64,000 nucleotides of DNA, taken from positions 2,783,281-2,847,280 of the forward strand of contig NZ_CP102577.1 in NCBI RefSeq assembly GCF_042231735.1, written 5' to 3'. This document shows, one piece after another, positions 1-64,000 of this stretch. A program made the translations under genes and the position numbers. The notes under the pieces are model-generated. The model searched no databases. It was not told where the DNA came from and saw only the letters and a program-made list of their open reading frames with translations. Source of the DNA: Corallococcus exercitus. Lineage in GTDB: Bacteria; Myxococcota; Myxococcia; Myxococcales; Myxococcaceae. Each line of letters begins with the position of its first letter. Positions within the stretch are counted from its first letter, which is position 1.

Positions 1-2015
1 CCGCGGAGCAGCACGCGCTTGAAGCGGCGGAGGCCGCGCTGTCGGCCGTGCACAGCCGGCTGGAGCGGGTGCGCTCCGAGCTCGCGGCGCTTCGCGGCCT
101 GACGCCCACCTGGCCCGCCCAGCGCAAGGGCCACCCCCCGCGCGAAGCCCCGCTGACGGCGATGCTGTCGCTCACGGGCTTCGTGGACGCGGAGCTGGCG
201 GAGCTGCAGGCCCAGGAGCTGGACCTGGAGCGGCGGCACCGCGACGCCACGAACGAGCTGGAGCTGCGCCGCCGACGCGTGCAGGAGCTGTCCTCCGCGC
301 GCAGCGTGGACCGGGCCCAGCTGTTCCGCGCGGCGCTGCTGACGCTGTCCGGTCCCATCCCGGCGGACCGGGATGCACGGCTGGTGCTGGAGTACGCGGT
401 GGCTGGCGCGCGCTGGGTGCCCACCTATGACCTGCGCCTGCCTCGCACGCTGGAGGAAGGCACGCTGCGCATGCGCGCCGCCGTCATCCAGCGGACCGGC
501 GAGGACTGGACGGGGGTGCGGCTGGCCGTCTCCACCGCGAGCCTGGAGCGGCGCGCGGAGGTGCCGGAGCTGAAGTCGCTGCGCATCGGCCGCAGCCAGC
601 CGCCGCCCGCGCGCTCGGGGTGGCGTGAACCCGCGCCGGGCCTGGAGGAGCTGTTCGCGGGCTACGACGCCCTGCACGGGGGTTCCCCGGCACCGGGGTT
701 CCAGAAGCCCCCACCGCCCATGGCCCCGCAGTACGAGGAGCCCCTTCCGGAAGCGGATGAGGACGACTACGAGGAGCAGGAGTCCTACAAGGAGATGGCC
801 ACGTTCGGAGGCGCGCCAGGAGGTGCGCCTGGCGCGTCCCGCCCGCCTCCGCCGCCTGCCCCCATGGCGGCACCGAAGTCCTCGGGAGCCTTCCTCGGCG
901 GTGCCCGGCCCTCTCCCAGCCGCAACATCACCGGAGCCATCCCCGCCGCGCCGCCGAGCATGTCCGCACCGGCGCCGGACCGGGGCGGTGGCGGCATGGA
1001 GCGCATGCGCAGCAAGAAGCGCGCGGTCATGGAGGTGGAGGAGAGCCTCGATGACGCCCCGATCAAGGACCTGCTGGGCGACGACGACGACGATGGCGAC
1101 GCGCTTCGCCGTGCGGCGGGACTGGAGCCGGCGGACAGCCTGTTCGACTACGACTCGCTGACGCTGGCCTCCGCGGCCTCTCCGCGGCAGCGGGGCCGCC
1201 TGCGCCCCCGTCCCGCGCTCATGTCGCAGGCGATGCTGTCCATCACCTCCGTCAACGTGCAGGTGGAGGTCGTGCGCCTGGAGGCCCAGGCCTTCGTCTT
1301 CGCCGAGTCCGTGAACACCGTGGAGCCCCCCATCTGGTCGGTGCCGCCGCGCGACTCCGCCCGGTACTTCGACGCGCGCTTCGACGCGGAGGCCGTCGCG
1401 GACGTGCCGTCCGATGGCGCCTGGCACACCGTGCCCATGCTGACGGTGCCCCTGGAGTTCAAGGCCGAGTACGTGTGCGTGCCCTCGGTGGAGCCGCGCG
1501 TCTTCCGCACGGTGCGCCTGGACAACGCCTCGCCGCATCCGCTGCTCGCGGGGCCGGTGGACGTGACGCTCGGGGACGAGTTCCTGATGACGTCCCCGCT
1601 GCCCACGCTGGGGCCGGGTGAGACGCAGCGGCTGGGCCTGGGCGTGGAGGAGGCGCTCCAGGTGGCGCGCAACACCCGCTTCGAGGAGGCCACGGGCGGC
1701 ATGTTCGGCAACAGCACCGTGCTCACGCACCACGTCTCCGTGGAGGTGGCGAACCACCTGTCGCGTCCCGCGAGCATCGCCATTTCCGAGCGCATTGGCG
1801 CGGTCCCCGAGTCCCAGAAGGACCTCAAGGTGGAGGAGGCGGAGGTGGTGCCGCCCTGGCAGAAGCCCACGCCCCTCCCGGGTGAAGAGGTGGTGGAGGG
1901 CGAGCGGGTGTGGCGCGTGACCGTCGCTGCTGGAGAGAAGCGTTCGATGAAGGCGACGTGGGTCGTGAAGCTGCCCGCCAGCAAGATGCTGAACGGCGGG
2001 AACCGGAGGACGTGA
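1..2015 (+). CDS. DUF4139/DUF4140 (MuiA 'mucoidy inhibitor'-like) family protein, 5'-partial. The reading frame stays open back to nt 3, so the gene starts upstream of the window.
   Basis: 655-aa ORF with an N-terminal coiled-coil (AEQHALEAAEAAL...) and a long Pro/Ala/Glu-rich low-complexity linker. C-terminal motifs (WVPTYDLRLP, VDVTLGDEFL) are typical of the myxobacterial DUF4139 family. GC3 is very high in this frame. Confidence 0.7.
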   Translation, partial: AEQHALEAAEAALSAVHSRLERVRSELAALRGLTPTWPAQRKGHPPREAPLTAMLSLTGFVDAELAELQAQELDLERRHRDATNELELRRRRVQELSSARSVDRAQLFRAALLTLSGPIPADRDARLVLEYAVAGARWVPTYDLRLPRTLEEGTLRMRAAVIQRTGEDWTGVRLAVSTASLERRAEVPELKSLRIGRSQPPPARSGWREPAPGLEELFAGYDALHGGSPAPGFQKPPPPMAPQYEEPLPEADEDDYEEQESYKEMATFGGAPGGAPGASRPPPPPAPMAAPKSSGAFLGGARPSPSRNITGAIPAAPPSMSAPAPDRGGGGMERMRSKKRAVMEVEESLDDAPIKDLLGDDDDDGDALRRAAGLEPADSLFDYDSLTLASAASPRQRGRLRPRPALMSQAMLSITSVNVQVEVVRLEAQAFVFAESVNTVEPPIWSVPPRDSARYFDARFDAEAVADVPSDGAWHTVPMLTVPLEFKAEYVCVPSVEPRVFRTVRLDNASPHPLLAGPVDVTLGDEFLMTSPLPTLGPGETQRLGLGVEEALQVARNTRFEEATGGMFGNSTVLTHHVSVEVANHLSRPASIAISERIGAVPESQKDLKVEEAEVVPPWQKPTPLPGEEVVEGERVWRVTVAAGEKRSMKATWVVKLPASKMLNGGNRRT

Positions 2016-3574
2016 TGCGCACTTCCATTCTGTTGCCCCTGGTCAAGGTGACGGTCCTGGAGGACCGGGCCCTCATCGAACGCAGCGGCGCGGTGCGGCT
2101 CCCCCCGGGCCCCTGCCGCCTCGTGGTGGACGGACTGCCGGCGGTGGCGGTGGACCGCTCGCTCCAGGCGAAGCTCACCGGCGGCGTGGTGACCCAGGCC
2201 AGCCTGCGCCGCACGATGCGCGCGGTGCTGCCGGAAGCGCTGCGTGAGCACCACTCGGAGCTGGCCAGACGCGCCTTCGAGCGCGAGCAGGTGCTGGCCC
2301 GCGCCCAGGCGGAGGTGCGGCGCCTGGAGGCGAAGCACGAGCTGCTGGAGACCGCGCGCCAGGACGTGCTGCGCGCCATCTCCGAGCGCACCGGCGCCGG
2401 AGAAGCCGATCCCGCGAAATGGAAGGAACAGCTCGCGACGGTGCGCAAGGAGCAGACCGCGGCGGACGATCAACTGCGGCAGGCCCGCCGCGACCTGGGA
2501 CGCCTGGAGCGGCAGCACATCCAGGAGACCCGCGACGTGCTGGCGCGCACGGAAGCGCTGGAGCCCACCGTGGACGTGCGCGCGGAGCTGGACGTGAGCC
2601 ACGCGGCGGGCGGTGAGACGACGTTGACGCTCAGCTACCTGGTGCCGTGCGCCGCGTGGCGGCCGGCCTACCGCGCGGTGCTGGGGCTCGCGGAGGCGGC
2701 GTCCTCGGTGACGTTGGAGTGCGAGGCCGTCGTCTGGCAGAACACCGGCGAGCCGTGGAAGGACGTGACGCTGGCCTTCTCCACGGCGCGGCCCACGCTG
2801 GGGGCCACGCCGCCCCGGCTCACGGAGGACTGGCTGACCCTGCGGGACAAGACGTCGCGCGAGAAGCAGGTGGTGGACGTCTCCCTCCGCGAGGAGTCGC
2901 TCCAGGAGACGGGCGAGGCCGGCACGCCGAAGGCCGCGGACGCGCTGCCCGGCATGGACGACGGCGGCGAGCCGGTGACGCTGTCCGCGCCGCACAAGGC
3001 CACGGTGCCGTCGGATGGCGAGGCCCACCGCGTGGCGCTGTTCTCCTTCACCGCGCCCGCCACGTCGGAGCTGGTGGCCTGTCCGGAGCAGTCCCCGCTG
3101 GTGCACCGGGTGGCGCGCTTCGACAACACGGGGCCGGCGGTGCTGCTCGCGGGGCCGGTGGACCTGGTGCGCGCCAACGGCTACGTGGGCCGCGCGCAGC
3201 TCAAGTTCGCGGGCCGGGGCGAGCGCGTGAAGCTGGGCTTCGGCAGCGAGGACTCGCTGCGCGTGTCGCGGCAGGAGGACGTGGGCGAGGAGGTCGCGCG
3301 CATCACCGGCCGGCGCACGCGCACGCAGAAGGTGAAGCTGTTCATCTCCAACATGGGCGCGAAGCCCGCGGCGCTCGCGTTGGAGGAGCGCATGCCGGTG
3401 TCGGAGGTGGAGGCGGTGGAGGTGACGATGCTCAAGGACGCCACGAAGCCCGCGCCCACGAAGGTGAGCGAAGAGGGCATCGTGCGCTTCGAGTTGAGCG
3501 TGCCGCCGCGCTCCCGTCAGACGGTGACCTTCGGCTTCACGGTGGCCCGCGGCGCGAAGGCCGCGGGCCTGTAG
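2015..3574 (+). CDS. DUF4139 family protein, a tandem paralog of the upstream gene.
   Basis: The start ATG overlaps the upstream stop (TGATG at 2013-2017) and GGAGGA sits 5 nt upstream. It shares the architecture of gene 1: coiled-coil, then PAYRAVLG / VLLAGPVDLV motifs paralleling WVPTYDLRLP / LLAGPVDVTL. Confidence 0.75.
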   Translation: MRTSILLPLVKVTVLEDRALIERSGAVRLPPGPCRLVVDGLPAVAVDRSLQAKLTGGVVTQASLRRTMRAVLPEALREHHSELARRAFEREQVLARAQAEVRRLEAKHELLETARQDVLRAISERTGAGEADPAKWKEQLATVRKEQTAADDQLRQARRDLGRLERQHIQETRDVLARTEALEPTVDVRAELDVSHAAGGETTLTLSYLVPCAAWRPAYRAVLGLAEAASSVTLECEAVVWQNTGEPWKDVTLAFSTARPTLGATPPRLTEDWLTLRDKTSREKQVVDVSLREESLQETGEAGTPKAADALPGMDDGGEPVTLSAPHKATVPSDGEAHRVALFSFTAPATSELVACPEQSPLVHRVARFDNTGPAVLLAGPVDLVRANGYVGRAQLKFAGRGERVKLGFGSEDSLRVSRQEDVGEEVARITGRRTRTQKVKLFISNMGAKPAALALEERMPVSEVEAVEVTMLKDATKPAPTKVSEEGIVRFELSVPPRSRQTVTFGFTVARGAKAAGL

Positions 3575-3588
3575 GGAACCCCCACGCC

Positions 3589-4353
3589 ATGCCCTTCGCG
3601 ACGAAGTCCGGCCGCCGCATCCACTACGAGGTCCAGGGCCACGGCCCTCCCCTGCTCCTCTTCCACGGCCTGCTCCAGCTGGGCTCGCACTGGTCGCTCA
3701 AGGGCTACGTGCCCGCGCTGACGGACGCGTACACGGTGGTGACGTTCGACTCGCTGGGGCATGGCCAGAGCGACACGCCGCACGACCTGGAGGCCTACGG
3801 GCTGCGGCACCGGGTGGAGGACGCGCTGTCGGTGCTGGACACGCTCTCCATCGACCGGGCGCACGCGTGGGGCTACTCGATGGGCGGCTGGACCGTGTGC
3901 GGCCTGGCGTCCTTCGCGCCGGAGCGGCTGGCGTCCTACGTGGTGGGCGGGTGGGACCCGGCGGTGGGTCTGCCCGTGGCCTACGCGGCGCTGGAGAAGC
4001 AGCTCCGGCCGGGGAAGGACGTGGACTGGTTCCAGGTGCTCCTCTTCGGCGCAAGGCGCGCGCCGGAGCTGGCGGAGGCCATCGACGCAGGGGACCTGGA
4101 GGCGCTGCGGCTGTGCCTGAAGGCCTGCGAGAAGTCGGCGGGCCTGGATGAGGCGCTGGTGCGGTCCGGACGGCCGGGGCTGCTGTACTGCGGCGCGATG
4201 GACCCGTATCACGACTCCATGAAGGCCGTGGCCGCGCGGGCCGGCGCGGCGTTCGCGACCATCGAGCACGCCGACCACGGCGGGGCCTGGGCGAAGGCAC
4301 CCAAGGTGCTGCCCCACGTCCTGCCGTTCCTTGAGTCCGTCGCGCGGTCCTGA
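3589..4353 (+). CDS. alpha/beta-hydrolase fold protein
   Basis: HGxxQxG-like N-terminus (LLLFHGLLQLGSHW) and a GYSMGG nucleophile elbow. Length ~255 aa. The 568-aa ORF 2647..4353 in the track is only an upstream extension of this frame. Confidence 0.8.
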   Translation: MPFATKSGRRIHYEVQGHGPPLLLFHGLLQLGSHWSLKGYVPALTDAYTVVTFDSLGHGQSDTPHDLEAYGLRHRVEDALSVLDTLSIDRAHAWGYSMGGWTVCGLASFAPERLASYVVGGWDPAVGLPVAYAALEKQLRPGKDVDWFQVLLFGARRAPELAEAIDAGDLEALRLCLKACEKSAGLDEALVRSGRPGLLYCGAMDPYHDSMKAVAARAGAAFATIEHADHGGAWAKAPKVLPHVLPFLESVARS

Positions 4354-4881
4354 TCAGTTCGCGGACTGGATGGCGATGACCCGGACGTCGAAGTTGGCGG
4401 CGTCCTTGCGGATGCCATGGAGCCACGCCTCGCCCTGGCCGAACATCACGCCCTGTTCGTTGACGAAGAGGTCCGCGTAACGCTGCCGGGTGATGACCTT
4501 GGCGATGGCCGGGGTGACGATGGCGTCGTAATGCCTCACGAACGCCGCGCCGTCGGGCAGCTTCACCCTCCTGCCGCCGATGTTCGCGGTGAAGGGGTAC
4601 GCCACCAGGGCCGCGACCGCCTTCGCGTCGCGCGCGGCCACGGCCCTCTGGAACGACGCGAAGGTCTGCGCATACTTCGCGGGCTCACCGAGGACACCCT
4701 GGATGCGCGCGTTGACCGCGGCGATGTCTTCAGCGGTCCCGGCATCTGGAGGCACGGCGACGAGGTTGGGTGCGGCCGGCGGCGCGGTGGACCGTGGGGA
4801 AGCCCCTGGCGGATCCGTGCGTGGGCAGGCCGTCGAGGACACGAGGACGACGGCGGCAAGCCGCGGAGGTTTCGTCTGCAT
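4354..4881 (-). CDS. secreted/lipoprotein of unknown function
   Basis: N-terminal signal (MQTKPPRLAAVVLVSSTAC) with a lipobox-like STAC. 175 aa with high GC3. Confidence 0.55.
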   Translation of the reverse strand: MQTKPPRLAAVVLVSSTACPRTDPPGASPRSTAPPAAPNLVAVPPDAGTAEDIAAVNARIQGVLGEPAKYAQTFASFQRAVAARDAKAVAALVAYPFTANIGGRRVKLPDGAAFVRHYDAIVTPAIAKVITRQRYADLFVNEQGVMFGQGEAWLHGIRKDAANFDVRVIAIQSAN

Positions 4882-4949
4882 GGTCTTCCCCCCGCCAGGA
4901 CCGACAACGTGATCCTGGCAACGTCAGACTTTACAGAACCCAATTCCTC

Positions 4950-6122
4950 TCAGCGCATACCCTGCACCAGGGTCTGAAGCTGACGTCTCGCGGCCGACTC
5001 CGGAACGCGCCGGATTAGTGCATCGCGGACAAAGCGAGCAGCCGTGTTCTCCCACTGGGCCATCTGTCCCATCTGGCGTGAACGCACGACGAACTCATTG
5101 GCACGCTTCACCCGGCGGGACTCGTAGACGCGCAGGGCCTCCTCCACGCTGCCCGGGGCCGCGAGGCACTCCCCGAGCACGACGCCGTCCTCGATGGCCT
5201 GGCAGCCGCCCTGCCCCAGGTTCGGGGTCATCGGATGCGCGGCGTCGCCCAGGAGCGTCACGCGCCCCTTGCTCCAGCGCCGCACCGGCGGACGGTCATG
5301 GATGTCCGTGCGCAGGACCCGCTCCGGCGACGTGGCCGCGATCATCTGCGCGATGGGCGCGTGCCATCCGGCGAAGCGCTCCTGGAGCACGGCGAGCGTC
5401 TGGCCCGGCGCGTCCTCCGACCCCTGCGGCGCATTCAGCGTTGCGTACCAGTACACCTCGCCATGGCCGATGGGCACGATGCCGAAGCGGGCCCCGGGCC
5501 CCCAGGTCTCCGTGAAGTGGCCGTCCTTCACCAGGTCCGGAGCCACGCAGATGCCACGCCAGCTGGTGTAGCCGGAGTAGCGCGTGGGCTGCGCGCCCAG
5601 CAGGCGGGCCCTCACGGCGGAGCGCAGGCCATCCGCGCCCACCAGGACGTCGCCGGAGACGGTGCCGCCATCGGACAACGACACCGTGACGCGGGCGCCG
5701 TCATCCTGGAAGTCCGTCACGGAGACGCCCAGCCGCACGGCCTCTTCCGGGCCCGCGTGGGCGCGAAGGACGGCCTGGAGGCGGGCGCGGTGGATGGACA
5801 CCATCGGAGCATCCAGGTCCACCTGGAGCGAGCGCGCGTCGAAGCCGGTGATGCGAACTCCCGCCGGGTCGAGGATGAGGGTCTGCTCGGCGCGCTCGCC
5901 CTCCGCGACCACCGCGTCACACAGGCCGATGCGGCGCAGGGCGACCGAGGCGTTCATCTGCACGGTGATGCCCGCGCCCACCGGCCGCAGCGCATCCGCG
6001 CGTTCGAACACGGTGGCGCGGACTCCCGCGCGACGGAGGGCACAGGCCAGCGTGAGGCCTCCAATGCCGGCTCCAGCGATGAGGACGTGACGGGACGACG
6101 GGGACGTCATGGCGGCCTCCAT
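4950..6122 (-). CDS. FAD-dependent monooxygenase (salicylate hydroxylase / UbiH-like aromatic hydroxylase family)
   Basis: GxGxxG dinucleotide fold (IAGAGIGGLTLA), a DG motif (VGADG), and the GDAAH...G(Q)G FAD fingerprint (LLGDAAHPMTPNLGQGG). Confidence 0.85.
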   Translation of the reverse strand: MEAAMTSPSSRHVLIAGAGIGGLTLACALRRAGVRATVFERADALRPVGAGITVQMNASVALRRIGLCDAVVAEGERAEQTLILDPAGVRITGFDARSLQVDLDAPMVSIHRARLQAVLRAHAGPEEAVRLGVSVTDFQDDGARVTVSLSDGGTVSGDVLVGADGLRSAVRARLLGAQPTRYSGYTSWRGICVAPDLVKDGHFTETWGPGARFGIVPIGHGEVYWYATLNAPQGSEDAPGQTLAVLQERFAGWHAPIAQMIAATSPERVLRTDIHDRPPVRRWSKGRVTLLGDAAHPMTPNLGQGGCQAIEDGVVLGECLAAPGSVEEALRVYESRRVKRANEFVVRSRQMGQMAQWENTAARFVRDALIRRVPESAARRQLQTLVQGMR

Positions 6123-6140
6123 ACGGGCCGGCGCTGGCGT

Positions 6141-6989
6141 TCAACCGAACCAGCGGCCGGAGTCAGGAGCAAAGACTCGCACGCGTTCGAGCAGCGCCGC
6201 CGGCAGACGGGCCTGGAGCGTCGCGTGGACCTGCGCGGGGCTGTAAGCCTGACTGAAGTGCATCAGGACCAGGGCCTCGTTCTGGAAGCGGTCCGCCATG
6301 GAGGCGATCTCCTCCAGGTGGATGTGGGCGCGCTCCTGCGCGTCGCGGACGGTGCGCTCCGCGTCGATGAACGTGCATTCGAGGATGAGCACGCGGCTGT
6401 CGAACAGGGACGGCTGGCGCTCCAGCACGTTGGAGAGGGTGTCGGTGCAGTAGGCCAGCTCCAGGCGTTCGACCTCGTCGAACAGGGGCTCACCGGCCTG
6501 GCGACGGCGGCCGATTTCAGCGGGAGGCAGCTCGCGGTACTCGGGCTTGAGCTTCGCGACGCGGCGGAGGAACTGGTAGCCCAGCGATGGCACGGGATGG
6601 TGCGTGCGGAAGGCGCGGACCCACAGGTCCTGCTGCACCTTCACGGTGTCGCCGGGACGCAGGGGAACGGTGCGGATATCGGACTTCATCCGGTGCAGGC
6701 GCCCCAGGGCCGCGAGCGCCTCCTGCACGGGCGCTTCAATCTCCGCCGGCAGGTAGACGAACGGCGGCCCCTTCCCCACGAGCGCGCGGATGCCCAGGAG
6801 CGACCCCAGCGCGCTCGCATGGTCCGCATGCCCATGGCTGAGGAAGATGCGGTCGGTGGTGGCGAAGGAGCGGATGGGGATGCCCGCGTCGAGCAGCACC
6901 CCCAGCTCCGGTACCAGGAGCGACGTGTACACGCCGCCCACGGACACACCGCGCACGGTATAGGGTCCCGCCTGCACCTCGGTCAGCAT
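6141..6989 (-). CDS. MBL-fold metallo-hydrolase (RNase Z / beta-lactamase-like)
   Basis: HxHxDH motif (LSHGHADHASALG). Start chosen at MLTEVQ with GGAG upstream; a start at 7052 is also possible. Confidence 0.75.
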   Translation of the reverse strand: MLTEVQAGPYTVRGVSVGGVYTSLLVPELGVLLDAGIPIRSFATTDRIFLSHGHADHASALGSLLGIRALVGKGPPFVYLPAEIEAPVQEALAALGRLHRMKSDIRTVPLRPGDTVKVQQDLWVRAFRTHHPVPSLGYQFLRRVAKLKPEYRELPPAEIGRRRQAGEPLFDEVERLELAYCTDTLSNVLERQPSLFDSRVLILECTFIDAERTVRDAQERAHIHLEEIASMADRFQNEALVLMHFSQAYSPAQVHATLQARLPAALLERVRVFAPDSGRWFG

Positions 6990-7027
6990 GCACGGCAGCT
7001 TATGCGGACTCCGGGAGGAAGACGTCC

Positions 7028-7828
7028 ATGCGGTTGAGCCTGCGGCGGACATGGCTTCTCGCGATCACGGTGCTGCTCCAGTCGTGTGGAGGCGCGCACC
7101 GGCGGATTCAGTACGACTTCGACAGCGCGACGAACTCCTGCAGGACCCAGCCCGCCTACTGCGCTCAGGCCGCGGGAGAGGAGGCGGTGATTCCCCGGGC
7201 CGTGCGGACGTTCGCGACAGCGGGAGGCTCCGCGGCGGCGGCCGTGAAGCTCCTGGATGCCGCGCTGAAGCAGCAGGTGAAAAAGGCGCTGGAGGAGTGC
7301 GCGGACAAGGCGCGAGCAGCGGTCATCCTCGCGAACTTCGGGACCCGAAGCCCGACGCCGCAGGAGTGCAAGGAGGAGGTCCGCGACGCACAGGGCCGGA
7401 CCATCACCCGAGCCATCAAGCTCGGAAACGAGATGCACCGGGTCGCCTTGCAGTGCGCCATGGAGAAGCTGAACGAACTCCGTCCGGGTGGTTTCAGTCT
7501 TGAGCCCACGTATCTGTATGACCTGTCCAGTGGGAAGACAACCTGGCTATCACCCGCCGAAGTGGCTCGCATCCGGCAGCGTGGCAGCCTGGGAGAATTG
7601 AAGGGGTCTCTTGTTCCCGACGTGGTCCTTCACTCGGGTGACCCGGCGTGGGTTCAAGATGTTTATGACTTCAAGTTCCCCTGTACGGATATCGACAAAC
7701 GGCCACGTTGGCGAAAATACCCACCGGGACATCCCTATGACGGCTTGACCCAGAATGAGGTCTACCGCCAGGCGTTCGGCCTGAGAGAGGTCCTTCAAGT
7801 GAATCCCTATCTCGGAGCTGGACTGTAA
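7028..7828 (+). CDS. lipoprotein with a C-terminal PD-(D/E)xK-like motif; putative polymorphic nuclease toxin
   Basis: Lipoprotein signal plus lipobox (LLQSC|GG). The C-terminus carries E..(VPDVV)..(DVYDFK), which fits a restriction-endonuclease-fold catalytic core. The gene lies in a locally low-GC stretch (~7.38-8.1 kb). Confidence 0.45.
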   Translation: MRLSLRRTWLLAITVLLQSCGGAHRRIQYDFDSATNSCRTQPAYCAQAAGEEAVIPRAVRTFATAGGSAAAAVKLLDAALKQQVKKALEECADKARAAVILANFGTRSPTPQECKEEVRDAQGRTITRAIKLGNEMHRVALQCAMEKLNELRPGGFSLEPTYLYDLSSGKTTWLSPAEVARIRQRGSLGELKGSLVPDVVLHSGDPAWVQDVYDFKFPCTDIDKRPRWRKYPPGHPYDGLTQNEVYRQAFGLREVLQVNPYLGAGL

Positions 7829-7831
7829 GTC

Positions 7832-8725
7832 ATGAGCCACTCACCACTTCAGATGACGCGTCGAGGTCGAATCGTCACGCAGGTCGGCTTGAGCCTTTGT
7901 TTTTACCTTCCCAAACCCACGTTGGACGTCAATCAGGCGGTTTCTGAATCACTGCAGACGTACCTTCACGCCATCTCGCCCCAGCCGTTCACGCACTACT
8001 CGGATGACGAGGGTGAATGGCAGGAGCTGGACGCAGCCGGCTGGGCTGTGATTCACGAGAATTTACAACAGCCGCTCAGATCAATCGTCTTGCTCACCAA
8101 CGACACCGCCTATCCCAACGGATACGAGTTTCATTACGACGGCAAGGACATCCATGCCCCCATCTTCCGTCGCGACCCAGGTCCCGTGAGCGCGGTTCGA
8201 TTTGTTCTTCCGCTGTCATGGATGAGCACCCACGGACCCGACAGCGTCCGGAAGCTGGCGCTGGCCCTGGCGGCACCGCTGCCATTCAGCTCAGGACACG
8301 CGGGACTGGCCGTCACCGGCTTCCTCGGTGTGGGCTCGGTCACATCGGAGCTGGTTCCCCAATTGGTCCAGTACCCCGGTGTCGACCTCATGGAGCTGGA
8401 TCTGGTCTCCTCGGCGATCGGCACCCGCCTGCGCGTCCCGCACTGGATGACGTTCATCGGCGAGCCTTCGCTGGGCGCCATGGGAGGCGTGGACTTCCTG
8501 CGCTCCCAGCTCCACACGCCGGGCACCACCGTGGAAGCCCTCGACGCGTCCCGGGCGGTCGTCACCCTGGGCCCTGAACCGCTCGCCGGCGGTCCGGACC
8601 AGCCGCTTCTGGCCTACCGGGAGCTGGCCCGTGTCCTGGAGCCCTGGGCCTTCCACGCCACCCAGCGTCCCGCGGACTTTCCCGACGACGACTTCTTCCC
8701 GTGGGACCGCCGGTTCCTCGACTGA
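7832..8725 (+). CDS. cytoplasmic protein of unknown function; putative cognate immunity protein
   Basis: Starts 4 nt after the stop of the putative toxin gene. No signal peptide. Its 5' half is low-GC like the toxin gene. No recognisable catalytic motif. Confidence 0.4.
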   Translation: MSHSPLQMTRRGRIVTQVGLSLCFYLPKPTLDVNQAVSESLQTYLHAISPQPFTHYSDDEGEWQELDAAGWAVIHENLQQPLRSIVLLTNDTAYPNGYEFHYDGKDIHAPIFRRDPGPVSAVRFVLPLSWMSTHGPDSVRKLALALAAPLPFSSGHAGLAVTGFLGVGSVTSELVPQLVQYPGVDLMELDLVSSAIGTRLRVPHWMTFIGEPSLGAMGGVDFLRSQLHTPGTTVEALDASRAVVTLGPEPLAGGPDQPLLAYRELARVLEPWAFHATQRPADFPDDDFFPWDRRFLD

Positions 8726-8749
8726 ACCGGCGTCCCTTCCGGGCGCGGT

Positions 8750-9817
8750 TCAGTTCTTCGCGCGCTCGTACTGGTGTGGCCACAACACGTCCGAGCGCAG
8801 CTCCTTCGCGGCGCGCAGCGGCCAGTACGGATCCCTCAGCAGCTCCCGCGCGATGATGACCAGGTCCGCCTGCCCCGTGGCCAGGATGTGCTCGGCCTGG
8901 AACGCGGAGCGGATCATCCCCACCGCGCCCGTCAGCACGCCCGCCTCCTTGCGCACCTTCTCCGCCAGGTGCGTCTGGTAGCCCGGCCCCACCGGGATCT
9001 TCGCGGACGGCACCACGCCGCCCGACGAGCAGTCGATGAGGTCCACGCCCTCCTTCGCCACCAGCCTGGCCAGCGCCACGGAGTCCTCCGGCGTCCAGCC
9101 TCCGTCCACCCAGTCCGTCGCGGAGATGCGCATGAACAGCGGCAGCGACTCCGGCCACTTCGCCCGCACCGCGCGCGTCACCTCCAGCGCGAAGCGCGTC
9201 CGGTTCTCGAACGTGCCGCCGTACCTGTCCGTCCGCTTGTTCGACAGCGGAGACAGGAACTCGTGCAGCAGGTAGCCGTGCGCCGCGTGCAGCTCGATGA
9301 CCTGGAAGCCCGCCGCCTTCGCCCGCACCGCCGAGTCCGCGAACGCCTTCACGATGCGCTGGATGCCCGCCTCGTCCAGCGCCACCGGCACGGGATAGCC
9401 CTCCTCGAAGGCCTCCGTCGTCGGCCCCAGCACCGTCCAGCCGCCATGCTCCGGCTCCACGCGCTTGCCCGCGTCCCATGGGCGGGGCGTGGAGGCCTTG
9501 CGTCCCGCGTGCGCCAGCTGGACGCCTGACGCGGCCCCGTTCTGGTGCATGAAGCGGTTGATGCGCGCCAACTGCTCCACGTGCGCGTCCTTCCACAGCC
9601 CCAGGTCCTGCGGCGAGATGCGGCCCTCCGGCTCCACCGCCGTCGCCTCCGTCAACACCAGCCCCGCGCCCCCCACCGCGCGGCTGCCCAGGTGCACCAC
9701 GTGCCACTCGTTCGCGAAGCCGTCCTCGCTCGAGTACATGCACATGGGCGAGACCACCACGCGGTTGCGCATGGTGATGTCCCGCAGCTTCAGGGGGGTG
9801 AACAGCTTGCTGCTCAT
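8750..9817 (-). CDS. NADPH dehydrogenase / NADH:flavin oxidoreductase (Old Yellow Enzyme, YqjM/NamA-like)
   Basis: OYE signature regions (MCMYSS, HAAHGYLLHEFLSP, RTDRYGG). Confidence 0.9.
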   Translation of the reverse strand: MSSKLFTPLKLRDITMRNRVVVSPMCMYSSEDGFANEWHVVHLGSRAVGGAGLVLTEATAVEPEGRISPQDLGLWKDAHVEQLARINRFMHQNGAASGVQLAHAGRKASTPRPWDAGKRVEPEHGGWTVLGPTTEAFEEGYPVPVALDEAGIQRIVKAFADSAVRAKAAGFQVIELHAAHGYLLHEFLSPLSNKRTDRYGGTFENRTRFALEVTRAVRAKWPESLPLFMRISATDWVDGGWTPEDSVALARLVAKEGVDLIDCSSGGVVPSAKIPVGPGYQTHLAEKVRKEAGVLTGAVGMIRSAFQAEHILATGQADLVIIARELLRDPYWPLRAAKELRSDVLWPHQYERAKN

Positions 9818-10440
9818 GTCGGATCCTTTCGGGGAATCGAAGGCGTCTCTTCCGGCAGCCCCAGCGCCGCGCGCACCTGGGCCGTGCTCTTGCCCAGCCA
9901 GTGCCGCCGGTGGTTCTCCTGCGTCGACAGGCTGCGCGTCTCCATGCGGTCCACGTAGAGCGTGCCGTCCAGGTGATCCAGCTCGTGCTGGAGGATGCGC
10001 GCGTACCAGCCCCGCGCGGACACCGTCACCGGCTGCCCGTTCTCATCCAGCGCCTCCACGCGCACCCCGCGCGCCCGGGCCACCAGCGCCGCGAAGCCGT
10101 TCACGCTCAGGCAGCCCTCGTGGAACTCCATCGGCGTGGAGTCCTCCACCACCAGCTTCGGGTTGATCAGCACGTGGAAGGCCACCGGCGCCCGCTCCCG
10201 CAGCGCCAGGTCCGCGGGCGAAGCGCCGGCCTGGTACTCCGCCCGGTCCTCGATGACCACCAGCCGCAGGCCCACGCCCACCTGCGGCGCCGCGAGCCCC
10301 ACGCCGGGCGCGTCGCGCATCGTGTCGCGCATCAACTGGATGAGCTGCCGCGTCTGCTCGCTGCCGATTTCTTCCGGGGTCAGCTCGCGTGCGCGCTGAC
10401 GCAGCACCGGTTCCCCCGCCTGGACGATCTTGAGCACCAT
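9814..10440 (-). CDS. def: peptide deformylase
   Basis: The three Def motifs are present (GVGLAAPQVG, EGCLS, HELDHLDG). It overlaps the downstream flavin oxidoreductase gene by 4 nt (ATGA), so the two are one operon. Confidence 0.9.
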   Translation of the reverse strand: MVLKIVQAGEPVLRQRARELTPEEIGSEQTRQLIQLMRDTMRDAPGVGLAAPQVGVGLRLVVIEDRAEYQAGASPADLALRERAPVAFHVLINPKLVVEDSTPMEFHEGCLSVNGFAALVARARGVRVEALDENGQPVTVSARGWYARILQHELDHLDGTLYVDRMETRSLSTQENHRRHWLGKSTAQVRAALGLPEETPSIPRKDPT

Positions 10441-10578
10441 GGTGGCCCCACCGTAGCAACCGCTCTCCCGCCGCGCCGCATCGCCGTGGGGACGGCATGG
10501 GCCCGGCCGCCCGGCTCCCCACGGAGGGGGCAGCCCCTGGCGTGAGGGGGTGCCACTGACGGTAGGCTGCGTCGCACC

Positions 10579-11076
10579 ATGGCTCGCCGCAAGAAGGCCG
10601 ACGAAACCACCGCGCGCGTGCGCAACCTGCTCGCCCTCGACGCCGCCGGCATCATGCGCCGGCTGGCCGCACGCCGGGAGGAGATGTTCCTCCTCTTCTC
10701 CCGCCTGCGCAGCCGCGACCCGCTGGTGGAGACGGTGGCCTCACGCTACGCGGACGGCGCCTTCGCCCAGCTCATCCACCTCTCCGAACAGGAGCAGGCG
10801 GTGGTGGACCACTTCTACGGACGCCTGGACGAGCTGCGCTGGTACTTCACGTACACCGAGGACATGCCCGGCACGGCGCACCAGACCTTCAGCGCGCTGC
10901 ACCGCCGCCTGGAGGAGAGCTACCGCCTGTTCGTGGAGACGCTGGGCCTGCCCGTCCAGCCCGACGGCGTGCGCGTGGTGAACGCGGAGGCCGTCCGCCA
11001 GGAGGACACGGCCGCGGAAGCAACGCCCGTGGCGCTCGCCCCGCTGCCCCGCCGCCGCCGCGCGCCGCCCGCCTGA
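10579..11076 (+). CDS. hypothetical protein
   Basis: 165-aa ORF with good GC3 and no recognisable motif. Confidence 0.45.
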   Translation: MARRKKADETTARVRNLLALDAAGIMRRLAARREEMFLLFSRLRSRDPLVETVASRYADGAFAQLIHLSEQEQAVVDHFYGRLDELRWYFTYTEDMPGTAHQTFSALHRRLEESYRLFVETLGLPVQPDGVRVVNAEAVRQEDTAAEATPVALAPLPRRRRAPPA

Positions 11077-11078
11077 CT

Positions 11079-12230
11079 TCAGGCCGCGGAGGCTTCCGCC
11101 CGCGCGTCCGCGGCGGACATGGCCGGAGCCGCGGCCTTCACCAGCCGCTTCATGGACGCCTTGCCCACGACGACGTCCACCATCTTCCGCGCGCGCGTCC
11201 AGACGCTCTCCTGGACGTAGGGGATGCCGTACTTCTCGCAGAGGGCGCGCACGTGCGGCTGCGCCTCGCGGTACTTCAGCATCGGCAGGTCCGGCCAGAG
11301 GTGGTGCTCGATCTGGTAGTTCAGCCACAGGTGGGCGTAGTCGTTGAGGTCGCCGCCGGTGGCGTAGTTCGCGCTGCCCACCACCTGCTGCACCATGCGC
11401 TCCGCCTTGTTCGCGGGCGCGGAGTCGAAGCGGTACAGGTCCTCGCCGGTGTGATTGGGCCCCACCACGAAGAACGTGTGCAGGTTGGTGACGACGTCCG
11501 CCAGCACGGAGTTGCAGAAGACGCTGAACGCCGCCCACGGCCCCAGCACCAGGAACGCCGCCGGGTACAGCCCGAAGAAGACGGTGGCGTACGGCAGGTA
11601 GCAGCGCGTGAAGAGCTCCCACAGCTCCGCGCGCGTCAGCGCCCCACCCTCGCGCCGCCCCTTGCGGCGCAGCGACCCCAGCGTCTCCGGCGCGTAGTAG
11701 CTCGCGCGCCAGGTGACGGCCAGCAGCGCCAGCTGCACGTAGCGCAGGGCCAGCGGCCGGCTGTTGTCGCGCAGCGAGCCCTCCGCGTTGCGCTCCAGCA
11801 GGTCCGGATCCGCGTCCTCGCCGGTGTGCGAGTGGTGCAGCACGTTGTGCTCGAAGACCCACGCCTCCGGCAGCATCCAGTCCAGCCAGTCCACGAACCG
11901 GCGCTTCCCCTTCGCGAAGCCCTTGCTGGTGCGCGACGCGGGCATGCCCGGCACGCGGTCATAGCCCCGGTGCCCCACGTGGTGCATGAGCAGCCAGCGC
12001 GTGGAGCGGCCCAGGCCCAGCGCCACCGCGGAGAGCGGATTGGGCGCGATCCACGCCGTGGCCAGGCCCAGCGCGGACGCCACCTTCCCCCAGCGCTCCA
12101 GCTTCCGCAGGTGCGCCGCGTCCGGCTCGCCCAGGTTCGCGTCCAGCCGGGCGCGCAGCTCCTTCAGCTCCCGGTAGAAGCCCTCCACGTCCACGGAAGC
12201 CAGGTCGAAGTCGGGGGTGCCGCGGGACAT
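11079..12230 (-). CDS. membrane fatty-acid desaturase (acyl-lipid desaturase family)
   Basis: Three His boxes (HHVGH, HNVLHHSH, EHHLWPDLP) with hydrophobic spans. Start at MSRGTPDF with GAGGAG at -7. Confidence 0.8.
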   Translation of the reverse strand: MSRGTPDFDLASVDVEGFYRELKELRARLDANLGEPDAAHLRKLERWGKVASALGLATAWIAPNPLSAVALGLGRSTRWLLMHHVGHRGYDRVPGMPASRTSKGFAKGKRRFVDWLDWMLPEAWVFEHNVLHHSHTGEDADPDLLERNAEGSLRDNSRPLALRYVQLALLAVTWRASYYAPETLGSLRRKGRREGGALTRAELWELFTRCYLPYATVFFGLYPAAFLVLGPWAAFSVFCNSVLADVVTNLHTFFVVGPNHTGEDLYRFDSAPANKAERMVQQVVGSANYATGGDLNDYAHLWLNYQIEHHLWPDLPMLKYREAQPHVRALCEKYGIPYVQESVWTRARKMVDVVVGKASMKRLVKAAAPAMSAADARAEASAA

Positions 12231-12328
12231 GCGAAGGACTCCTCGGGAGCGGGACGGGGACCCCGGCCGGAACGGGCCGCACCGTAGCCTCCACCCGCCC
12301 CCACGCAAAGCGTCCCGTCCCGCCCCGC

Positions 12329-12805
12329 TCAGCCGCCCGCCGGGCGGCGGGGCAACACCAGCTTCGCGACGAGCACCTGCACCACGTCACCCTGCTGGTT
12401 GCGCGTCTCGCTGCGCACGGTGGCGATGCCCCGGTCCGGCCGCGTGCGCGAGGGCGTCACCTCCAGCACCTCGCTCTCCACGTGAAGGACGTCCCCCGGG
12501 CGTGTGGGCCTGGGCCAGCGGATGTCCCCGCCCGCCCCCACGATGCCGCCCTGGAAGGGCAGCCCGCTCTGGACGTTGAGCTTCATGGTGAGGGCCGCCG
12601 TGTGCCAGCCGCTCGCCGCCAGCCCCTCGAAGAGCGTCTCCTTCGCCGCGGCGTCGTCCAGGTGGAAGGCCTGCGGATCGAACTCGCGCGCGAAGGCGAT
12701 GATCTGCGCCGCGTCCAGCGTGTGCGTGCCGCTGATGAACTTCTGCCCCACCGACAGGTCGTCCAGGAACAGCGCCTGCCGCCCACCCTCTTCCGTCGAA
12801 GCCAT
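12329..12805 (-). CDS. MaoC-like (R)-specific enoyl-CoA hydratase/dehydratase (hot-dog fold)
   Basis: MaoC hot-dog sequence (FAREFDPQAFHLD...GGIVGAG). It sits directly upstream of, and co-oriented with, the desaturase. Confidence 0.75.
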   Translation of the reverse strand: MASTEEGGRQALFLDDLSVGQKFISGTHTLDAAQIIAFAREFDPQAFHLDDAAAKETLFEGLAASGWHTAALTMKLNVQSGLPFQGGIVGAGGDIRWPRPTRPGDVLHVESEVLEVTPSRTRPDRGIATVRSETRNQQGDVVQVLVAKLVLPRRPAGG

Positions 12806-13038
12806 GCCCGCGTCCCTCCAAGATTGATGCATATCCAGATGATGAGGATAATGCATCCGCGCGGAGGGCGCCCCTTCATCGACAGGGGAGCGCCGTTCCC
12901 TCCCTTTCCGCGGGCCCGGTGTCCACTGTTCTCCAGGGCGCACTGAAGGCCCGGGACGACACATGCGGGACGCCGAACGTTGAACATCGCGCGCACGCGC
13001 CGGCGGACACACGTTGAAACAGCCAGGGCCCACGGACC

Positions 13039-14454
13039 GTGCGGTATGAGCAGAGCGTGCCGCTCCCCCGCTTCCGCCATCACCTGTCCGTCCTCGCCGT
13101 GGCCCTGACGGGCCTGGCCGCCCCCGTGGCCCACGCCGACGAGGACCTGCCTGTGTCCGAGCTCCACCGCCCCCAGGTGGCGGAGGTGACGGTGGAGGGC
13201 GCGAACAAGACGACGTCCTCGACGGTGCGCGCGTTCGGGCAGCTGGACGTGGGCGACGAGGTGGACGGCGAGGAGCTGGAGAAGGTGGAGCGGCGGCTGC
13301 TGGCCACGGGGCTGTTCCAGGACGTGCGCGCGAGCACGGAGCCCATGGCCGACGGACGCGTGCGGCTGGTGCTGCGGGTGAAGGACAAGGCGTCGTGGGT
13401 GGTGGCCCCCACGGTGGCGCTGTCCTCCGCGAACACCGGCGGCGGGCTGCTCTACGCGGAGAACAACCTGGGCGGCCGCGCGAAGAAGCTCGCCGTCGCG
13501 GCGCAGGTGAGCACCGGCGAGAGCGGCGTGTACGTGGGCTTCCTGGATCCCATCGTCTTCGGCCTGCCGCAGCTCAAGTTCAGCCTGGAGGGACAGCTCA
13601 AGAGCGACCGCGTGGACGAGTACCGTCCGGACGCCAACCAGGACGACCCGGAGATCCTCCGGCGCACGCGCTTCAACTCGGCGTCCCTCAGCTCCGAGCT
13701 GGGCTTCATCCTCTTCGAGCGCGTGCGCGCGGCGGCGAAGTACCGCGTGTCCAGCATCGACGCGCGGGCGCCGGACCCCGAGAAGCCGGTGACGACGCAG
13801 GCCTTCTCCACCGGCCCTTCCCTGCGCGACACGTCGCTGCGCTTCATGGTGGGACTGGACTCGCGCCAGACGCTGCACGCGGTGACGGAGGGGCTCAACC
13901 TGGAGGGCTCCTACGAGGTGTCCGTCCCGGGCGTGTGGAGCGAGTTCCGCTACCGCAAGTTCGGCATCCTCTACCGCCACGGCCTGCGCTTCTTCAGCGA
14001 GAACAACCTGGTGCTGCGCGGGGAGCTGGCCGTGGGCAAGGACCTGCCCTTCCACCAGGAGCTGGTGATGGGCGGCACCACGCTGCGCGGCTTCCAGTAC
14101 CGGCAGTTCCGCGGCGACACGCGGGTCACCTTCACCGCCGAGTACCACTTCCCTCTCTTCAAGGTGAAGTCGCTGGCCTTCCGGGGCCTGGGCTTCTCCG
14201 ACACGGGCGTCATCGCGTGGCGCGACCTGCCCTCGGACGGGCTGCTGCGCGACGCCAGCGGACGCGTCATCCGCGGCTACCTGCCGCAGACGATGGCGAG
14301 CCAGAACTCCGCGACCCTGGCCCAGGGCGTGGGCGCGGGCCTGCGGCTGTACCTCAACAACGTCGTGCTGCCCCTGCTGGGGGTGGACGTCGCCTACGGG
14401 GTCAACTCCGGCCAGGTGCGCTTCTACCTCGTGGCCGGAGTCACGCCTTCCTGA
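13039..14454 (+). CDS. Omp85/BamA-family outer-membrane beta-barrel protein with one POTRA domain
   Basis: Signal peptide, a POTRA-like segment (VAEVTVEGANKT...LLATGLFQDV...VRLVLRVKDK), and a barrel-start motif (ENNLGGRAKKL). Confidence 0.7.
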   Translation: MRYEQSVPLPRFRHHLSVLAVALTGLAAPVAHADEDLPVSELHRPQVAEVTVEGANKTTSSTVRAFGQLDVGDEVDGEELEKVERRLLATGLFQDVRASTEPMADGRVRLVLRVKDKASWVVAPTVALSSANTGGGLLYAENNLGGRAKKLAVAAQVSTGESGVYVGFLDPIVFGLPQLKFSLEGQLKSDRVDEYRPDANQDDPEILRRTRFNSASLSSELGFILFERVRAAAKYRVSSIDARAPDPEKPVTTQAFSTGPSLRDTSLRFMVGLDSRQTLHAVTEGLNLEGSYEVSVPGVWSEFRYRKFGILYRHGLRFFSENNLVLRGELAVGKDLPFHQELVMGGTTLRGFQYRQFRGDTRVTFTAEYHFPLFKVKSLAFRGLGFSDTGVIAWRDLPSDGLLRDASGRVIRGYLPQTMASQNSATLAQGVGAGLRLYLNNVVLPLLGVDVAYGVNSGQVRFYLVAGVTPS

Positions 14455-14464
14455 GGCGGCCCGC

Positions 14465-15421
14465 TCAGCTGGCGCGGGCGTTGACGCCCACGTCCGCGGC
14501 CGGAGCCGGAAGCACCACGCCGGGCCACGACTCCGGCGGCAGCGTCAGGCTGAACGGCGGCGCCTCGCCGAGCACCGTCCGCCACAGCGCCTTGTCCGCG
14601 CACAGCGCCTGGGCGATGCGGCCGGACGTCGTGCGCACGCGCTCCACGACGGCCTGGTACTCCTCGGGCGTCTGCGCCTCCAGCATCGCGACGACGTTCT
14701 CCCAGACGCGCTGCCGCCAGACGATGAGCATCTGCATGACGGCCCGCTCCACCACGGGGCGGCTGAAGGGCACCTTCAGCAGCAGCTTCGTGGAGGTGCA
14801 GCGATAGCGCTCGGCGAGCAGGTCCAGGCACTCCGGGATGCACGAGCGGAGGATCTCGTTCACGTGGAAGTAGTCGTGCCGGTAGCGCGCCAGGCGGCGC
14901 GCATCCGCCGGCGGGGACTGGTGCGCGATGTTGTCGTAGACGACCATTCCCAGGTCGTGGTTGATGTGGGCGCTCACGCCCAGGAGCGCGTCCTGATACG
15001 GCTGCGTGAGTCCCTGGGCGGGATAGTGCGTCGCGAAGCGCCACGCCGCGGTGGGCAGCGGCAGGTTCTTCAGCGAGTCGCGCACCGCGATGAGCGCCTC
15101 TTCCGCGAAGCGGCCCGTCAGGTGCGACAGCCACTCGGGCTCGAGGAAGCCGCCCGCGTCCGGCCTGCTCAGCAGGTGGACGACCTTCCGGGTGACGATG
15201 GCGTAGATGTCCAGGAAGATGGCGCGTGAGTCATTGCGCGCGTTCAGCCGGCCGAGGATCTTCTCCAGCCCCTCCAGCGCCTCCTCGGCGTTGACGGGGT
15301 TCCAGAGCACGTCATCCAGCTGGATGGGTCCCTGCGCATCCGGCGCCTTCGTCTCGTGGAGGTGGACGGGCTTCGAACGCTGCTTGCGAGGGGACAGGGA
15401 AGAGGCCGGTGAAACAGTCAT
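14465..15421 (-). CDS. hypothetical protein
   Basis: 319-aa ORF starting at MTVSPASS. High GC3. No motif recognised. Confidence 0.5.
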   Translation of the reverse strand: MTVSPASSLSPRKQRSKPVHLHETKAPDAQGPIQLDDVLWNPVNAEEALEGLEKILGRLNARNDSRAIFLDIYAIVTRKVVHLLSRPDAGGFLEPEWLSHLTGRFAEEALIAVRDSLKNLPLPTAAWRFATHYPAQGLTQPYQDALLGVSAHINHDLGMVVYDNIAHQSPPADARRLARYRHDYFHVNEILRSCIPECLDLLAERYRCTSTKLLLKVPFSRPVVERAVMQMLIVWRQRVWENVVAMLEAQTPEEYQAVVERVRTTSGRIAQALCADKALWRTVLGEAPPFSLTLPPESWPGVVLPAPAADVGVNARAS

Positions 15422-15580
15422 GGAATGACGCTCCGCGGGGTGGGGGAACGACTTCGCATGAAAGCTTATATCAACCTGTACTTCCTGTGACACCAGCCCA
15501 CCCCGGAAGCGGCGAACCGTTTCAACAAGCCCCCGCGTGTCGACACTCACGCGAGGGCTTTTGTCACACCGTCGTCAAAC

Positions 15581-16834
15581 TCAGGGCGCGGTGCCTTCGC
15601 TGACGGTGCCGCCCGTCTTGCCCAGGACGTACTTCGCCAGGGACAGGGCGTTGTTCTCGTCGACGAGCGTCTCGTAGGTGGGCATCTGCGTGCCGGGCTT
15701 GAAGGACTCCGGGTTGCGGATCCACTTGGCCACTTCCTCGGGGGCCTTGCCCTTGGCGCCCTGGAGCTTGGCCTCGTAGGCCTTGCCGGGGGCGTGGCAG
15801 GTCGCGCAGCCCAGGGCGCTGAACATCTTCTCCGGGTCGTTGGTGGGCTCCGCCTTGGGGCGGCCACCGGCGGGGGGCGGCACCACCTTGTCGTTGGGCT
15901 TCATGGAGCGCAGGAAGGTGTAGAGGGCCGTGAGCTCCGCGTCGTCCGCGTAGCGGTACTTGGGCATGGGGGCGCGCAGGATGTAGCCCCCGGGCGTCAC
16001 GCCCGTGCGCATGGCCAGGATGAACTCATCCAGCGTCCACTTGCCGATGCCGGCCGTCTCGCTGACGGTGATGTTGGGCGACAGCAGCTTGCCCTCGCCG
16101 CCCAGCGGCGTCAGGTCGAACTCGAAGCCGCCGCTCAGCACGGTGTCCGGGTGCTGCAGCTTCACCGCGCTGCCGTCGAAGCCCGGCGAGTGGCAGAAGA
16201 CGCAGTCGTAGACGCTGCCGGCCAGGTAGCGGCCGTACTCCACGGAGTCCGCCGCCTTCGCGGGCACGGGCACCGGCTCCGTGCGGCCCTTGTCGTTGAT
16301 GCCCATGGCGAACGCGAACACCATGCGGCCCGGGGGCGTCAGCTCGGAGCGCGGCGGCTGCTGCTTCTCCGGCGCGAAGTCCGGGTGCCCGGAGCGCATG
16401 AAGCCGATGACCGCCGCGATGTCCTTGTCACCCATGTTGGGGAACGCGGGCATGGGGCGGAAGTGGTGGCTCTTGTCGATGCCGTTGATCACCATGCGGG
16501 CGATCTCCTGGTCCGTCCAGGCCCCCACGCCCTTCTCCGGGTCGGACGTGATGTTCGCCGAGTAGAACGTGCCCAGGTCGGGCGGGAAGTCGTGCATCCG
16601 AACGCCCACGGGCTTGGTGTTGCCACCGCCCGCGTGACACTCGGCACACACCGCGCGGAAGACCTGCTCACCGCGGGCAATGCCCTCCGGCGAGGTGTCG
16701 CGCGTGATGTTGGGCAGCGCCACGTAGTCATACGACTTGTTGATCTTGTGGGTGGCCACGCCCATGGCGGTACCCGCGCCAATCAAGACCAGGGCGACCA
16801 GCACTCCAATGGCCAGCAGGATCTTCTTCATCAT
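15581..16834 (-). CDS. membrane-anchored triheme cytochrome c. It resembles the cytochrome subunit of membrane-bound flavoprotein or PQQ dehydrogenases.
   Basis: N-terminal TM helix (MMKKILLAIGVLVALVLIGAG) and three CxxCH motifs (CAECH, CVFCH, CATCH) spaced like AdhB/GADH cytochrome subunits. Confidence 0.8.
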   Translation of the reverse strand: MMKKILLAIGVLVALVLIGAGTAMGVATHKINKSYDYVALPNITRDTSPEGIARGEQVFRAVCAECHAGGGNTKPVGVRMHDFPPDLGTFYSANITSDPEKGVGAWTDQEIARMVINGIDKSHHFRPMPAFPNMGDKDIAAVIGFMRSGHPDFAPEKQQPPRSELTPPGRMVFAFAMGINDKGRTEPVPVPAKAADSVEYGRYLAGSVYDCVFCHSPGFDGSAVKLQHPDTVLSGGFEFDLTPLGGEGKLLSPNITVSETAGIGKWTLDEFILAMRTGVTPGGYILRAPMPKYRYADDAELTALYTFLRSMKPNDKVVPPPAGGRPKAEPTNDPEKMFSALGCATCHAPGKAYEAKLQGAKGKAPEEVAKWIRNPESFKPGTQMPTYETLVDENNALSLAKYVLGKTGGTVSEGTAP

Positions 16835-16933
16835 GGGGAATGTTGCTCCGGACGAACGGGGACGAAACACGGACGCTCCGTCCTCCCCACGGGGAGGGGG
16901 AACGGAGCGCAGGCGCTGAGACGGGTGCGGCGG

Positions 16934-18061
16934 CTACTGCCCGGGCACGCAGGTGCTGGGCGGGGGAATGGAGGGCGTCGCCGAGGGGACCGCGGGCGCC
17001 ATCTGCAGGCCCGCGAACGTGACGAGCCCCGGGATCTGCGGGAGCTCCAGCGGCTGCAGCGACCAGGGACGGTTCTCCGCCGCGCTCGTCGTGGCGTCCT
17101 TCGCCGTGTACGTCACGTTGCCCGGAGGCCCCATGAGCGGCGGGTGGACGATGGCCACCAGGCCCAGGCTGCTGTGGGGCGCGGGCGGACCCGGCGCGAT
17201 GAAGAAGCCGCGCGTGGACTGCAGGGCCGCGACCGGCGGCGGCAGCGGCGCGCCGACGGGTGCCCACTCGATGTTGAGCACGCGGCCGGACGAGGCCTCC
17301 ACGGTGGTGTTGGGCGCGGGCACGCGGAACACCGGGAAGCCCGGCTGGTACAGCCAGAAGACCGTGATGCCGCCGAAGCGGCCCGGGTTGAGCAGGTCCG
17401 CCACCGTCACGGACGTGCCCTCGGAGGACAGGTACTTCGCCACCGCCTCCAGGATGCCCTTGTCGCTCACCTGGAGCGCTTCCAGGCCCACGCACGCGCT
17501 GTGCGCCGGCACCACCGGCCGGATGGTCAACGTGGGCAGGTAGTTGCCCTCCGGCACGGGCGGCAGCGGGAACGGCGCCGGCACGTCGTTGGCCAGGGAG
17601 GGCGGAGTGGGCAGCGTGGGCAGCGAGCCCAGGGAGAGGACGAAGAACGGCGGCCCCCGGCGCGTGGGCACCTTGTCCAGGGTCCACAGGCCGGCGGCGC
17701 TGGACAGCGTGGGCGGTGCCGGGTCGGGCGGCCGGCCCGTCGCCGGGTCCGGCACCGTGTCCTGCAGGGTGATGGGCGCGTTGCGCACCACCGCGCGCTG
17801 CAAGAGCGGGCTGAACTCCGCGTACAGCGGCGGCAGCGCGCACCGCGCGGGCGGCGGCGCGCAGTTGGCCAGGTTGATGAAGTAGGCCTCCGGGTCCACC
17901 GTGAAGCCCGTCAGCCGGGAGGTGAGGCCCGCCGGCTCGCGGTTCTCATAGGTGGGGCGCGGCGTGAAGGTGGACGACGCGGGGGAGTTGGAGGATTCCG
18001 TGCAGCCGGCGTTCAGCACGGCCGCGCCGAGCAGCGTTCCGACGAAGAGGGCTTTTTGCAT
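16934..18061 (-). CDS. Pro-rich lipoprotein of unknown function
   Basis: Lipobox LNAGC after the signal peptide. About 375 aa, very Pro-rich. It sits between the two cytochrome genes, with 15 bp to the upstream gene. Confidence 0.6.
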   Translation of the reverse strand: MQKALFVGTLLGAAVLNAGCTESSNSPASSTFTPRPTYENREPAGLTSRLTGFTVDPEAYFINLANCAPPPARCALPPLYAEFSPLLQRAVVRNAPITLQDTVPDPATGRPPDPAPPTLSSAAGLWTLDKVPTRRGPPFFVLSLGSLPTLPTPPSLANDVPAPFPLPPVPEGNYLPTLTIRPVVPAHSACVGLEALQVSDKGILEAVAKYLSSEGTSVTVADLLNPGRFGGITVFWLYQPGFPVFRVPAPNTTVEASSGRVLNIEWAPVGAPLPPPVAALQSTRGFFIAPGPPAPHSSLGLVAIVHPPLMGPPGNVTYTAKDATTSAAENRPWSLQPLELPQIPGLVTFAGLQMAPAVPSATPSIPPPSTCVPGQ

Positions 18062-18076
18062 GGCGGGTCGCATCCC

Positions 18077-19987
18077 CTACTTCGCGGGGAGGATGTGGCC
18101 GGCGGGGAGCTGCTCGCCGCCGTGGCACGTCTGCGCGCAGTTGCCGAACTTGCTGGGCGTGCCGCGCTGGTTGAAGGCGATCTGGAAGAACTCGTCCCCG
18201 TGCTGGGAGATGTGGCACGAGCCGCACAGCGCCAGGCTGGGCCGCTCCGTGCTCTTGCGCGTCAGGTGGCACACGGTGCAGTCCGCGCGGTTCGCCGGGT
18301 AGCTGGGCGAGTTCATGTGGATGCGGTGCACCATCTCCTGCGTGCGGCCCACCGTGTCCGTGTCGTAGTGGTGGCAGACCTTGCAGCTCTCGATGTGGTC
18401 CACCGACAGGCCGTGGCGCAGGTTGTCCAGCGACAGCACGCCGCGGTGGCAGATCTGGCAGTTGCCCACGTTGCCCGGGTACGTCGTGGGCTCGTCCTGG
18501 CCCACCTGGAAGAAGAACGGGTTCAGCTTCGCGACGCGCTCGCCCATGGACGCGCGGTTGAACTTCACCAGCGCCACGTAGGTGCCCGGCTTCGCGTCCG
18601 GGGGCAGCGTGAACGTCTGGCGCGTGGGCCACTTGTAGTCCATCAGGCCCGGCGTCAGGCCCGTGAGCGTGGCGTCATCCAGGAACGCGAACGGGAACGG
18701 CTTGGCGAAGAACTGGGGCTTGTCGCTGGGGTTGCCCAGCACCTGGAGGTCCTGGAGCGGGCCGGCGATGGCCACGTTGGAGATGGAGTCGTTCTCCGTG
18801 ACGGTCGCGATGACGTTGGGGACGAACGTCTGGATGCCGTTGGCCTGGCCGCTGATGATCTCCTTCGCGCTGGGCAGCAGGTCCTTGGAGTGCAGGTGGG
18901 CGCCCGCGCTGTCGCGCAGGTCCACGTAGACGCTCACGTCCTCGCCGGGCTTGTAGAAGCTGCCCTCCTTCGGGGGAGCGAACACCAGCCGCGAGTCCAG
19001 GCCCGGGCTGCACTGCACCGGGTTGCCGGCGTCGTCGGTGCAGGTGGAGGGGCGCTCATCCGGGATGACGTACGTCACCGGGAAGTAGAACGGCTTGTCC
19101 GGCAGCTGGCTCCAGGTGGCCTTGAGCGCGCCGGGGCCCGACAGGCGCGGGATGCGCAGCACCTTGAAGGGGTTGGTGCTGCCCACCATGTCCACGCGCG
19201 CGATGGTGCGCGTGATGGCGCTCTGGTCCAGGCCGCCCGGGAAGCCCGCCACGGTGCCGGGGTCCTTGTCACCGGGGAAGCGCGGCGGCTTGAGGTTCTC
19301 CGAACGCCAGGAGAAGCGGCTGTGGCCGGCGTAGGGGGACGACGCCAGCAGCTCCGAGCGCAGGTAGGTCTGGCTGGCGCGCGAGGTGCCCGTCTCGTCC
19401 AGCACCTCCACGGTGATGGTGTCGTCCTTCACCTTCTGCCAGTTCGCGTTGCCGAACTGCACCTCGCGGGTCCAGCAGTCCTCCACGGCGCCGGCGAGGC
19501 TGTAGAAGCTCCACTCGTCCGGGCCCTGGTTGACGTTGCCCCAGTCCAGGCCCGCGAACACGGACTGGTTCTTGATCCACCCGAGCGCGGCGGTCTGGTC
19601 GTTGGGGTTGTTGTGCTGGTTGACCACGGTCTCCGAGACGGAGAACTGGTTCAGGAAGTACTGGTTGTCCGAGAGGATCTGCAGCGTCCCGGTGGGAGGC
19701 GACAGCGTCAGCGGGTTCTGCGCGAGCGGCGTGATGCACACGTCCGGGTACGGGACGGGCACGCCGTTCTTCGCCACCATCTGCCCGTTGGGCAGGAAGG
19801 CGCAGCCATTGATGTACTGGAGGCTGAGCCGGATCGCGCCGGAGTTGAGCCCCTGGTAGGGGTCGAACCGCTTGGCGCCGCGACCCGTGGTGGACCCCTC
19901 GTCGTCAGTGACCTTGAGGAGGTTGCAGGACAGCAGGGGCACCAGCAGGGCGCACCACGCGCTCTTCAACAGGATTGAGCGATTCAT
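18077..19987 (-). CDS. penta-heme c-type cytochrome lipoprotein
   Basis: Lipoprotein signal (LLSC). Five heme-binding motifs are clustered in the last ~130 aa (CQICH, CKVCH, CTVCH, CGSCH, CAQTCH). The ~480-aa N-terminal domain is of unknown fold. Confidence 0.8.
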   Translation of the reverse strand: MNRSILLKSAWCALLVPLLSCNLLKVTDDEGSTTGRGAKRFDPYQGLNSGAIRLSLQYINGCAFLPNGQMVAKNGVPVPYPDVCITPLAQNPLTLSPPTGTLQILSDNQYFLNQFSVSETVVNQHNNPNDQTAALGWIKNQSVFAGLDWGNVNQGPDEWSFYSLAGAVEDCWTREVQFGNANWQKVKDDTITVEVLDETGTSRASQTYLRSELLASSPYAGHSRFSWRSENLKPPRFPGDKDPGTVAGFPGGLDQSAITRTIARVDMVGSTNPFKVLRIPRLSGPGALKATWSQLPDKPFYFPVTYVIPDERPSTCTDDAGNPVQCSPGLDSRLVFAPPKEGSFYKPGEDVSVYVDLRDSAGAHLHSKDLLPSAKEIISGQANGIQTFVPNVIATVTENDSISNVAIAGPLQDLQVLGNPSDKPQFFAKPFPFAFLDDATLTGLTPGLMDYKWPTRQTFTLPPDAKPGTYVALVKFNRASMGERVAKLNPFFFQVGQDEPTTYPGNVGNCQICHRGVLSLDNLRHGLSVDHIESCKVCHHYDTDTVGRTQEMVHRIHMNSPSYPANRADCTVCHLTRKSTERPSLALCGSCHISQHGDEFFQIAFNQRGTPSKFGNCAQTCHGGEQLPAGHILPAK

Positions 19988-20223
19988 GGAAGACGAGGCC
20001 GGAGGCAGGCAGGGGGAGGAAAGGGAGCAGGTGTCCTCACGCGCGGGCCCACGCGTCCCACCCTTCCCGACGCCGCCAGCGCTCCGCCACGCGGAGACGG
20101 TGAGGCCCGGTAAGGGTTGGGAGGAGAACACCTCATCGGTTCAAACTGACCACATTATGAGAGTCCGCGCAATTCGTGGACTTCAGATCGCGCAGGGGGG
20201 CTGAGTGCCCGCCGCCGCCTGAC

Positions 20224-21168
20224 TCAGGGCGTCGTCCGGGGCCAGAAGCTGAGGCCCGCGGACAGGAGCAGCGCGAAGACGAGCCCCAGCGCCGCGGTCT
20301 TCCCCAGGTGCGGGTTGAGCGCGCTGCCGTCCTCCCTCCAGATGGCGCGGATCTGCTTCACCGCGAGTGGCAGGGCCGCCAGCGGGAAGAGCCAGCCGCC
20401 CGCGTGCTCCGGCAGCAACAGCCAGGCGAGCACCGGGAGCACGAACGCGCCTCCCACCGCCAGCGTGTACTCCCACTGCCCGAAGCGCTGGCCGAAGCGC
20501 ACCACGAGCGTGCGCTTGCCGGCGACGACGTCCGTCTTGCGGTCGCGCAGGTTGTTCACCGCGAGGATGCCGGCGGAGAACAGCCCCATGGACAGCCCCG
20601 CCAGCCACACGGCCGGCGTGACGTGGTGGGTGAGCACGACGTAGCTGCCGCTCACCCCCAGGAGCCCGAAGATGATCAGCACCAGCACGTCCCCCAGCCC
20701 CAGGTAGCCCAGGGGGATGGGGCCCGCGGAGTAGAAGACCGCGCCCGCCAGACAGAAGGCGCCGCCCGCGAACACCGGCCACCCTTCCGCCTGCGTCAAG
20801 AGCAGCAGCGCGAGCGAGGAGCCCGTGAACGCCAGCGCCGCGGCCGTCGCCACCTCGCGCGCGGACAGCCAGCCCTTCTGCGTGACGCGCGCGGGCCCCA
20901 GGCGCGCCTCGGTGTCCGCGCCGCGCTCGAAGTCCGCGTAGTCGTTCACCAGGTTGCTGACGATCTGCATGAGCACGAAGCCCACCAGGAACGTGAGCGC
21001 GGGCACCGGCCGCCAGCTGCCCTCCGCGTTGGCGAAGGCCCAGCCCAGCACCGTGGGCGCGACGGAAGCGGTCAGCGTCTTGGGCCGCAGCGCGAGCCAC
21101 CAGATGCGGGCCAGAGGGGGTTTGGCTTCGAGCGCGACACTCGACGACGGGAGACTCGGGGTGGCCAT
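20224..21168 (-). CDS. menA: 1,4-dihydroxy-2-naphthoate polyprenyltransferase (UbiA family)
   Basis: UbiA prenyltransferase Asp-rich motif (NDYADFERG), ~9 TM helices, 314 aa. Confidence 0.8.
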   Translation of the reverse strand: MATPSLPSSSVALEAKPPLARIWWLALRPKTLTASVAPTVLGWAFANAEGSWRPVPALTFLVGFVLMQIVSNLVNDYADFERGADTEARLGPARVTQKGWLSAREVATAAALAFTGSSLALLLLTQAEGWPVFAGGAFCLAGAVFYSAGPIPLGYLGLGDVLVLIIFGLLGVSGSYVVLTHHVTPAVWLAGLSMGLFSAGILAVNNLRDRKTDVVAGKRTLVVRFGQRFGQWEYTLAVGGAFVLPVLAWLLLPEHAGGWLFPLAALPLAVKQIRAIWREDGSALNPHLGKTAALGLVFALLLSAGLSFWPRTTP

Positions 21169-21360
21169 GGATGTCCGGGGGAGGGCAGCAGCCGCACGGT
21201 AAAGCTACAAGCCCACCAGCGGCAAGAGGACGCAATGTCTCACATTCATCCTCCTCATGTATCACCTGATACAGGCCCGCACCGTCGGTAGCAGACGCGC
21301 CTTGTCAACACTCCGTCCGCCCGCGGCGTGACTCAAAGGCAGACACCAGTCACACCTCAA

Positions 21361-21415
21361 GTTAATTCAAGAACAAGTAGAATTAATTGAATAGAAGGCT
21401 TAGTGGATGATAAAA
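21361..21415. promoter_or_regulatory. AT-rich (~25% GC) block with TTCAA...TTGAA symmetry immediately upstream of the lipoprotein gene
   Basis: gttaattcaagaacaagtagaattaattgaatagaaggcttagtggatgataaaagg. This is highly atypical for this genome. A GTATCA-cc-TGATAC palindrome lies at 21259-21272. Confidence 0.4.
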
Positions 21416-21416
21416 G

Positions 21417-22118
21417 GTGGCCATGAACTCCTCTTCCTTCTCCTCCTCCCCTGCCCCGTCCCTTTCGCGCCGGGGTGCCCTGGCGCTGCTGGGTGCGCTC
21501 GCGTTCGCACTCGCCGGCTGCCAGCCGGTCCTCTCCATCGCCGACGCGCGGTCTCGCGCCGACGGGTCGGAGGTGACGGTGCAGGGCGCGGTCACCGTGC
21601 CCCCCGGCGCGTTCGCCTCCGCCATGGGCGACGAGGGCTTCGCCATCCAGGACGACACCGGCGGCATCTACGTGAAGCTCGAGGAGAAGCTGTCCTTCGG
21701 ACTGGGGGCCCGCGTGCGAGTCACCGGCACGCTGGACGAGCAGAACCAGCTGCGCATCCTCAAGACGGTGCCCGTGGACGTGGACCTGAGGCCCGGCACG
21801 GAGCAGGTGGCGCCCCAGGACGTCACCACCGGCGGTGTGAACGAGTCCGTGGAGGGCGAGCTCATCCGCGTGAGCGGCGCCATCACCCAGGCCTTCGTGG
21901 ACGACTCGCCCTACGGCTACAAGCTCTACATCGACGACGGCACCGGCGAGGTGCAGGTGTTCGTCCACGTGTCCGCCGGGTTCGACAAGGCCGCGCTCCA
22001 GGCCCTCACCGTGGGACAGCGCATCACCGTGGTGGGGCTGGCCGCGCAGTACGAGACCACCTACGAGGTCGCCCCCCGCATGCCGAGCGACCTGGTGGTC
22101 CAGACGACCACCCCCTGA
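21417..22118 (+). CDS. lipoprotein of unknown function
   Basis: Lipoprotein signal (LAFALAGC). It follows an unusual AT-rich upstream region. Confidence 0.55.
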   Translation: MAMNSSSFSSSPAPSLSRRGALALLGALAFALAGCQPVLSIADARSRADGSEVTVQGAVTVPPGAFASAMGDEGFAIQDDTGGIYVKLEEKLSFGLGARVRVTGTLDEQNQLRILKTVPVDVDLRPGTEQVAPQDVTTGGVNESVEGELIRVSGAITQAFVDDSPYGYKLYIDDGTGEVQVFVHVSAGFDKAALQALTVGQRITVVGLAAQYETTYEVAPRMPSDLVVQTTTP

Positions 22119-22328
22119 CGGGCAGGCGGGCGCCCCTGGGTATCTGGTGCCCCAGGAGCCAGTCGAGGGGCCGGCGGGCCGTTGGCTTTCGTGCAACACC
22201 CCTGATGTGGGCCCGGGGGCGGATGCACGATAGCCAACGCGCGCCTGGCAAGCAGTCAGCCGGGCAGGTTCCAAGCACACCGGCAGTGCCAATCCATCGG
22301 GGTCCCTGGCGGACGAACGAGGGCTGGC

Positions 22329-24779
22329 ATGGACGGACTTCGAGGAACAGCTGCGGTCTTGCTTGCGTGCGCGGGCCTGTGGGCCCCGGGCGCCGCGTGG
22401 GCGCAGGCCGCCGGTGAGGACGACTCCGGCGACGTGATGTCGGAAGAGAAGCTGGAGGCCCTGCTCGACACGCCGACGGCGCAGCCCTCCCAGGACGAGG
22501 TGACGGCGGAGGCCTTCGGGCCGGAGCGGCTGACGCCCTACTTCGCGGAAGGCCTGCTGGCGAAGGCGAAGGCGGAGTTCGACCGGGGCCGGTACAAGTC
22601 CGCGCGGGCGCTGCTCGCCACGGAGTCCCCCCCTTCCCTCCCCGGCCGCTTCCTCCAGGCCCAGAGCGCGTTCCTCGCGCGCGACTTCGCCACCGCCGCC
22701 GCGGAGTTCACCGCGCTCGCGGAGGACTACGCGCCCCTGCGCGACCACTGCCTGATGCGGGCCGCGCAGTCGCATGAGCGGCTGCGCAAGCCGCTGCGCG
22801 CGGCGGAGCAGTACGGCCAGGTGAGCCCGGGCTCCCCGCTCTACCCGGAGGCCCGCTTCACCATGGCGCGCGTGCTCAAGCGCCAGCTGCGCATCCCCGA
22901 GGCGCTGACCGCGCTGCAGGAGTTCATCGACAGCCGGCAGGCCCGCGGCCCGGACGCGCTCCGCATGAAGGCGCTGCTCGCGTACTGCGACCTGGCGCGC
23001 GCGCAGGGCATGTACAACGCCGAGCACCGCGCGCTGCTGGAGGTCTGGGCCACCGCGCCCCTGTCACCGGAGGCGGACCGCGCTCGCGCCCTGCTGCGCG
23101 ACCTGCCCCTGCCCATGAAGTGGCGCGTGCGCCGCGCGGAGGCGCTGGTGGAGCTGCACCAGAACGTCGCGGCCATGAACATGCTGGCCCGCTCGGGCCC
23201 CCGGACGGAGCTCCCGGACGAGCTGGCCTGCCGCGCCCAGCTCACCCTGGGCCGCGCGCTGCGCAAGGAGCGCCAGCACCGCCGCGCCATCCAGGTGCTG
23301 GAGCCGGTGGCGCGCGAGTGCCTGTCGCCCGAGCAGCGGCCGCAGGCGCTCTACCTGCTCGCCTATTCGCAGTCGGTGGTGCAGCCGGAAGCGGCGGTGG
23401 AGACGTACGCCACGCTGGCGCGGGACTACCCGGAGCACGGCTACGCGGACGACGCGCTGTTCTTCGAGGCCTGGACGCAGCAGCGCCTGAACCGCACGGA
23501 CGAAGCGCTTCAGAACTACGAGGCGCTGGCGAAGCGCTACCCCGCGGGCAACTTCGCCGCCGAGGCCCTCTTCCGCGCCTTCTGGCTGCACCTGCGCAAG
23601 AACGAGACGCAGCCGGGTCTGGCGTCGCTGATGGCGGTGGAGCAGCTGCCGGAGGCCGCGCGCACCGACGAGGCCCTGTGGCGCGCGCGCTACTGGCAGG
23701 CGCGGGTCCAGGAGAACGGCGGCGCGCTGGACGCGGCGCTCGCGCGCTACGAGCTCATCGCCACCGAGCGCCCCACGGCCTGGTACGGCCTGCTGTCCCG
23801 CACGCGGCTGGCGCAGCACGCGCCGGAGCGGCTGGCGCGGCTGACGGAGGCCTCCGCGCAGGCCGTCCCCGCGAAGACGCTGAACACCGCCGCGCCGGCC
23901 AGCGACGAGGTCTGGCCCCTGCCCCCGGGCCCGCTCCGGAAGGATCCGCGCTTCGCGGCGGGCGTGGAGCTCTTGCGCCTGGGACAGCCGGGCGTGGTGG
24001 AGGAGCTGCTCGCGGTGGACACGCGCGGCCTGGCGGAGGCGCCCGCGCGGCTGCTCTACCAGACCATGCGCCGCACCGGCCGGGGCCGGGCCACGCGGCA
24101 GGTGGCCCGCGTGACGCTGCGCCAGGAGGCCGCGGGCCCCTTGAGCGCCGCGTCCCGCCCGGTGTGGGAGGCGACGTGGCCGCTCGCGTTCCGGCCGCTC
24201 ATCCAGAGCCATTCGCGGGCCGCGCGCGTGGATCCGGACCTCCTGCAGGGCCTCATCCGCGAGGAGAGCCGGTTCAACCCGCGCGCGCGCTCCTCCACCG
24301 GCGCGCTGGGGCTCGCGCAGCTCATGCCCGGCACGGCGAAGCAGGTGGCGGACTCGCTCAAGCTGGCGTCGTTCGAGGTGTCGTCGCTCCTCCAGCCCGC
24401 GCAGAACATCCGGCTGGGCGCGACGTACCTGGGCTCGCTGCTCAAGCACTTCGGCGGCAACCCCGCCTACGCCGTGGCCGCCTACAACGCGGGCCCCGCC
24501 GCGGTGGAGCGCTGGCGCAAGGCCCTGCCCCAGGCGGAGCTGGACGAGTGGGTGGAGCACATCGCCTTCGATGAGACCCGCGACTACGTGAAGCGCGTGC
24601 TCAGCAGCTACAGCGCCTACAAGCTGCTCTACGCGAATGAGGTCCCGGCCTCCTTCGCGCCGGCGCGCAAGGCCCCGCTGGAGGCCGCGCGCACGCCCTC
24701 GGTGAGCCCCGCCACCGGCGTGGGCGGCAGCGGCCGGAACGTGGCGACGCCCACGTCCTCCGTCTCCGGGAGACGCTAG
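22329..24779 (+). CDS. soluble lytic murein transglycosylase (TPR/superhelical N-domain plus SLT catalytic domain)
   Basis: Signal peptide and long alpha-helical repeats. The C-terminal SLT motifs are present (EESRFNPRARSSTGALGLAQLMP, AYNAGPAAVERW). Confidence 0.9.
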   Translation: MDGLRGTAAVLLACAGLWAPGAAWAQAAGEDDSGDVMSEEKLEALLDTPTAQPSQDEVTAEAFGPERLTPYFAEGLLAKAKAEFDRGRYKSARALLATESPPSLPGRFLQAQSAFLARDFATAAAEFTALAEDYAPLRDHCLMRAAQSHERLRKPLRAAEQYGQVSPGSPLYPEARFTMARVLKRQLRIPEALTALQEFIDSRQARGPDALRMKALLAYCDLARAQGMYNAEHRALLEVWATAPLSPEADRARALLRDLPLPMKWRVRRAEALVELHQNVAAMNMLARSGPRTELPDELACRAQLTLGRALRKERQHRRAIQVLEPVARECLSPEQRPQALYLLAYSQSVVQPEAAVETYATLARDYPEHGYADDALFFEAWTQQRLNRTDEALQNYEALAKRYPAGNFAAEALFRAFWLHLRKNETQPGLASLMAVEQLPEAARTDEALWRARYWQARVQENGGALDAALARYELIATERPTAWYGLLSRTRLAQHAPERLARLTEASAQAVPAKTLNTAAPASDEVWPLPPGPLRKDPRFAAGVELLRLGQPGVVEELLAVDTRGLAEAPARLLYQTMRRTGRGRATRQVARVTLRQEAAGPLSAASRPVWEATWPLAFRPLIQSHSRAARVDPDLLQGLIREESRFNPRARSSTGALGLAQLMPGTAKQVADSLKLASFEVSSLLQPAQNIRLGATYLGSLLKHFGGNPAYAVAAYNAGPAAVERWRKALPQAELDEWVEHIAFDETRDYVKRVLSSYSAYKLLYANEVPASFAPARKAPLEAARTPSVSPATGVGGSGRNVATPTSSVSGRR

Positions 24780-24832
24780 CGGCACGACGCCGGACGGGAG
24801 TCGCGAGGCCCCCGTCCGGCACGCCTTCCCTG

Positions 24833-25645
24833 CTACTTCACGCCCGTGGGCTGCGTGATGGACTCCGACCGGATGGTGTACTGGCCGGCGATGGCGTTCG
24901 TGTCGATGCCCGTGAAGTGACGGTACGGGTACGCGCCATCCGCGATGATCTCGATGAACTCCACCGAGTCACCCGTGACGGACTTGCCGTTGAGGTCCAC
25001 GGCGAAGGTGTTCTTCTCCGCGTCCACGCGCCACACGCACGCGCCCACGTTCGTCTCCGCGGAGCCGGTGGACAGCCCGTCGATGTCGAAGTCGTTCAGG
25101 AAGTGGTGGTGCATCTCCGCCCAGCGGAGGAAGTCCCGGAAGTTGGTGAAGACGATCATCATCCCGGCCGGCTGCTGGCTGGAGCCCTGGAGCACGCCGC
25201 CCCGGTAGACGTTCATCCGGTACGCGGAGCCGCCCGGTGAGCCCGTGAACGTGGGCACCAGGTTGACCGAGTTCGCCTCACGGCCCGGGGTGACCTTCAG
25301 CGTGCTGACGACCTGATCCCCATCGCGCGCGGCCAGCTGGTAGCCGCCCTGCGCGCCCAGGCTGAACGCCACGCGCTGCTCCCACTTCACCGCCTGCGCG
25401 AAGCTGCTGGAGACGCCGTCCTTCTGCGTCAGCAGCCCCGACACCGCCAGCCCGTCCGCGACGGAGTCCACCTTCGCCCGGCCCAACGCGCAGGTCGTGA
25501 TGCCCTCGAACTTCTTCACACACTGGGACGCCGCGGACTCCTGCGCGCTCAGCGAACCGGCGGCCTGTCCGTCGTCACCGCCCGCGCAACCCGTCATGCC
25601 CAGCAGCAGGGACGCCAGCAGGGAACCCGTCATCTTCAGGTGCAT
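24833..25645 (-). CDS. lipoprotein of unknown function
   Basis: Signal plus lipobox (LLLGMTGC). 270 aa. Confidence 0.55.
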   Translation of the reverse strand: MHLKMTGSLLASLLLGMTGCAGGDDGQAAGSLSAQESAASQCVKKFEGITTCALGRAKVDSVADGLAVSGLLTQKDGVSSSFAQAVKWEQRVAFSLGAQGGYQLAARDGDQVVSTLKVTPGREANSVNLVPTFTGSPGGSAYRMNVYRGGVLQGSSQQPAGMMIVFTNFRDFLRWAEMHHHFLNDFDIDGLSTGSAETNVGACVWRVDAEKNTFAVDLNGKSVTGDSVEFIEIIADGAYPYRHFTGIDTNAIAGQYTIRSESITQPTGVK

Positions 25646-25762
25646 GCACTACCTCATCGTGTGGGGTGGACTGCCCGCGGCCCTACTGCACCCCGCGCGC
25701 CAATACCCGGAGTCCGTCTGTTTTCACTCTTGCAATTCATTGCGTGAGAAAACAGGAGTAGC

Positions 25763-25781
25763 GTTTCATGCTACATGAAAC
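25763..25781. promoter_or_regulatory. perfect 8-bp inverted repeat GTTTCATG-cta-CATGAAAC upstream of the M28 peptidase gene
   Basis: Seen directly. It is flanked by further partial palindromes (GTTTTC...GAAAAC, TGCAAT..ATTGCG) at 25716-25750. Confidence 0.4.
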
Positions 25782-25964
25782 ACACGCCATGTGACGGTCC
25801 CGGTCTCACGCGGAGCGCCAGGACGTCTCGCGCCCGGGCATGCTCGTGAAACCTGGATTCAAGGGATGAGCCGTGCGCGGGTGGAACTTTGCAGTGGCTC
25901 ACAACTCCGGCGTGGCCGGTCGGATAATCTGGGGAGCGCGGTTCCTCCCCCCGGACACCCCACC

Positions 25965-27374
25965 ATGGCCTCGAAGATCAACGACAGCTCGCGTCCCCTC
26001 ACCTCCGTCTCGCGGTTGTCCTCGCAGGACGCCCGGAGCTCGGAGGCGAAGACCCGGAACCGCCCCCTCGCGTGGAAGGACGGCTTCGAGTCCTCCGGGG
26101 CGCGCCCCGGCTCCAAGCTGCCGCAGCTGCCGGCGCCGCCTCCGGTGCTGTCGCTGCCGCCGCCCGCCACCACGACGCCGGTGCCGCCGGAGGCTCCCAC
26201 CGAGCCGCCCGTGTCGGCCGACTCGGATCCGATGACGCACATCGAGTACCTGGCGTCGGACGCGCTGCAGGGACGTGACAGCCCCTCCGCGGGCCTGGAC
26301 GCCGCTTCCGTCTACGTGCAGGCGCACGCGGAGAAGTACGGGCTCGTGGGCCCCAACATCAACAACCCGGAGAACCCCTTCCAGCAGCGCTTCAACGTCT
26401 ACTCGTGGCTGGGCGCGGACAAGGCGGGCGAGGAGGCCGGCGCGGCCCACGCCGGGCACGCCGAGCACAAGGAGTTCGGCCACACCCTGTTCCAGGAGGG
26501 CTTCTACCTGGACGAGAAGATGCCCAGGGACACGCTGAAGCGGCTCAATCAGCAGTACGAGCAGACGATGAAGGCGGCGGGCCAGACGGTGGTGCCGGCG
26601 CGCACGGGCCCGCAGCGCAGCGTGGAGGAGCTCAAGCAGGTGGCCACCGCCACGGGCCAGGCGGTGAACACCATGGCCCTGCTGCCCGGAACCGGCCCGC
26701 ACAAGGACGAGGTCATCGTCGTGATGGCCCACCTGGACCACGTGGGCGTGGACCGCAAGGGCAACGCCTACAACGGCGCGGACGACAACGCGTCCGGCAG
26801 CGCGGTGCTGATGGCGGCGGTGCCGGAGCTGGCGGAGGCCGCGAAGAACGGCAAGCTGGACCGCTCCGTGCTCTTCGTCTGGACGGGCGCGGAGGAGAAG
26901 GGGCTGGTGGGCTCGCAGTACTTCGTGGACCACCCCATCCCCGGCCTGGAGCTGAAGAACATCGCCGGCGTCATCAACACGGACATGGTGGGCCGCTGGG
27001 ATGATCAGCGCCTGTCCGTGGTGGACACCAACACCCGGGGCCAGCCCAACTACTTCCGCGACGTGGTGGACCAGGCGAACCAGCAGCTGGCGGATCCGTT
27101 CGACCGCATCAACCGCGACATCAACGTCTACCGCGACCGGCAGGACGGCGCGTCCTTCGGGCGCAAGGGCGAGGACGTCCTCTTCCTCTTCGAGGGCCTG
27201 TCCAACCCCGAGGGCGGCGGCGACCTCATCCCCGAGTACCACCGGCAGGATGACGACATCGACAAGATCATCGAGGACAACGGCGGCAACAAGCCCCGCC
27301 GCGTGAAGGACCTGCTGCTCAACGTCATCCACCTGGCGGCGAACCGCACGACGGAGCCGCAGCCGCCGAAGTAG
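25965..27374 (+). CDS. M28-family zinc aminopeptidase
   Basis: M28 metal and catalytic motifs (HLDHVG, NGADDNASGSAVLM, GAEEKGLVGS). The start is uncertain; ATG at 25965 chosen. Confidence 0.8.
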   Translation: MASKINDSSRPLTSVSRLSSQDARSSEAKTRNRPLAWKDGFESSGARPGSKLPQLPAPPPVLSLPPPATTTPVPPEAPTEPPVSADSDPMTHIEYLASDALQGRDSPSAGLDAASVYVQAHAEKYGLVGPNINNPENPFQQRFNVYSWLGADKAGEEAGAAHAGHAEHKEFGHTLFQEGFYLDEKMPRDTLKRLNQQYEQTMKAAGQTVVPARTGPQRSVEELKQVATATGQAVNTMALLPGTGPHKDEVIVVMAHLDHVGVDRKGNAYNGADDNASGSAVLMAAVPELAEAAKNGKLDRSVLFVWTGAEEKGLVGSQYFVDHPIPGLELKNIAGVINTDMVGRWDDQRLSVVDTNTRGQPNYFRDVVDQANQQLADPFDRINRDINVYRDRQDGASFGRKGEDVLFLFEGLSNPEGGGDLIPEYHRQDDDIDKIIEDNGGNKPRRVKDLLLNVIHLAANRTTEPQPPK

Positions 27375-27434
27375 CCGCTCGCGGCACCTTCCGCCGGAAG
27401 GGAGCCCTTCCGGCGGGAGCTTCCAGCGGGCCTG

Positions 27435-28319
27435 CTAGGCGGCCAGCTTCTCCCCGCTGCCTTCCACGGGACGGCCGGAGAGCGCGGCGACCTCATGGTC
27501 GCTCAGCACGAGCTTCTCCTCGGAGCCGCGCCAGACGAACGGGATGCCGGGCTGGCGGTACAGGTTCGCGGGGATCTCCTGCGCCAGCTGCGCGTGCAGC
27601 TCCGGCAGCTTGGACCAGTGCAGACCGTGCCGCGTGTGATGCGCGGTGTGGTAGCCCAGGTTGCCCGTCATCAGGTTGTAGCCCTTGTGGAGGATGTTGT
27701 ACGAGGCCTCCGAGTGGTTGGCCGTCTCCAGCCCCACGTGGTGGAAGTACGTGGCCCAGGTCGTCACGTAGAGCGACGCCATCATGGGCAAGAGGAACAC
27801 GAAGAGCGCGTTGTAGGGGTTCACCCAGAACAGGCCCGCCAGCAGCACCACCTGGAGCGCGGCCATCCACACGAACACGCGCAGCGCCTTGGGGTGATGC
27901 TTCTTCCCCACCTGGAACGCTCGCGGGTACGCGGTCAGCGCCGTGCTCAGCGAGTACTCCACCTCCGCCATCGTGGAGCCGTCAGCGCGCTTCCAGCGCG
28001 ACTCGTCCTGCGTCTGGTCCAGGTAGTTCTTGTGGTGGCCCAGCACGTGGTGGAGGAACCACGCCTGCGACGTCACGCCCGTCTGGAAGCCGAAGACGAT
28101 CTCCAACAGGCGGTTGGGCAGCGCGTGCTTGAAGAAGGACAGGTGCTGGTGGTGGTGGTTCCACGAGCAGATCCATCCCTTGGGGATGATGCCCAGCCCG
28201 AACCACAGCACCGGCACCCACCAGCTGCGCGCCGTGAGGAACACCGTCACGTCGAGCGCGAACACACTCAGGAACATCAGGACCGGGATGCGATCTTCAG
28301 GGTGCCGGAACAGGGTCAT
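27435..28319 (-). CDS. small membrane desaturase/hydroxylase-like di-iron enzyme (fatty acid desaturase superfamily)
   Basis: His boxes (NHHHQH, HHVLGHH, HTAHH) and 4-5 TM helices. 294 aa. Confidence 0.75.
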   Translation of the reverse strand: MTLFRHPEDRIPVLMFLSVFALDVTVFLTARSWWVPVLWFGLGIIPKGWICSWNHHHQHLSFFKHALPNRLLEIVFGFQTGVTSQAWFLHHVLGHHKNYLDQTQDESRWKRADGSTMAEVEYSLSTALTAYPRAFQVGKKHHPKALRVFVWMAALQVVLLAGLFWVNPYNALFVFLLPMMASLYVTTWATYFHHVGLETANHSEASYNILHKGYNLMTGNLGYHTAHHTRHGLHWSKLPELHAQLAQEIPANLYRQPGIPFVWRGSEEKLVLSDHEVAALSGRPVEGSGEKLAA

Positions 28320-28478
28320 GCGCCTTCCACGACAAGAGGAGCCAAGGGAGAAATGCCGATTTTCTGACTGTAGGACGGCAGCCCCCACCCCGAACAGCCC
28401 ACCCTCGCCTGCCTGCACGTTCCACACTGACGGTAAACCACGTAGTCACGTTGAACTTGTCTTTCCATTATTCCAAGA

Positions 28479-28499
28479 ATCACAGTCCTGTCTTGTGAT
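28479..28499. promoter_or_regulatory. perfect inverted repeat ATCACA-N9-TGTGAT in the divergent promoter region between the small desaturase and the heme-oxygenase-like gene
   Basis: Seen directly in the sequence. It lies in a locally AT-richer intergenic region. Confidence 0.45.
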
Positions 28500-28541
28500 A
28501 AACGCCGACCCAGCCCTTTTGGACCCAACCTGGAGGCGGCA

Positions 28542-29204
28542 ATGCGGAACCAGACCATCGAGGCGGCGCTCGCGAAGAACCCCCACCGTGAGCAGCTCAT
28601 CAAGCATCGGTTCTTCGAGGTGGTGGATGAGAAGGCCTTCAGCCGCGACCAGGCGGAGATGGTGCTGGGGCAGTGGTGGCACCCCCTGCACTACTTCCCC
28701 GACTTCCTGAGCAAGCTCATTGCCGTCTGTCCGCAGATGGAGATGAAGACGGCGGTGACCCACATCCTGAACCAGGAGGTGGGCGAGGGAGACCCGGCGC
28801 GCGCGCACGAGCGCTTCTTCATCCAGACGATGACGGACGCTGGCTTCACGAAGGCGGGCGTGTCGGAGGCGGACATGACGCCCGCCACGCGCCGGCTCAT
28901 CGACGGCTACCAGCGCGCCACGGACAACCACCTCACCGGCCTGGGCTTCCTCTACGGCACGGAGGTGGCGGACCTCACCATGGTGGCCAAGCTGGGCAAG
29001 CTGGTGCGCCGCACCACGGGCCTCAAGGCCCTGCCCTGGGTGGACATCCACGTGAAGCAGGAGCCGGACCACGTGGAGACGGCCGGCCATACGGTGGGCC
29101 TCCAGTACACCGACGCGGAGCTGGCCACCATCACCCGCGGCGCCGAGGAGATGTGGCAGCTGTGGGTGGGATTCTTCGAGGAGCTGCGCAACCGCGTCGT
29201 CTGA
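28542..29204 (+). CDS. heme-oxygenase-like fold protein (TenA/PqqC/CADD-like iron-containing redox enzyme family)
   Basis: All-helical, 220 aa, with E/H-containing helices (EVGEGDPARAHERFF). Divergently transcribed from the desaturase. Confidence 0.55.
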   Translation: MRNQTIEAALAKNPHREQLIKHRFFEVVDEKAFSRDQAEMVLGQWWHPLHYFPDFLSKLIAVCPQMEMKTAVTHILNQEVGEGDPARAHERFFIQTMTDAGFTKAGVSEADMTPATRRLIDGYQRATDNHLTGLGFLYGTEVADLTMVAKLGKLVRRTTGLKALPWVDIHVKQEPDHVETAGHTVGLQYTDAELATITRGAEEMWQLWVGFFEELRNRVV

Positions 29205-29288
29205 GCGGCCCCTTCACGTCAAGCGCAACCCCCTGGAATCCGTACGTTTTCGCACGGAACACTGGCGAATCTCTCCAGGTAGGGTAGT

Positions 29289-29309
29289 CACTCCCGCGTC
29301 ACGGGAGTG
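29289..29309. promoter_or_regulatory. inverted repeat CACTCCCG-cgtca-CGGGAGTG between the heme-oxygenase-like gene and the DUF47-PiT operon. It could be a terminator hairpin or an operator.
   Basis: Seen directly. No downstream U-tract. Confidence 0.35.
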
Positions 29310-29382
29310 TCACCCCCATGCGGCGCCACCCTCCTCCCGTGGCGGACCGCGCCTGTCCCTCCAGGCGCCGAGGGAGATCCCC

Positions 29383-30009
29383 ATGCTCGAAAAGCTGATG
29401 CCGAAGTCGGACGAGTTCTTCGACGACTTCGACGCGCAATGCGCCAGGACCGTCGAGGGAGCGAAGCTCCTGCACGAGCTCCTGGCGGACTTCCGTGACG
29501 TGCCCGCGCGCGTCCAGGCCCTCAAGGACGTGGAGCACAAGGGCGACGAGGTCACCCACACGGCCTTCAACCGGCTCCACCAGCAGTTCATCACCCCGTT
29601 CGACCGGGGGCAGATCCACACGCTCCTGTCGCGCATCGACGACGTGCTGGACCTGACCAACGCGGCGGCGGCGCGCCTGCTCTACTACGAGATTGAGACC
29701 AGCCGGCCGGACGCCACGGAGCTGGCGCGGCTCCTGGTGCTCTCCACGCAGAAGGTGCAGGAGGTCGTCGCGGCGCTGCGGCTCATCAAGAAGCCGGAGC
29801 AGATCCTCGCGGGCTGCAAGGAGATCAAGCACCTGGAGACCCAGGCGGATGAAGTCCTGCGCGCGGGCATGGGCCGGCTGTTCAAGAGCGGCGTGGATAC
29901 CCTGACCATCATCAAGTGGAAGGAGATCTACGACCTCATCGAGACGGCCACCGACAAGTGCCAGGGCGTGGCCAACGTCATCGAAGGCGTCGTGCTGGAG
30001 CACTCCTGA
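29383..30009 (+). CDS. DUF47 / TIGR00153 phosphate-transport regulator-like protein (PhoU-like fold)
   Basis: Typical DUF47 sequence (HKGDEVTH...ETQADEV). AGGGAG RBS at -7. Precedes the PiT gene by 1 nt. Confidence 0.85.
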   Translation: MLEKLMPKSDEFFDDFDAQCARTVEGAKLLHELLADFRDVPARVQALKDVEHKGDEVTHTAFNRLHQQFITPFDRGQIHTLLSRIDDVLDLTNAAAARLLYYEIETSRPDATELARLLVLSTQKVQEVVAALRLIKKPEQILAGCKEIKHLETQADEVLRAGMGRLFKSGVDTLTIIKWKEIYDLIETATDKCQGVANVIEGVVLEHS

Positions 30010-30010
30010 G

Positions 30011-31036
30011 ATGCTGCTCGCAGCGGTCGTCTCCATCGTCGTCGTCGCGCTCATCTTCGACTTCATCAACGGGTTCCACGACGCGGCGAACTCCATCGCC
30101 ACCGTGGTGTCCACGCGCGTGCTGTCGCCGAACCTGGCCGTGGCATGGGCCGCGTTCTTCAACTTCATCGCGGCGTTCGCGGGCGGCGTGCACGTGGCCA
30201 ACACCATGGGCAAGGGCATCATCAACTTCGAGATGCTCCGCGCGGCCGGCCCCACCGCGGTGCTGCTGGTCGTCTTCTCGTCGCTGATGGGCGCCATCGT
30301 CTGGAACCTGCTCACCTGGTGGTGGGGGCTGCCCTCGTCGTCGTCGCACGCGCTGGCGGGCGGGATGATTGGCGCCACGCTGCCCGTGCTGGGCTTCCAG
30401 GGGCTGGTGGGCAGCGGCATCGCGCGCATCGCGGCCTTCATCGTGCTGTCGCCGCTCATCGGCATGACGCTGGGCATCGGGATGATGCTGGCCAGCACCT
30501 GGGCGGTGCACCGTCAGACGCCGCTGCGGGTGGACACCTGGTTCCGCCGGCTGCAGCTGGTGTCGTCCGCCATCTTCTCCTTCAGCCACGGCACCAACGA
30601 CGCGCAGAAGGTCATGGGCATCATCGCGGTGGTGCTCTTCGGCACCATCTGGCGCGACCGGCCGTTCCACATCGACTGGTGGATGATCATCTCCTGCCAC
30701 GCGGCCATCGCGCTGGGCACGTTCTTCGGCGGCTGGCGCATCATCCGCACCATGGGCCACAGCCTCACGAAGCTGGCGCCCATTGGCGGCTTCAGCGCGG
30801 AGACGGGCGGCGGCGTCACCATCATCGCGCTGGCGGAACTGGGCATCCCCGTCTCCACCACGCACACCATCACGGGCGCCATCGTCGGCGTGGGGTCCAC
30901 GCGCGGCTGGCGCGCCGTGAAGTGGGGCACCGCCGGCCGCATCATCTGGGCGTGGGTGTTCACCATCCCCGCCGCCGCGCTGGTGTCCGTCATCGTCTAC
31001 GGACTCACGCTGGCGGTGGTGCGGCTGGTGGGCTGA
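30011..31036 (+). CDS. inorganic phosphate transporter, PiT family
   Basis: Repeated PiT signature (GFHDAANSIATVV and a second NDAQK-containing repeat). 10+ TM helices. Confidence 0.9.
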   Translation: MLLAAVVSIVVVALIFDFINGFHDAANSIATVVSTRVLSPNLAVAWAAFFNFIAAFAGGVHVANTMGKGIINFEMLRAAGPTAVLLVVFSSLMGAIVWNLLTWWWGLPSSSSHALAGGMIGATLPVLGFQGLVGSGIARIAAFIVLSPLIGMTLGIGMMLASTWAVHRQTPLRVDTWFRRLQLVSSAIFSFSHGTNDAQKVMGIIAVVLFGTIWRDRPFHIDWWMIISCHAAIALGTFFGGWRIIRTMGHSLTKLAPIGGFSAETGGGVTIIALAELGIPVSTTHTITGAIVGVGSTRGWRAVKWGTAGRIIWAWVFTIPAAALVSVIVYGLTLAVVRLVG

Positions 31037-31087
31037 AGCGAGCCCCCGGGCGCGGGGGGGGAACAGCCCCCGCGCCACGGCCCTTGC

Positions 31088-32866
31088 CTACCGGACGTTG
31101 AGCGCCGACGGCGTCCCGCCCACGGACGGCGGGACGAAGGGCACCACCTTCTTGTTCTGCCACTGGACCAGCTTCAGCGACGGGTCCTCCAGCGGCACGT
31201 CGAAGGTGTAGGAGATGCGCGTGGGGAAGTTCCCGTCCATCTCCTCGATGCGAATCTTCAGGCCCTTCATGTCGAACTCCTGCCCCAGGGCCACCGGGTG
31301 GCGCGCGGCGCGGTGGATGCGCTCCTCGATGGAGTCCAGGAAGTGGCCGCCCTTGGGGAGCGACAGCTCCAGGGAGTTGGGCCCGGTGCGCGTCACCTTC
31401 TGCTCGTTGAGCGAATAGGACAGCACCCACCAGGCCTTCGGCAGCGGCATGCCCGTGGACCACCAGCGCACGGAGCCGTAGATGCCGATGATGCCGTTGG
31501 GGGCGTTGAGCACCACCAGCCGCTGCTCGGGCAGCTTCGACTCGTCCAGGGCCTCCTCGTAGCGCGCCTGCACGCGCGCCATGAGGGCGTCCGTCTGCAC
31601 GTAGGCCTCCATGGTCTGCCACCAGACGTAGGGCGCGGCCACCACGTGCAGCAGGGCCATCACCGCGGCGCCGGCCAGCACCGCCCCCGCGCGGAACGTG
31701 CGCGCCCGGCCCCGCCACGCCTGGCGCAGCACCACGGCCATGCCCACCGCCATGCCAAGGCTGGGCACGATGAGCGTGCGCGAGCCGGCGAACGCGGAGT
31801 TGGCCAGCCACGTGGACACGAACGCGCCCGTCAGCATCCAGCCCACCGTGCGCCGCTCCGCGGCCTCCAGCTGGGGCCACACGCCCCACACGAGCAGCGC
31901 GAACAGCGTCAGCCCCGCGGCGCCCAGGATGGTGAACAGGGGCACCAGCGACTGGTCGAAGATGAAGTCCGGGGGCGCGTTCAGCGTCAGGCCCGCGATG
32001 GCGGCCGGGACGCGGGTGAGCATGGCCTTGAACCAGTCCACCGGCGTTCCCACGGCGTCCAGGTACATGTCCGAGGCGCCCGCGCCGTAGCCCAGCGCGC
32101 GGTACAGCACGAAGTAGCAGGCCATCAGCACGCCGAAGGGGATGAGCCCCTTGAGCTTGTCCTTCGCCTGCCCCGGCCCGGAGAAGGCCTCGTAGGCCAG
32201 CACGTACGGGCTGAGGATGACCATGGTCTCGCCGCACAGGAGCGCCAGCGTGAAGGACACCAGCGCGCCCACCAGGAAGTTCGTGCGCTTCTCCTCGCGC
32301 CACTTCACGTGGAAGTAGAGGCCGAGGATGCCGAAGAGCAGCGACATCACCACGCTGCGGTACGACAGCCAGCCCAGCACCGCCGAGTGCGAGCCCCAGA
32401 TGGCGAAGAGGAACATCGACACGCCCGCCAGCGCCGTGGGCAGCACGCGCTTGAGCAGCACGCCCGCCAGCACCACCAGGCCCACGTACCAGAGCACCGA
32501 GTGCAGCAGGTAGCCCGCGGCGACGCGGTTGTAGAGCAGGTGATCCAGTCCGTAGAGCAGGCTGCCCAGGGGCCGGAAGAACGAGACGCGCACCGTGGGC
32601 TCCACCCACCACGGGAAGACGCCCACCTCCGCCAGCCGCAGCGTGTGCTCCGGGATGCCGGTGGCCGTGCGGTACACGTCCAGGGGCGTGTTGCCCAGGG
32701 GCGCGGGCGGCGGCACGTTGTCCCAGACGCCCAGCCAGATGTAGTCATCCGGCATGAAACCCACGCGCAGTGCCATCAAGCCCAGCACCAGCGCGAGCAC
32801 GGTGGAGATCCAAAAGTAACGTTTAAACGGCCAACCCGGGGCGGCTGGCGGGGGAGAGGTATCCAT
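31088..32866 (-). CDS. polytopic membrane protein with a C-terminal soluble domain; possibly a GT-C-type glycosyltransferase-like protein
   Basis: About 12 hydrophobic helices in the first ~420 aa, then a ~170-aa hydrophilic domain. The competing ORFs 31005..32612(-) and 31298..32905(+) are R/G/A-rich artefacts. Confidence 0.55.
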   Translation of the reverse strand: MDTSPPPAAPGWPFKRYFWISTVLALVLGLMALRVGFMPDDYIWLGVWDNVPPPAPLGNTPLDVYRTATGIPEHTLRLAEVGVFPWWVEPTVRVSFFRPLGSLLYGLDHLLYNRVAAGYLLHSVLWYVGLVVLAGVLLKRVLPTALAGVSMFLFAIWGSHSAVLGWLSYRSVVMSLLFGILGLYFHVKWREEKRTNFLVGALVSFTLALLCGETMVILSPYVLAYEAFSGPGQAKDKLKGLIPFGVLMACYFVLYRALGYGAGASDMYLDAVGTPVDWFKAMLTRVPAAIAGLTLNAPPDFIFDQSLVPLFTILGAAGLTLFALLVWGVWPQLEAAERRTVGWMLTGAFVSTWLANSAFAGSRTLIVPSLGMAVGMAVVLRQAWRGRARTFRAGAVLAGAAVMALLHVVAAPYVWWQTMEAYVQTDALMARVQARYEEALDESKLPEQRLVVLNAPNGIIGIYGSVRWWSTGMPLPKAWWVLSYSLNEQKVTRTGPNSLELSLPKGGHFLDSIEERIHRAARHPVALGQEFDMKGLKIRIEEMDGNFPTRISYTFDVPLEDPSLKLVQWQNKKVVPFVPPSVGGTPSALNVR

Positions 32867-33086
32867 GTTTCAAAGATCTATCAGCACGGCCCCCACGCGA
32901 GATAGGTCCTCCTGGGTCGTCCGCTGACACCGGAAACACGCCCAGTGCGGTGCGCGCGGCGGAGATCCTTTGCCAGTGCCCGGACTCCGGGTGATCCTCC
33001 GCCGACGAAGGGGGACGCAGTCCGGCAGGTGCATTCACGCACGGGCGCGGCCCGTTTCCATCCGCGCCGCCGCCGGGCCCGCACGC

Positions 33087-34559
33087 ATGCGCATCGCCAT
33101 CATCGCCACGTACACCCATCCGACCCGCCTGCGAATCAAGGAACCCTCCATCATGCAGTCCTCGGTGCCGGAGCTCATCGCGGGCCTGTGCCCGGAGCAC
33201 GCCGAGGTGGAGATCTTCAACGAGAAGGAGGCGGACCTGCCGTTGGACCGGCACTGGGACCTGGTCTTCTTCTCGTACCTGCACTCGTACTACGAGCACA
33301 CGAAGGTCCTCTCCACCCTCTTCCGCCAGCGCGGGATGACGACGGTGGCGGGCGGCCGGCACGCGGGGCACTTCCCCGACGACGCGGCGAAGTACTTCGA
33401 CGCGGTCATCACCGGGGAGCCGGAGTCCAACGTGCCCGCGCTCATCGCGGACTTCGAGAAGGGTGAATTGAAGCCGCGCTACAGCCTGCCGTCCCAGGGC
33501 GCCGCCGCCATCCGGCCGTACCGCTACGAGCTCATCGACTTCACGCACAACAAGGTGCGCCTGCCGGGCATCGAGGCGTCGCGCGGCTGCCCCTTCACCT
33601 GCAACTTCTGCGTGCTCACCGGCCACGAGCGCTACCGCTTCCGGCCCGTCCCGGAGGTCATCGACGAGATCCAGACGCGCATGCGCTGGAACCCGAACTT
33701 CCTGGGGCTGATGGGGGACGCGTTCGTCTTCCTGGACAACAACCTGGGCGGCTCGCCCAAGTACCTGCGCGCGCTGTGCGAAGCGCTCATCCCCCTGAAG
33801 AAGACCTGGGGCTGCGCCCTCACCTTCAACGTGCTCAAGGACGAGTCGCTGGTGAAGCTGATGGCGAAGGCGGGCTGCCGCTACGTCTACACCGGCCTGG
33901 AGTCGCTCAACCCGGACTCGATCAAGGCGATGAACAAGGGCCAGAACAAGCTGTCGGAGGTGGACGCCGTCATCCGCCGCGTCTTCTCCGCCGGCATCCT
34001 CCTGTCCTTCGGGCTCATCGTCGGCTCGGACGGGGACACCAACGAGTACCTGCACCGGCTGCCGGAGTACCTGGCGGACCTGAAGTACTTCTCCGTCACG
34101 TTCCTGGGCATCGTGTGCCCCTACCCGGAGACGCCCTTCTTCCGCGAGCTCCAGGCGCAAGACAGGCTCCTGCCCGGCACCACCAGCCGCGACTACGACG
34201 GCTACACGCTGTGCCACCGGCCCAAGCAGCTGCACGCGTCGGAGGTGGTGGAGCACTTCCAGCGGCTGTGCCACACGCTGGGGAGCCTGCCCAACGTCGC
34301 GCGGCACTACGCGTCCAAGCTGATGATGAGCGACCTGCCCCGCTACAAGCAGACCATCCTCTTCTCCGGCCCCGAAATCGTCAGCATCCGCAACCCGGTG
34401 AAGAACCCGGCGCGCCGCTACATCGCGGGCCTGGACGCGATTGAAGCCTGGGACGCGGAGCAGATGGACAGGCTGGGCCTCACGCCGCAGGTCTTGACTG
34501 GACCCGGGACGGCAGGCGCACGTCCCACGCCAGTCCCAGGCCTCGCAGCGCACGGATGA
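33087..34559 (+). CDS. B12-binding-domain radical SAM enzyme
   Basis: N-terminal cobalamin-binding-like Rossmann segment, then a radical-SAM Cx3Cx2C motif (CPFTCNFC) and glycine-rich SAM motifs (FLDNNLGG). Confidence 0.8.
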   Translation: MRIAIIATYTHPTRLRIKEPSIMQSSVPELIAGLCPEHAEVEIFNEKEADLPLDRHWDLVFFSYLHSYYEHTKVLSTLFRQRGMTTVAGGRHAGHFPDDAAKYFDAVITGEPESNVPALIADFEKGELKPRYSLPSQGAAAIRPYRYELIDFTHNKVRLPGIEASRGCPFTCNFCVLTGHERYRFRPVPEVIDEIQTRMRWNPNFLGLMGDAFVFLDNNLGGSPKYLRALCEALIPLKKTWGCALTFNVLKDESLVKLMAKAGCRYVYTGLESLNPDSIKAMNKGQNKLSEVDAVIRRVFSAGILLSFGLIVGSDGDTNEYLHRLPEYLADLKYFSVTFLGIVCPYPETPFFRELQAQDRLLPGTTSRDYDGYTLCHRPKQLHASEVVEHFQRLCHTLGSLPNVARHYASKLMMSDLPRYKQTILFSGPEIVSIRNPVKNPARRYIAGLDAIEAWDAEQMDRLGLTPQVLTGPGTAGARPTPVPGLAAHG

Positions 34560-35310
34560 AGAGCCAGCCCGGGTCCCACTGCCACCACACCCAGCCGTGC
34601 CGCGCGGACGCGGGGAAGGCGTGGTGGTTGTTGTGCCAGCCCTCGCCCAGCGCCAGCACGCTCACCCACCACACGTTGCGGCTGTGGTCGCGCGTGTCGT
34701 GGACGCGGTGGCCGAACGCCGCGTGGCACACGGAGTTCACCGCGTAGGTGCTCTGCATCCAGCACACCACCGGCAGGAAGAAGTACGCGGGCACCGTGCG
34801 CCAGCCGAACGTCAGCCCCACGAAGAGCACCGCCAGCACCTGCGGCGCGATGCGGTAGCGCAGGAGCCAGTGGTAGTAGCCGTCGTTCGCCATGTCGCGG
34901 CACCAGGTGCGCCAGCCGTCCTCCTCGGTGGAGGCCTCGTTGAGGATCCACCCCATGTGCGCGTACCAGAAGCCCCGCAGGGGCGAGTGCACGTCCCCTT
35001 CCGCGTCCGCCTTCGCGTGGTGCAGCCGGTGGTTGGCGGCCCACAGGAGCGGGCTGCCCTGCGCCGTCAGCATGGCCACCGTCACCAGCGCGTACTCCAC
35101 CCAGCGGGGGCACGCGAAGGCGCGGTGGCACAGGAGGCGGTGCAGCCCCACCGTCGTGCCCAGGCCAATGGACACGTACACGGCCAGCGCCACCGGCAGC
35201 GCGTACGGCGGCCAGGGCAGGAAGAACGCCAGCGCGGCCAGCGCGTGCACCACGAGCATGTAGCCGACGATGACGGGACTGAGCTGGAAGCGGAGCGGTG
35301 CGGTGGTCAT
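34480..35310 (-). CDS. acyl-CoA delta-9 desaturase (stearoyl-CoA desaturase family)
   Basis: His boxes (HRLLCHR, HRLHH, HNNHH) and the characteristic 4-TM topology. Its 3' end overlaps the radical-SAM gene convergently by ~80 nt. Confidence 0.85.
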   Translation of the reverse strand: MTTAPLRFQLSPVIVGYMLVVHALAALAFFLPWPPYALPVALAVYVSIGLGTTVGLHRLLCHRAFACPRWVEYALVTVAMLTAQGSPLLWAANHRLHHAKADAEGDVHSPLRGFWYAHMGWILNEASTEEDGWRTWCRDMANDGYYHWLLRYRIAPQVLAVLFVGLTFGWRTVPAYFFLPVVCWMQSTYAVNSVCHAAFGHRVHDTRDHSRNVWWVSVLALGEGWHNNHHAFPASARHGWVWWQWDPGWLFIRALRGLGLAWDVRLPSRVQSRPAA

Positions 35311-35389
35311 GGCCCGGTGCGGATGCGAGGAAGAAGCACGGAAGTCTAGGGGCCCCGCCTGACGGGACAAGGAATGCGCTCCCCGCGCG

Positions 35390-38300
35390 TCACATCACGC
35401 GGGCGTCACGGGCGCCCGCGGCCTGGGGCAGCGGCAGCGCCTCCGCGGGCGGCAGCTGGGTCGCGGCCTGGAAGCGGTCCACGCGGCGCAGCTCCGCGCG
35501 GGCCTCCACCTGCGTGAAGATTTCGCGCGCGCGGGCGAGGAAGGCCTCGCGCCGGTGGGGCAGCGCCACCGCCGCGTCGAAGTAGGCCACCCCCGTCTCC
35601 CAGCGGTTGGGGCTCTTCTCCAGGACGGCGATGGCCTCCAGGAACACCGGCTCCGCGGCCTTCGGGCCCTTGCGCAGGGCCAGCGAGCGCGCCGTCACGC
35701 GCAGCGCCGGGCCCTTCAGGTACGGGTAGAGCCGGGCGATGACGCGCGCCTTGATGCAGGACAGCCGCACGATTCGCAGCAGCTCCTTGCGCGGCACCAC
35801 CGTGGCGCCCTCCTCCAGCGCGAAGAGGGCCGCCTCCGCCGCGTCCACCAGCCCCACCTGGAGGAAGGGCACCAGCACCTGGTAGCTCCAGATGCTCTTG
35901 AAGCAGCGCACCGCGACGAGCGCGGCCTCCTCCACCTGGTGCTCGCGCACGGTGACGTTGGCCAGGTGGTTGAGGCTGGCGCACTGGTTGGCCAGGTCCG
36001 CCACCTCCTCGCTGATGCGCAGGCCCTGCTCCAGCTCCGCGCACAGCTCGCCCACGTCGCCTTCGCCCAGGAGGTAGCGGCACATGGGCGCCCACGAGTG
36101 CGCCCAGCCCTGGTGCATCAGCGCGTTGAGCTCCACGCCAATGGTCTTCATCTGCTCGTAGAGCGCTTCGGCCGTGCGGAAGCGCGAGTGGAGGAACTCG
36201 CCCGTGGCCTGCATCATCAGGGACGTCTGGCGCTCCCAGCGCTCGCCCACCTGGCGCAGCGTGGAGACGGCCTCCTCCTGGAACTCCCACGCGCGCTGCA
36301 GCTCGTTGGCGAAGAAGGCCTGGATGCCCAGGCGGCTGAGCGCGAGCCCCTCCGCCACCGGGTCCTTGGAGCGCCGCGCGTACTCCAGCGCCTTCTCACA
36401 GTGGTAGCGCGCGCGCTTGAGCAGCCCCGCGCCGAACAAGAGCGTGCCGTAGTAGCCGCGCGCCAGGCTCATGGCGTAGTCGTTGCGCGAGCGCTCCGCC
36501 ATGTTGGTGGACACCAGCGTCGCCCACGTGAGCTTCATGATGTCCGCGAAGTAGTAGATGCGGATGAGCGAGTTGAGCGTGGACAGCTGCTGGAGGTAGT
36601 TGCCCAGCCGGGATGCGGGCAGCGGCCGCAGGATGAACGGCAGCAGCGACGCGAGCCCCCGCAGCAGCAGGTTGGCCAGCGTGCGCAGGCCCAGCGCGGG
36701 CAGGCTCCGTGGAAGGCTGCGGCCCCGGAGCACCAGGGACTTCTCCAGGTGCTGCGTGGCGAGCGCGGACTCGCCCTTCTCCTGGTGCGCGCGGCCCAGG
36801 CCCAGGTGCAGCTCCGCCTGGCGCTGGGGTTCCTCCTCGTCCACCAGGCACTGCTCGAACATCAGGATGGCGTTGGCGTAGTGGCCCGCCTGGAGCAGCG
36901 TCTCCGCCAGCTCCTGCATCACCCGGCGCGTCTTGAGGAGCATCGCCTCCGGGTCCACGGGGGCGACGGTGCCCAGGAGCTCCAGCCCGCGGTTGTAGTG
37001 GTAGAGCGCGTCGTCGTTCGCGTACTGCGCCCGCGCGCTGCGGGCCGCCATCAGCGTGTACTCCAGGCCCTTGTCCTCCACGTTGCCCGCGAGGAAGTGG
37101 AACGCGAGCAGACCCGCGGAGGCCGCGAGGTTGTCGTTCGCGCGGACCTCCAGGTAGCGCGCGAGCCGGCGGTGCAGGTCCTCGCGCGCCGACACCAGGA
37201 GCGTGTTGTAGGCCACGTCCCGGATGACGATGTGCTTGAAGAGGCAGGTGTACGGCTCCTCCTGCTCCAGCAGGATGAGGCCCAGGCGCTGGAGCGTGTC
37301 CATGGCCTCGCGCAGCCGCTGTGCGCCCAGCGTGGGCACCAACGCCGCCACCGCGTCCAGCGTGAAGATGCGCCCGATGACGGACGCCACCTTCACCACC
37401 AGCTTCTCCGTCTCGCTGAGCAGGTCGATGCGCGACAGCACCACGTCCTGGATGGAGTCCGGCAGCAGCAGGTCCTGCAGGCCGCGCTTGAGCTCCATCC
37501 GCGTGGAGCCGGGCTCGGCCAGGCCCAGGTAGCCCTGCTCCGCCAGGCCCTCCACGATGGACTCGATGAAGAACGGGTTGCCCTGCACCTTCGCGAGCAG
37601 CCGGTCCTCCAGCGCGACGTCCGGCGGCGACAGGCGCAGGTGCACGCGCAGGAGCGCCCGCGTGTCCTCCTCGTCCAGGCTCACCAGGTCCACGGGGAGG
37701 AACTCGGGCAGCTCGCGCAGGCCCTTGACCTGGTCGCCCGGGCGCATCGTCGCCAGCACCATGATGCGGTGCGAGCCCACGCGCAGCGCGAGGTACTGGA
37801 GCAGGTCCAGCGAGATGTAGTCCGCCCAGTGCAGGTCCTCGAAGAAGAGCAGCAGCGGCTGCGCGCGGCTCAGGCTCTCCAGGAGCTGGAAGACGATTTG
37901 AAACACCTTCTGCTGCTTGCGCCGCGCGTCCATCCCCGACGTGGCGGACGTCTCCTCCAGCGACATGCCGAGGATGCCCGCCATCACGGGGATCCACTCC
38001 GGCCCCACGTCCTCCAGGCCCTCCAGCCCCTGGCGCAGGCGCGTCAGCTGCGCCTCCGTGTCGTCCGAGTCATGCAGCCCGAACGCCTGGAGCAGCACCT
38101 CCTTCCAGGGGAAGAAGGGGGTGAAGGCCTCGTAGGAATAGCAGACGCCGTACAGCGCCCGGGCGCCGCCCTCCTCCGCGTCCTCCAGCACGCGCGCGCC
38201 CAGCCGCGACTTGCCGATGCCCGCCTCGCCGGACACCACGCACACGCGGCCCTGGCCGGCGAACGCCGCGGTGAGCGACTCGTGCAGCACGTTGAGCTCG

Positions 38301-39691
38301 CGGCTGCGGCCGATGATGTCGCCCCGGCCCTTGACGAAGAGGCCGCGGCGCGTCTCCCCCAAGAGCCGGTACACCGGCACGGAGCGCGAGACGCCCTTCA
38401 GCTTCGCGTCCTCGACGAACTCGGTGGCGAAGCCACCCTGCCGCGAGCGCGTCTGGGTGTTGGCGCACAGGTGCACGCCGCCCTGGCGTCCGCCGTGCGT
38501 CATCAGGCGCGCGGCCATGTTCACGACCTCGCCCAGCGCCGAGTAGCCCTTGCGCGTGGGCGAGCCCATGTCGCCGCAGTAGGCGTGGCCGGTGGCGATG
38601 CCGATCTGCAGCTCGTCGAGGAACGGGAACTGCTCGCGCGCCTTGAGCAGCTTGCAGGCCAGCCGGCACGCCAGCACCTCCTTGTTCTGCTGGGCGGTGG
38701 GCGCGCCGAACAGGACGTAGAGGACGTTGCCCTTGTCCGTGAAGTCCGTCATCAGCAGCACGCCACCGTGGTGGGCGCTCTCGCGCTGGACGAACTCGTA
38801 GTAGGCGTTGAGGTCGCGGGTGAAGGCTTCTGGATCCGCGTCCGACGACGCGTGGGTGAAGCGCACGAAGAAGCAGGTGACGTCGCGGAAGTCGCCCGCG
38901 AACTCCTGGTGCGCGGTGGTGATCTTCGTGAAGAGCACCGGGTGCAGCAGCAGCGCGCACCGGCCCACCAGCTCCGCCCCGCCCGTGGGCGCGGGCAGCG
39001 GGCGCTTCACGGCCTCCACCGGCGCGTCGAGCGCCAGCCGGTGGTTGCCGCCGTCACGCGGCTCGCCCCGGCGCGCGGACTCCGGCAGCGCCGCCCAGGC
39101 CCGGGGGCTCAGGACGACCTCCGACACCGTGGCCTGCTTCTCCGCGCCCACCGCCTGCGCCAGCGGCTCGCCCACGAGCGCCGGGTGCATCCACAGGCCG
39201 GTGGCGCCCATCACGATGCGGGTCGCCTCCCCGAAGCCGATGCCGATGCGCGACGACACGCCGAAGCGCTGGCCCAACAGCTCCAGCCGGGCGAAGCGCG
39301 CGAGCCGGCGCTGCACGCCCAGCGCGCACACCGCCGCGCGCTGCACCACGTCGCCGTCCGCCTCGCCGGGCGCGGCCTCGAAGCACGCGAGGATGGAGTC
39401 ACCGGCGAACTGGTAGATGTCCCCGCCGTGGTCGCGGACCACGTCGATCATCTCCGTGTAGTAGTTCGTCAGCAGGCGCTGGAGCGCGTCGATGCCGCGC
39501 GGGCCCGCGCCGCTCAGCCCCACCACGATGGGCGTGAAGCCCGCGATGTCCAGGAGCAGGATGGCGCCCCGCACGCCTTCCGCCAGGGGCAGCGCGTCCG
39601 CCGCCTGGCTCCCGAGCCGCGCGAGGATGGCCGCCGGCACGTAGGGCGCCAGCGTCGCGACGACGGGGTCAATGGGCTGCGTGGAGGGCAT
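35390..39691 (-). CDS. multidomain signalling protein: two class-III adenylate/guanylate-cyclase-like domains, a STAND/AAA ATPase, and C-terminal TPR/helical repeats
   Basis: Cyclase-like segments (ILLLDIAGFT...YQFAGDSIL and a second FVRFTH...GDMGSP), a Walker A (VSGEAGIGKS), and a long helical-repeat C-terminus. About 1430 aa from MPSTQPID. Confidence 0.8.
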   Translation of the reverse strand: MPSTQPIDPVVATLAPYVPAAILARLGSQAADALPLAEGVRGAILLLDIAGFTPIVVGLSGAGPRGIDALQRLLTNYYTEMIDVVRDHGGDIYQFAGDSILACFEAAPGEADGDVVQRAAVCALGVQRRLARFARLELLGQRFGVSSRIGIGFGEATRIVMGATGLWMHPALVGEPLAQAVGAEKQATVSEVVLSPRAWAALPESARRGEPRDGGNHRLALDAPVEAVKRPLPAPTGGAELVGRCALLLHPVLFTKITTAHQEFAGDFRDVTCFFVRFTHASSDADPEAFTRDLNAYYEFVQRESAHHGGVLLMTDFTDKGNVLYVLFGAPTAQQNKEVLACRLACKLLKAREQFPFLDELQIGIATGHAYCGDMGSPTRKGYSALGEVVNMAARLMTHGGRQGGVHLCANTQTRSRQGGFATEFVEDAKLKGVSRSVPVYRLLGETRRGLFVKGRGDIIGRSRELNVLHESLTAAFAGQGRVCVVSGEAGIGKSRLGARVLEDAEEGGARALYGVCYSYEAFTPFFPWKEVLLQAFGLHDSDDTEAQLTRLRQGLEGLEDVGPEWIPVMAGILGMSLEETSATSGMDARRKQQKVFQIVFQLLESLSRAQPLLLFFEDLHWADYISLDLLQYLALRVGSHRIMVLATMRPGDQVKGLRELPEFLPVDLVSLDEEDTRALLRVHLRLSPPDVALEDRLLAKVQGNPFFIESIVEGLAEQGYLGLAEPGSTRMELKRGLQDLLLPDSIQDVVLSRIDLLSETEKLVVKVASVIGRIFTLDAVAALVPTLGAQRLREAMDTLQRLGLILLEQEEPYTCLFKHIVIRDVAYNTLLVSAREDLHRRLARYLEVRANDNLAASAGLLAFHFLAGNVEDKGLEYTLMAARSARAQYANDDALYHYNRGLELLGTVAPVDPEAMLLKTRRVMQELAETLLQAGHYANAILMFEQCLVDEEEPQRQAELHLGLGRAHQEKGESALATQHLEKSLVLRGRSLPRSLPALGLRTLANLLLRGLASLLPFILRPLPASRLGNYLQQLSTLNSLIRIYYFADIMKLTWATLVSTNMAERSRNDYAMSLARGYYGTLLFGAGLLKRARYHCEKALEYARRSKDPVAEGLALSRLGIQAFFANELQRAWEFQEEAVSTLRQVGERWERQTSLMMQATGEFLHSRFRTAEALYEQMKTIGVELNALMHQGWAHSWAPMCRYLLGEGDVGELCAELEQGLRISEEVADLANQCASLNHLANVTVREHQVEEAALVAVRCFKSIWSYQVLVPFLQVGLVDAAEAALFALEEGATVVPRKELLRIVRLSCIKARVIARLYPYLKGPALRVTARSLALRKGPKAAEPVFLEAIAVLEKSPNRWETGVAYFDAAVALPHRREAFLARAREIFTQVEARAELRRVDRFQAATQLPPAEALPLPQAAGARDARVM

Positions 39692-39708
39692 CCCCGGGGG
39701 CTTTCCGC

Positions 39709-40176
39709 TCAGGACAGGTTGGCGTAGCGCAGGTAGAGGGCGCCCAGGCACACGGCGCCGTAGAGGGGAATCTCCGCCGTCTCCGTCCAGGGCTGCTGCT
39801 TCATCACCGCGCCCCAGACGTGCACCGCCGTCATGATGCCGCCAATGAGGCCGATGAGCTCGAAGATGACCAGGTGGCTCTTGGGGTCCGGGATGAACTG
39901 CACCACCGCGATGATGACGGACAGCGCCAGGCCTCCCAGGCAGCGCGCGAAGTAGACCGTCAAGTCGTTGTTGCCCGTGGGCAGCTCCCACCCGAACCAG
40001 CGCGCCCAGCGCAGCGGCACGAACAGCAACGGCAGCGCGTAGACGACCGCGAAGACCGAGGTGGAGACCGCGAGGAACCAGCTGGCCAGCGGATAGTCGG
40101 GGTTGATCATGATGGCGGACGAGGCAAGGGCACCGGGCGTCCTGCTGCCGGGCGCACCCTGCCCCACGCTGTCCAT
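39709..40176 (-). CDS. small integral membrane protein (3-4 TM helices)
   Basis: Hydrophobic helices. The start may be MINPDY at about 40110. Confidence 0.45.
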   Translation of the reverse strand: MDSVGQGAPGSRTPGALASSAIMINPDYPLASWFLAVSTSVFAVVYALPLLFVPLRWARWFGWELPTGNNDLTVYFARCLGGLALSVIIAVVQFIPDPKSHLVIFELIGLIGGIMTAVHVWGAVMKQQPWTETAEIPLYGAVCLGALYLRYANLS

Positions 40177-40243
40177 CCTAGAATCTTTTCCCTCCCCGTG
40201 GGGCGCCTTCCCCCCACCCGGCCCCCGTCAGCCCGGCTGCCGG

Positions 40244-40774
40244 CTAGCGGGTGGCGGCCAGGAGGAACTCGGCCACCCGCTCCAGGGAGGTGGTGCGCTC
40301 GGCTTCCGCCGGGAAGCGCCGGAAGGCCTCCGGGGGCCCGTGCAGGATGAGCGGCTTGCCATAGCGCAGCGCCAGGACGGCCTCCGCCGCGGTGCCCGCC
40401 CCTCCGGGTAGCGCGACCAGGGCGTGCGGCGTCAGCACGTTGATGTGGTTGCGGCTCATCGGGTCCGTGCCCTGCTCCCCGCTGAGCGGCAGGTGCGTGT
40501 AGATGGGGATTTCGATATCCGTGTTCGGGTAGCCGGGCCGGGGCTGGTACCGGCCATCCGCCCCGACAGTGCCGGGGATGATGCCGATGGCCGCCCCCCG
40601 CCGCCCCTCCACCTGGACGAAGGCCCCCGCCGCGACGCTCATGACGCCCCCGCCCGCGCCCGTCAGCAGGTCGAAGCCCGCCTCGGCAATCCACCGCGCC
40701 AGGGGGACGACCCACTCCTCGTGGGCCTCCGTGCCGGAGCCGAACACTCCGATGATGCGGCGGTGTCTGCGCAT
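40244..40774 (-). CDS. LOG-family (TIGR00725-like) Rossmann-fold protein
   Basis: GxGxxG (IGVFGSGT) and the PGGxGTxxE motif (LPGGAGTAAEAV) typical of LOG/YvdD-like proteins. Confidence 0.7.
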   Translation of the reverse strand: MRRHRRIIGVFGSGTEAHEEWVVPLARWIAEAGFDLLTGAGGGVMSVAAGAFVQVEGRRGAAIGIIPGTVGADGRYQPRPGYPNTDIEIPIYTHLPLSGEQGTDPMSRNHINVLTPHALVALPGGAGTAAEAVLALRYGKPLILHGPPEAFRRFPAEAERTTSLERVAEFLLAATR

Positions 40775-41017
40775 GACTGCGTCCTCCCCGAAAAACTGGA
40801 ACTACGTGAGCCCCTGTTCCATGCGAATCCCCGGCCAACGCCGCAAGGGCTCACGGACCGGCGTGCGGCCCGGCTCCCGTCCACCCGTGGAAGGTGCGCG
40901 GCGCGAGCGTCGCCTGGCCGTCGCTTGTCTCCTCCCGGAGCGCGAGGCCCTCCCGCACGACCCGTGATGTCGGACCCCTCCTCTACCTTCGTTCGCGAGT
41001 GAGCGAGGAGGCCGCCC

Positions 41018-41320
41018 ATGTTCGACGCCTGTGGAGGTTGTGAGCGCCGTGGCACCGCCGGAGAGGTGTTCGACTGGTGCGCGCACTGCGAGTTGTCCCT
41101 GTGTCCCGGCTGCCTCCAGCGCGGCTGCTGCGGCAGCGTGCCCGCGGACTCCGGGCGGGGCGCGCCCAGGGAGCTGCCCGAGCCGCCTCCCGAGCGCGAG
41201 CCCCTGCCGGAGGACTTCGGCGGCCGCTGCTGCACGCACGCCCGCGCGGTGGCGTGCTCCTGCGCCTTCCACTGGGTCTGCGTGCGCCACGGCGACCTGC
41301 ACGTGGGCACCCACGACTGA
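41018..41320 (+). CDS. small Cys-rich protein (putative zinc-ribbon / B-box-like)
   Basis: 100 aa with about 14 Cys in paired CxxC arrangements (CGGC, CAHC, CPGC, CC). Strong RBS (GAGGAGG) 6 nt upstream of the ATG. Convergent with the kinase gene. Confidence 0.5.
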   Translation: MFDACGGCERRGTAGEVFDWCAHCELSLCPGCLQRGCCGSVPADSGRGAPRELPEPPPEREPLPEDFGGRCCTHARAVACSCAFHWVCVRHGDLHVGTHD

Positions 41321-41414
41321 GGACGTGAAGCCTCACCCCTGTGTGGGCGTTGACACACCGGACCGGAAGGAGGCCCCGTGGTGGCGGCCCCCGGCCCGTG
41401 TCATTCCGTCCGGC

Positions 41415-44400
41415 TCAGGGCACGTCCAGCGCGACGCCCTGTCCCGGCACGGCCATCACCCAGCGGACGACGTCCGGCTTGCCGCCGCAGGTGACGCGCA
41501 CCTCGAACTCACGCCCCGCGGGCATGGGGCTGGCGAGCGGCGTCTGGCCCTGGAGCACCTGCGAGCCCAGCGCCACGCGGCAGCCCTGGGCACCGGTGAC
41601 GCTGAGCGTGCCCCGGGCATCCGCCTGGGGCGCGGCGTCCGCGAGCGTGCGCAGGTCGATGTGCTCCGACTTCGGCACCTTGCCGAAGCGGTGCAGCTTG
41701 CCCTCCACGGCCGTGGAGACGAGCCAGCCGGAGGGGTCCTCCGGCAGGGCGTTGCTGCCTTCCAGCAGCACGCCGGACACGTAGACGCGCTCGCCCTCCT
41801 GGGCGTTGCGCACCTCCACGCCGCCCTTGGGCAGCAGGAACACCAGCGCGAGCCCCGCGAGCACCAGGCCCACGCCCCCCACGACGAGCCCCTTGCGCTG
41901 GCCGGACGTCAGCCCCTTCCCCGTCGCGTCGGCGGCGGGCACCTGGGCCGCGGGGGCGGCCACGGCGTGGACGGGCGGAGGAGGCGCGGCCACGGGAGCC
42001 GCCGGAGGGCGCACGGGCGCGGCCACGGGCGGCGGCGGCGCGGCCACGGGCGGCGGCGGCGAGGGGTGGTTCCCTCCATAGGCCGCGTGCGTGCCCGTCT
42101 GCGGCGGGTGGGCACTTCCCTGCGGCGGGGCCGCGTATTGCGCGTGGGTGCCCCCGTGCTGCGGATGGGCGGCCACGGGGGGAGGCGCCACGGCGGCCAC
42201 GGGGGGAGGCGGCGGGGCCGAGGTCAGGGGCGCCACGGAGGGCACCGACACCGACGGACGCGCGGGCGCCTGCGGCGGAGGCCCCACGCGCGTGGGCACG
42301 TTGGCGGCGGCCGCCGGGCGCACCGCGGTGGGCGGCGGCAGCGGTGACGCGGGCGGCGGCGCGGCCGGGCGCGACGGACGGGGCGCGGGCGCGGCGGCCA
42401 CGGGCGGGGAGGCCACCGGGGGCGCGGCGACGGGAGGACGTGTCGGATCCGAGGTGACGGAGACGACCTCGGTGCCGCGCTCGGCGGCCTCCGGCGGGGA
42501 GGCCACCGGGGGCGGCTCCATCCGGGGCATGCTGCCGGAACCGCCGCGCACGGGCGGACGGGACAGGTCCGACGGGGCGCGCATGTCGCTGCCGGAGCCC
42601 GTGCCCGGGGCGCGCGAGTGCGAGCCCGTCCCCGGCATCAGCGCCCGGGGGTTGGAGCCCGTGCCCGAGCCGGCGATGGACGACGGCGCGTACTCGGAGA
42701 GCCGGTCGCCCAGCGCCTCCTTGAAGAACTGCGCCACCGACGCGGGCGACGAGGACAGCCGGTGGTGCGCGATGACGGCTTCAATCTCCTCGCGCATCGC
42801 CGCCGCGGAGGGCGTGCGGCGCGCCGGGTCCTTCACCAGCGCGCGCAGGATGAGGTCCGACACGTCCTGCGGGATGTGGGGCCGCAGCTGCGAGGGCACC
42901 GGCGCGGGCTCGCGCACGATGGCCGCGAGCGTGGCCGCGTCGTGGTCGCGGCGGAACGGCAGCTGGCCGGTGAGCAGCTCGAAGAGCACCACGCCCAGCG
43001 CGAACACGTCGTTGCGCCAGTCCAGCGGACGGCCGCTGGCGGCCTCCGGGGAGAGGTACGAAATCTTCCCCTTGATGACGCCCGCCTGCGTCTGCTCCTC
43101 GCCCTGCACCTTGGCGATGCCGAAGTCCGACAGCTTGATGGCGCCGTCCAGCGACACCAGCACGTTGTGGGGGCTGACGTCGCGGTGCACCACCGGGTGC
43201 GCGGTGCCGGACGGGTCCACGTAGCTGTGCGCGTAGTGCAGGCCCGCGGCGACCTCCGCCACGATGCGCAGCGCGTGCTCCAAGGGCAGCGCCATGCCCT
43301 TGCGGCGCAGCTCCGTGAGCAGGCGCTTCAGGTCCGGGCCGCGCACGTACTCCATCAGGATGTACGCCACGCCGTCCGTCACGCCCACGTCGAAGGTCTG
43401 GACGATGTTGGGGTGCGTGAGGCGCGCGTTGGCGCGGGCCTCCGCGAAGAGCATGTCGACGAACTCAGGATTCTCAGCGAACTGCGCGAGAATCTTCTTC
43501 ATCACGACGAACTTCTCGAAGCCCTTCACGCCCTGCTGCTTGGCGAGGAACACCTCCGCCATGCCGCCCTGCCCCAGCCGGCGGATGATCTGCAGCCGCG
43601 CGCTGCCGCCGTGCACGTCCGTGGGCGACGTGCCCCGGGCGCCGGGGTCCGCGTTGGTGGAGCCGAAGAGGTACTGGCTGAGCGCGCGCTGCTCCAGCGC
43701 CTCGATGTCGTCCAGCGGCTTGTCGGTGAGCGGCGTGCGCGCGAGCAGCCCCTGGAACTGCGCGAGCGCCGGAGCCCGGGCGCTGCCGCCGCAGACGGGG
43801 CACACGCGGTCCAGGGTGCCCTTGGCGCGCAGCACCTCCAGGTACTCGTTGGTCTGGATGCGCTGGTGGGTGACCTGGCCGCAGTTGCGGCAGTCGCACG
43901 GCAGCCACAGCGTGGCCAGCTTCGCCGGCAGCGCCTTGGTGGACTTCGCCAGCACGCCCAGCAGCGGCGGCGGCACGCGGCAGAGCACCACCTGGGCGCC
44001 CTGCGACGCCACCTCCAGCACCTGTTCGATGCGCGGCAGCGCCTCCGGCTCCACCGTGCTCACGTGGCAGCAGTCGAACGCGACGCGCCCCTCCAGGCCG
44101 GACGCCAGCCGGCGCACGTTGAGGTCGCCCTTGAGCGTGCTGGCCAGGGTGATGAAGGTGATGTCGTCCTGGACGATCTTCAGGTGCGAGGACAGCTCGG
44201 ACGGCTCGTTCGGGAGGCCCGCGCGCAGGTAGCGCAGCACGGCGGGGTCCACCGCGGAGAACTGCTGGCGGCGCGCGAAGTCGAAGAACTCCGTGGGCTC
44301 GTCCGCGAACTCCAGCGGCTGGGCGCACACGGGGCAGTGGTGCGGCGGGGCACCGCCCGCCTCCACGACCTTGCTCTCCTCCACCAGGCGGACCAGCCGC

Positions 44401-44753
44401 AGCCGGTCCTCCTTGCAGAAGCGGCACGAGTACGGCGCCAGCAGCGAGAGCACGCGCGCGACGCCCGCGAAGCCCTCCACCATGTTGAGCTGATCCACCA
44501 CCACCGGCGGTGCGTTGACGACGTACAGCCCCGACACGCCCTGCGGCGGGTGGCCGGCGAACTCAATCCACCGGCGGACCCCGAAGGAGCTGATGCGCTC
44601 CACCAGCCCCAGGTCCACCACCACCAGGCCCTGGAGGCCCTTGGACGCTGGCGAGAGGGGGAAGGTTTCGTCGATCACCCCGGCCACGCGCACGTGGGTC
44701 AGACTGCCCACGCGCAGGGAGGTGATGCTGGCATTGGAAGTTTGGCTCTCCAC
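41415..44753 (-). CDS. membrane Ser/Thr protein kinase with an N-terminal STAS (anti-sigma-factor antagonist-like) domain, two zinc-ribbon repeats, a Pro-rich linker, a TM helix and a C-terminal periplasmic domain
   Basis: The STAS pattern is VVVDLGLVERISSFGVRRW...LYVVNAPPVVVDQL. There are two Cx2C...Cx2C modules. Kinase motifs are a Gly loop (LGQGGMAEVF), the invariant Lys (VVMKKIL), a catalytic loop (HRDVSPHN), DFG and SPE. A TM helix (LVVGGVGLVLAGLALVFLL) separates the C-terminal domain. Confidence 0.8.
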   Translation of the reverse strand: MESQTSNASITSLRVGSLTHVRVAGVIDETFPLSPASKGLQGLVVVDLGLVERISSFGVRRWIEFAGHPPQGVSGLYVVNAPPVVVDQLNMVEGFAGVARVLSLLAPYSCRFCKEDRLRLVRLVEESKVVEAGGAPPHHCPVCAQPLEFADEPTEFFDFARRQQFSAVDPAVLRYLRAGLPNEPSELSSHLKIVQDDITFITLASTLKGDLNVRRLASGLEGRVAFDCCHVSTVEPEALPRIEQVLEVASQGAQVVLCRVPPPLLGVLAKSTKALPAKLATLWLPCDCRNCGQVTHQRIQTNEYLEVLRAKGTLDRVCPVCGGSARAPALAQFQGLLARTPLTDKPLDDIEALEQRALSQYLFGSTNADPGARGTSPTDVHGGSARLQIIRRLGQGGMAEVFLAKQQGVKGFEKFVVMKKILAQFAENPEFVDMLFAEARANARLTHPNIVQTFDVGVTDGVAYILMEYVRGPDLKRLLTELRRKGMALPLEHALRIVAEVAAGLHYAHSYVDPSGTAHPVVHRDVSPHNVLVSLDGAIKLSDFGIAKVQGEEQTQAGVIKGKISYLSPEAASGRPLDWRNDVFALGVVLFELLTGQLPFRRDHDAATLAAIVREPAPVPSQLRPHIPQDVSDLILRALVKDPARRTPSAAAMREEIEAVIAHHRLSSSPASVAQFFKEALGDRLSEYAPSSIAGSGTGSNPRALMPGTGSHSRAPGTGSGSDMRAPSDLSRPPVRGGSGSMPRMEPPPVASPPEAAERGTEVVSVTSDPTRPPVAAPPVASPPVAAAPAPRPSRPAAPPPASPLPPPTAVRPAAAANVPTRVGPPPQAPARPSVSVPSVAPLTSAPPPPPVAAVAPPPVAAHPQHGGTHAQYAAPPQGSAHPPQTGTHAAYGGNHPSPPPPVAAPPPPVAAPVRPPAAPVAAPPPPVHAVAAPAAQVPAADATGKGLTSGQRKGLVVGGVGLVLAGLALVFLLPKGGVEVRNAQEGERVYVSGVLLEGSNALPEDPSGWLVSTAVEGKLHRFGKVPKSEHIDLRTLADAAPQADARGTLSVTGAQGCRVALGSQVLQGQTPLASPMPAGREFEVRVTCGGKPDVVRWVMAVPGQGVALDVP
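41950..42215 (-). repeat. in-frame tandem nucleotide repeats encoding a Pro/Ala/Val-rich linker of the kinase
   Basis: A perfect 21-bp tandem repeat (gcggccacgggcggcggcggc, twice, at 42019-42060) and near-repeats (ggccacggggggaggcg, twice, around 42171-42211). Confidence 0.7.
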
Positions 44754-44757
44754 CCGC

Positions 44758-45603
44758 CTACCCTCGTTCCAGACAGAACAGCAGCGACTTGGGCTGCGCG
44801 GCCCGGCGGCGCGCGTCCCCCAGGTCCACCGCGCAGGCGAACTGGGTCCGCTTCCCCGGAGTCACCCGCACCGCGACCGCGTCGCTGTGCTCCAGGATGC
44901 GCCGCAGACCCAGGCCCGCGCCACCACCCGAAGCATCCACCTGCGCCTTCTCACCCCACGCCTTCACCACCCGCACCAGCGGTGACACCGACAGGCGGCC
45001 GAAGCGATCCGTCGCCTCCAGCCAGGCCCGGCCGTCCGCCACCGCCCAGGACAGCAGGCAGCGATCCTCCTCCGCCACCGACTGCACCTGTCCGCGCCGG
45101 TGGGCGTACTTCGGCTCGCCGCCCGCGTCCACCGGCGCGTCGAGCAGTGCGTTCACACCAATCTCATGGACGACATCCGCCACCCGGCTGGCCGCCGCCT
45201 TGGAGCCGCCGGCCTGGAGGACGCCTTCCGCCGCGCGCTCCCCCGCCGCCGTCACCTCCGCGACACTGCCCAGCCACGCCACCGACGTGGCGGCTTCCCG
45301 GGGAATCATGGGCTCGCCGCGCAGGAGCGCGCCGAGCAGCCGCGCCTCCCAGGCGGACGGCTGGCCGCCCTCACCGCGCGTGGCCAGGAGCAGCGCCGGG
45401 GGCTGCCGCTCCAGGAGCGCCGCGTGGGCGGGGGTGAACCGCCCGTCGAACAGCACCAGGTGCGGCGCCGCGTCGTCACCGCGCCCCAAAAGGACGCCGT
45501 CCCGGGCCAGCACCCCGGAGGCCTTCTCCAGCGCCTCCGGCGTGAGCGTCGTGTCCGGCGTCAACTTCAGGGGGGCATCCTTCACGGCGGCGACGGTATC
45601 CAC
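44758..45603 (-). CDS. two-domain protein with a C-terminal GHKL ATPase resembling RsbW/SpoIIAB (anti-sigma factor / protein serine kinase)
   Basis: N-box-like (VHEIGVNALLDA), D/G1-like (VADGRAWL), G2 (SGGGAGLGLRRIL) and a following beta strand (AVAVRVTPGKRTQFACAV), in the same order as RsbW. 4 nt from the kinase gene. Confidence 0.5.
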   Translation of the reverse strand: MDTVAAVKDAPLKLTPDTTLTPEALEKASGVLARDGVLLGRGDDAAPHLVLFDGRFTPAHAALLERQPPALLLATRGEGGQPSAWEARLLGALLRGEPMIPREAATSVAWLGSVAEVTAAGERAAEGVLQAGGSKAAASRVADVVHEIGVNALLDAPVDAGGEPKYAHRRGQVQSVAEEDRCLLSWAVADGRAWLEATDRFGRLSVSPLVRVVKAWGEKAQVDASGGGAGLGLRRILEHSDAVAVRVTPGKRTQFACAVDLGDARRRAAQPKSLLFCLERG

Positions 45604-45609
45604 AGCGCT

Positions 45610-48213
45610 CTAATAATGCAGTCGAACTTCGGTGAAGACGCCCAGCGGGGGGGCGGGGAAGCCGTGGGACTCCTCGTACTTCGCGTTGAAGAGGTTGGTG
45701 CCCAGCAGGGACACGGCCACGCGCTCGTGGACGTTGAAGCCCACGCGCGCGGTCGCGGTGATGTAGCTGGGCAGCTTCACGCGGGTGGTGGTGCCGGCGA
45801 TCTCATCCACCACGAAGCCCGGGTCGAAGCGCGGGCCCACGAACAGGCCGTACAGCTCCACGAAGGCGAACTTGCCGATGTTGGTGCGGCCGCGCAGGTA
45901 GACGCGGTGGGTGGGCGCGTAGTCCAGCGGGTAGCTGGCCCCGCCGCCCACGGGCAGCGCCTCGGCGTCCAGGAACTGGTAGGCCACGTCGAAGGACGAG
46001 TTGAGGGCCGGCACCTGCGCCGCGGCCTCCGCCTCGAAGCCCGCCACGCGCGCGTCGCCCAGGTTCTTGAACTGGGACGTGGAGCCGAAGAGGAGCTCCT
46101 GGTTGATGAAGTTGCGGGCGCGGTTGTAGAAGCCGGTGCCCGTCAGGCGCACCTTGCGGTCGAACGGCCAGAAGTCCACCGCCGCCTCCACCGTGTCCAG
46201 CGTCTCCGCGCGCAGGGCCGGGTTGCCCAGGAGCGTCGCCGCGTACATCTGCTGGTTGATGGCCAGCTCCGCCAGCGTGGGCGCGCGGAAGGCGCGGCCG
46301 TAGTTGGTGCGCAGCGTGAGCAGCTCCGGGATGGCGTGGAACACGACGCTGGCGCGCGGGGACACCTGGTCCGTCTTCGCCTCCCAGACCTTGGAGGGGA
46401 TCTGGTAGTTGTCGTAGCGGGCGCCCGCGCCCACCACCAGCCGCTCCGTGACGCGGTACTCGGCGTCCACGAAGCCGCCCAGGATGGTCTGCTTCGTGTC
46501 GTCCAGGGTCAGGCCGGGCAGCACGTTCTGGTTGTTCACCTGGTCGGCCTTCACGTCGCCGCCCACGGTGACGGACAGCTTGTCCAGGGAGAACAGCGCG
46601 CGCGCCTCACCGCCCAGGCGGCTGCGCTTGCCCAGCGTGTCCTCGAGCGCGCCGGTGATTTCGTTCTCCAGCGTCACGTTGCGGCGCTTGAAGAACGTGT
46701 AGGCCTGGGCGAACACGCGCACGTTGTCCGTCACCTGCTGATCCAGCTGCAGGGCGGCGTTCAGGTTCTGGACGTGCTCGTTGTCCTGCGCGGTGTAGTG
46801 GCAGCGGCCGCAGTTGCCCACGGTGGAGATGTTCTGGCCACCGGGCCGGCCGATGTTGCCGTCGGTGAAGTCCGCGTCCAGGGCGAGGGGCCCCACGCGG
46901 ACCTTGCCGTTCACCTGGTGCACCAGCGAGTCCTCGTTGGTGTCCGTCTGGCCCAGCTGCTGGTTGTTGAAGAGCTGCGGGCCGTCCGAGCCGAAGCCGT
47001 AGTAGCCGAGCAGCGCCTCCACCGGACCGCCGCGGCCGGCGACGTTGGTCTGCAGGCGCCACGTCTTGTCCTGGCCCGCGAGGATGCGCGCGTCGGCGCC
47101 CACGTTCTGGCCCTTGGCGATGAGGTCCGCGGGCTGGCGCTCGATGATGTTGATGACGCCGCTGAAGGCGTTGGAGCCGTAGAGCGACGAACCCGGGCCG
47201 CGGATGACCTCCACCTGCTTGAGGTTGGTCATCGGCGTCGTCTCATCCGCGTAGAACTGGCCCGTCCAGGGGTCCGTCAGCGGACGGCCGTCCTTGAGGA
47301 GCAGCAGGCGGTTGGACAGGTAGTTGGAGCCCAGGCCGCGCGCGCTCACCGCCGCCTTGCGCATGGAGCCCCGGCGGCACTCCATGCCGGGGAAGTACTG
47401 GATGGCCTCGCAGAGCGAGAACTGGCCGGTGCCCTCCAGCTCCTCCGCCGGAATCCAGGACACCGTGAGGGGCACGTCGGAGATGCGCTGGCTGCGCTTG
47501 GACGCCGTGGTGACGACGGCCTCGCTCAGCGCCAGGTTGATGTTCTTCTCCAGGTCGTCGCCGCCGCCCAGGTCCGGGCCGTCCAGGCCGGAGAGGCTGG
47601 AGGGCGGAGGCAGCGCGCGGTCCGTGGTGGGCTCCGTGAAGGGCGCGCGGTCCGGGACGTTGTCGGCCGTCCGGGGCTGCGACGACGGCAGCACCGCGCC
47701 CGTGCCCAGCGCCGGCGCGGGCGGCGGGTTGGACGGGATGTCGGTCATCAGCGGCCCGTCATAGGGCGACGTCGAGGCAGGCGTCCCGGGCGAGGCCACG
47801 GGCAGCGGATCCGCCACGGACGGGCCGACGCCAGGGCCGGCCACCGGGGCGGGCGGCGCGGGCGGCGGCTCGGTGGCGAGCACCGGCTCCTGCGGGGCGG
47901 GCGCGTCCGCGGGAATGGGCTCCGGCTCCACCGGCGGAGGCGGCGTCTTCGCGCCCCGGCGCGTCTTCGCCGTGCGCGGAGGCTTCGCCCCCGGAGTGGC
48001 GGCCTTGGCGCCCGGCGGGGTGGCCGCGCGCTTGCGGGAGGCCTTCGTCCGCGTCTTGGGAGCAGGCTCCTGGGCCTCCTGGGCCTGGGCCGTCTCCACC
48101 GCGAACAGCGACAGCGCGCAGACCACCAGCGTGAGGCATGCGCGCGCGCCCAGCCGGCCGGCAAACCCCTTCACCGCGCTGGTGCGCGGCCCACCGTACT
48201 CAGTCGAGTCCAT
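45610..48213 (-). CDS. TonB-dependent outer-membrane receptor with a long disordered N-terminal extension
   Basis: Signal peptide, then ~200 aa of Lys/Pro/Ala-rich low complexity. Plug domain (TonB-box-like ALSEAVVTTAS, RGPGSSLYGSNAFSGVINI) and a long beta-barrel. The start may be 48297. Confidence 0.8.
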   Translation of the reverse strand: MDSTEYGGPRTSAVKGFAGRLGARACLTLVVCALSLFAVETAQAQEAQEPAPKTRTKASRKRAATPPGAKAATPGAKPPRTAKTRRGAKTPPPPVEPEPIPADAPAPQEPVLATEPPPAPPAPVAGPGVGPSVADPLPVASPGTPASTSPYDGPLMTDIPSNPPPAPALGTGAVLPSSQPRTADNVPDRAPFTEPTTDRALPPPSSLSGLDGPDLGGGDDLEKNINLALSEAVVTTASKRSQRISDVPLTVSWIPAEELEGTGQFSLCEAIQYFPGMECRRGSMRKAAVSARGLGSNYLSNRLLLLKDGRPLTDPWTGQFYADETTPMTNLKQVEVIRGPGSSLYGSNAFSGVINIIERQPADLIAKGQNVGADARILAGQDKTWRLQTNVAGRGGPVEALLGYYGFGSDGPQLFNNQQLGQTDTNEDSLVHQVNGKVRVGPLALDADFTDGNIGRPGGQNISTVGNCGRCHYTAQDNEHVQNLNAALQLDQQVTDNVRVFAQAYTFFKRRNVTLENEITGALEDTLGKRSRLGGEARALFSLDKLSVTVGGDVKADQVNNQNVLPGLTLDDTKQTILGGFVDAEYRVTERLVVGAGARYDNYQIPSKVWEAKTDQVSPRASVVFHAIPELLTLRTNYGRAFRAPTLAELAINQQMYAATLLGNPALRAETLDTVEAAVDFWPFDRKVRLTGTGFYNRARNFINQELLFGSTSQFKNLGDARVAGFEAEAAAQVPALNSSFDVAYQFLDAEALPVGGGASYPLDYAPTHRVYLRGRTNIGKFAFVELYGLFVGPRFDPGFVVDEIAGTTTRVKLPSYITATARVGFNVHERVAVSLLGTNLFNAKYEESHGFPAPPLGVFTEVRLHY

Positions 48214-48447
48214 CGTTCTCAATTCCACGAGGGGAAGCAGGGATGTCCGCGGTCCGTGCGCCAGGATCCAGAGCCGGTGCGACTGGCAATCGTCCACAGG
48301 GGCGAGTTTCCGCCCCTGAACGGTGGCGTTCCGCTCGACTTCTCAAACTACCGCAATAACTCACCTAAGGCCAAGTCGTGGCTGTCGATCCAGGCAAATC
48401 ACGCGAACGGCGGCGGGAGCGCCGCGCGCGGATCAGCCACGGCGCAA

Positions 48448-49374
48448 TCAGTCATCCGGCTGTTCAGCGGACACGGCCAGGTCGTCCGCGAACGGCGGCA
48501 GCGCGGGACCCAGTGACTCGGACTGCACGAGCACGGGCGTCTCCACCCGCAGGTCGGGGGCGTCCGCGAGGACGGGCTGGCGGCGTGGGGGGCCCTGGGT
48601 GACGAGCTTGCGGAAGTCCTCGAACTCGCGGCCCTGGATGCGGGCGAAGGCGTCGAACGGGGCGACCACACCCACGGAGGACAGGGACTGGGACAACGCG
48701 TCCCCCCCGCCCTTCAGGTCCACCAGCACGGCGCCCGGCACCCGGACGCTCTTGAAGAGCACCCGCATGTCCCTGGGCACGTGCGCCACCGGCACGAGCG
48801 CGGCCTCCGCGCCCTTCGCCTCCAGCATCTTCACCGCCGACTCCACGTTGGGCACCGGCACCAGCTTGAAGTGCTTCTGGGCATCCAGGTCGCCGCCCAG
48901 CACGACGTGGGAGACGAACTTCGGATCCGCGGGGCCCGCGCCCTTCACCAGCGCCATGCGCTTGCCGGCGAGGTCCTTCACGGTGCCCTTCTGGGTGGAG
49001 ATGATGGCCCAGCGCTGCTGCGTCTCACCGGCGCGCGGCGCGTACGCCACGGGCTGCGCCTTGGCGCCCAGCTGCACCGCGGCCCAGCCGTCCACCACGG
49101 CGAAGTCGATCTGCCCCTCCCCCACCGCCTTGGAGAAGTCCTCGTAGCGGCCGAAGCTCTTGGCGCCCACGGGGCGGCCCAGGCTGGCCTCCAGCTTCTG
49201 GGCCAGGGCCTCCGCGTACTGGAAGCGCTCCTGGCCGTCCGACAGCGTGGTGGCGAGGAACACGCCCAGCGTGGCCTTCTTCGGCGCGGCGGACGCGGGA
49301 CGGGAGATGACAACGGAGAACAGCACGGCGGCGAGCAGGAGGCTCCCCCGCGCGACAAGGGATGGCGTCTTCAC
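48448..49374 (-). CDS. periplasmic PhnD/SsuA-like substrate-binding protein
   Basis: Signal peptide and type-2 periplasmic-binding fold features. It overlaps the TPR gene stop by 4 nt. Confidence 0.65.
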   Translation of the reverse strand: MKTPSLVARGSLLLAAVLFSVVISRPASAAPKKATLGVFLATTLSDGQERFQYAEALAQKLEASLGRPVGAKSFGRYEDFSKAVGEGQIDFAVVDGWAAVQLGAKAQPVAYAPRAGETQQRWAIISTQKGTVKDLAGKRMALVKGAGPADPKFVSHVVLGGDLDAQKHFKLVPVPNVESAVKMLEAKGAEAALVPVAHVPRDMRVLFKSVRVPGAVLVDLKGGGDALSQSLSSVGVVAPFDAFARIQGREFEDFRKLVTQGPPRRQPVLADAPDLRVETPVLVQSESLGPALPPFADDLAVSAEQPDD

Positions 49375-51896
49375 GGCGTCTCCTCCGCGACCCCGGTGGC
49401 CGGCGTGACGCCCTGTGCGTCACCCAGTCCATGGAGGCCCTGCAGGCGGTCCTTCCATTCACGCACCTGGGCGGCGCGGGTGCCCGCGCCGGAGGCCAGG
49501 TAGCGGCGCCAGGCCTCCACGGCCTCGGCGGGTTCATGCCGGCGCTCCTGCGCGTCGATGCCCAGGTTGAGCGAGGCGACGGGCACGGCGGTCTCCAGGC
49601 GCTTCCACGTCGCGAGCGCGGAGGCCGCTTCGCCCTGGCGCCAGTCCACGCACGCCAGGTTGTGCTGCACCAGCGCGTCGTCGGGCGTCGCGGCGAGCGC
49701 GGCCTTCAGCGCCTTCTCCGATGCCCTCATGTTGCCGGAGGCGTACGCGAGCGCCGCCTCGCGGCGCAGCAGCGCGCCGGTGAGGTGGCCCATCCACTTC
49801 GGCTGTCCGGGCATGGGCTTCTTCTGCGCGGCGGTGAGCAGCTTGCGCGCGGGCGCGACCTTGCCCTGGCGGTAGAGCACCCACGCGTCCGCGAGCGCGC
49901 GCGTGTTGGGCCACGCCCACTCCGGCGCCGGGGTGAGCGAGCGCTTGAGGCCGGCGGAGGCCTCCGCGAACCGCCCTTCTTCCGCGCGCGTGAGTGCCCG
50001 GGCGAAGGTGGCCAGCTTCGCCAGGTCCGTGCGCTTGCCGGTGCCCAGGCGGTCCACCGCGTCCAGGTCCCGGTTCGCCGCGGCCGCGTCGCCGGCCTCC
50101 AGCTTCGCCAGGGCCCGGCGCACCAGCACGCGGGGCAGGTTCGCCTCCGCCACCTTCGAGGCCGTCTTGGAGGGCCCCGCGTCCGTCAGCCGCTGCACGG
50201 CGGCGTCCACCTGGCCCAGCTCCACCTCCGCGAGCGCGGCGCCCGCGGACGCCTCCGCGCGCTGATCCGGCTCCTGCGTGGCCTCGCCGGACTGGGTGAA
50301 GGCGGCGAGCGCTCCTTGCGCGTCGCCACTGCCCAGCCGCGCGTAGCCCAGGAGCAGGTGCTCGCGCCAGGTCGCGCCCGGCAGCGTCACCGCGCCCTCC
50401 AGCACCTTGCGGGCCTCCGCGTACTGGTGGCTGTCCAGCAGCGCCGCGCCCAGGCGGCGGGCCATGGGGACGGAGCGGTCCAGGTCGTAGGCGCGGCGCA
50501 GGTCGCGCACGGCGTCGTCCAGGCGCTGCGTGCCGGCGCGGTCGCGTGCGCGGTGCGCCAGCGCCCGGGCCAGCCACTGCTTCGCGCCGGGGTGGCCGGG
50601 TTCGACCTGGAGCGCGCTGCCGTAGTCCTCGATGGCCTGGTCCCACTGGCCGGTGGCGAAGTGATCCGCGCCCAGCAGCATCCAGCCCAGCGCCTGGCGC
50701 GGGGCCATCTCCACCACGCGCCGGTGCACCTCCACCGCTCGCTGGTAGCGGCCGGCGCGGCGGTTGACGGAGCCCAGCGTCGCCCACAGCTCCAGGCTGC
50801 CGCCGCCCGTCTTCACCGCGGACTCCAGGAACTGGATGGCCTCCTCGTGGCGCGCCTGCGCCTGGAGCGCCTTGCCCACGGCGATCTGCCCCAGGAGCAG
50901 GCCCGGCTGCAGCTCCAGCACCTTGCGGAACTCCGCCTCCGCCTGCGCGGGCTGCTTCTGCGCGAGCCGCACGTCACCCAGCAAGAGGTGCGCGGCGGGC
51001 GTCGAGCCCAGCTTCATGAGCGCGGTGGCCTGGAGGTCCGCGCGCGGCACGTCGCCCGCGGCGAGGTACTGGCGCGCGAGGCGCTCCTTGGGCTCCGCCG
51101 CCTGCGGGTACTTCGTCACCAGCCGCTCCAGCAGCGCGCGGGCCTCCGGCACGCGGCCCTCCAGCTCCAGCACGGCGGAGAGGCCGATCTGCGCGGTCGC
51201 GGACTCGGCGCGGCCGGCCTGCGCCTTCTCGAAGGAGGCGCGCGCGGCGACGGCGTCGCGGCGGATGAGGTGCGCCTTGCCCAGCAGCTCGTGGATCTGG
51301 AAGTCGTTGCCCGCGAGCTTCTCCGGGCGCAGCACCAGGTAGCGCTGCAGCCGCGTCACGGCGCGGTTCCCGTCCTGGACGTAGAGGTAGTAGCTGGCCA
51401 GGTAGTAGTGGACGATGAGGTGGTCGGGCTGATCCGCGGCGGCCACCTGCTCCAGCACCGGCACGGCCTCCGGGAAGCGGCGCAGCTTGAAGTACGCCGT
51501 GCCCAGCGGGTACGCGAGCGACAGCTCCGACGGGTTCTGCGCGAACACCGGCTGGAGGCGGGCCACCGTGCGCTGGAAGTCCTGGAGCGCGTTGGCGGCG
51601 CTGCCCAGGCCCGCGGCGGCGTACACGGACTGCGGCTCCTGCGCGAGCGACTGCTCGAAGAGCTGGAGCGCCTTCTTGAACTTCTCCTCTGCCTCCTGCT
51701 TGTCGCCCTTGGAGAGGGCGGCGTTGGCGGACACAAGGGCCTGTTCGCCCTGCACCGTCATGCGCTGCGCCTCGGTGGCGGGCGGCGGGCGGAACTGGGC
51801 GAGCGCCGTCGGCGGGCCGGCCAGGGTGGCCAGCAGGACGAGCGCGGTGGAGACGCGGCGCGGGGAGCGGATGAATGGGCGCATGCGGTTCGTCAC
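49371..51896 (-). CDS. periplasmic TPR-repeat protein (841 aa)
   Basis: Signal peptide, then ~20 TPR-like helical repeats. It overlaps the upstream phosphatase gene by 4 nt. Confidence 0.75.
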   Translation of the reverse strand: MTNRMRPFIRSPRRVSTALVLLATLAGPPTALAQFRPPPATEAQRMTVQGEQALVSANAALSKGDKQEAEEKFKKALQLFEQSLAQEPQSVYAAAGLGSAANALQDFQRTVARLQPVFAQNPSELSLAYPLGTAYFKLRRFPEAVPVLEQVAAADQPDHLIVHYYLASYYLYVQDGNRAVTRLQRYLVLRPEKLAGNDFQIHELLGKAHLIRRDAVAARASFEKAQAGRAESATAQIGLSAVLELEGRVPEARALLERLVTKYPQAAEPKERLARQYLAAGDVPRADLQATALMKLGSTPAAHLLLGDVRLAQKQPAQAEAEFRKVLELQPGLLLGQIAVGKALQAQARHEEAIQFLESAVKTGGGSLELWATLGSVNRRAGRYQRAVEVHRRVVEMAPRQALGWMLLGADHFATGQWDQAIEDYGSALQVEPGHPGAKQWLARALAHRARDRAGTQRLDDAVRDLRRAYDLDRSVPMARRLGAALLDSHQYAEARKVLEGAVTLPGATWREHLLLGYARLGSGDAQGALAAFTQSGEATQEPDQRAEASAGAALAEVELGQVDAAVQRLTDAGPSKTASKVAEANLPRVLVRRALAKLEAGDAAAANRDLDAVDRLGTGKRTDLAKLATFARALTRAEEGRFAEASAGLKRSLTPAPEWAWPNTRALADAWVLYRQGKVAPARKLLTAAQKKPMPGQPKWMGHLTGALLRREAALAYASGNMRASEKALKAALAATPDDALVQHNLACVDWRQGEAASALATWKRLETAVPVASLNLGIDAQERRHEPAEAVEAWRRYLASGAGTRAAQVREWKDRLQGLHGLGDAQGVTPATGVAEETP

Positions 51897-53710
51897 GGCG
51901 TGGGGGCGGGGCTGAATTCGGCGACGATGACGGTGATGTCGTCGCGCTGGGGCTGGCCGGCGCTGTACGCGCGCACGTCCGCGAGGAGCGCGTCGCGAAG
52001 GGCGTCGGCGGGAAGGTGCGCGTGGGTCTGGAGCGCGGCGGCCAGGCGCTGCGTGCCGTAGAGGCGGTTGGCGCCGTCGCGCGCCTCGGTGAGGCCGTCC
52101 GTGTACCAGACGATGATGTCACCGGGGCTCAGCTGCGCCTGGCGCGACGTGAACTGCGAGGCGACGTTCGCGCCCAGCAGCGGGCCGCGCGCCGGCAGCG
52201 ACGCCATCTGCCGCGTGTTCCGGTTGTAGATGGCCGCCGCCGGGTGGGCGCCCGCCGCGTAGTCGATGCTGCCGCTGTACACGTCGATGACCGCGAGCGC
52301 GCTGGACATCTGGTGCTCGCCGCGGCCCACGTTGGCCAGCGTCACGTTGAGCGCGGTGATGAGCATCTGCGCGTGCACCTGCGACGGCTCGCGCAGCGTC
52401 ATCGCGGAGGCGAAGCCGCTGGTGGCGCTGGTGGCGACCAGCGACGTGGACAGGCCGTGGCCCGTCACGTCTCCAATGCCAATGACGACGCGCCGGTCGT
52501 CCAGCGCGGCGCGGAACCACCAGTCGCCGCCGCACGCGTCCGCGGGCACCACCAGCCCGGCGAGCCGCAGCGGGCCCACCGTCACGGCCTCTCGGCCCGG
52601 CAGGAGCGTCTCCTGCACGGTGCGCGCGAGCGACACCTCGCGCTCCAGCTGCGCCTTGGCGCGCACGTCCTCCAGGAGGACCTTGATGCGCTCCGCCATG
52701 TGGTTGAACACCACGCCCAGCGTCGTCACTTCACGGCCCGCGCCCGGCGCCGTGCCCGCGCGGGCGCCCAGGTCACCGGCGGCCAGCTGCATCACGCGGT
52801 GGGTGAGCACGCCCAGCGGCTTGGTGATGCGGCGGCTCTGGAAGGCGGCCAGCACGCCGGCCAGCACCACGAAGCCCACGCCCAGGCCCACGATGCGCAG
52901 CGTGTTGGCGCGCACCGCGGCGCGGTTGGTCTCCTCCAGTTCGTGCAGCTGCTTCTGCAGGTCCTCCAGCGAGTAGCTGATGACGACCACGCCCTTGCCG
53001 CCCTGCGAGCCGTAGTCGAGCGGCTCCTGGAACTCGAAGACGGGCTGGCCGTTGAAGAAGGCGCTGGCCCAGCGGCGCTCCGCGGTGCGGCCCCCGGAGG
53101 ACTCCCCCAGCTTGGCGGCCGGGTCGCTGTCCGCGACGAGCTGCCCGTCCGCGTCGAACATCTGCACGCGCAGGATGTTGCGGTTGTCCGCGATGATGGA
53201 GCGCGCGACCTCCGTGAGGAACGCGTAGTTGTTGTCGCGCAGGCTGGTGGCGGAGGTGAGCGCCAGCGTGTGGCTCACCGTCTGGCCCAGCTCGCGCGCC
53301 TGGGACTGCAGCCGCTGCGTGAACCGGTCCGACGTCGCGGTGAGCTGCGCCTCCGTCGTCTTCGCCGACAGCGCGGCCAGGAGGCCCACGATGATGATGA
53401 CCAGCGCGCCCGTGGTGAGCAGCAGCAGCTGATCCAACCGCAGCCCACGGATGGCCGCCACGTTGGGCAGCTCTCCGGCCTCCATGGGCGCGATGACCGT
53501 GCTCGTGGGCTCCGCGGCCGGCAGCCCCAGCGCCCCGGTCAGCCGGGTGGCCGTGTTCTCCCCGCGCAGGGCGGTGAGGTCCCGGGAGTGGGTGCCCGTG
53601 TACTCCGGCGGAGGGGGCGGGGTGCCAGGCCCTGCGTCGTGGGAATCTCCGGACGCATCGGGGGAATCTGGCACGGGGTCGAGGCGCGTGTTCGTACGGG
53701 ACAAAGGCAA
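51893..53710 (-). CDS. membrane sensor PP2C/SpoIIE-family protein Ser/Thr phosphatase (RsbU-like) with a periplasmic domain and HAMP
   Basis: Two TM helices flank a ~200-aa periplasmic domain, followed by a HAMP-like linker. The PP2C motifs are present (GGDWW, GDVTGHG, VWYTDGLTEA, DDITV). Confidence 0.8.
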   Translation of the reverse strand: MPLSRTNTRLDPVPDSPDASGDSHDAGPGTPPPPPEYTGTHSRDLTALRGENTATRLTGALGLPAAEPTSTVIAPMEAGELPNVAAIRGLRLDQLLLLTTGALVIIIVGLLAALSAKTTEAQLTATSDRFTQRLQSQARELGQTVSHTLALTSATSLRDNNYAFLTEVARSIIADNRNILRVQMFDADGQLVADSDPAAKLGESSGGRTAERRWASAFFNGQPVFEFQEPLDYGSQGGKGVVVISYSLEDLQKQLHELEETNRAAVRANTLRIVGLGVGFVVLAGVLAAFQSRRITKPLGVLTHRVMQLAAGDLGARAGTAPGAGREVTTLGVVFNHMAERIKVLLEDVRAKAQLEREVSLARTVQETLLPGREAVTVGPLRLAGLVVPADACGGDWWFRAALDDRRVVIGIGDVTGHGLSTSLVATSATSGFASAMTLREPSQVHAQMLITALNVTLANVGRGEHQMSSALAVIDVYSGSIDYAAGAHPAAAIYNRNTRQMASLPARGPLLGANVASQFTSRQAQLSPGDIIVWYTDGLTEARDGANRLYGTQRLAAALQTHAHLPADALRDALLADVRAYSAGQPQRDDITVIVAEFSPAPTP

Positions 53711-54046
53711 ACCTGGGAGAGCCCGCGGGGGAACGCGGTCGGGACGGCGCGGACTCTATCGCACTTCCTGATTGACGCGAGGAGTCCACCTGTCGGGATT
53801 TCCCTCGGGAGCGCCCCCTCCTCCGGCCCCTCAGCGGCCGTGCGATCAGCCTCCACCGGGGGTGTTCCCACCCGCGGGAAGCAGCACGTCACAGGGGGAT
53901 GGATGAGTTCCGCTCATTGCCGCGTCGCGCCACCCGGGGGCCCAAACGGTGACGGCGAACACCCGTGACATCAGCGTCCTTGAGTCGGGAGGCCGCATCC
54001 GGAGTATAGGGGCGTCCCTTTCCTTTCCCTTCGAGGTCCTCCGCCC

Positions 54047-55054
54047 GTGTCCCGGCCCCGGTTGATCAAAGAAAACTCCGCGCCGCTTTCGCTCGCCCGA
54101 GAGCAGCTCATCCGCATCCACGACCTGATGGTGAAGGCGCGAGTCCTGGAGGAGCGCCTCATCCAGATGTACAAGCAGGGCCACGGCTACTTCTGGATTG
54201 GCGGCCCCGGTGAGGAGGCGTTCAACGTCCCCCTGGGCATGCTCATGAAGGTGGGCGAGGGCCCGGCCTACGACTACCTGCACGCGCACTACCGCCAGTC
54301 CGCGACGCTCCTGGCCATGGGCGAGGAGCCCATCGGGGCGCTGCGGCAGATGAAGAACACGGCCACGGACCCCTACTCCGGCGGCCGCAACTTCGCGGGC
54401 CACTTCAGCCGGCGCTCGAAGAACATCGCCCCGGTCACCTCCCCCATCGAGGTGCAGTACGCCATCGCGCCGGGCACGGCCATGGCCCAGAAGCGCCACG
54501 GCGGCGAAGGCATCACCATCGTCACGGGCGGCGACGCGGGCACGGCCGAGGGCGATTTCGCCAGCGGGCTCATCTGGAGCAGCCGCCCGGCGAACCCGCT
54601 GCCCATCCTGATCATCGTCACCAACAACAAGTGGGGCATCAGCACCACGTCGGACGGCCAGCACGGCGAGACGAACATCGCGGACCGCGCGCGCGCCTTC
54701 AACATCCCGGCGAAGACCATCAACGGCAATGATCCGGTGGAGTCCTACCAGGAGCTGCAGGCCGCGATGGACTACGTGCGCAAGGAGCGCAAGCCGTACT
54801 TCATCGAGGCGCGCGTGTCGCGCCTGTACGGGCACTCGTCCGCGTCCGGCGCCAACTTCGTGAACGAGGAGCAGGACTGCCTGCGCCTGTTCGAGGCGCG
54901 GCTGGAGCAGGAGGGCGTCCTCGACCGCAAGCAGATGGACGAGGTGCGCAACCGCTACACGGAGGAGCTGGCCGCCGCGGCGCGCACCGTGCGTGACGAG
55001 CCGCAGCCCTCTGGCGACTCCATCTGGGAACACATCTACGCGGAGAAGAAATAA
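54047..55054 (+). CDS. 2-oxoacid dehydrogenase E1 component alpha subunit (pyruvate / branched-chain keto-acid dehydrogenase E1alpha)
   Basis: TPP-binding motif (GGDAGTAEGDFASGL...IIVTNNKWGIST). It may correspond to a two-gene esg/bkd-type locus (inference). Confidence 0.85.
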   Translation: MSRPRLIKENSAPLSLAREQLIRIHDLMVKARVLEERLIQMYKQGHGYFWIGGPGEEAFNVPLGMLMKVGEGPAYDYLHAHYRQSATLLAMGEEPIGALRQMKNTATDPYSGGRNFAGHFSRRSKNIAPVTSPIEVQYAIAPGTAMAQKRHGGEGITIVTGGDAGTAEGDFASGLIWSSRPANPLPILIIVTNNKWGISTTSDGQHGETNIADRARAFNIPAKTINGNDPVESYQELQAAMDYVRKERKPYFIEARVSRLYGHSSASGANFVNEEQDCLRLFEARLEQEGVLDRKQMDEVRNRYTEELAAAARTVRDEPQPSGDSIWEHIYAEKK

Positions 55055-55056
55055 CC

Positions 55057-56112
55057 ATGGCGAACATGGCACAGGCCATCCGCATGGCCCTGCACTACGC
55101 GGAAGAGAACCTGGGCGTCACCGACATCTTCGGCGAGGACGTGGGCGCCCCGCTGGGCGGCGTCTTCACCTGCACCCAGGGCCTGAAGACGGCGTGGAAC
55201 AGCCCCCTGGACGAGCGCGGCATCATCGGCGCGGCCATGGGCCTGGCGATGGCGGGCAACCGCCCCGTCGCGGAGATCCAGTTCTGCGACTACATCTACA
55301 ACACCATCGACCTGCTCAAGCTCGCGGGCAACACGCACTGGGCGACGAACGGTGACTGGGCCATGCCCATGGTGGTGCGCACGCCCGTGGGCAGCGGCAT
55401 CCGCGGGTCGCTGTACCACTCGCATTCCTTCGACGCGACGATGACGCACATCCCCGGCTGGAAGGTGGTCATCCCCTCCACCCCGCTGGACGCGTACGGC
55501 CTGCTCATCTCCGCGTGCCAGGACCCCAACCCCGTCATGTTCCTGGAGCCCAAGGCGCTCCTGCGCGTGAAGGGAGACGAGCGCATCCCGGGCGAGCCCG
55601 AGGACGACCGCGCGCTGTCGAAGATGATCGACGCGCCGCTGGGTGACCGCTCGCAGTGGAAGCCCCAGTGGCCCACGCTGGAGGCGTTCGCGATCCCCAT
55701 TGGCAAGGGCAAGGTGGTGCGCGAGGGCACCCAGGCCACCGTCGTCAGCTACGGCCGCACGATGCCCCTGTGCATCAAGGCCGCGGCGCAGCTGGCGGAG
55801 GAGGGCCTGAGCGTGGAGGTCATCGACATGCGCTCGCTCTGGCCGTACGACTGGGACCTCATCAAGGCCTCCGTCCAGAAGACGGGCCGCGTGCTCTTCG
55901 TCAACGAGGACACCGAGGTCACGAACTTCGGCGAGCACCTGGTCCGGCGCACCGTGGAGGAGCTGTTCTACTCGCTGCTCGCGCCGCCCCGGCTGGTGGC
56001 CGGCAAGTTCATCCCGGGCATCGGCCTGGCGGACGCGCTGGAGATGGCGTCCGTGCCGCAGCAGAACGACATCACCACCGCCCTGCGCAGCCTCTGCGGC
56101 GAGCAGCCGTAG
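55057..56112 (+). CDS. 2-oxoacid dehydrogenase E1 component beta subunit
   Basis: Transketolase-like pyrimidine-binding and C-terminal domains (GEDVGAPLGGVFTCTQGL, RTPVGSGIRGSLYHS). Starts 2 nt after E1alpha. Confidence 0.85.
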   Translation: MANMAQAIRMALHYAEENLGVTDIFGEDVGAPLGGVFTCTQGLKTAWNSPLDERGIIGAAMGLAMAGNRPVAEIQFCDYIYNTIDLLKLAGNTHWATNGDWAMPMVVRTPVGSGIRGSLYHSHSFDATMTHIPGWKVVIPSTPLDAYGLLISACQDPNPVMFLEPKALLRVKGDERIPGEPEDDRALSKMIDAPLGDRSQWKPQWPTLEAFAIPIGKGKVVREGTQATVVSYGRTMPLCIKAAAQLAEEGLSVEVIDMRSLWPYDWDLIKASVQKTGRVLFVNEDTEVTNFGEHLVRRTVEELFYSLLAPPRLVAGKFIPGIGLADALEMASVPQQNDITTALRSLCGEQP

Positions 56113-56226
56113 GCCGCCCTCGTTCCACCGAGCGCGGAAAGTCACACGGGCCGCCGTTCCTCTTTGGAGGCCGGCGGCCCTGTCGTTAGAATCCCAACTT
56201 CCGTGTCCCAGCCCATCGTCCGCACC

Positions 56227-56694
56227 ATGACCCCCGCCCCTGACGCCAACGCCTTCCGTATCCGCCGCGCGCGCCGTGGCGACGCCGAGGTCATGGCCCT
56301 GCTGCTGCGCGAGCTGGGCTACCCCCAGGGCACCGATCAGCAGACGGTGCACTGGGTCATCAGCCATCCGGAGATTGAGATCTTCGTCGCGGGAGATCCG
56401 CAGGACCGCGCGGTGGGCATGGTGTCCTTCTCCCACCGGCCGCAGCTGCGGCTGCGCGGGCGCGTGGCCACCGTGGACGAGCTCGTCGTGTCCGAGGGCT
56501 GGCGCCGCCGGGGCGTGGGCCGCGCGCTGCTCGCGCAGGTGGCCCAGCGCGGCAAGGTGCTGAGCGTGAAGCAGCTCCAGCTCATCGCCCCCATCAACGT
56601 CACCGACGAGACGCGCGCCTTCTACCGGGCGTGCGGCTACGTGGAAGGCGACTCCGGGGTGTTCCGCCACGCGGAGTACGAGCCGCAGAAGTAG
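56227..56694 (+). CDS. GNAT-family N-acetyltransferase
   Basis: Acetyl-CoA-binding motif (RRGVGRALL). The start may be 56164. Confidence 0.7.
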   Translation: MTPAPDANAFRIRRARRGDAEVMALLLRELGYPQGTDQQTVHWVISHPEIEIFVAGDPQDRAVGMVSFSHRPQLRLRGRVATVDELVVSEGWRRRGVGRALLAQVAQRGKVLSVKQLQLIAPINVTDETRAFYRACGYVEGDSGVFRHAEYEPQK

Positions 56695-56717
56695 CGATGA
56701 GGGTGGCGGTGCCGCGA

Positions 56718-56771
56718 GGGCCGGGCGCTCGGCCCGGGCCCCTTCGCGACAGGAGAGCGCTTTTCAGCGCT
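56718..56771. terminator. two GC-rich hairpins between the convergent GNAT (+) and PilZ (-) genes
   Basis: gggccg-ggcgct-cggccc (56718-56735) and agcgc-tttt-cagcgct (56756-56771). The second overlaps the PilZ stop. Confidence 0.4.
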
Positions 56772-57120
56772 TGAAGCTCGCGATGACGCGGCGCAGGCGC
56801 TCGTGGTCCTCTTCGCTCACGTCGATGAAGCGCACGCCGATGGCCTCCGCCTCGTCGCGCACCCAGGCGACGATGCCGGTGAGGTGGAACTCCTCGCCGT
56901 CCACCACCATGGCCAGCCGCACCTGCGCGCCCACGTCGTAGGACTTGCGCGTGCGCAGGCACAATCCACCGGCGGACAGGTTCAGCGAGTAGGCCCGCAG
57001 CGCACGCGCCGCGTCCTCCATCTGCTCGAAGCGCACCTCGAACCGCGCCGCCACGCGCTCCTCGGCGCGACGGTTCATGTACGGGTCTGGTTCCACCGGC
57101 CCATCCAACTTCGTGTTCAT
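56764..57120 (-). CDS. PilZ-domain protein (c-di-GMP-binding), stand-alone
   Basis: RRxxxR (RRAEER) and DxSxGG (NLSAGGL) PilZ motifs. Confidence 0.75.
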   Translation of the reverse strand: MNTKLDGPVEPDPYMNRRAEERVAARFEVRFEQMEDAARALRAYSLNLSAGGLCLRTRKSYDVGAQVRLAMVVDGEEFHLTGIVAWVRDEAEAIGVRFIDVSEEDHERLRRVIASFKR

Positions 57121-57247
57121 GCGCACCCTGACCCCCTCGGTTCTCGGACCGGAAGTGTCGGCTGGTTTCCAGGCCCGGTTCAAGGGCCCCCGGACGACGG
57201 AACGCCTCGTGTAAGTCCCAGGCTACTTCGACGCCAGGAGTTTCCGG

Positions 57248-58144
57248 ATGCGTGCACGTCTCGTGTTGTTGGGTGGCGCCCTGCTGATGGGGCTGTGGGT
57301 GGCGGGCTGCGACGACGAACCAACTGTCCGGCCGCCAACGGATGCGGGCACTACCCTGGATTCCGGGACGGACGCCGGTGATTCCGGGACTGTCGACCCG
57401 GGTGACGGCGGGGGCGGCGGAAGCTCCGACTTCGCGTGCAACGTGCCGAAGCAGGAGGGCTGCGCGGCGGGCCAGAACTGTCTGTACACGGACCTGACGG
57501 ATGGCGGCACGGGCAGCCAGTGCTTCGCGGGCGCGTGCGACGTGGTCCGCCAGAGCGGCTGTCCGGCCGGACAGCGGTGCACCTACGTGGGTTCGGACGG
57601 CGGGACCACGCAGCGCCAGTGCGTCGCGGCGGGCACCGCCACGGAGGGCGCGCCGTGCACGCTGGCCGAGTTGCCTCCGGGACAGACGTATGACACGTGC
57701 GCGGCGGGCCTCTACTGCAAGGACGAGACGCAGGGCGACGGCGGCACGGCGTTCTTCTGCCGCAAGCTGTGCCACGCGACGTCCGACTGCGGCTCCGGCG
57801 AGTGCAACACCGTGCTGCGCCTGACGGGCACGCGCGAGCTGCCGCTGGTGTGCGGCCCGGCCTCCGCGTCGTGTGATGCGTTCGCGCAGGACTGCGAGAG
57901 CCCGCTGGCCTGCTACCCGACCACCACCGGCCCGGTGTGCGCGGGCCAGGGGGCGCTGGGCGAAGGCGCCGCGTGCGAGTTCAGCAACCAGTGTTCACGG
58001 GGAAGCACCTGCGTGATGGCCGGCGGCAGCGGCACGTGCCGGACGCTGTGCCGGCTGCCCGCGGGCTCGCCGGGGTGCGCGGACGGCGTGGCCTGCCGGC
58101 CCATCAACAACAACGGCAGCGACGTGGGCGCCTGCGTCCCATAG
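57248..58144 (+). CDS. Cys-rich repeat lipoprotein
   Basis: Signal plus lipobox (LWVAGC). Four or five repeated Cys modules (C..GC.AGQ.C.Y). Confidence 0.6.
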   Translation: MRARLVLLGGALLMGLWVAGCDDEPTVRPPTDAGTTLDSGTDAGDSGTVDPGDGGGGGSSDFACNVPKQEGCAAGQNCLYTDLTDGGTGSQCFAGACDVVRQSGCPAGQRCTYVGSDGGTTQRQCVAAGTATEGAPCTLAELPPGQTYDTCAAGLYCKDETQGDGGTAFFCRKLCHATSDCGSGECNTVLRLTGTRELPLVCGPASASCDAFAQDCESPLACYPTTTGPVCAGQGALGEGAACEFSNQCSRGSTCVMAGGSGTCRTLCRLPAGSPGCADGVACRPINNNGSDVGACVP

Positions 58145-58363
58145 GCAAGGGATTGCCCACGGAAGGAAGCTCCCCGGCCCGGGGTGGCGAGCGCGCGGGT
58201 CCTCCCGGGGGCCGGCCCGCCACCGCCTGGGGCGGGCCCTGCGCCGTCCGTTCCCGGCGCGGGGATGTTCAGGGCCTCCCGGGATTGGCGCGCGCCATGA
58301 ATCCCCCGGGTCGCCGCGAAGGCACGTCGTGCACATTGTCTTGCGCCGGGAGGTGTCGTGGGC

Positions 58364-59635
58364 ATGGGTCTGAGGAAGGCGCTGCGCTGGGGATGTTTCG
58401 GGGTCCTGGGCCTGCTGGCGGGGTGTGGGGGCATGGACGACGGCGGCTCGCCGGAGGAGCCCTTCGGCGCGGGCCAGACGGACGCCCGGGTCACCGCGCC
58501 GGCGGATGCCGTGGAGGCCGCGCCCGCGCTGACGCTGCATGACGAGCGCCGGGTCCAGGCCACGCCGCCCGTGGCGCCCCTGCCCGCCCGGTTCCAGCCC
58601 GCCTTCCACCAGGCGCTGCGGGAGTCGCTCTCCGTGGGCAGCTTCACCACGTTCCGGATGAAGGTGCCGGTGGGGCGCGCGGGCAGCCGCGTGCGCGTCA
58701 CCTTCCGCTCCGGTGACGGCAGCCTGACGCTGCAGCGGGCCACGGTGGCGAAGGCTGGCGCCAACGGCGCGCTGGCGTCCGCTCCGGTGGCGCTCACCTT
58801 CAGCGGCAACGCGGGCTTCACCACGGGCACGCGCACGCTGGTGACGTCGGATGCGGTCGCGTTCCCGGTGGGCTTCGGCGACGAGCTGGCCATCTCCTTC
58901 GAGGTGAAGGGCGCCCTGGGCAAGAGCCGCATCCAGGCGTTCCCGGACAGCTGGACGCGGGCCGGGGCGTACGCGACGGCGCAGGGCGCGCTGGGCGGCC
59001 AGGCCTGGGCGTTCGCCACGGGCGTGGCGACGGTGGACGTGGAAGGGACGCCGGGCCGGGCCTTCGTGACCATCGGCGACAGCATCACGGAAGGCTACAT
59101 GGACGACCAGAACGACACGCGCGACACGTGGTCGTTCCTGACGCAGCGGCAGCTCGGCCTGCCGGTGGTGAACTCGGGGGCGTCCGGGCAGGGCTTCTGG
59201 GACGCGAACCTCCAGCTGCCGCAGGAGGTGCTCTCCCTGCAGGGCGTCACCGACTGCATCGTCCTGCTGGGCGTCAACGACCTGGCCGCGGAGGACATGA
59301 CGGTGCCGAAGCTGCAGCAGCGGATGACCCAGCTGCTGGATCAGCTCCAGCCCATGTGCCGGCTGTGGGTCAGCACGCTCTTGCCCAAGGAGAAGATGGG
59401 CGCCGACGGCGGCGACGTGGAGCTGATGAAGGCCCAGCGCCACGAGTTCAACGCGTGGATCCGCGGCCTGACGCGCGCGGATGTCATCGACCTGGAGGCC
59501 GTGACGCGCCAGCCGGGCAACGTGGACCTCTTCATCGACGGCCTGGAGACCGACGGCATCCACCCGAACGCGAAGGGCCACCAGCTCATGGCGGCCGAGG
59601 TGGTCCGGGTCCTCAAGGCGAAGGGCGGCCTGTAG
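58364..59635 (+). CDS. SGNH/GDSL-hydrolase-domain lipoprotein
   Basis: Lipobox (LLAGC). The SGNH blocks are present (GDSITEG, GVNDL, DGIHPN). Confidence 0.7.
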   Translation: MGLRKALRWGCFGVLGLLAGCGGMDDGGSPEEPFGAGQTDARVTAPADAVEAAPALTLHDERRVQATPPVAPLPARFQPAFHQALRESLSVGSFTTFRMKVPVGRAGSRVRVTFRSGDGSLTLQRATVAKAGANGALASAPVALTFSGNAGFTTGTRTLVTSDAVAFPVGFGDELAISFEVKGALGKSRIQAFPDSWTRAGAYATAQGALGGQAWAFATGVATVDVEGTPGRAFVTIGDSITEGYMDDQNDTRDTWSFLTQRQLGLPVVNSGASGQGFWDANLQLPQEVLSLQGVTDCIVLLGVNDLAAEDMTVPKLQQRMTQLLDQLQPMCRLWVSTLLPKEKMGADGGDVELMKAQRHEFNAWIRGLTRADVIDLEAVTRQPGNVDLFIDGLETDGIHPNAKGHQLMAAEVVRVLKAKGGL

Positions 59636-59737
59636 GCGCCTGCCCGGCTGGAAAGCGCACGAGGGGTTTGAATAGTTTCGGGGGCGCCCCGTCCAGGCAG
59701 CGTTCCCCAGCTTTCACAACTCCCGGAGCACACCCCC

Positions 59738-60091
59738 ATGCGCGCCCTGCCCGCCGCCCTCGTCGTCGCCTGCCTCGCCCTGCCCTCGCTCGTCCACGCG
59801 TCCGCGCTGCGCTGTGACAACAAGCTCGTGTCGGAGGGGTCCTCCAAGGCGGACGCGCTGGCCAAGTGCGGTGAGCCCGTGTCGAGGGAGACCAAGACGC
59901 AGTACGTGACCAACAAGGCCCGGACCGGGACGCGGGACGCGAGCCGCTACGACGAGGCCGCCACCGAGGTCACGACCTCCACGACCGTGGAGGAGTGGAC
60001 CTACAACTTCGGCCCCAACCGGCTCATGCAGACCGCCATCTTCCGGGACGGCCGCCTCGTGGAAGTGCGCAGCGGCTCCTACGGCTACTGA
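59738..60091 (+). CDS. small secreted protein (DUF2845-like)
   Basis: Signal peptide, two Cys residues, 117 aa. Confidence 0.5.
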   Translation: MRALPAALVVACLALPSLVHASALRCDNKLVSEGSSKADALAKCGEPVSRETKTQYVTNKARTGTRDASRYDEAATEVTTSTTVEEWTYNFGPNRLMQTAIFRDGRLVEVRSGSYGY

Positions 60092-60123
60092 CGGACTCCG
60101 GAGAGCCGCCGGCGGGCCTTTCG

Positions 60124-60846
60124 TCATGCGGACGGCGCGGTGGCCTCCAACAGCCCGTGCTTCTGGAGCAGCGCGGCCAGCGCGGGGGGCGCGAGCATCC
60201 AGTCCTCGCGGGTGGGCACCCAGCGCACGGGGGCGCCAGCGGCGGCGAGCCGCGCGTTCACCTCCGCGATCATCGGGGCGAAGGTGGGCTGCGGCACGTC
60301 CCAGCTTCCCACGCCGGCCTGGACCTCCACGGCGCCAGGCTCCACTCGCACCGCGGGCTGGCCCTGCACCGGATGAAGGGCGAAACCCGGCAGGTAGGGC
60401 TGCATGGCGGCGGACAGCCGCTCCAGCAGCGTCGGGTCCTCGAAGGGGTGGGCGCCCTCCAGGTCGAAGAAGGTGGGCAGCTGCGCCTGGAGCTCGTCGC
60501 GCAGCGGGTCCTCCTTGCTGTCGCGCCAGGCGTGCTCGGCCAGGACGCGGGCCTCGTGGGGGATGCGGATCTCCCAGCGCTCCAGGAGCGCGAGCAGCTC
60601 CGCCACGCGCTCCACCTCCTCCCACGGCGGCTCCACGCGCGTGAGCCAGGCCACCTCCGCCACCGTCTGTCCCCGGCGCAGGCCCGTCACCCGGTCCCCC
60701 TTGCGCAGCTGGAAGGGCGGCGCCTGGGTGAACTCCTGATCCGGATAGAGGGCGGTGTGCAGCAACCCCGTCCCGTGCTCCGGGCGCACGCGCGCGAAGC
60801 CGTGCTTGGGGTTGATCTCCTCCACGACGAACGTCTCCTGGGCCAT
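60124..60846 (-). CDS. hypothetical protein
   Basis: 240 aa with good GC3 and no motif. Confidence 0.45.
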   Translation of the reverse strand: MAQETFVVEEINPKHGFARVRPEHGTGLLHTALYPDQEFTQAPPFQLRKGDRVTGLRRGQTVAEVAWLTRVEPPWEEVERVAELLALLERWEIRIPHEARVLAEHAWRDSKEDPLRDELQAQLPTFFDLEGAHPFEDPTLLERLSAAMQPYLPGFALHPVQGQPAVRVEPGAVEVQAGVGSWDVPQPTFAPMIAEVNARLAAAGAPVRWVPTREDWMLAPPALAALLQKHGLLEATAPSA

Positions 60847-60855
60847 GGCTCTTCT

Positions 60856-63525
60856 CTAACCGGTGTTCCGCATGCCCGCAGCGATGCCGTTGAGCGCCAG
60901 CAGCAGCGGCCGGTCGCACTCCGCGTCTCCGTCGCGCTTGCGCTTGAGCAGCTCCACCTGGAGGAAGGACATGGGGTCCACGTAGGGGTTGCGCAGCGCG
61001 ATGCTCCGCTGCAGCTGCGGGTTGTTGTCCAAGAGCTTCGCCTCCCCGGTGAGCGACTTCACCGCGCGGCGCGTGCGCGAGTGCTCCTGCTGGATGCGCA
61101 GCCACAGGGGCCGCGTGGACGCGGGGGCCAGCTTCGCGTACCGCGCCGCGATGGCCATGTCCGTCTTGGCCAGCACCATGGTCACGTTGTCGATGACCGT
61201 GTGGAAGAAGGGCCACTCCTTGTACATGCGCTGCAAGAGCGCCGCGCCCTCCGGCGTGGCCGCGTACGCCTCCAGCGCGCTGCCCACGCCGTACCAGGCC
61301 GGGAGGATGGCGCGCGTCTGCGTCCACGCGAAGCTCCAGGGGATGGCGCGCAGCGTGTCCAGCCCGCCCGCCTTGCGCTTGCTGGGGCGCGAGCCGATGG
61401 GCAGCGCGGCGATCTCCTCCACCGGCGTGCCCGTCATGAAGAACTCCACGAAGCGCGGGTCCTCCCAGACGAGCGCGCGGTACGCCTTGCGCCCCTCCTC
61501 CGCCAGCACGTCGAAGGCGGCGCGGAAGGCGGACTCGTCCTCCGGGGACGGGCGCGGCTGCGCGTCGAGCGTGTGCAACAGCACGCCGCCCACCACCAGC
61601 TCCAGCGTGCGCTGCGTGAGCTCCGGGCGCGCGTACTTGTGGTCCATCGCCTCGCCCTGTTCGGTGGCCTTGTAGGCCCCGGCCACCGTGCCCGGCGGCA
61701 GCGCGAGGATGGCCGTCTGGGCGGGGCCGCCGCCGCGCGCCACCGTCTCACCCCGGCCGTGGAACAGGCGCAGGGGCACGTCGTGCTCGTCCGCCACGTG
61801 GGTGAGCGCCACCTGGGCGCGGTACAGCGCGGCGGCCGCGGCGAGCAGGCCCACCTCCTTGCCGGAGTCGCTGTAGCCCACCATCACCTCCTGCACGCCC
61901 CGGCCCTTCAGGTGCTGGCGGTACTCCGGGTGCGCGAAGAGCTGGCGCAGCACGTCCGGCCCGCCGTCCAGCGCGCCCAGCTGCTCGAAGAGGGGCGCCA
62001 CGTCCACGGTGGCGCACTGGAGCTTCGCGTCCCAGAGCCCCGCGTGCTTCAGGCACTGGAAGGCCGCCAGCACGTCGTCCGCCGTGGAGGCCATGGAGAG
62101 GATGAGCGTGCGGCAGACGGACTCGCCGCCCTCGTCCTGGCCCTCGCGCAGCTTCGCCAGCACCTCCAGGAGCCGCTTGCCGCCCTCGGTGGGGGCCGGT
62201 CCGCCGTTGAAGGACGCCGCCGCGCTCACCGCGTCCTCCGCGGGGGCCCGGACCTCCAGTTCGCCCAGGCCCAGGCCCAGCGCGCGGACGCGCTCGGACA
62301 TGCGGCGCACCTCGCGCAGGCCCGCGTGCTCCGCGCGCGCCGCGAAGAGCGACCGCTCCAGCACCGCGAGGTCGTCCCCCAGCGCCTCCGGTGAGCGGTA
62401 GGCCCCGGGCGGCAGCGTGGACGCCTGGCCCCGCCGCCGCGCCAGCACGTGCTCCAGCGCCAGCGACAGCCGCTCCTCCATGAAGCGCAGCTTGCGGCGC
62501 CACGGCTCTCCCAGCGTGCGCGGGCCCTGCTGCTTCGCCACGTCCGGCAGCGCCTTCGCGTCCTCCTCCAGCGAGCGCTCCAGCTCCTGGGTGGGGCGCG
62601 CGTGCCGCTCCGACTGCGACAGCATCCCGCCCAGCCGCTCCACGTCGCGCAAGAGCAGCCGCAGCCCCCGGGCGCGGTGCGCGCGCAGCGTGTCCGCGAA
62701 CACCTCCGGCGTCACCAGCGGGTTGCCGTCCATGTCGCCGCCCACCCACGAGTGCACGCGCACGGGCGTGTCCAGCACGCCCAGGGGCTCGCCGTAGGCG
62801 CGCTCGAAGGCCCAGTCCAGCGCCTCCGGCAGCCGGGCCACCGGCTCCGACAGCATCTCCTCCACGTACCAGTGGACGTTCTTCACCTCGTCGCCCACGG
62901 TGGGGCGCTCGCGGCGCAGCTCGTCCGTCTGCCAGAGCGCGGTGATCTCCTCGCGCATGGCCGAAAGGTTCGCGGCCGACTCGCGCGGGGTGAGCGCGCA
63001 GCGGTCGCGCTCCTCCAGGAGCTGCGCCAGCCGGTAGAGCTTCTCCAGCAGCGTCCGCCGGACCGCCTGGGTCGGGTGCGCGGTGAACGTCAGCGTCACC
63101 TTCAGCGTGCCCAGCGTCTCCCGCACCTTGTCGGCGCTCACGCCCGCGGCCTTCAGCGTCAGGAGCGTCGCCTCCAGTGAACCCTTCTGGGGCCGGGTGG
63201 CGGTGGGGCTCGCGTGGGCCCGGGCGCGGCGGATGCGGTGGTGCTGCTCAGCAAGGTTGACCAGCTGGAAGTAGACGGAGAAGGCGCGCAGCACCGGCTC
63301 CACCTGCTCCGAGGGCAGCCTGCGCAACACCGCCGCCAGCTCCGCCGCCGCGGCGCGTCGTCCCGCCACCGGACCGCGCCGCCGCTGGATGGCCAGGTGC
63401 CGGACCTCCTCCTCCTTGTCGAACAGGGCCTGTCCCTCCTGTTCCACCAACACCTCACCCAGCAGCCGGCCCAAGAGCCGGACATCCCGCCGCAGCGGGG
63501 GATCCACGGGACGTGAACGCGCCAT
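60856..63525 (-). CDS. ppc: phosphoenolpyruvate carboxylase
   Basis: PEPC signatures (TFTAHPTQ, VMVGYSDSGKEVG) and a C-terminal ...MRNTG. 889 aa. Confidence 0.92.
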   Translation of the reverse strand: MARSRPVDPPLRRDVRLLGRLLGEVLVEQEGQALFDKEEEVRHLAIQRRRGPVAGRRAAAAELAAVLRRLPSEQVEPVLRAFSVYFQLVNLAEQHHRIRRARAHASPTATRPQKGSLEATLLTLKAAGVSADKVRETLGTLKVTLTFTAHPTQAVRRTLLEKLYRLAQLLEERDRCALTPRESAANLSAMREEITALWQTDELRRERPTVGDEVKNVHWYVEEMLSEPVARLPEALDWAFERAYGEPLGVLDTPVRVHSWVGGDMDGNPLVTPEVFADTLRAHRARGLRLLLRDVERLGGMLSQSERHARPTQELERSLEEDAKALPDVAKQQGPRTLGEPWRRKLRFMEERLSLALEHVLARRRGQASTLPPGAYRSPEALGDDLAVLERSLFAARAEHAGLREVRRMSERVRALGLGLGELEVRAPAEDAVSAAASFNGGPAPTEGGKRLLEVLAKLREGQDEGGESVCRTLILSMASTADDVLAAFQCLKHAGLWDAKLQCATVDVAPLFEQLGALDGGPDVLRQLFAHPEYRQHLKGRGVQEVMVGYSDSGKEVGLLAAAAALYRAQVALTHVADEHDVPLRLFHGRGETVARGGGPAQTAILALPPGTVAGAYKATEQGEAMDHKYARPELTQRTLELVVGGVLLHTLDAQPRPSPEDESAFRAAFDVLAEEGRKAYRALVWEDPRFVEFFMTGTPVEEIAALPIGSRPSKRKAGGLDTLRAIPWSFAWTQTRAILPAWYGVGSALEAYAATPEGAALLQRMYKEWPFFHTVIDNVTMVLAKTDMAIAARYAKLAPASTRPLWLRIQQEHSRTRRAVKSLTGEAKLLDNNPQLQRSIALRNPYVDPMSFLQVELLKRKRDGDAECDRPLLLALNGIAAGMRNTG

Positions 63526-63726
63526 ATCGGACCGGCACCGTAGTCCTTCGCCCCCCGCCCTCCCCTACCCAATCTCGGATTTTCGGCCAACGTCGAACGG
63601 AGGACGCTCTCCGTCCTTGCAGGAAAAATTTAGCCTCCCGGTCTTCCCTTTAGGACATGGCTTCCATTAGAAAGTGGGCGCACCCGGACCCTGCCGGGAT
63701 GTCTGACCTGACCCTGAAGGAGTGGC

Positions 63727-64000
63727 AATGCGGAAGAATCCGTCTTGGCTGGCCCTGGGCCTGCTCGCGTTCGCGCCGACCGCGTACGCGGAGCGTGCCT
63801 GGTACGAAAAGCCGCAACCCGACGTCGCTGCGCCGTCCGCGTCGTTGCGCAAGTCCGTCGTTCAGGACATCACGGACGACCTGCCCCACCGTCTGGGTGA
63901 GCAGCAGAAGGAGCTGAAGGCGCAGGCCCTGCGGGAGCGGCTGGAGGGCAGCGGCCAGGCCGGCCGCGTGCACAAGCTGGCGAACGGCAAGTTCGTGGAG
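63727..64000 (+). CDS. secreted protein, 3'-partial (it runs off the window end)
   Basis: ATG at 63727 followed by a signal peptide (MRKNPSWLALGLLAFAPTAYA). The frame is open to the end of the window. It is missing from the ORF track because no stop lies within the window. Confidence 0.5.

Follow-up and report, generated by a model that had tools for sequence, protein, structure and literature searches.

The receptor gene and its neighborhood

The window, a stretch of 64,000 nucleotides from Corallococcus exercitus (contig NZ_CP102577.1), contains on its minus strand a six-gene cluster encoding a SiaA-like PP2C phosphatase, a TPR protein, a PhnD-like binding protein, a TonB-dependent receptor, a SpoIIAB-fold kinase, and a STAS-STAS-Hanks kinase (Table 1), and this cluster is conserved across the Myxococcota loci recovered here. 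An earlier sequence-only reading had named a GHKL ATPase and a STAS-kinase as the operon partners of the receptor; the partners exceed that list by the three genes located upstream. The open reading frame spanning positions 45610..48297 is present, but on the minus strand.

Table 1. Features of the receptor gene and of its cluster in the window
Feature	Position	Strand	Basis
Kinase, 1112 aa: STAS-Zn ribbon twice, Hanks Ser/Thr kinase, Pro/Ala linker, TM segment, periplasmic C-terminal domain	41415..44753	-	Pkinase 4e-42
281-aa protein, N-terminal alpha/beta domain and predicted SpoIIAB/RsbW/SiaB-type GHKL Ser-kinase fold	44758..45603	-	AF2, Foldseek
TonB-dependent receptor CDS, 867 aa, stop within coordinates	45610..48213	-	Pfam Plug and barrel
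Plug (~residues 239-360) and beta-barrel (361-867)	45613..47499	-	Pfam, AF2, Foldseek
GNCGRCHYT (CxxCH) motif, near-invariant	46792..46818	-	predicted extracellular loop L3
Short helix (residues 219-230) and TonB box EAVVTTAS (residues 231-238)	47500..47559	-	AF2; BtuB/CirA models
Conserved proline-rich linear motif region, residues 183-218 (NVPDRAPFTEPTTDRALPPPSSLSGLDGPD...)	47560..47667	-	ortholog alignments
Acidic Pro-rich variable spacer, residues 98-182	47668..47922	-	P 31%, net -6; pLDDT <50
Basic block, residues 45-97, with a weak PGAK repeat inside	47923..48081	-	composition
Predicted signal peptide, residues 1-44, cleavage between AQA and Q	48082..48213	-	read from sequence; conserved M[HD]ST start
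Promoter-like block ACTTGGCC-N18-TAGTTT	48345..48376	-	conserved, alignment of 16 upstream regions
Periplasmic PhnD-like (Phosphonate-bd) binding protein	48448..49374	-	Pfam 2.7e-11; signal peptide
Periplasmic TPR protein, 841 aa, signal peptide, net basic	49371..51896	-	Pfam
Membrane phosphatase, Cache-like periplasmic domain, HAMP, SpoIIE/PP2C, SiaA-like	51893..53710	-	SpoIIE 1.1e-38, HAMP

The receptor is the ortholog of Myxococcus xanthus MXAN_4559, which has been reported from outer membrane and outer membrane vesicle fractions of that species, and is 95% identical to a TonB-dependent receptor of C. interemptor. Its start is almost certainly the ATG at position 48213 (MDSTEYGG..., giving 867 aa) and not the GTG at 48297 (895 aa), because the beginning M[HD]ST, common to all receptor orthologs, and the sequence GAGAACGATG at the receptor start are conserved, whereas farther upstream the DNA diverges and has indels whose lengths are not divisible by three. 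The N-terminus looks like a signal peptide when read from the sequence by eye, and AF2 placed a helix at residues 24-36, inside it. We rejected a lipoprotein reading of the conserved signal-peptide Cys, since the residues before it are not those of a lipobox and hydrophobicity continues past the Cys.

The intergenic region upstream of the receptor is 234 bp long and contains the conserved promoter-like block, which fits the proposal that the receptor leads a transcription unit; the two genes downstream follow at gaps of 6 nt and 4 nt. A scan for consensus sigma-70 promoters returned nothing, a terminator scan gave one weak terminator-like site, fewer than expected from shuffled sequence, and a sigma-54 reading of the upstream TTGGCC...TTGC was discarded because the spacing is wrong. 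Searches for riboswitches or other known RNAs upstream of the receptor found nothing meaningful in 40000-54500, and therefore no substrate clue comes from there.

The receptor is a bona fide TonB-dependent transporter with a predicted outer-membrane location. Pfam identified the plug (PF07715, residues 244-353, E 1.7e-18, 67.5 bits against a cutoff of 23.9) and the barrel (TonB_dep_Rec_b-barrel, PF00593, E 6.9e-41), and the AF2 core, with pLDDT mostly >85, matched BtuB, Cir, ChuA, and PirA in Foldseek (E ~1e-31, TM 0.7-0.87, the value of 0.87 being normalized to BtuB). BtuB, Cir, ChuA/ShuA, and PirA share with the receptor the plug-and-barrel fold and a Cir-like TonB box, but identity is 13-20% among the listed Foldseek matches and they carry no long N-terminal extension. 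The best family-model match was TonB-hemin (176 bits against a cutoff of 317), and the NCBIfam equivalog and subfamily scores were all far under their cutoffs; because of these scores, a substrate cannot be transferred from family models. The FRAP/NPxL-like segment, as read from the sequence, lacks a His between the boxes.

A disordered extension with a conserved charge pattern

The mature receptor begins with about 185 residues (residues 45-230) that are translated, intrinsically disordered, and periplasmic, forming an extension between the signal peptide and the TonB box. The N-terminal layout comprises a basic block, an acidic Pro-rich spacer, a conserved proline-rich motif, a short helix, a canonical TonB box, and the plug. 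An AF2 model built from a 73-sequence alignment had pLDDT <50 and no secondary structure at residues 37-218. Over residues 47-228, the composition was 24.7% P, 15.4% A, 4.4% K, and 4.9% R, compared with 4.5% proline in the receptor core (binomial p = 8e-21), and bulky hydrophobic residues were depleted (p = 3e-8). The extension had been described as about 200 residues rich in Lys, Pro, and Ala; the length proved close and the Pro/Ala richness held, but Lys is enriched only at residues 47-97 (K 14%, R 12%, net +11), Lys and Arg being confined to the first ~50 residues of the extension and the remainder being acidic. A tandem-repeat search of the low-complexity region found only weak two-copy repeats of 9-21 nt (the one in the basic block being of 21 nt), so that the region is not a repeat array.

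That the extension is translated follows from the signal peptide upstream of it, its open frame, its in-frame GC3 of 0.94, and dN/dS values of 0.2-0.4 in most close comparisons (5/6 within Corallococcus). Several GTG/ATG codons lie in frame within the extension and could be taken for the true start, in which case the extension would not be made, a condition that the sequence-only reading had itself named as refuting. We regard such an annotation artefact as extremely improbable: an outer-membrane barrel requires a signal peptide, and none stands after any of these codons; all 19 orthologs tested keep the frame open, their indels being in frame; GC3 is high in frame, as given above, and dN/dS is <1 among close relatives; and the start context GAGAACGATG is conserved.

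The basic block and the spacer vary in sequence and keep their charge pattern across 56 long-extension orthologs of several genera: the first 40 mature residues have a mean charge of +7.4 and the rest a mean of -5.8, while the variable part ranges from 90 to 187 aa. Between genera, the low-complexity part has a dN/dS of ~0.8-1 and its sequence is barely conserved. Orthologs from Archangium, Melittangium, and Vitiosangium belong to the same cluster; their variable stretch spans just ~25-60 residues, and they are nearly devoid of the basic block and spacer. Therefore, the long part cannot be an essential signaling element, and the system would appear to work without the long spacer in Archangiaceae. 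These observations speak against the earlier view of the low-complexity part as an unconventional domain; it looks like a dispensable spacer rather than a signaling domain, and we infer that it is a lineage-specific spacer whose length and charge-block pattern, and not its sequence, are under selection.

Such a charge pattern might also point to an envelope anchor, in which the basic block binds an anionic surface (inner-membrane phospholipids, peptidoglycan, or a periplasmic polyanion) and the spacer crosses the periplasm, thereby positioning or immobilizing the receptor or placing it near inner-membrane partners, like the Pro-rich rod of TonB. The consistently positive mature N-terminus, followed by an acidic Pro-rich stretch of at least 100 residues, agrees with this, as do a short basic PKARK patch retained even in short-extension orthologs and the segment VEPEPIP, which we take to resemble the Glu-Pro/Lys-Pro spacer of E. 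coli TonB. Like that spacer, the extension is a charged, proline-rich, non-globular periplasmic segment; unlike it, the extension sits on the outer-membrane partner, its basic and acidic blocks are reversed in order, and there is no regular X-Pro repeat. We consider an anchor unlikely, as the evidence for it is compositional, Archangiaceae lack the long block, Pfam matched no domain known to bind peptidoglycan or lipid, and the conserved motif described below would be left unexplained.

In known TonB-dependent transducers, a folded STN domain (PF07660) of ~70-80 aa contacts a FecR-type anti-sigma factor and thereby controls an ECF sigma factor. The receptor shares with FecA, FpvA, FoxA, and HasR an N-terminal periplasmic segment before the TonB box and a gene linked to signaling proteins with periplasmic domains. 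Consistent with the earlier statement that the extension is not of the FecA type, Pfam gave no STN match (E cutoff 0.01), and the AF2 model shows no folded domain at residues 37-218. No sigma or anti-sigma families (FecR/ECF) were found among the neighboring ORFs scanned against Pfam; in contrast to FecA-type systems, the receptor gene is linked to a partner switch and a Hanks Ser/Thr kinase as output.

Another comparison is with Oar (MXAN_1450) and the SusC-type transporters that carry CarboxypepD_reg extensions. Oar, like the receptor, is a myxobacterial TonB-dependent transporter with an N-terminal extension before the plug, and it is required for secretion of PopC in M. xanthus. By analogy, the receptor could export or import proteins, with the extension handling a protein substrate. 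The extension of Oar is, however, a folded CarboxypepD_reg domain and dispensable for PopC secretion, whereas the present one is disordered, of low complexity, and carries a linear motif; no CarboxypepD_reg domain (PF13620/PF13715) was matched before the receptor plug in Pfam, the core resembles the small-ligand transporters BtuB, Cir, and ChuA, and the cluster holds no candidate cargo gene. The protein-transport analogy drawn from other myxobacterial receptors is thus unsupported here, and we judge it very unlikely.

A proline-rich motif next to the TonB box

The conserved element of the extension is a motif of ~25-30 residues beside a normal TonB box. Its consensus is APFxxPxxxRxLPPPSxLxG, or [AS]PFxxPxxxRxLPPPSxLxGxD in the fuller form. 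P187, P191, F192, P195, and P204 were invariant in an 18-sequence alignment; in 73 sequences, F192, P195, and P204 were invariant and P187, P191, and R199 were kept in at least 90%. The conservation of the motif equals that of plug residues. The motif was found in every ortholog examined, down to ~55-60% identity, with a degenerate form in L049 (55%), and was absent from the paralogs L048, L050, and L051 (48-51% identity), all of which are without signaling neighbors. In the AF2 monomer model, it stays at low confidence and undocked.

Directly before the plug lies a canonical TonB box, S-E-A-V-V-T-T-A (residues 230-237), at which the BtuB and CirA equivalog model alignments begin (residues 230-231), contradicting the claim that the region differs from a standard TonB box region. 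AF2 predicted a helix at residues 220-230 and a strand at 233-235 in the box; V234 of the box was invariant in the 18-sequence alignment, and A237 was at least 90% conserved.

Cluster partners resemble a partner switch

The 281-aa protein, an ortholog of MXAN_4558, had no Pfam or NCBIfam match, and a per-member Pfam scan of its family gave a single HATPase_c match (E 0.12). A match to L7/L12, obtained when a 20-sequence profile was compared with PDB sequences, was dismissed as spurious. Its GHKL identity was resolved only by structure prediction plus Foldseek: the AF2 model (pLDDT 87, pTM 0.88) matched SpoIIAB best (E 7e-6, probability 1.0) and also SiaB, RsbW, and UsfX, and the family has invariant residues in the N-box and G-box (E147, N151, D199, G202, and G226-G232). 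Thus, the GHKL neighbor proposed earlier was borne out by the fold alone.

The N-terminal STAS assignment of the kinase, the counterpart of MXAN_4557, was likewise upheld, by its orthologs, with STAS_2 matched in 13/15 and STAS in 10/15 (best 5.9e-8); the copy in the window is sub-threshold (3.4e-4, 21 bits against a cutoff of 29). The STAS region has invariant Cys pairs and a conserved R-I-S-S-F-G segment, in which R53, I54, S56, and G58 never vary among the orthologs, with S55 and F57 kept in at least 90%. A STAS profile searched against PDB sequences found no STAS structure and only zinc-finger noise from the Cys pairs. The Pro/Ala linker is ~280 aa long, and the TM segment and a PEGA-like periplasmic C-terminal domain of ~130 aa were read from the sequence.

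The phosphatase, an ortholog of MXAN_4562, had NCBIfam SiaA as its best NCBIfam match (7e-25, below the equivalog cutoff). According to a published phosphatome analysis, the cluster holds the sole type of SpoIIE-like phosphatase in M. xanthus. The PhnD-like protein has a conserved C-terminal tail ending in PDD; we call it an orphan because the window genes examined include no ABC permease or ATPase. No TonB/ExbBD genes were seen among them either. The TPR protein has a net charge of +5 to +18, in contrast to the acidic motif region and the acidic tail of the binding protein, and it shows no lineage-specific indel correlating with a long or short receptor extension.

Together, these parts, identified by sequence or fold, resemble the partner switches RsbU/RsbV/RsbW, SpoIIE/SpoIIAA/SpoIIAB, and SiaABCD of Pseudomonas aeruginosa, with which they share a HAMP-PP2C phosphatase, a SpoIIAB/SiaB-fold GHKL kinase, and predicted STAS domains with a conserved Ser-Ser-x-Gly segment; phosphorylation-dependent partner exchange is putative here. 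The cluster differs from these systems in that the STAS domains occur twice, each with a Zn ribbon after it, and form part of a transmembrane Hanks kinase rather than controlling a sigma factor or diguanylate cyclase, in that the GHKL protein carries an additional alpha/beta domain at its N-terminus, and in that a TonB-dependent transporter, a binding protein, and a TPR protein belong to the cluster.

The order of receptor, GHKL protein, and kinase was kept in loci with enough flank. Forty loci share one gene order, and in three (L040, L054, and L049) the genes are rearranged but remain linked. L043 has a motif-bearing receptor and, 19 nt after it, a PEGA-domain Hanks kinase; the partner-switch genes and the binding protein were not detected in the available flank. 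Three further loci (L041, L044, and L045) have the motif and no partner gene within their short available flanks. Motif loss coincides exactly with the three paralogs lacking signaling neighbors; this link between motif and neighbors is confounded by phylogeny, as it separates orthologs from paralogs.

A possible outer-membrane input of an envelope-spanning pathway

A transducer-like role of the receptor is plausible from gene linkage. We give a probability of roughly 40% to the reading that the receptor is the outer-membrane input of an envelope-spanning pathway and that the motif on its tether docks a cluster partner. The receptor would sense or take up a ligand in a TonB-dependent manner, and the conserved motif on the flexible tether would dock a cluster-encoded periplasmic partner, the best candidates being the basic TPR protein, whose charge would suit the acidic motif region, and the PEGA-like C-terminal domain of the kinase. 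Signal peptides and TM segments read in the sequences place the candidate partners in the periplasm. Receptor state or ligand arrival could in this way be coupled to the cytoplasmic partner switch, in which the phosphatase and the SpoIIAB-like kinase would act in opposition on the STAS domains and set the output of the Hanks kinase. Several points weigh against this reading: the motif is undocked in the monomer model, the TPR protein lacks an indel that follows extension length, Pro/Ala-rich linkers are common in the genome (the kinase has its own), and the motif-neighbor link is confounded as described, with three motif-bearing loci showing no partner.

Simple ligand import for the binding protein would also explain the linkage, with no role for the extension. 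The receptor would then only bring a ligand in, the orphan PhnD-like protein would present it to the Cache/HAMP phosphatase, the low-complexity part would be a tolerated GC-driven expansion, and the motif would have a generic use, such as docking a dedicated TonB paralog or chaperone or exposing the TonB box. We see this as a real possibility, short of probable. It accords with the canonical TonB box and core, with a binding protein that has no ABC partner nearby and so fits a sensor role, with the missing long part in Archangiaceae orthologs that have the same cluster, with the dN/dS between genera, and with the other Pro/Ala linkers in the operon. It accounts poorly, however, for the charge-block pattern and length kept in 56 orthologs, for the dN/dS among most close relatives, for a motif conserved like plug residues and lost exactly where signaling neighbors are missing, and for L043, where the receptor adjoins a transmembrane Hanks kinase though the binding protein and partner-switch genes were undetected.

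More specifically, and with considerable doubt, the envelope-spanning reading could mean a new kind of TonB-dependent transducer, in which a short polyproline-type linear motif on a disordered tether is read by the TPR scaffold or the periplasmic domain of the Hanks kinase and drives a STAS/SpoIIAB-like/PP2C switch that gates a eukaryote-like Ser/Thr kinase. To our knowledge, TonB-dependent receptors signal in one way only, from the STN domain through an anti-sigma to an ECF sigma factor; a disordered tether and linear motif coupling a receptor to a partner switch and Hanks kinase would, if true, provide a second way of signaling from the cell surface into the cytoplasm. Myxobacteria have many TonB-dependent transporters and roughly 100 Ser/Thr kinases, mostly uncharacterized, and such a route would connect these two large gene sets. 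If the extension is only a spacer, it would still illustrate cleanly how selection acts on length and charge pattern in a disordered region of the periplasm. In the literature searched, we found neither a functional study of MXAN_4557-4562 nor a TonB-dependent transporter reported to have a disordered Lys/Pro extension at its N-terminus. Since M. xanthus is genetically tractable, the tether-motif hypothesis is directly testable.

A CxxCH motif in a receptor loop

We found no literature report of a CxxCH motif in a loop of a TonB-dependent transporter. If the new-transducer reading is true, the CxxCH in extracellular loop 3 might indicate that the sensing face has an unusual site for a ligand, metal, or haem. 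In the AF2 model, it sits in the loop between strands 443-455 and 478-493, and C[GA]RCH was present in 119/120 homologs, as well as in the seven distant orthologs and paralogs checked.

Identity and start codon of the receptor

One long minus-strand open reading frame (ORF), 45610 to 48297, opens at GTG and fills the interval that the sequence-only reading had assigned to a TonB-dependent receptor (TBDT). The assignment itself held: the Plug domain (E = 1.7e-18), the TonB-dependent barrel (E = 6.9e-41; both Pfam), and the TonB box were each tested and found, which places the protein in the TBDT family. Its sequence shares 95% identity with a TonB-dependent receptor of Corallococcus interemptor, and its core resembles BtuB, Cir, ChuA, and PirA in structure matches. 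The 281-amino-acid neighbor is the ortholog of Myxococcus xanthus MXAN_4558, and the receptor is therefore the ortholog of MXAN_4559, which has been reported from outer-membrane and OMV fractions. Its outer-membrane location is taken from this ortholog, and its putative signal peptide was read from the sequence.

The strand and the start both had to be revised. Comparative evidence places it at ATG 48213, not at GTG 48297, since M[HD]ST opens every receptor ortholog, ten bases at the start (GAGAACGATG) are kept across genera, and the DNA further upstream is divergent and carries indels whose lengths are not divisible by three. In the database, several Myxococcus and related orthologs (P0015, P0008, P0012, P0014, and P0017), among them the M. 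xanthus protein of 921 amino acids, are given starts ∼58 codons ahead of the conserved MHST; these calls are probably overextended.

Features of the receptor and its surroundings (window positions, or receptor residues numbered from ATG 48213)
Feature	Location	Strand	Remarks
Phosphatase	51893-53710		Two transmembrane (TM) segments, Cache-like periplasmic domain, HAMP, SpoIIE/PP2C
TPR protein	49371-51896		Signal peptide
Binding protein	48448-49374	-	PhnD-like; signal peptide
Binding-protein tail	48448-48600	-	∼50 residues past the binding fold, conserved across genera
Promoter-like block	48345-48376	-	ACTTGGCC-N18-TAGTTT, ∼130 nt upstream of receptor ATG
Receptor	45610-48213	-	867 amino acids
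Signal peptide	residues 1-44		Ends AQA/Q
Basic block	residues 45-97		K 14%, R 12%; net +11 over residues 47-97; holds the PGAK-type sequence quoted in the sequence-only reading
Acidic spacer	residues 98-182		Proline 31%
Motif region	residues 183-218		NVPDRAPFTEPTTDRALPPPSSLSGLDGPD...
Short helix	residues 219-230		
TonB box	residues 231-238		EAVVTTAS
Plug, then barrel	from about residue 239		
CxxCH	46792-46818 (residues 466-474)	-	VGNCGRCHYTxxDxExV
281-amino-acid GHKL protein	44758-45603	-	6 nt downstream of receptor
Kinase (1,112 amino acids)			4 nt downstream of 281-amino-acid protein gene
Kinase N terminus	43614-44753	-	Two STAS-like units, each followed by a four-Cys ribbon
SLOG/LDcluster4 protein and cyclase	35390-40801	-	Directly downstream of kinase; cyclase is a 1,533-amino-acid adenylate/guanylate cyclase-AAA_16-TPR protein

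A translated, disordered, and patterned extension

Between its signal peptide and TonB box, the receptor carries a translated, disordered, and patterned periplasmic extension, with a conserved Pro-rich motif at its end. Proline makes up 24.7% of residues 47 to 228 versus 4.5% of the remaining protein (P = 8e-21), and bulky hydrophobic residues are depleted there (P = 3e-8). In an AF2 model built from a 73-sequence alignment, residues 37 to 218 have pLDDT values of <50 and no predicted structure, followed by a helix (220 to 230), a strand (233 to 235), and then a confident plug and barrel. The Lys/Pro/Ala-rich, disordered stretch of ∼200 residues described in the sequence-only reading is thus borne out in its disorder and its proline content, over ∼185 residues, but lysine amounts to only 4.4% across the whole extension, so that "Lys-rich" fits just the first 50 residues. 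The remark that there is no standard TonB box region was incorrect, because EAVVTTA at residue 231 forms a canonical TonB box of the Cir/BtuB-like kind, exactly where alignments to the BtuB and CirA models begin; the box itself is normal, although ∼185 residues separate it from the mature N terminus.

Every available test of the sequence indicates that the extension is made. The sole signal peptide precedes it, and no internal GTG or ATG is followed by one; its in-frame GC3 is 0.94; the frame is open from the M[HD]ST start in 19 orthologs, with many in-frame indels; and dN/dS over residues 47 to 182 is 0.23 to 0.37 in all but one of six close Corallococcus comparisons (the exception being 0.81), climbing to about 0.8 to 1 between genera, with that of the plug staying at 0.05 to 0.15. 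All four lines oppose a true start farther downstream that would leave the extension untranslated, and a miscalled start, which finds no support, is hardly credible.

Sequence conservation in the extension is limited to its last part, and the stress previously laid on the low-complexity segment is misplaced. Across the 73 homologs, F192, P195, and P204 are invariant, and P187, P191, and R199 occur in at least 90%; the consensus of the motif is [AS]PFxGPxxxRPLPPPSGLAGxD, with an RPLPPPS core that we take to be similar to class I SH3 ligands (RxLPPxP). Apart from the motif, the extension appears to behave as a patterned spacer. Among the 56 orthologs with a long variable part (90 to 187 amino acids; Corallococcus, Myxococcus, Pyxidicoccus, Hyalangium, Stigmatella, and several MAGs), the first 40 mature residues have a mean charge of +7.4 and the rest of the variable part one of −5.8. 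The basic block might serve as an electrostatic anchor, an improbable role that would be compatible with the extension acting as a tether or with a receptor devoted to import only. Orthologs from Archangium, Melittangium, and Vitiosangium, with a variable stretch of only about 25 to 60 residues, retain the whole motif together with a small PKARK patch. A search for a tandem-repeat array in the extension found none.

FecA-type transducers have an STN domain and sigma/anti-sigma neighbors; Pfam scans of the receptor and of its neighboring ORFs found neither, and the receptor is therefore not of this type, in agreement with the earlier view that the extension is not a FecA-type signaling domain. 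Nor is it an Oar-type TBDT, and an Oar-like export role is not supported and very unlikely. The published classes of TBDT N termini are none, CarboxypepD_reg, STN, and AMIN. A disordered extension with a linear motif falls outside these classes, and our literature search found no paper describing one on a TBDT.

A conserved cluster of signaling genes

Six co-oriented cluster genes were picked out by high GC3. A genome scan gave 64 loci, 63 of them in Myxococcota. In 40 loci, the order phosphatase, TPR protein, binding protein, receptor, and GHKL protein is identical, and the kinase comes next wherever the contig goes on; nine loci on broken-off contigs agree with this order. Three loci are rearranged with the genes still linked: the first three genes are divergent from the last three at L040 and L054, and the receptor stands first at L049. 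L046 and L053 have a partial cluster of receptor, GHKL protein, and kinase. L043 (40-4467) comes from a MAG of a distant member of Myxococcota; there, a receptor ortholog with the motif lies 19 nt upstream of a different Hanks kinase, which has PEGA domains at its C terminus and neither a STAS nor a GHKL partner. A gene for a di-haem cytochrome c peroxidase follows another 1.5 kb on. The paralogs at L048, L050, and L051 (48 to 51% identity) have no signaling neighbors and lack the motif, and the helix before the TonB box and the box itself are kept there. The comparison across loci is good evidence that the receptor functionally belongs with the signaling genes and that the motif tracks this association, a correlation still confounded by the ortholog/paralog split.

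The phosphatase has SiaA as its top NCBIfam match, and its M. xanthus ortholog is MXAN_4562, which has been described as the sole SpoIIE-like phosphatase type in that species. The TPR protein is net basic. The tail of the binding protein ends in P-D-D (E-Q-P-D-D in most orthologs; P-D-E in one distant locus); acidic C termini are often clamped by TPR domains. The binding protein also matches the NCBIfam model of BstB, a sterol-binding periplasmic protein, weakly and far below the cutoff (E = 2.7e-4), which probably reflects only the shared PhnD-like fold. A 234-bp gap separates its gene from the receptor. No known RNA element was found ahead of the receptor; the promoter-like block is common to Corallococcus, Myxococcus, Pyxidicoccus, and Hyalangium loci and was not picked up by a sigma-70 consensus scan.

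The 281-amino-acid protein has no family match at the sequence level. Its AF2 model (pLDDT 87, pTM 0.88) matches SpoIIAB (E = 7e-6, probability 1.0), SiaB, RsbW, and UsfX, which upholds its earlier description as a GHKL ATPase, and no variation was seen at the residues matching the GHKL N, G1, and G2 boxes. The protein has an additional alpha/beta domain at its N terminus (approximately residues 12 to 111, alternating strand and helix, four strands) that is missing from SpoIIAB and RsbW. The STAS-kinase assignment of the next gene is supported by STAS_2 matches in 13 and STAS matches in 10 of 15 orthologs (best, 5.9e-8), but the window copy is subthreshold. The cysteines of its ribbons (C110/C113/C140/C143 and C288/C291/C318/C321) are invariant, as is the R-I-S-S-F-G segment except for S55 and F57 (at least 90%). 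The kinase domain is followed by a Pro/Ala linker, a TM segment, and a C-terminal domain of ∼130 residues that looks PEGA-like by eye and was not confirmed by Pfam. This fusion of a STAS-Zn ribbon tandem to a Hanks kinase does not seem to have been characterized before. The SLOG/LDcluster4 and cyclase pair also follows the cluster in loci of Corallococcus and of the Hyalangium type (L003, L029, L034, L036, L038, and L061).

A possible input pathway

The conserved cluster appears to contain every element of a partner switch in the style of SiaABC/RsbUVW, fused with a Hanks kinase, together with four periplasmic components. We propose, with a probability of roughly 0.4, that the receptor is the outer-membrane input of this pathway and that the motif, on its tether, would dock to a periplasmic protein encoded in the cluster, with the net-basic TPR protein and the C-terminal domain of the kinase as the foremost candidates; the long Lys/Pro/Ala part would be a lineage-specific spacer adding reach. 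The main alternative, only slightly less likely, is that the receptor just imports the ligand, which the orphan binding protein would then present to the Cache/HAMP phosphatase, and that the extension has no signaling role. Among the flanking window ORFs scanned against Pfam, there are no TonB, ExbBD, or ABC-transporter (including permease/ATPase) families. Gene linkage and motif conservation back the transducer-like interpretation offered in the sequence-only reading, which we regard as a reasonable lead.

A CxxCH motif in a predicted receptor loop

The receptor also contains a near-invariant CxxCH: 119 of 120 homologs contain C[GA]RCH, and CxxCH also occurs in all seven sequences checked among distant orthologs and paralogs without the Pro-rich motif. 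We found no literature on CxxCH in a TBDT loop. AF2 sets it, with low confidence, in a long loop between strands 443 to 455 and 478 to 493, which may correspond to extracellular loop 3. CxxCH is the signature of c-type haem attachment; alternatively, it could form a disulfide or a metal site.

Follow-up and report, generated by a model that had tools for sequence, protein, structure and literature searches.

In Xanthomonas citri, the PF12974 binding protein XAC2383 reportedly signals to the membrane sensor XAC2382 instead of a transporter. For AioX, a further PF12974 protein, the receiving partner is AioS, a sensor kinase of the sCache-like type; as outputs of binding-protein-dependent signalling, the review that lists this pair names chemoreceptors, sensor kinases, cyclic-di-GMP enzymes and Ser/Thr kinases and nowhere mentions PP2C or SpoIIE (PMC8050422). 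A text search of the searchable literature returned no paper containing both 'Phosphonate-bd' and 'SpoIIE'. Among the partner switches, SiaA, SiaB and SiaC form one with a non-sigma output (PMC7647112). Here we analysed a window of Corallococcus exercitus DNA (the whole stretch, 64,000 nucleotides) with three joined genes, for a sensor phosphatase, a TPR protein and a binding protein. This trio is probably the periplasmic input half of a conserved myxobacterial module, whose cytoplasmic half is a partner switch with a Hanks-type Ser/Thr kinase as its output.

A sequence-only reading of the window had proposed three ORFs overlapping by 4 nt, for a phosphatase with two transmembrane (TM) segments, a periplasmic domain, HAMP and PP2C, and for two secreted proteins, a TPR protein of 841 aa and a binding protein; all of this was borne out, at exactly the positions given and on the minus strand (Table 1). 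The third-position GC of the trio ORFs is 0.93-0.95 in DNA of 72% GC, hence these frames are the coding ones. Both the phosphatase/TPR and the TPR/binding-protein junctions are 4-nt GTGA start/stop overlaps, the start codon of the TPR gene overlapping the phosphatase stop, and orthologues of all three proteins are present in 51 genomes. TM segments and signal-peptide h-regions were located with a hydrophobicity scan (19-residue window). The N-terminus of the binding protein has an h-region followed by a cleavage-like ASA/AP (RPASA/AP, the slash marking the putative cleavage point). That of the TPR protein, MTNRMRPFIRSPRRVSTALVLLATLAGPPTALA/Q, shows a basic n-region, an h-region and ALA/Q, and was called by eye because its h-region is too short for the 19-residue window. 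With these signal-peptide-like N-termini both proteins are predicted to be exported, and neither carries a lipobox Cys. Twenty TPR-type Pfam families match along most of the length of the TPR protein (TPR_19, E 8e-34), and its gene adjoins the binding-protein gene in every locus examined. In one relative the two proteins are naturally fused (P0504) without an internal signal peptide, the gene lying directly after a HAMP-SpoIIE gene.

Table 1. Features of the locus, with positions in the window. Motifs and domain limits are given in amino acids (aa) of the respective protein.
Feature	Position	Strand	Description
Sensor phosphatase gene	51893..53710	-	605 aa; orthologue of M. xanthus MXAN_4562
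Phosphatase layout			Cytoplasmic N-tail 1-93, TM1 ~94-116, Cache-like ~117-270, TM2 ~271-291, HAMP 292-342, SpoIIE/PP2C 404-599
Phosphatase periplasmic sensor domain	52901..53362	-	aa ~117-270
TPR protein gene	49371..51896	-	841 aa, predicted exported, all-TPR; MXAN_4561 orthologue (gene order)
Binding protein gene	48448..49374	-	308 aa, predicted exported, PF12974; MXAN_4560 orthologue (gene order)
Binding-protein C-terminal tail	48451..48597	-	aa ~260-308, GPPRRQPV ... LP[S/P]F ... E-Q-P-D-D-COOH
Promoter candidate, second unit	48345..48374	-	Sigma-70-like: TTGGCC (48374-48369), 18-nt spacer, TAGTTT (48350-48345)
TonB-dependent receptor gene	45610..48213	-	Outer-membrane; MXAN_4559 orthologue (gene order)
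281-aa kinase gene	44758..45603	-	MXAN_4558 orthologue
Hanks Ser/Thr kinase gene	41415..44753	-	1112 aa, membrane-anchored; MXAN_4557 orthologue (gene order)
Hanks kinase layout			STAS1+Zn-ribbon ~17-160, STAS2-like+Zn-ribbon ~185-330, kinase 388-653, Pro-rich linker, TM ~957-978, ~130-aa extracytoplasmic C-domain
STAS1 Ser55-Ser56 codons	44586..44591	-	Motif R-I-S-S-F-G-V-R; predicted phosphorylation site

Judged by its sequence, the phosphatase is an N-in, two-TM, HAMP-coupled inner-membrane enzyme of the SpoIIE family with intact metal-binding motifs. The Pfam match to SpoIIE covers aa 404-599 (E 1e-38; 133.6 bits, cut-off 25) and that to HAMP aa 292-342 (E 4e-9), and two hydrophobic segments, at about aa 94-116 and 271-291, bracket a domain of ~150 aa. 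The motifs CGGDWW, GDVTGHG, TDG and DDIT are invariant among 30 phosphatase homologues, and residues D396, D414, G417-H418-G419, D538-G539 and D590-D591 are invariant in the homologue alignment. The SiaA model NF038263 is the best NCBIfam match, at 87.6 bits against a cut-off of 700, and a SiaA orthologue was therefore rejected. The homologue in M. xanthus DK1622 is P0279, and MXAN_4562 was described as the sole SpoIIE-like phosphatase type of M. xanthus (PMC2887360). The periplasmic domain probably has a single Cache/PDC fold. In the window protein the Cache-clan matches stay below threshold (dCache_1, E 6e-5; sCache_4, 22.0 bits against a cut-off of 22.1); among the homologues SMP_2 is matched in 12 of 30 and sCache_4 in 7 of 30, and a distant phosphatase with the same trio arrangement (locus L058) gives a clear sCache_3_2 match (E <= 1e-5). 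Across genera this domain is 50-83% identical, about as conserved as the catalytic one.

The binding protein belongs to Pfam family PF12974 (Phosphonate-bd), with 43.8 bits where the cut-off is 27, and its AF2 model (pLDDT 80) has the two-lobed periplasmic binding-protein fold with a hinge. Foldseek matched the model to PtxB, BstB, PhnD, ArrX, AioX and XAC2383 at E 1e-14 to 1e-11, with a probability of 1.00 for PtxB, PhnD, ArrX and AioX, at an identity to solved fold relatives of only 12-20%. The earlier description as PhnD-like thus holds for family and fold and fails for orthology. The PhnD equivalog TIGR03431 gave 22 bits against 261 and the phosphonate-phosphite subfamily model TIGR01098 29.7 against 112. 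In a profile alignment the DRASTSSH stretch of PtxB, which we take from the PhnD and PtxB structures to be the anion-binding loop, faces KGAGPADPK with an invariant D150. A PhnD orthologue was rejected on these grounds, the low TIGR03431 score and the invariant Asp aligned to the Ser/Thr-rich stretch of PtxB. The observation that no ABC permease or ATPase lies nearby proved correct: no LSGGQ-type ABC signature occurs in any frame of the window, Pfam scans of ~40 ORFs covering most of it returned no ABC_tran or permease family, and PhnE/PhnC-type permease and ATPase companion genes of the binding protein were not found in it. The sole Walker A in a real gene of the window belongs to an AAA_16 cyclase. 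At its C-terminus the binding protein carries a tail that is predicted to be disordered (pLDDT about 45-55), with G261, P267, P293, F295, P306 and D307 invariant in 20 homologues. All core orthologue clusters terminate in E-x-P-[DE]-[DP], and more distant relatives in [FY]W[VA]P. The tail is probably a docking peptide; the P0504 fusion retains the C-terminal motif, which speaks against the tail being a mere tether between the binding protein and the TPR protein.

The next transcription unit (48213-41415, minus strand) encodes a TonB-dependent receptor, a kinase of 281 aa and a Hanks kinase. The stop of the binding-protein gene and the receptor ATG are separated by 234 nt, and this gap holds a promoter candidate. 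It was missed by a strict consensus scan; in a 16-genome alignment of the gap both hexamers are for the most part retained in Corallococcus, Myxococcus, Pyxidicoccus and Hyalangium, and the flanks are not. The gap had no Rfam match. On these sequence features there are two transcription units rather than one, the first being the trio joined by GTGA overlaps and the second having its own conserved promoter-like element. The receptor consists of a signal peptide, a Pro/Ala-rich extension of ~220 aa, a plug (Pfam, E 2e-18) and a barrel (E 9e-41), and no Pfam family was matched in its aa 1-272. Its start ATG at 48213 is conserved, its plug is 89-97% identical across genera, and its best NCBIfam match, the heme/hemoglobin receptor family, reached 176 bits, under the 317-bit cut-off. 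The M. xanthus orthologue MXAN_4559 was detected in outer-membrane vesicle fractions (PMC4158809). The sequence-only reading had rightly named partner-switch genes as neighbours and had left out this adjoining receptor, a conserved member of the set in this lineage.

The gene of the 281-aa protein begins 6 nt past the receptor stop and encodes a cytoplasmic GHKL Ser kinase of the SpoIIAB/RsbW/SiaB type (aa ~110-281), that is, of the anti-sigma (RsbW/SpoIIAB) class, with an extra alpha/beta N-domain of ~110 aa. The Hanks kinase gene begins 4 nt after that of the 281-aa protein; its product matches Pkinase (Pfam, E 4e-42), has a TM segment and starts with STAS domains, and the partner-switching-like character suggested for this unit is thereby borne out. 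Orthologues of the Hanks kinase match STAS_2 in 17 of 18 cases (best E 5e-8) and STAS in 14 of 18 (3e-8), the STAS of the window protein itself remaining sub-threshold (21.1 bits against 29.2). STAS1 and STAS2 are an internal duplication (E 6e-6), and eight Cys in CxxC pairs are invariant among the orthologues. In our reading the STAS1 Ser motif corresponds to DSSG, the phospho-Ser motif of STAS proteins of the SpoIIAA type. In 18 orthologues, with the motif RIS(S/T)SFGVR, S56 is invariant and position 55, S or T, nearly invariant, and STAS2 carries a conserved Glu at the position equivalent to the STAS1 Ser. No sigma factor family was found in the genes scanned from 34480 to 60855. Instead of having a separate effector (sigma factor or SiaD), the STAS is covalently fused to the Hanks kinase.

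The six genes stay linked in 51 genomes, through three different rearrangements, and the six-gene synteny is seen in practically every Cystobacterineae locus that is long enough for all six. In L047 and L049 a divergent receptor-kinase-STK group lies beside the trio, and L051 has the order receptor-phosphatase-TPR-binding protein-kinase-STK. L054-L056 have a five-gene set, the receptor being absent from the immediate neighbourhood, which makes its role the weakest link. A kinase partner was not found within 10 kb in L050, nor on the available contig in L052 and L053. L053 carries a GHKL+STAS paralogue as well as a lone ABC ATPase, on the opposite strand and without a permease; outside the window no other ABC component was seen next to the trio at the annotated loci. 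Down to 28-31% identity the trio is still present: in L058 (28% and 31%) the Cache-HAMP-SpoIIE, TPR and binding-protein genes are retained, and directly behind them lies a gene for a stand-alone STAS+Zn-ribbon protein of 162 aa, 35% identical to STK aa 19-161. The suggestion that the binding protein feeds the phosphatase draws support from this linkage, from the fusion beside a HAMP-SpoIIE gene and from the AioX-AioS precedent.

For the ligand, the protein contacts and the output we infer the following sequence of events. The binding protein would bind a ligand, possibly brought over the outer membrane by the receptor, and together with the TPR protein would dock onto the Cache-like periplasmic domain of the phosphatase, from which HAMP would pass the docking signal to the PP2C domain. 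The phosphatase, the 281-aa kinase and the STAS would form a partner-switch triad, its output being a Ser/Thr kinase rather than a sigma factor: the 281-aa kinase would phosphorylate STAS1 Ser55/56 and the phosphatase take the phosphate off. Depending on the phosphorylation state of STAS1, the fused Hanks kinase would change in activity or in its choice of partner, and it would hand the signal on via Ser/Thr phosphorylation. As MXAN_4562 is the sole SpoIIE-type phosphatase type of M. xanthus, the adjacent kinase/STAS pair would otherwise be left without a phosphatase.

A different reading is uptake: the receptor and the binding protein, aided by the TPR protein as an adaptor in the periplasm, would take in a nutrient and deliver it to a transporter of the inner membrane whose gene lies elsewhere, and the phosphatase and kinases would be only regulatory or co-regulated. 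PF12974 proteins are mostly binding proteins of ABC transporters, PtxB and PhnD are among the best fold matches, the receptor gene is directly downstream of that of the binding protein, as in uptake systems, and the receptor has a sub-threshold similarity to heme and siderophore receptors. The scarcity of ABC components, none in the scanned ORFs of the window and only the lone L053 ATPase beside the trio elsewhere, speaks against import, as does the KGAGPADPK, with its invariant Asp, that aligns to the DRASTSSH stretch of PtxB. Moreover, the constant neighbour of the trio, down to 28% identity, is the phosphatase and not a transporter, and several lineages have no receptor next to the trio, so that we regard uptake as quite unlikely. 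We give somewhat more credit, while still thinking it unlikely, to a periplasmic scaffold with no soluble ligand of the classical sort, in which the TPR and binding-fold proteins watch over the receptor or outer membrane, or transport a hydrophobic molecule in the way that BstB carries sterols, the phosphatase reading the state of this complex. BstB (7t1m) is indeed among the top matches in sequence (E 2.7e-4) and fold (E 2.4e-14) and works beside a TPR-like partner, BstC (PMC10942540); the TPR and binding proteins are fused in one relative; the unusually conserved receptor plug suggests protein contacts, and a tail that is both disordered and conserved, as in the binding protein, is what a protein-docking motif typically looks like. 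However, the BstB equivalog model scored 20 against a cut-off of 350, no RND/BstA-like gene was found in the Pfam-scanned ORFs of the window, BstC is of the TatT type and not an 800-aa TPR array, and the binding-protein fold with its hinge, kept at good model confidence, is compatible with ordinary ligand binding.

The trio and the receptor/kinase/STK unit might also be functionally separate, the phosphatase acting on other phosphoproteins, e.g. substrates of the many myxobacterial Hanks kinases. The two transcription units with a separate promoter-like element and some distant loci in which no kinase partner lies within 10 kb of the trio fit such a division, and whether phosphatases of the SpoIIE-like kind counteract Hanks kinases was left undecided in the 2010 phosphatome paper (PMC2887360). 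Yet STAS proteins are the characteristic targets of SpoIIE-family phosphatases, by the definition of partner switching (PMC11619594), and in most lineages, rearrangement notwithstanding, the genes for a matching STAS and a SpoIIAB-type kinase lie close by. With the stand-alone STAS protein behind the trio in L058 and with MXAN_4562 as the sole SpoIIE-type phosphatase type in M. xanthus, such a separation appears highly improbable.

The eukaryote-like Ser/Thr kinases of myxobacteria form very large sets, and for few of them is the activating input known. The input module that we favour offers a testable path for one Hanks kinase, from a periplasmic binding protein through the phosphatase to the built-in STAS. 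If it is correct, a PP2C phosphatase joins the known outputs of binding-protein-dependent sensing and a Hanks kinase those of partner switching. The orthologues MXAN_4557-4562 sit in the genetically tractable model M. xanthus, and no functional study of them was found in the searchable literature. More speculatively, all six gene products could form one envelope-spanning receptor complex of an undescribed kind, in which the receptor, the ~800-aa TPR scaffold and the tail-bearing binding protein pick up a cue from outside the cell, which might be an intercellular signal of myxobacteria, and pass it to the cell's only SpoIIE-type phosphatase, gating the Hanks kinase via the STAS partner switch. 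We consider this extension rather doubtful; if true, it would wire bacterial-type partner switching directly to eukaryote-like kinase signalling in social bacteria.

Among known systems, FecA/FecR/FecI likewise has an outer-membrane TonB-dependent receptor that is genetically coupled with a signalling protein of the inner membrane and a regulator in the cytoplasm. In contrast to FecA, the N-terminal extension of the receptor is low-complexity and Pro/Ala-rich, with no detectable signalling domain. A FecA-type transducer was rejected since aa 1-272 of the receptor match no Pfam family and Pfam scans of the neighbours showed no FecR-type anti-sigma or ECF sigma. The sterol transport system BstA/BstB/BstC of Methylococcus capsulatus shares a PF12974-fold periplasmic protein, BstB ranking with PtxB as the closest solved relative and working beside a protein with TPR-like repeats. 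It differs in that no RND transporter was found here, that BstC is a small TatT-family protein, and that the constant partner here is a signalling phosphatase.

The likeness is closer to AioX-AioS, ArrX-ArrS and XAC2383-XAC2382, in which a PhnD-superfamily periplasmic protein is encoded beside a two-TM Cache-like sensor with no cognate transporter found (here, in the 64-kb window). The output of those sensors is a histidine kinase or a diguanylate cyclase, whereas here it is a PP2C phosphatase, a TPR protein of ~800 aa is an obligatory third partner, and the binding protein has a conserved C-terminal tail. With SiaABCD of Pseudomonas aeruginosa, RsbU/RsbW/RsbV, SpoIIE/SpoIIAB/SpoIIAA and the transmembrane RsbU of Chlamydia the locus shares a membrane-anchored HAMP-PP2C phosphatase; with the Sia, Rsb and SpoII switches it shares a SpoIIAB/RsbW/SiaB-fold kinase and a STAS target with a conserved Ser/Thr, and with SiaABC an output other than a sigma factor. 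In those switches the STAS protein is free and binds a cyclase or frees a sigma factor, whereas here it is duplicated, bears Zn-ribbons and is fused to the N-terminus of a Hanks kinase; the switch kinase has an extra N-domain of ~110 aa, and the input involves a pair of dedicated periplasmic proteins plus, in this lineage, a receptor of the outer membrane. The trio and the switch together are an uncharacterised combination of binding-protein sensing of the AioX/XAC2383 type with partner switching of the SiaABC type.

Our analysis indicates that the finding of a phosphatase-TPR-binding protein operon should be widened to a module of six genes in two units. After a gap of 234 nt, this trio is followed on the same strand by three tightly packed genes encoding a TonB-dependent receptor, a 281-aa kinase and a Hanks-type Ser/Thr kinase (STK). 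The sequence-only reading had located the three trio ORFs exactly; their frames show a third-position GC of 0.93-0.95 (window GC, 72%) and the 4-nt overlaps it described are GTGA at both junctions. The best matches of the window proteins are 92-98% identical to Corallococcus entries.

Features of the six-gene locus and its surroundings in the window
Feature	Position	Strand	Description
Phosphatase	51893-53710	minus	605-aa ORF
TPR protein	49371-51896	minus	841-aa ORF
Binding protein	48448-49374	minus	308-aa ORF
Candidate promoter element	48374-48345		TTGGCC-N18-TAGTTT
TonB-dependent receptor	45610-48213	minus	Plug and barrel
Receptor plug	46900-47500	minus	aa ~270-380
281-aa ORF	44758-45603	minus	SpoIIAB-class kinase; starts 6 nt past receptor stop
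STK	41415-44753	minus	Hanks-type Ser/Thr kinase, 1112 aa; starts 4 nt past 281-aa ORF
STAS2 Glu motif	44050-44060	minus	STK aa ~232-236
STK C-terminal domain	41415-41800	minus	aa ~979-1112
E1-alpha, E1-beta, acetyltransferase genes	54047-56694	plus	2-oxoacid dehydrogenase E1 subunits; GNAT family
SLOG-ORF-cyclase genes	35390-40774	minus	SLOG/LDcluster4 protein (176 aa); 155-aa ORF without family; 1533-aa adenylate/guanylate cyclase-AAA_16-TPR protein
Fatty-acid desaturase family genes	11079-12386; 27435-28445; 34480-35370	minus	Three separate genes
PHO4 phosphate transporter and PhoU_div partner	29056-31036
PilZ protein	56764-57183
DUF2845 protein	59738-60091

The proposed phosphatase architecture of two transmembrane segments, HAMP and a PP2C/SpoIIE domain was recovered as well. 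Pfam matches were obtained for SpoIIE (E 1e-38) and HAMP (E 4e-9), and hydrophobic segments at aa ~94-116 and ~271-291 bracket a domain of ~150 aa. In identity profiles this periplasmic domain is about as conserved as the catalytic domain; its assignment to Cache is sub-threshold in the window protein but clear in the homologue from locus L058. The TPR protein matches TPR families over most of its length. Secretion of the TPR and binding proteins, also part of the earlier claim, is well-founded as a reading of their N-termini, not as a computed call: the start of the binding protein clearly resembles a signal peptide and ends ASA/AP, and the TPR protein has a basic part, then a short hydrophobic part, then ALA/Q. 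A lipobox Cys is present in neither.

The partner-switch triad is encoded completely at the locus, namely a SpoIIE-family phosphatase, a SpoIIAB-class kinase and a phosphorylatable STAS domain, to which the output of the switch is fused. A fold search and per-orthologue Pfam scans were needed to assign the 281-aa protein and the N-terminus of STK; profile searches of PDB sequences with both returned only noise (nanobody, zinc fingers). The STK N-terminus is built from two copies of a unit in which STAS is joined to a CxxC...CxxC zinc ribbon (E 6e-6 for the internal repeat). The window copy scores below threshold for STAS; among the orthologues, STAS_2 was detected in 17 of 18 (best E 5e-8) and STAS in 14. 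STAS1 carries the motif R-I-S55-S56-F-G-V-R with an invariant S56. Aligned to the predicted STAS1 phospho-Ser, STAS2 has a conserved Glu (V-E-P-E-A), which could act as a built-in phosphomimic. A transmembrane segment near aa 957-978 of STK precedes an external C-terminal domain of ~130 aa, so that part of the output kinase shares its compartment with the TPR and binding proteins. This domain has no family match and shows 33-54% identity in separate alignments.

Conservation of the locus was assessed in one genome per species. We found 51 loci, nearly all in Myxococcaceae and Archangiaceae, the remainder coming from a few uncultured lineages with one Polyangiaceae genome among them. In Cystobacterineae, the order of all six genes is retained in essentially all loci whose contig is long enough. 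The binding-protein clade is small, with 360 matches at E <= 1e-3 and 36 at E <= 1e-30 among 1.84 billion representative proteins searched by profile. One distant genome (L058, 57% GC), whose phosphatase and binding protein are 28% and 31% identical to those of the window, encodes an sCache_3_2-HAMP-SpoIIE protein, an 826-aa TPR protein and a binding protein. Directly behind this trio lies a gene for a 162-aa stand-alone STAS and zinc-ribbon protein, 35% identical to STK residues 19-161, which argues that this type of STAS domain is the substrate of the phosphatase. Furthermore, the homologue P0392 is likewise encoded behind the gene of a TPR protein (805 aa), and in P0504 a TPR region and a binding-protein domain behind it form a single 792-aa protein, whose gene immediately follows one for a HAMP-SpoIIE protein. 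For P0504, we rejected the possibility that frameshift read-through had joined two overlapping genes, since its junction has no binding-protein signal peptide. Both this fusion and the recurring adjacency speak for a single working unit made up of the TPR protein, the binding protein and the phosphatase.

The phosphonate-binding-protein fold named in the sequence-only reading was borne out by PF12974 (43.8 vs a cut-off of 27 bits) and by a predicted model with the family fold, which is about equidistant, at 12-20% identity, from PtxB, BstB, PhnD, ArrX, AioX and XAC2383. The protein failed the PhnD subfamily model (22 vs 261 bits) and the phosphonate/phosphite subfamily model (29.7 vs 112 bits), and by any test run it does not appear to be a phosphonate binder. 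In the profile alignment, KGAGPADPK with an invariant Asp faces the Ser/Thr-rich DRASTSSH of PtxB, which we take to be its oxyanion loop; tentatively, the ligand might be a non-oxyanion. The last ~50 residues are predicted to be disordered yet are conserved (GPPRRQPV ... LPSF ... EQPDD at the C-terminus), and the end E-x-P-[DE]-[DP] occurs in every core orthologue cluster. The tail looks like a docking peptide. A distant subgroup (P0391, P0400, P0447, P0448, P0452, P0504, P0506) ends in [FY]W[VA]P or similar, not E-x-P-D-D, which suggests subfamily-specific docking partners. As the fusion protein P0504 retains a C-terminal motif, we did not adopt the view that the tail simply ties the binding protein to the TPR protein.

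Cross-genome alignment revealed a conserved TTGGCC-N18-TAGTTT in the gap between the units, so a separate promoter, with this element as the candidate, probably serves the second unit. A consensus scan of 41000-54300 found no promoter, and the same interval holds two terminator-like sites vs 3.5 expected by chance. A riboswitch or other RNA element before the receptor was discarded, as Rfam gave no match anywhere in the window at its gathering threshold, nor any at E <= 1 in the gap. Divergent from the phosphatase gene, 336 nt off, lie E1 genes that are, by position, orthologous to esgAB of M. xanthus (MXAN_4564/4565), which encodes the branched-chain keto-acid dehydrogenase of E-signalling. 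A link to these genes was dropped as evidence, as the adjacency is limited to Cystobacterineae and absent from distant loci. The SLOG/LDcluster4, 155-aa ORF and cyclase genes directly downstream of STK, which also follow it in Corallococcus coralloides and in the Hyalangium-type L032, L037 and L039, may constitute a further signalling layer. In L053 (1-4993) the trio adjoins lanthipeptide dehydratase-type genes (Lant_dehydr_N), and a genome-mining table places MXAN_4545-4561 of M. xanthus in a predicted lantipeptide region with MXAN_4561 at its edge (PMC4902038); this proximity is probably a neighbourhood effect only.

Taken together, we favour with moderate confidence a scheme in which the binding and TPR proteins would report a ligand to the Cache-like domain and HAMP would relay the signal to the PP2C domain. 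The latter, with the 281-aa kinase, would set phosphorylation of STAS1 Ser55/56 and so control the fused Hanks kinase. We place more confidence in the partner-switch chemistry than in the whole scheme, and less in the role of the receptor. The receptor may supply the ligand, the weakest step because it is not linked in every lineage. The earlier interpretation, an input module for the adjacent partner switch with the binding protein feeding the phosphatase, is supported by the complete triad, the retained linkage and the P0504 fusion, its mechanism being inferred.

An uptake system served by a distant transporter appears quite improbable. The claim that no ABC transporter lies nearby held, as the ABC signature motif is absent from all frames of the 64-kb window and Pfam scans of ~40 ORFs covering most of it gave no ABC family. 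The PHO4/PhoU_div pair was rejected as a partner; it uses no binding protein and is ~17 kb away. An envelope or lipid-handling complex that is read by the phosphatase is unlikely. Before its plug, the receptor carries a Pro/Ala-rich extension of ~220 aa without recognisable domain. The plug, 89-97% identical across myxobacterial genera, is more conserved than the phosphatase catalytic domain and every other part of the six proteins profiled; all NCBIfam matches bearing on the receptor's substrate class were far under cut-offs.

That the two units are functionally unrelated neighbours we regard as highly improbable. The trio occurs without a kinase partner within 10 kb in L050 and on the contig examined in L052 and L053, the last having a paralogous GHKL+STAS gene; the more distant genomes show the set rearranged yet still linked. 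The receptor and 281-aa kinase (plus STK in L047) lie divergently upstream of the trio in L047 and L049; L051 has the order receptor, phosphatase, TPR protein, binding protein, 281-aa kinase, STK; and in L054-L056 the 281-aa kinase and STK adjoin the trio divergently with no receptor between. A second gene or gene pair beside the trio in L047 (11423-12445, minus), L049 (6857-7804, minus) and L053 (20235-21239, minus) combines regions resembling the 281-aa kinase (aa ~136-254) and STAS1 with its zinc ribbon (aa ~21-159). They represent paralogous kinase/STAS modules that lack a Hanks kinase. L051 has two additional STAS-Hanks kinase paralogues.

The favoured six-gene module is so far uncharacterised; it is conserved widely among Myxococcota and can be tested directly in M. 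xanthus, where MXAN_4558 was named directly as an orthologue and the rest of MXAN_4557-4562 assigned by gene order. In the literature searched (non-subscription journals), these genes occur in only four papers, at least three of which give them passing mentions, and no description was found of a PP2C as output of a binding-protein sensor, an obligatory large TPR partner or a STAS-Hanks kinase fusion as switch output. Binding-protein-assisted sensing by a PF12974 protein is reportedly established for XAC2383-XAC2382. MXAN_4562 represents the only SpoIIE-like phosphatase type of M. xanthus (PMC2887360), and MXAN_4559 was detected in outer-membrane vesicle proteomes (PMC4158809). Partner switching with a membrane PP2C sensor and non-sigma output is known from SiaABCD (PMC7647112), and sensor RsbU phosphatases were described in Chlamydia (PMC11619594). 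Sensing assisted by a PF12974 protein is also established for AioX-AioS (PMC8050422, PMC5908839), which the module would resemble in this respect, whereas here the output is a PP2C phosphatase.
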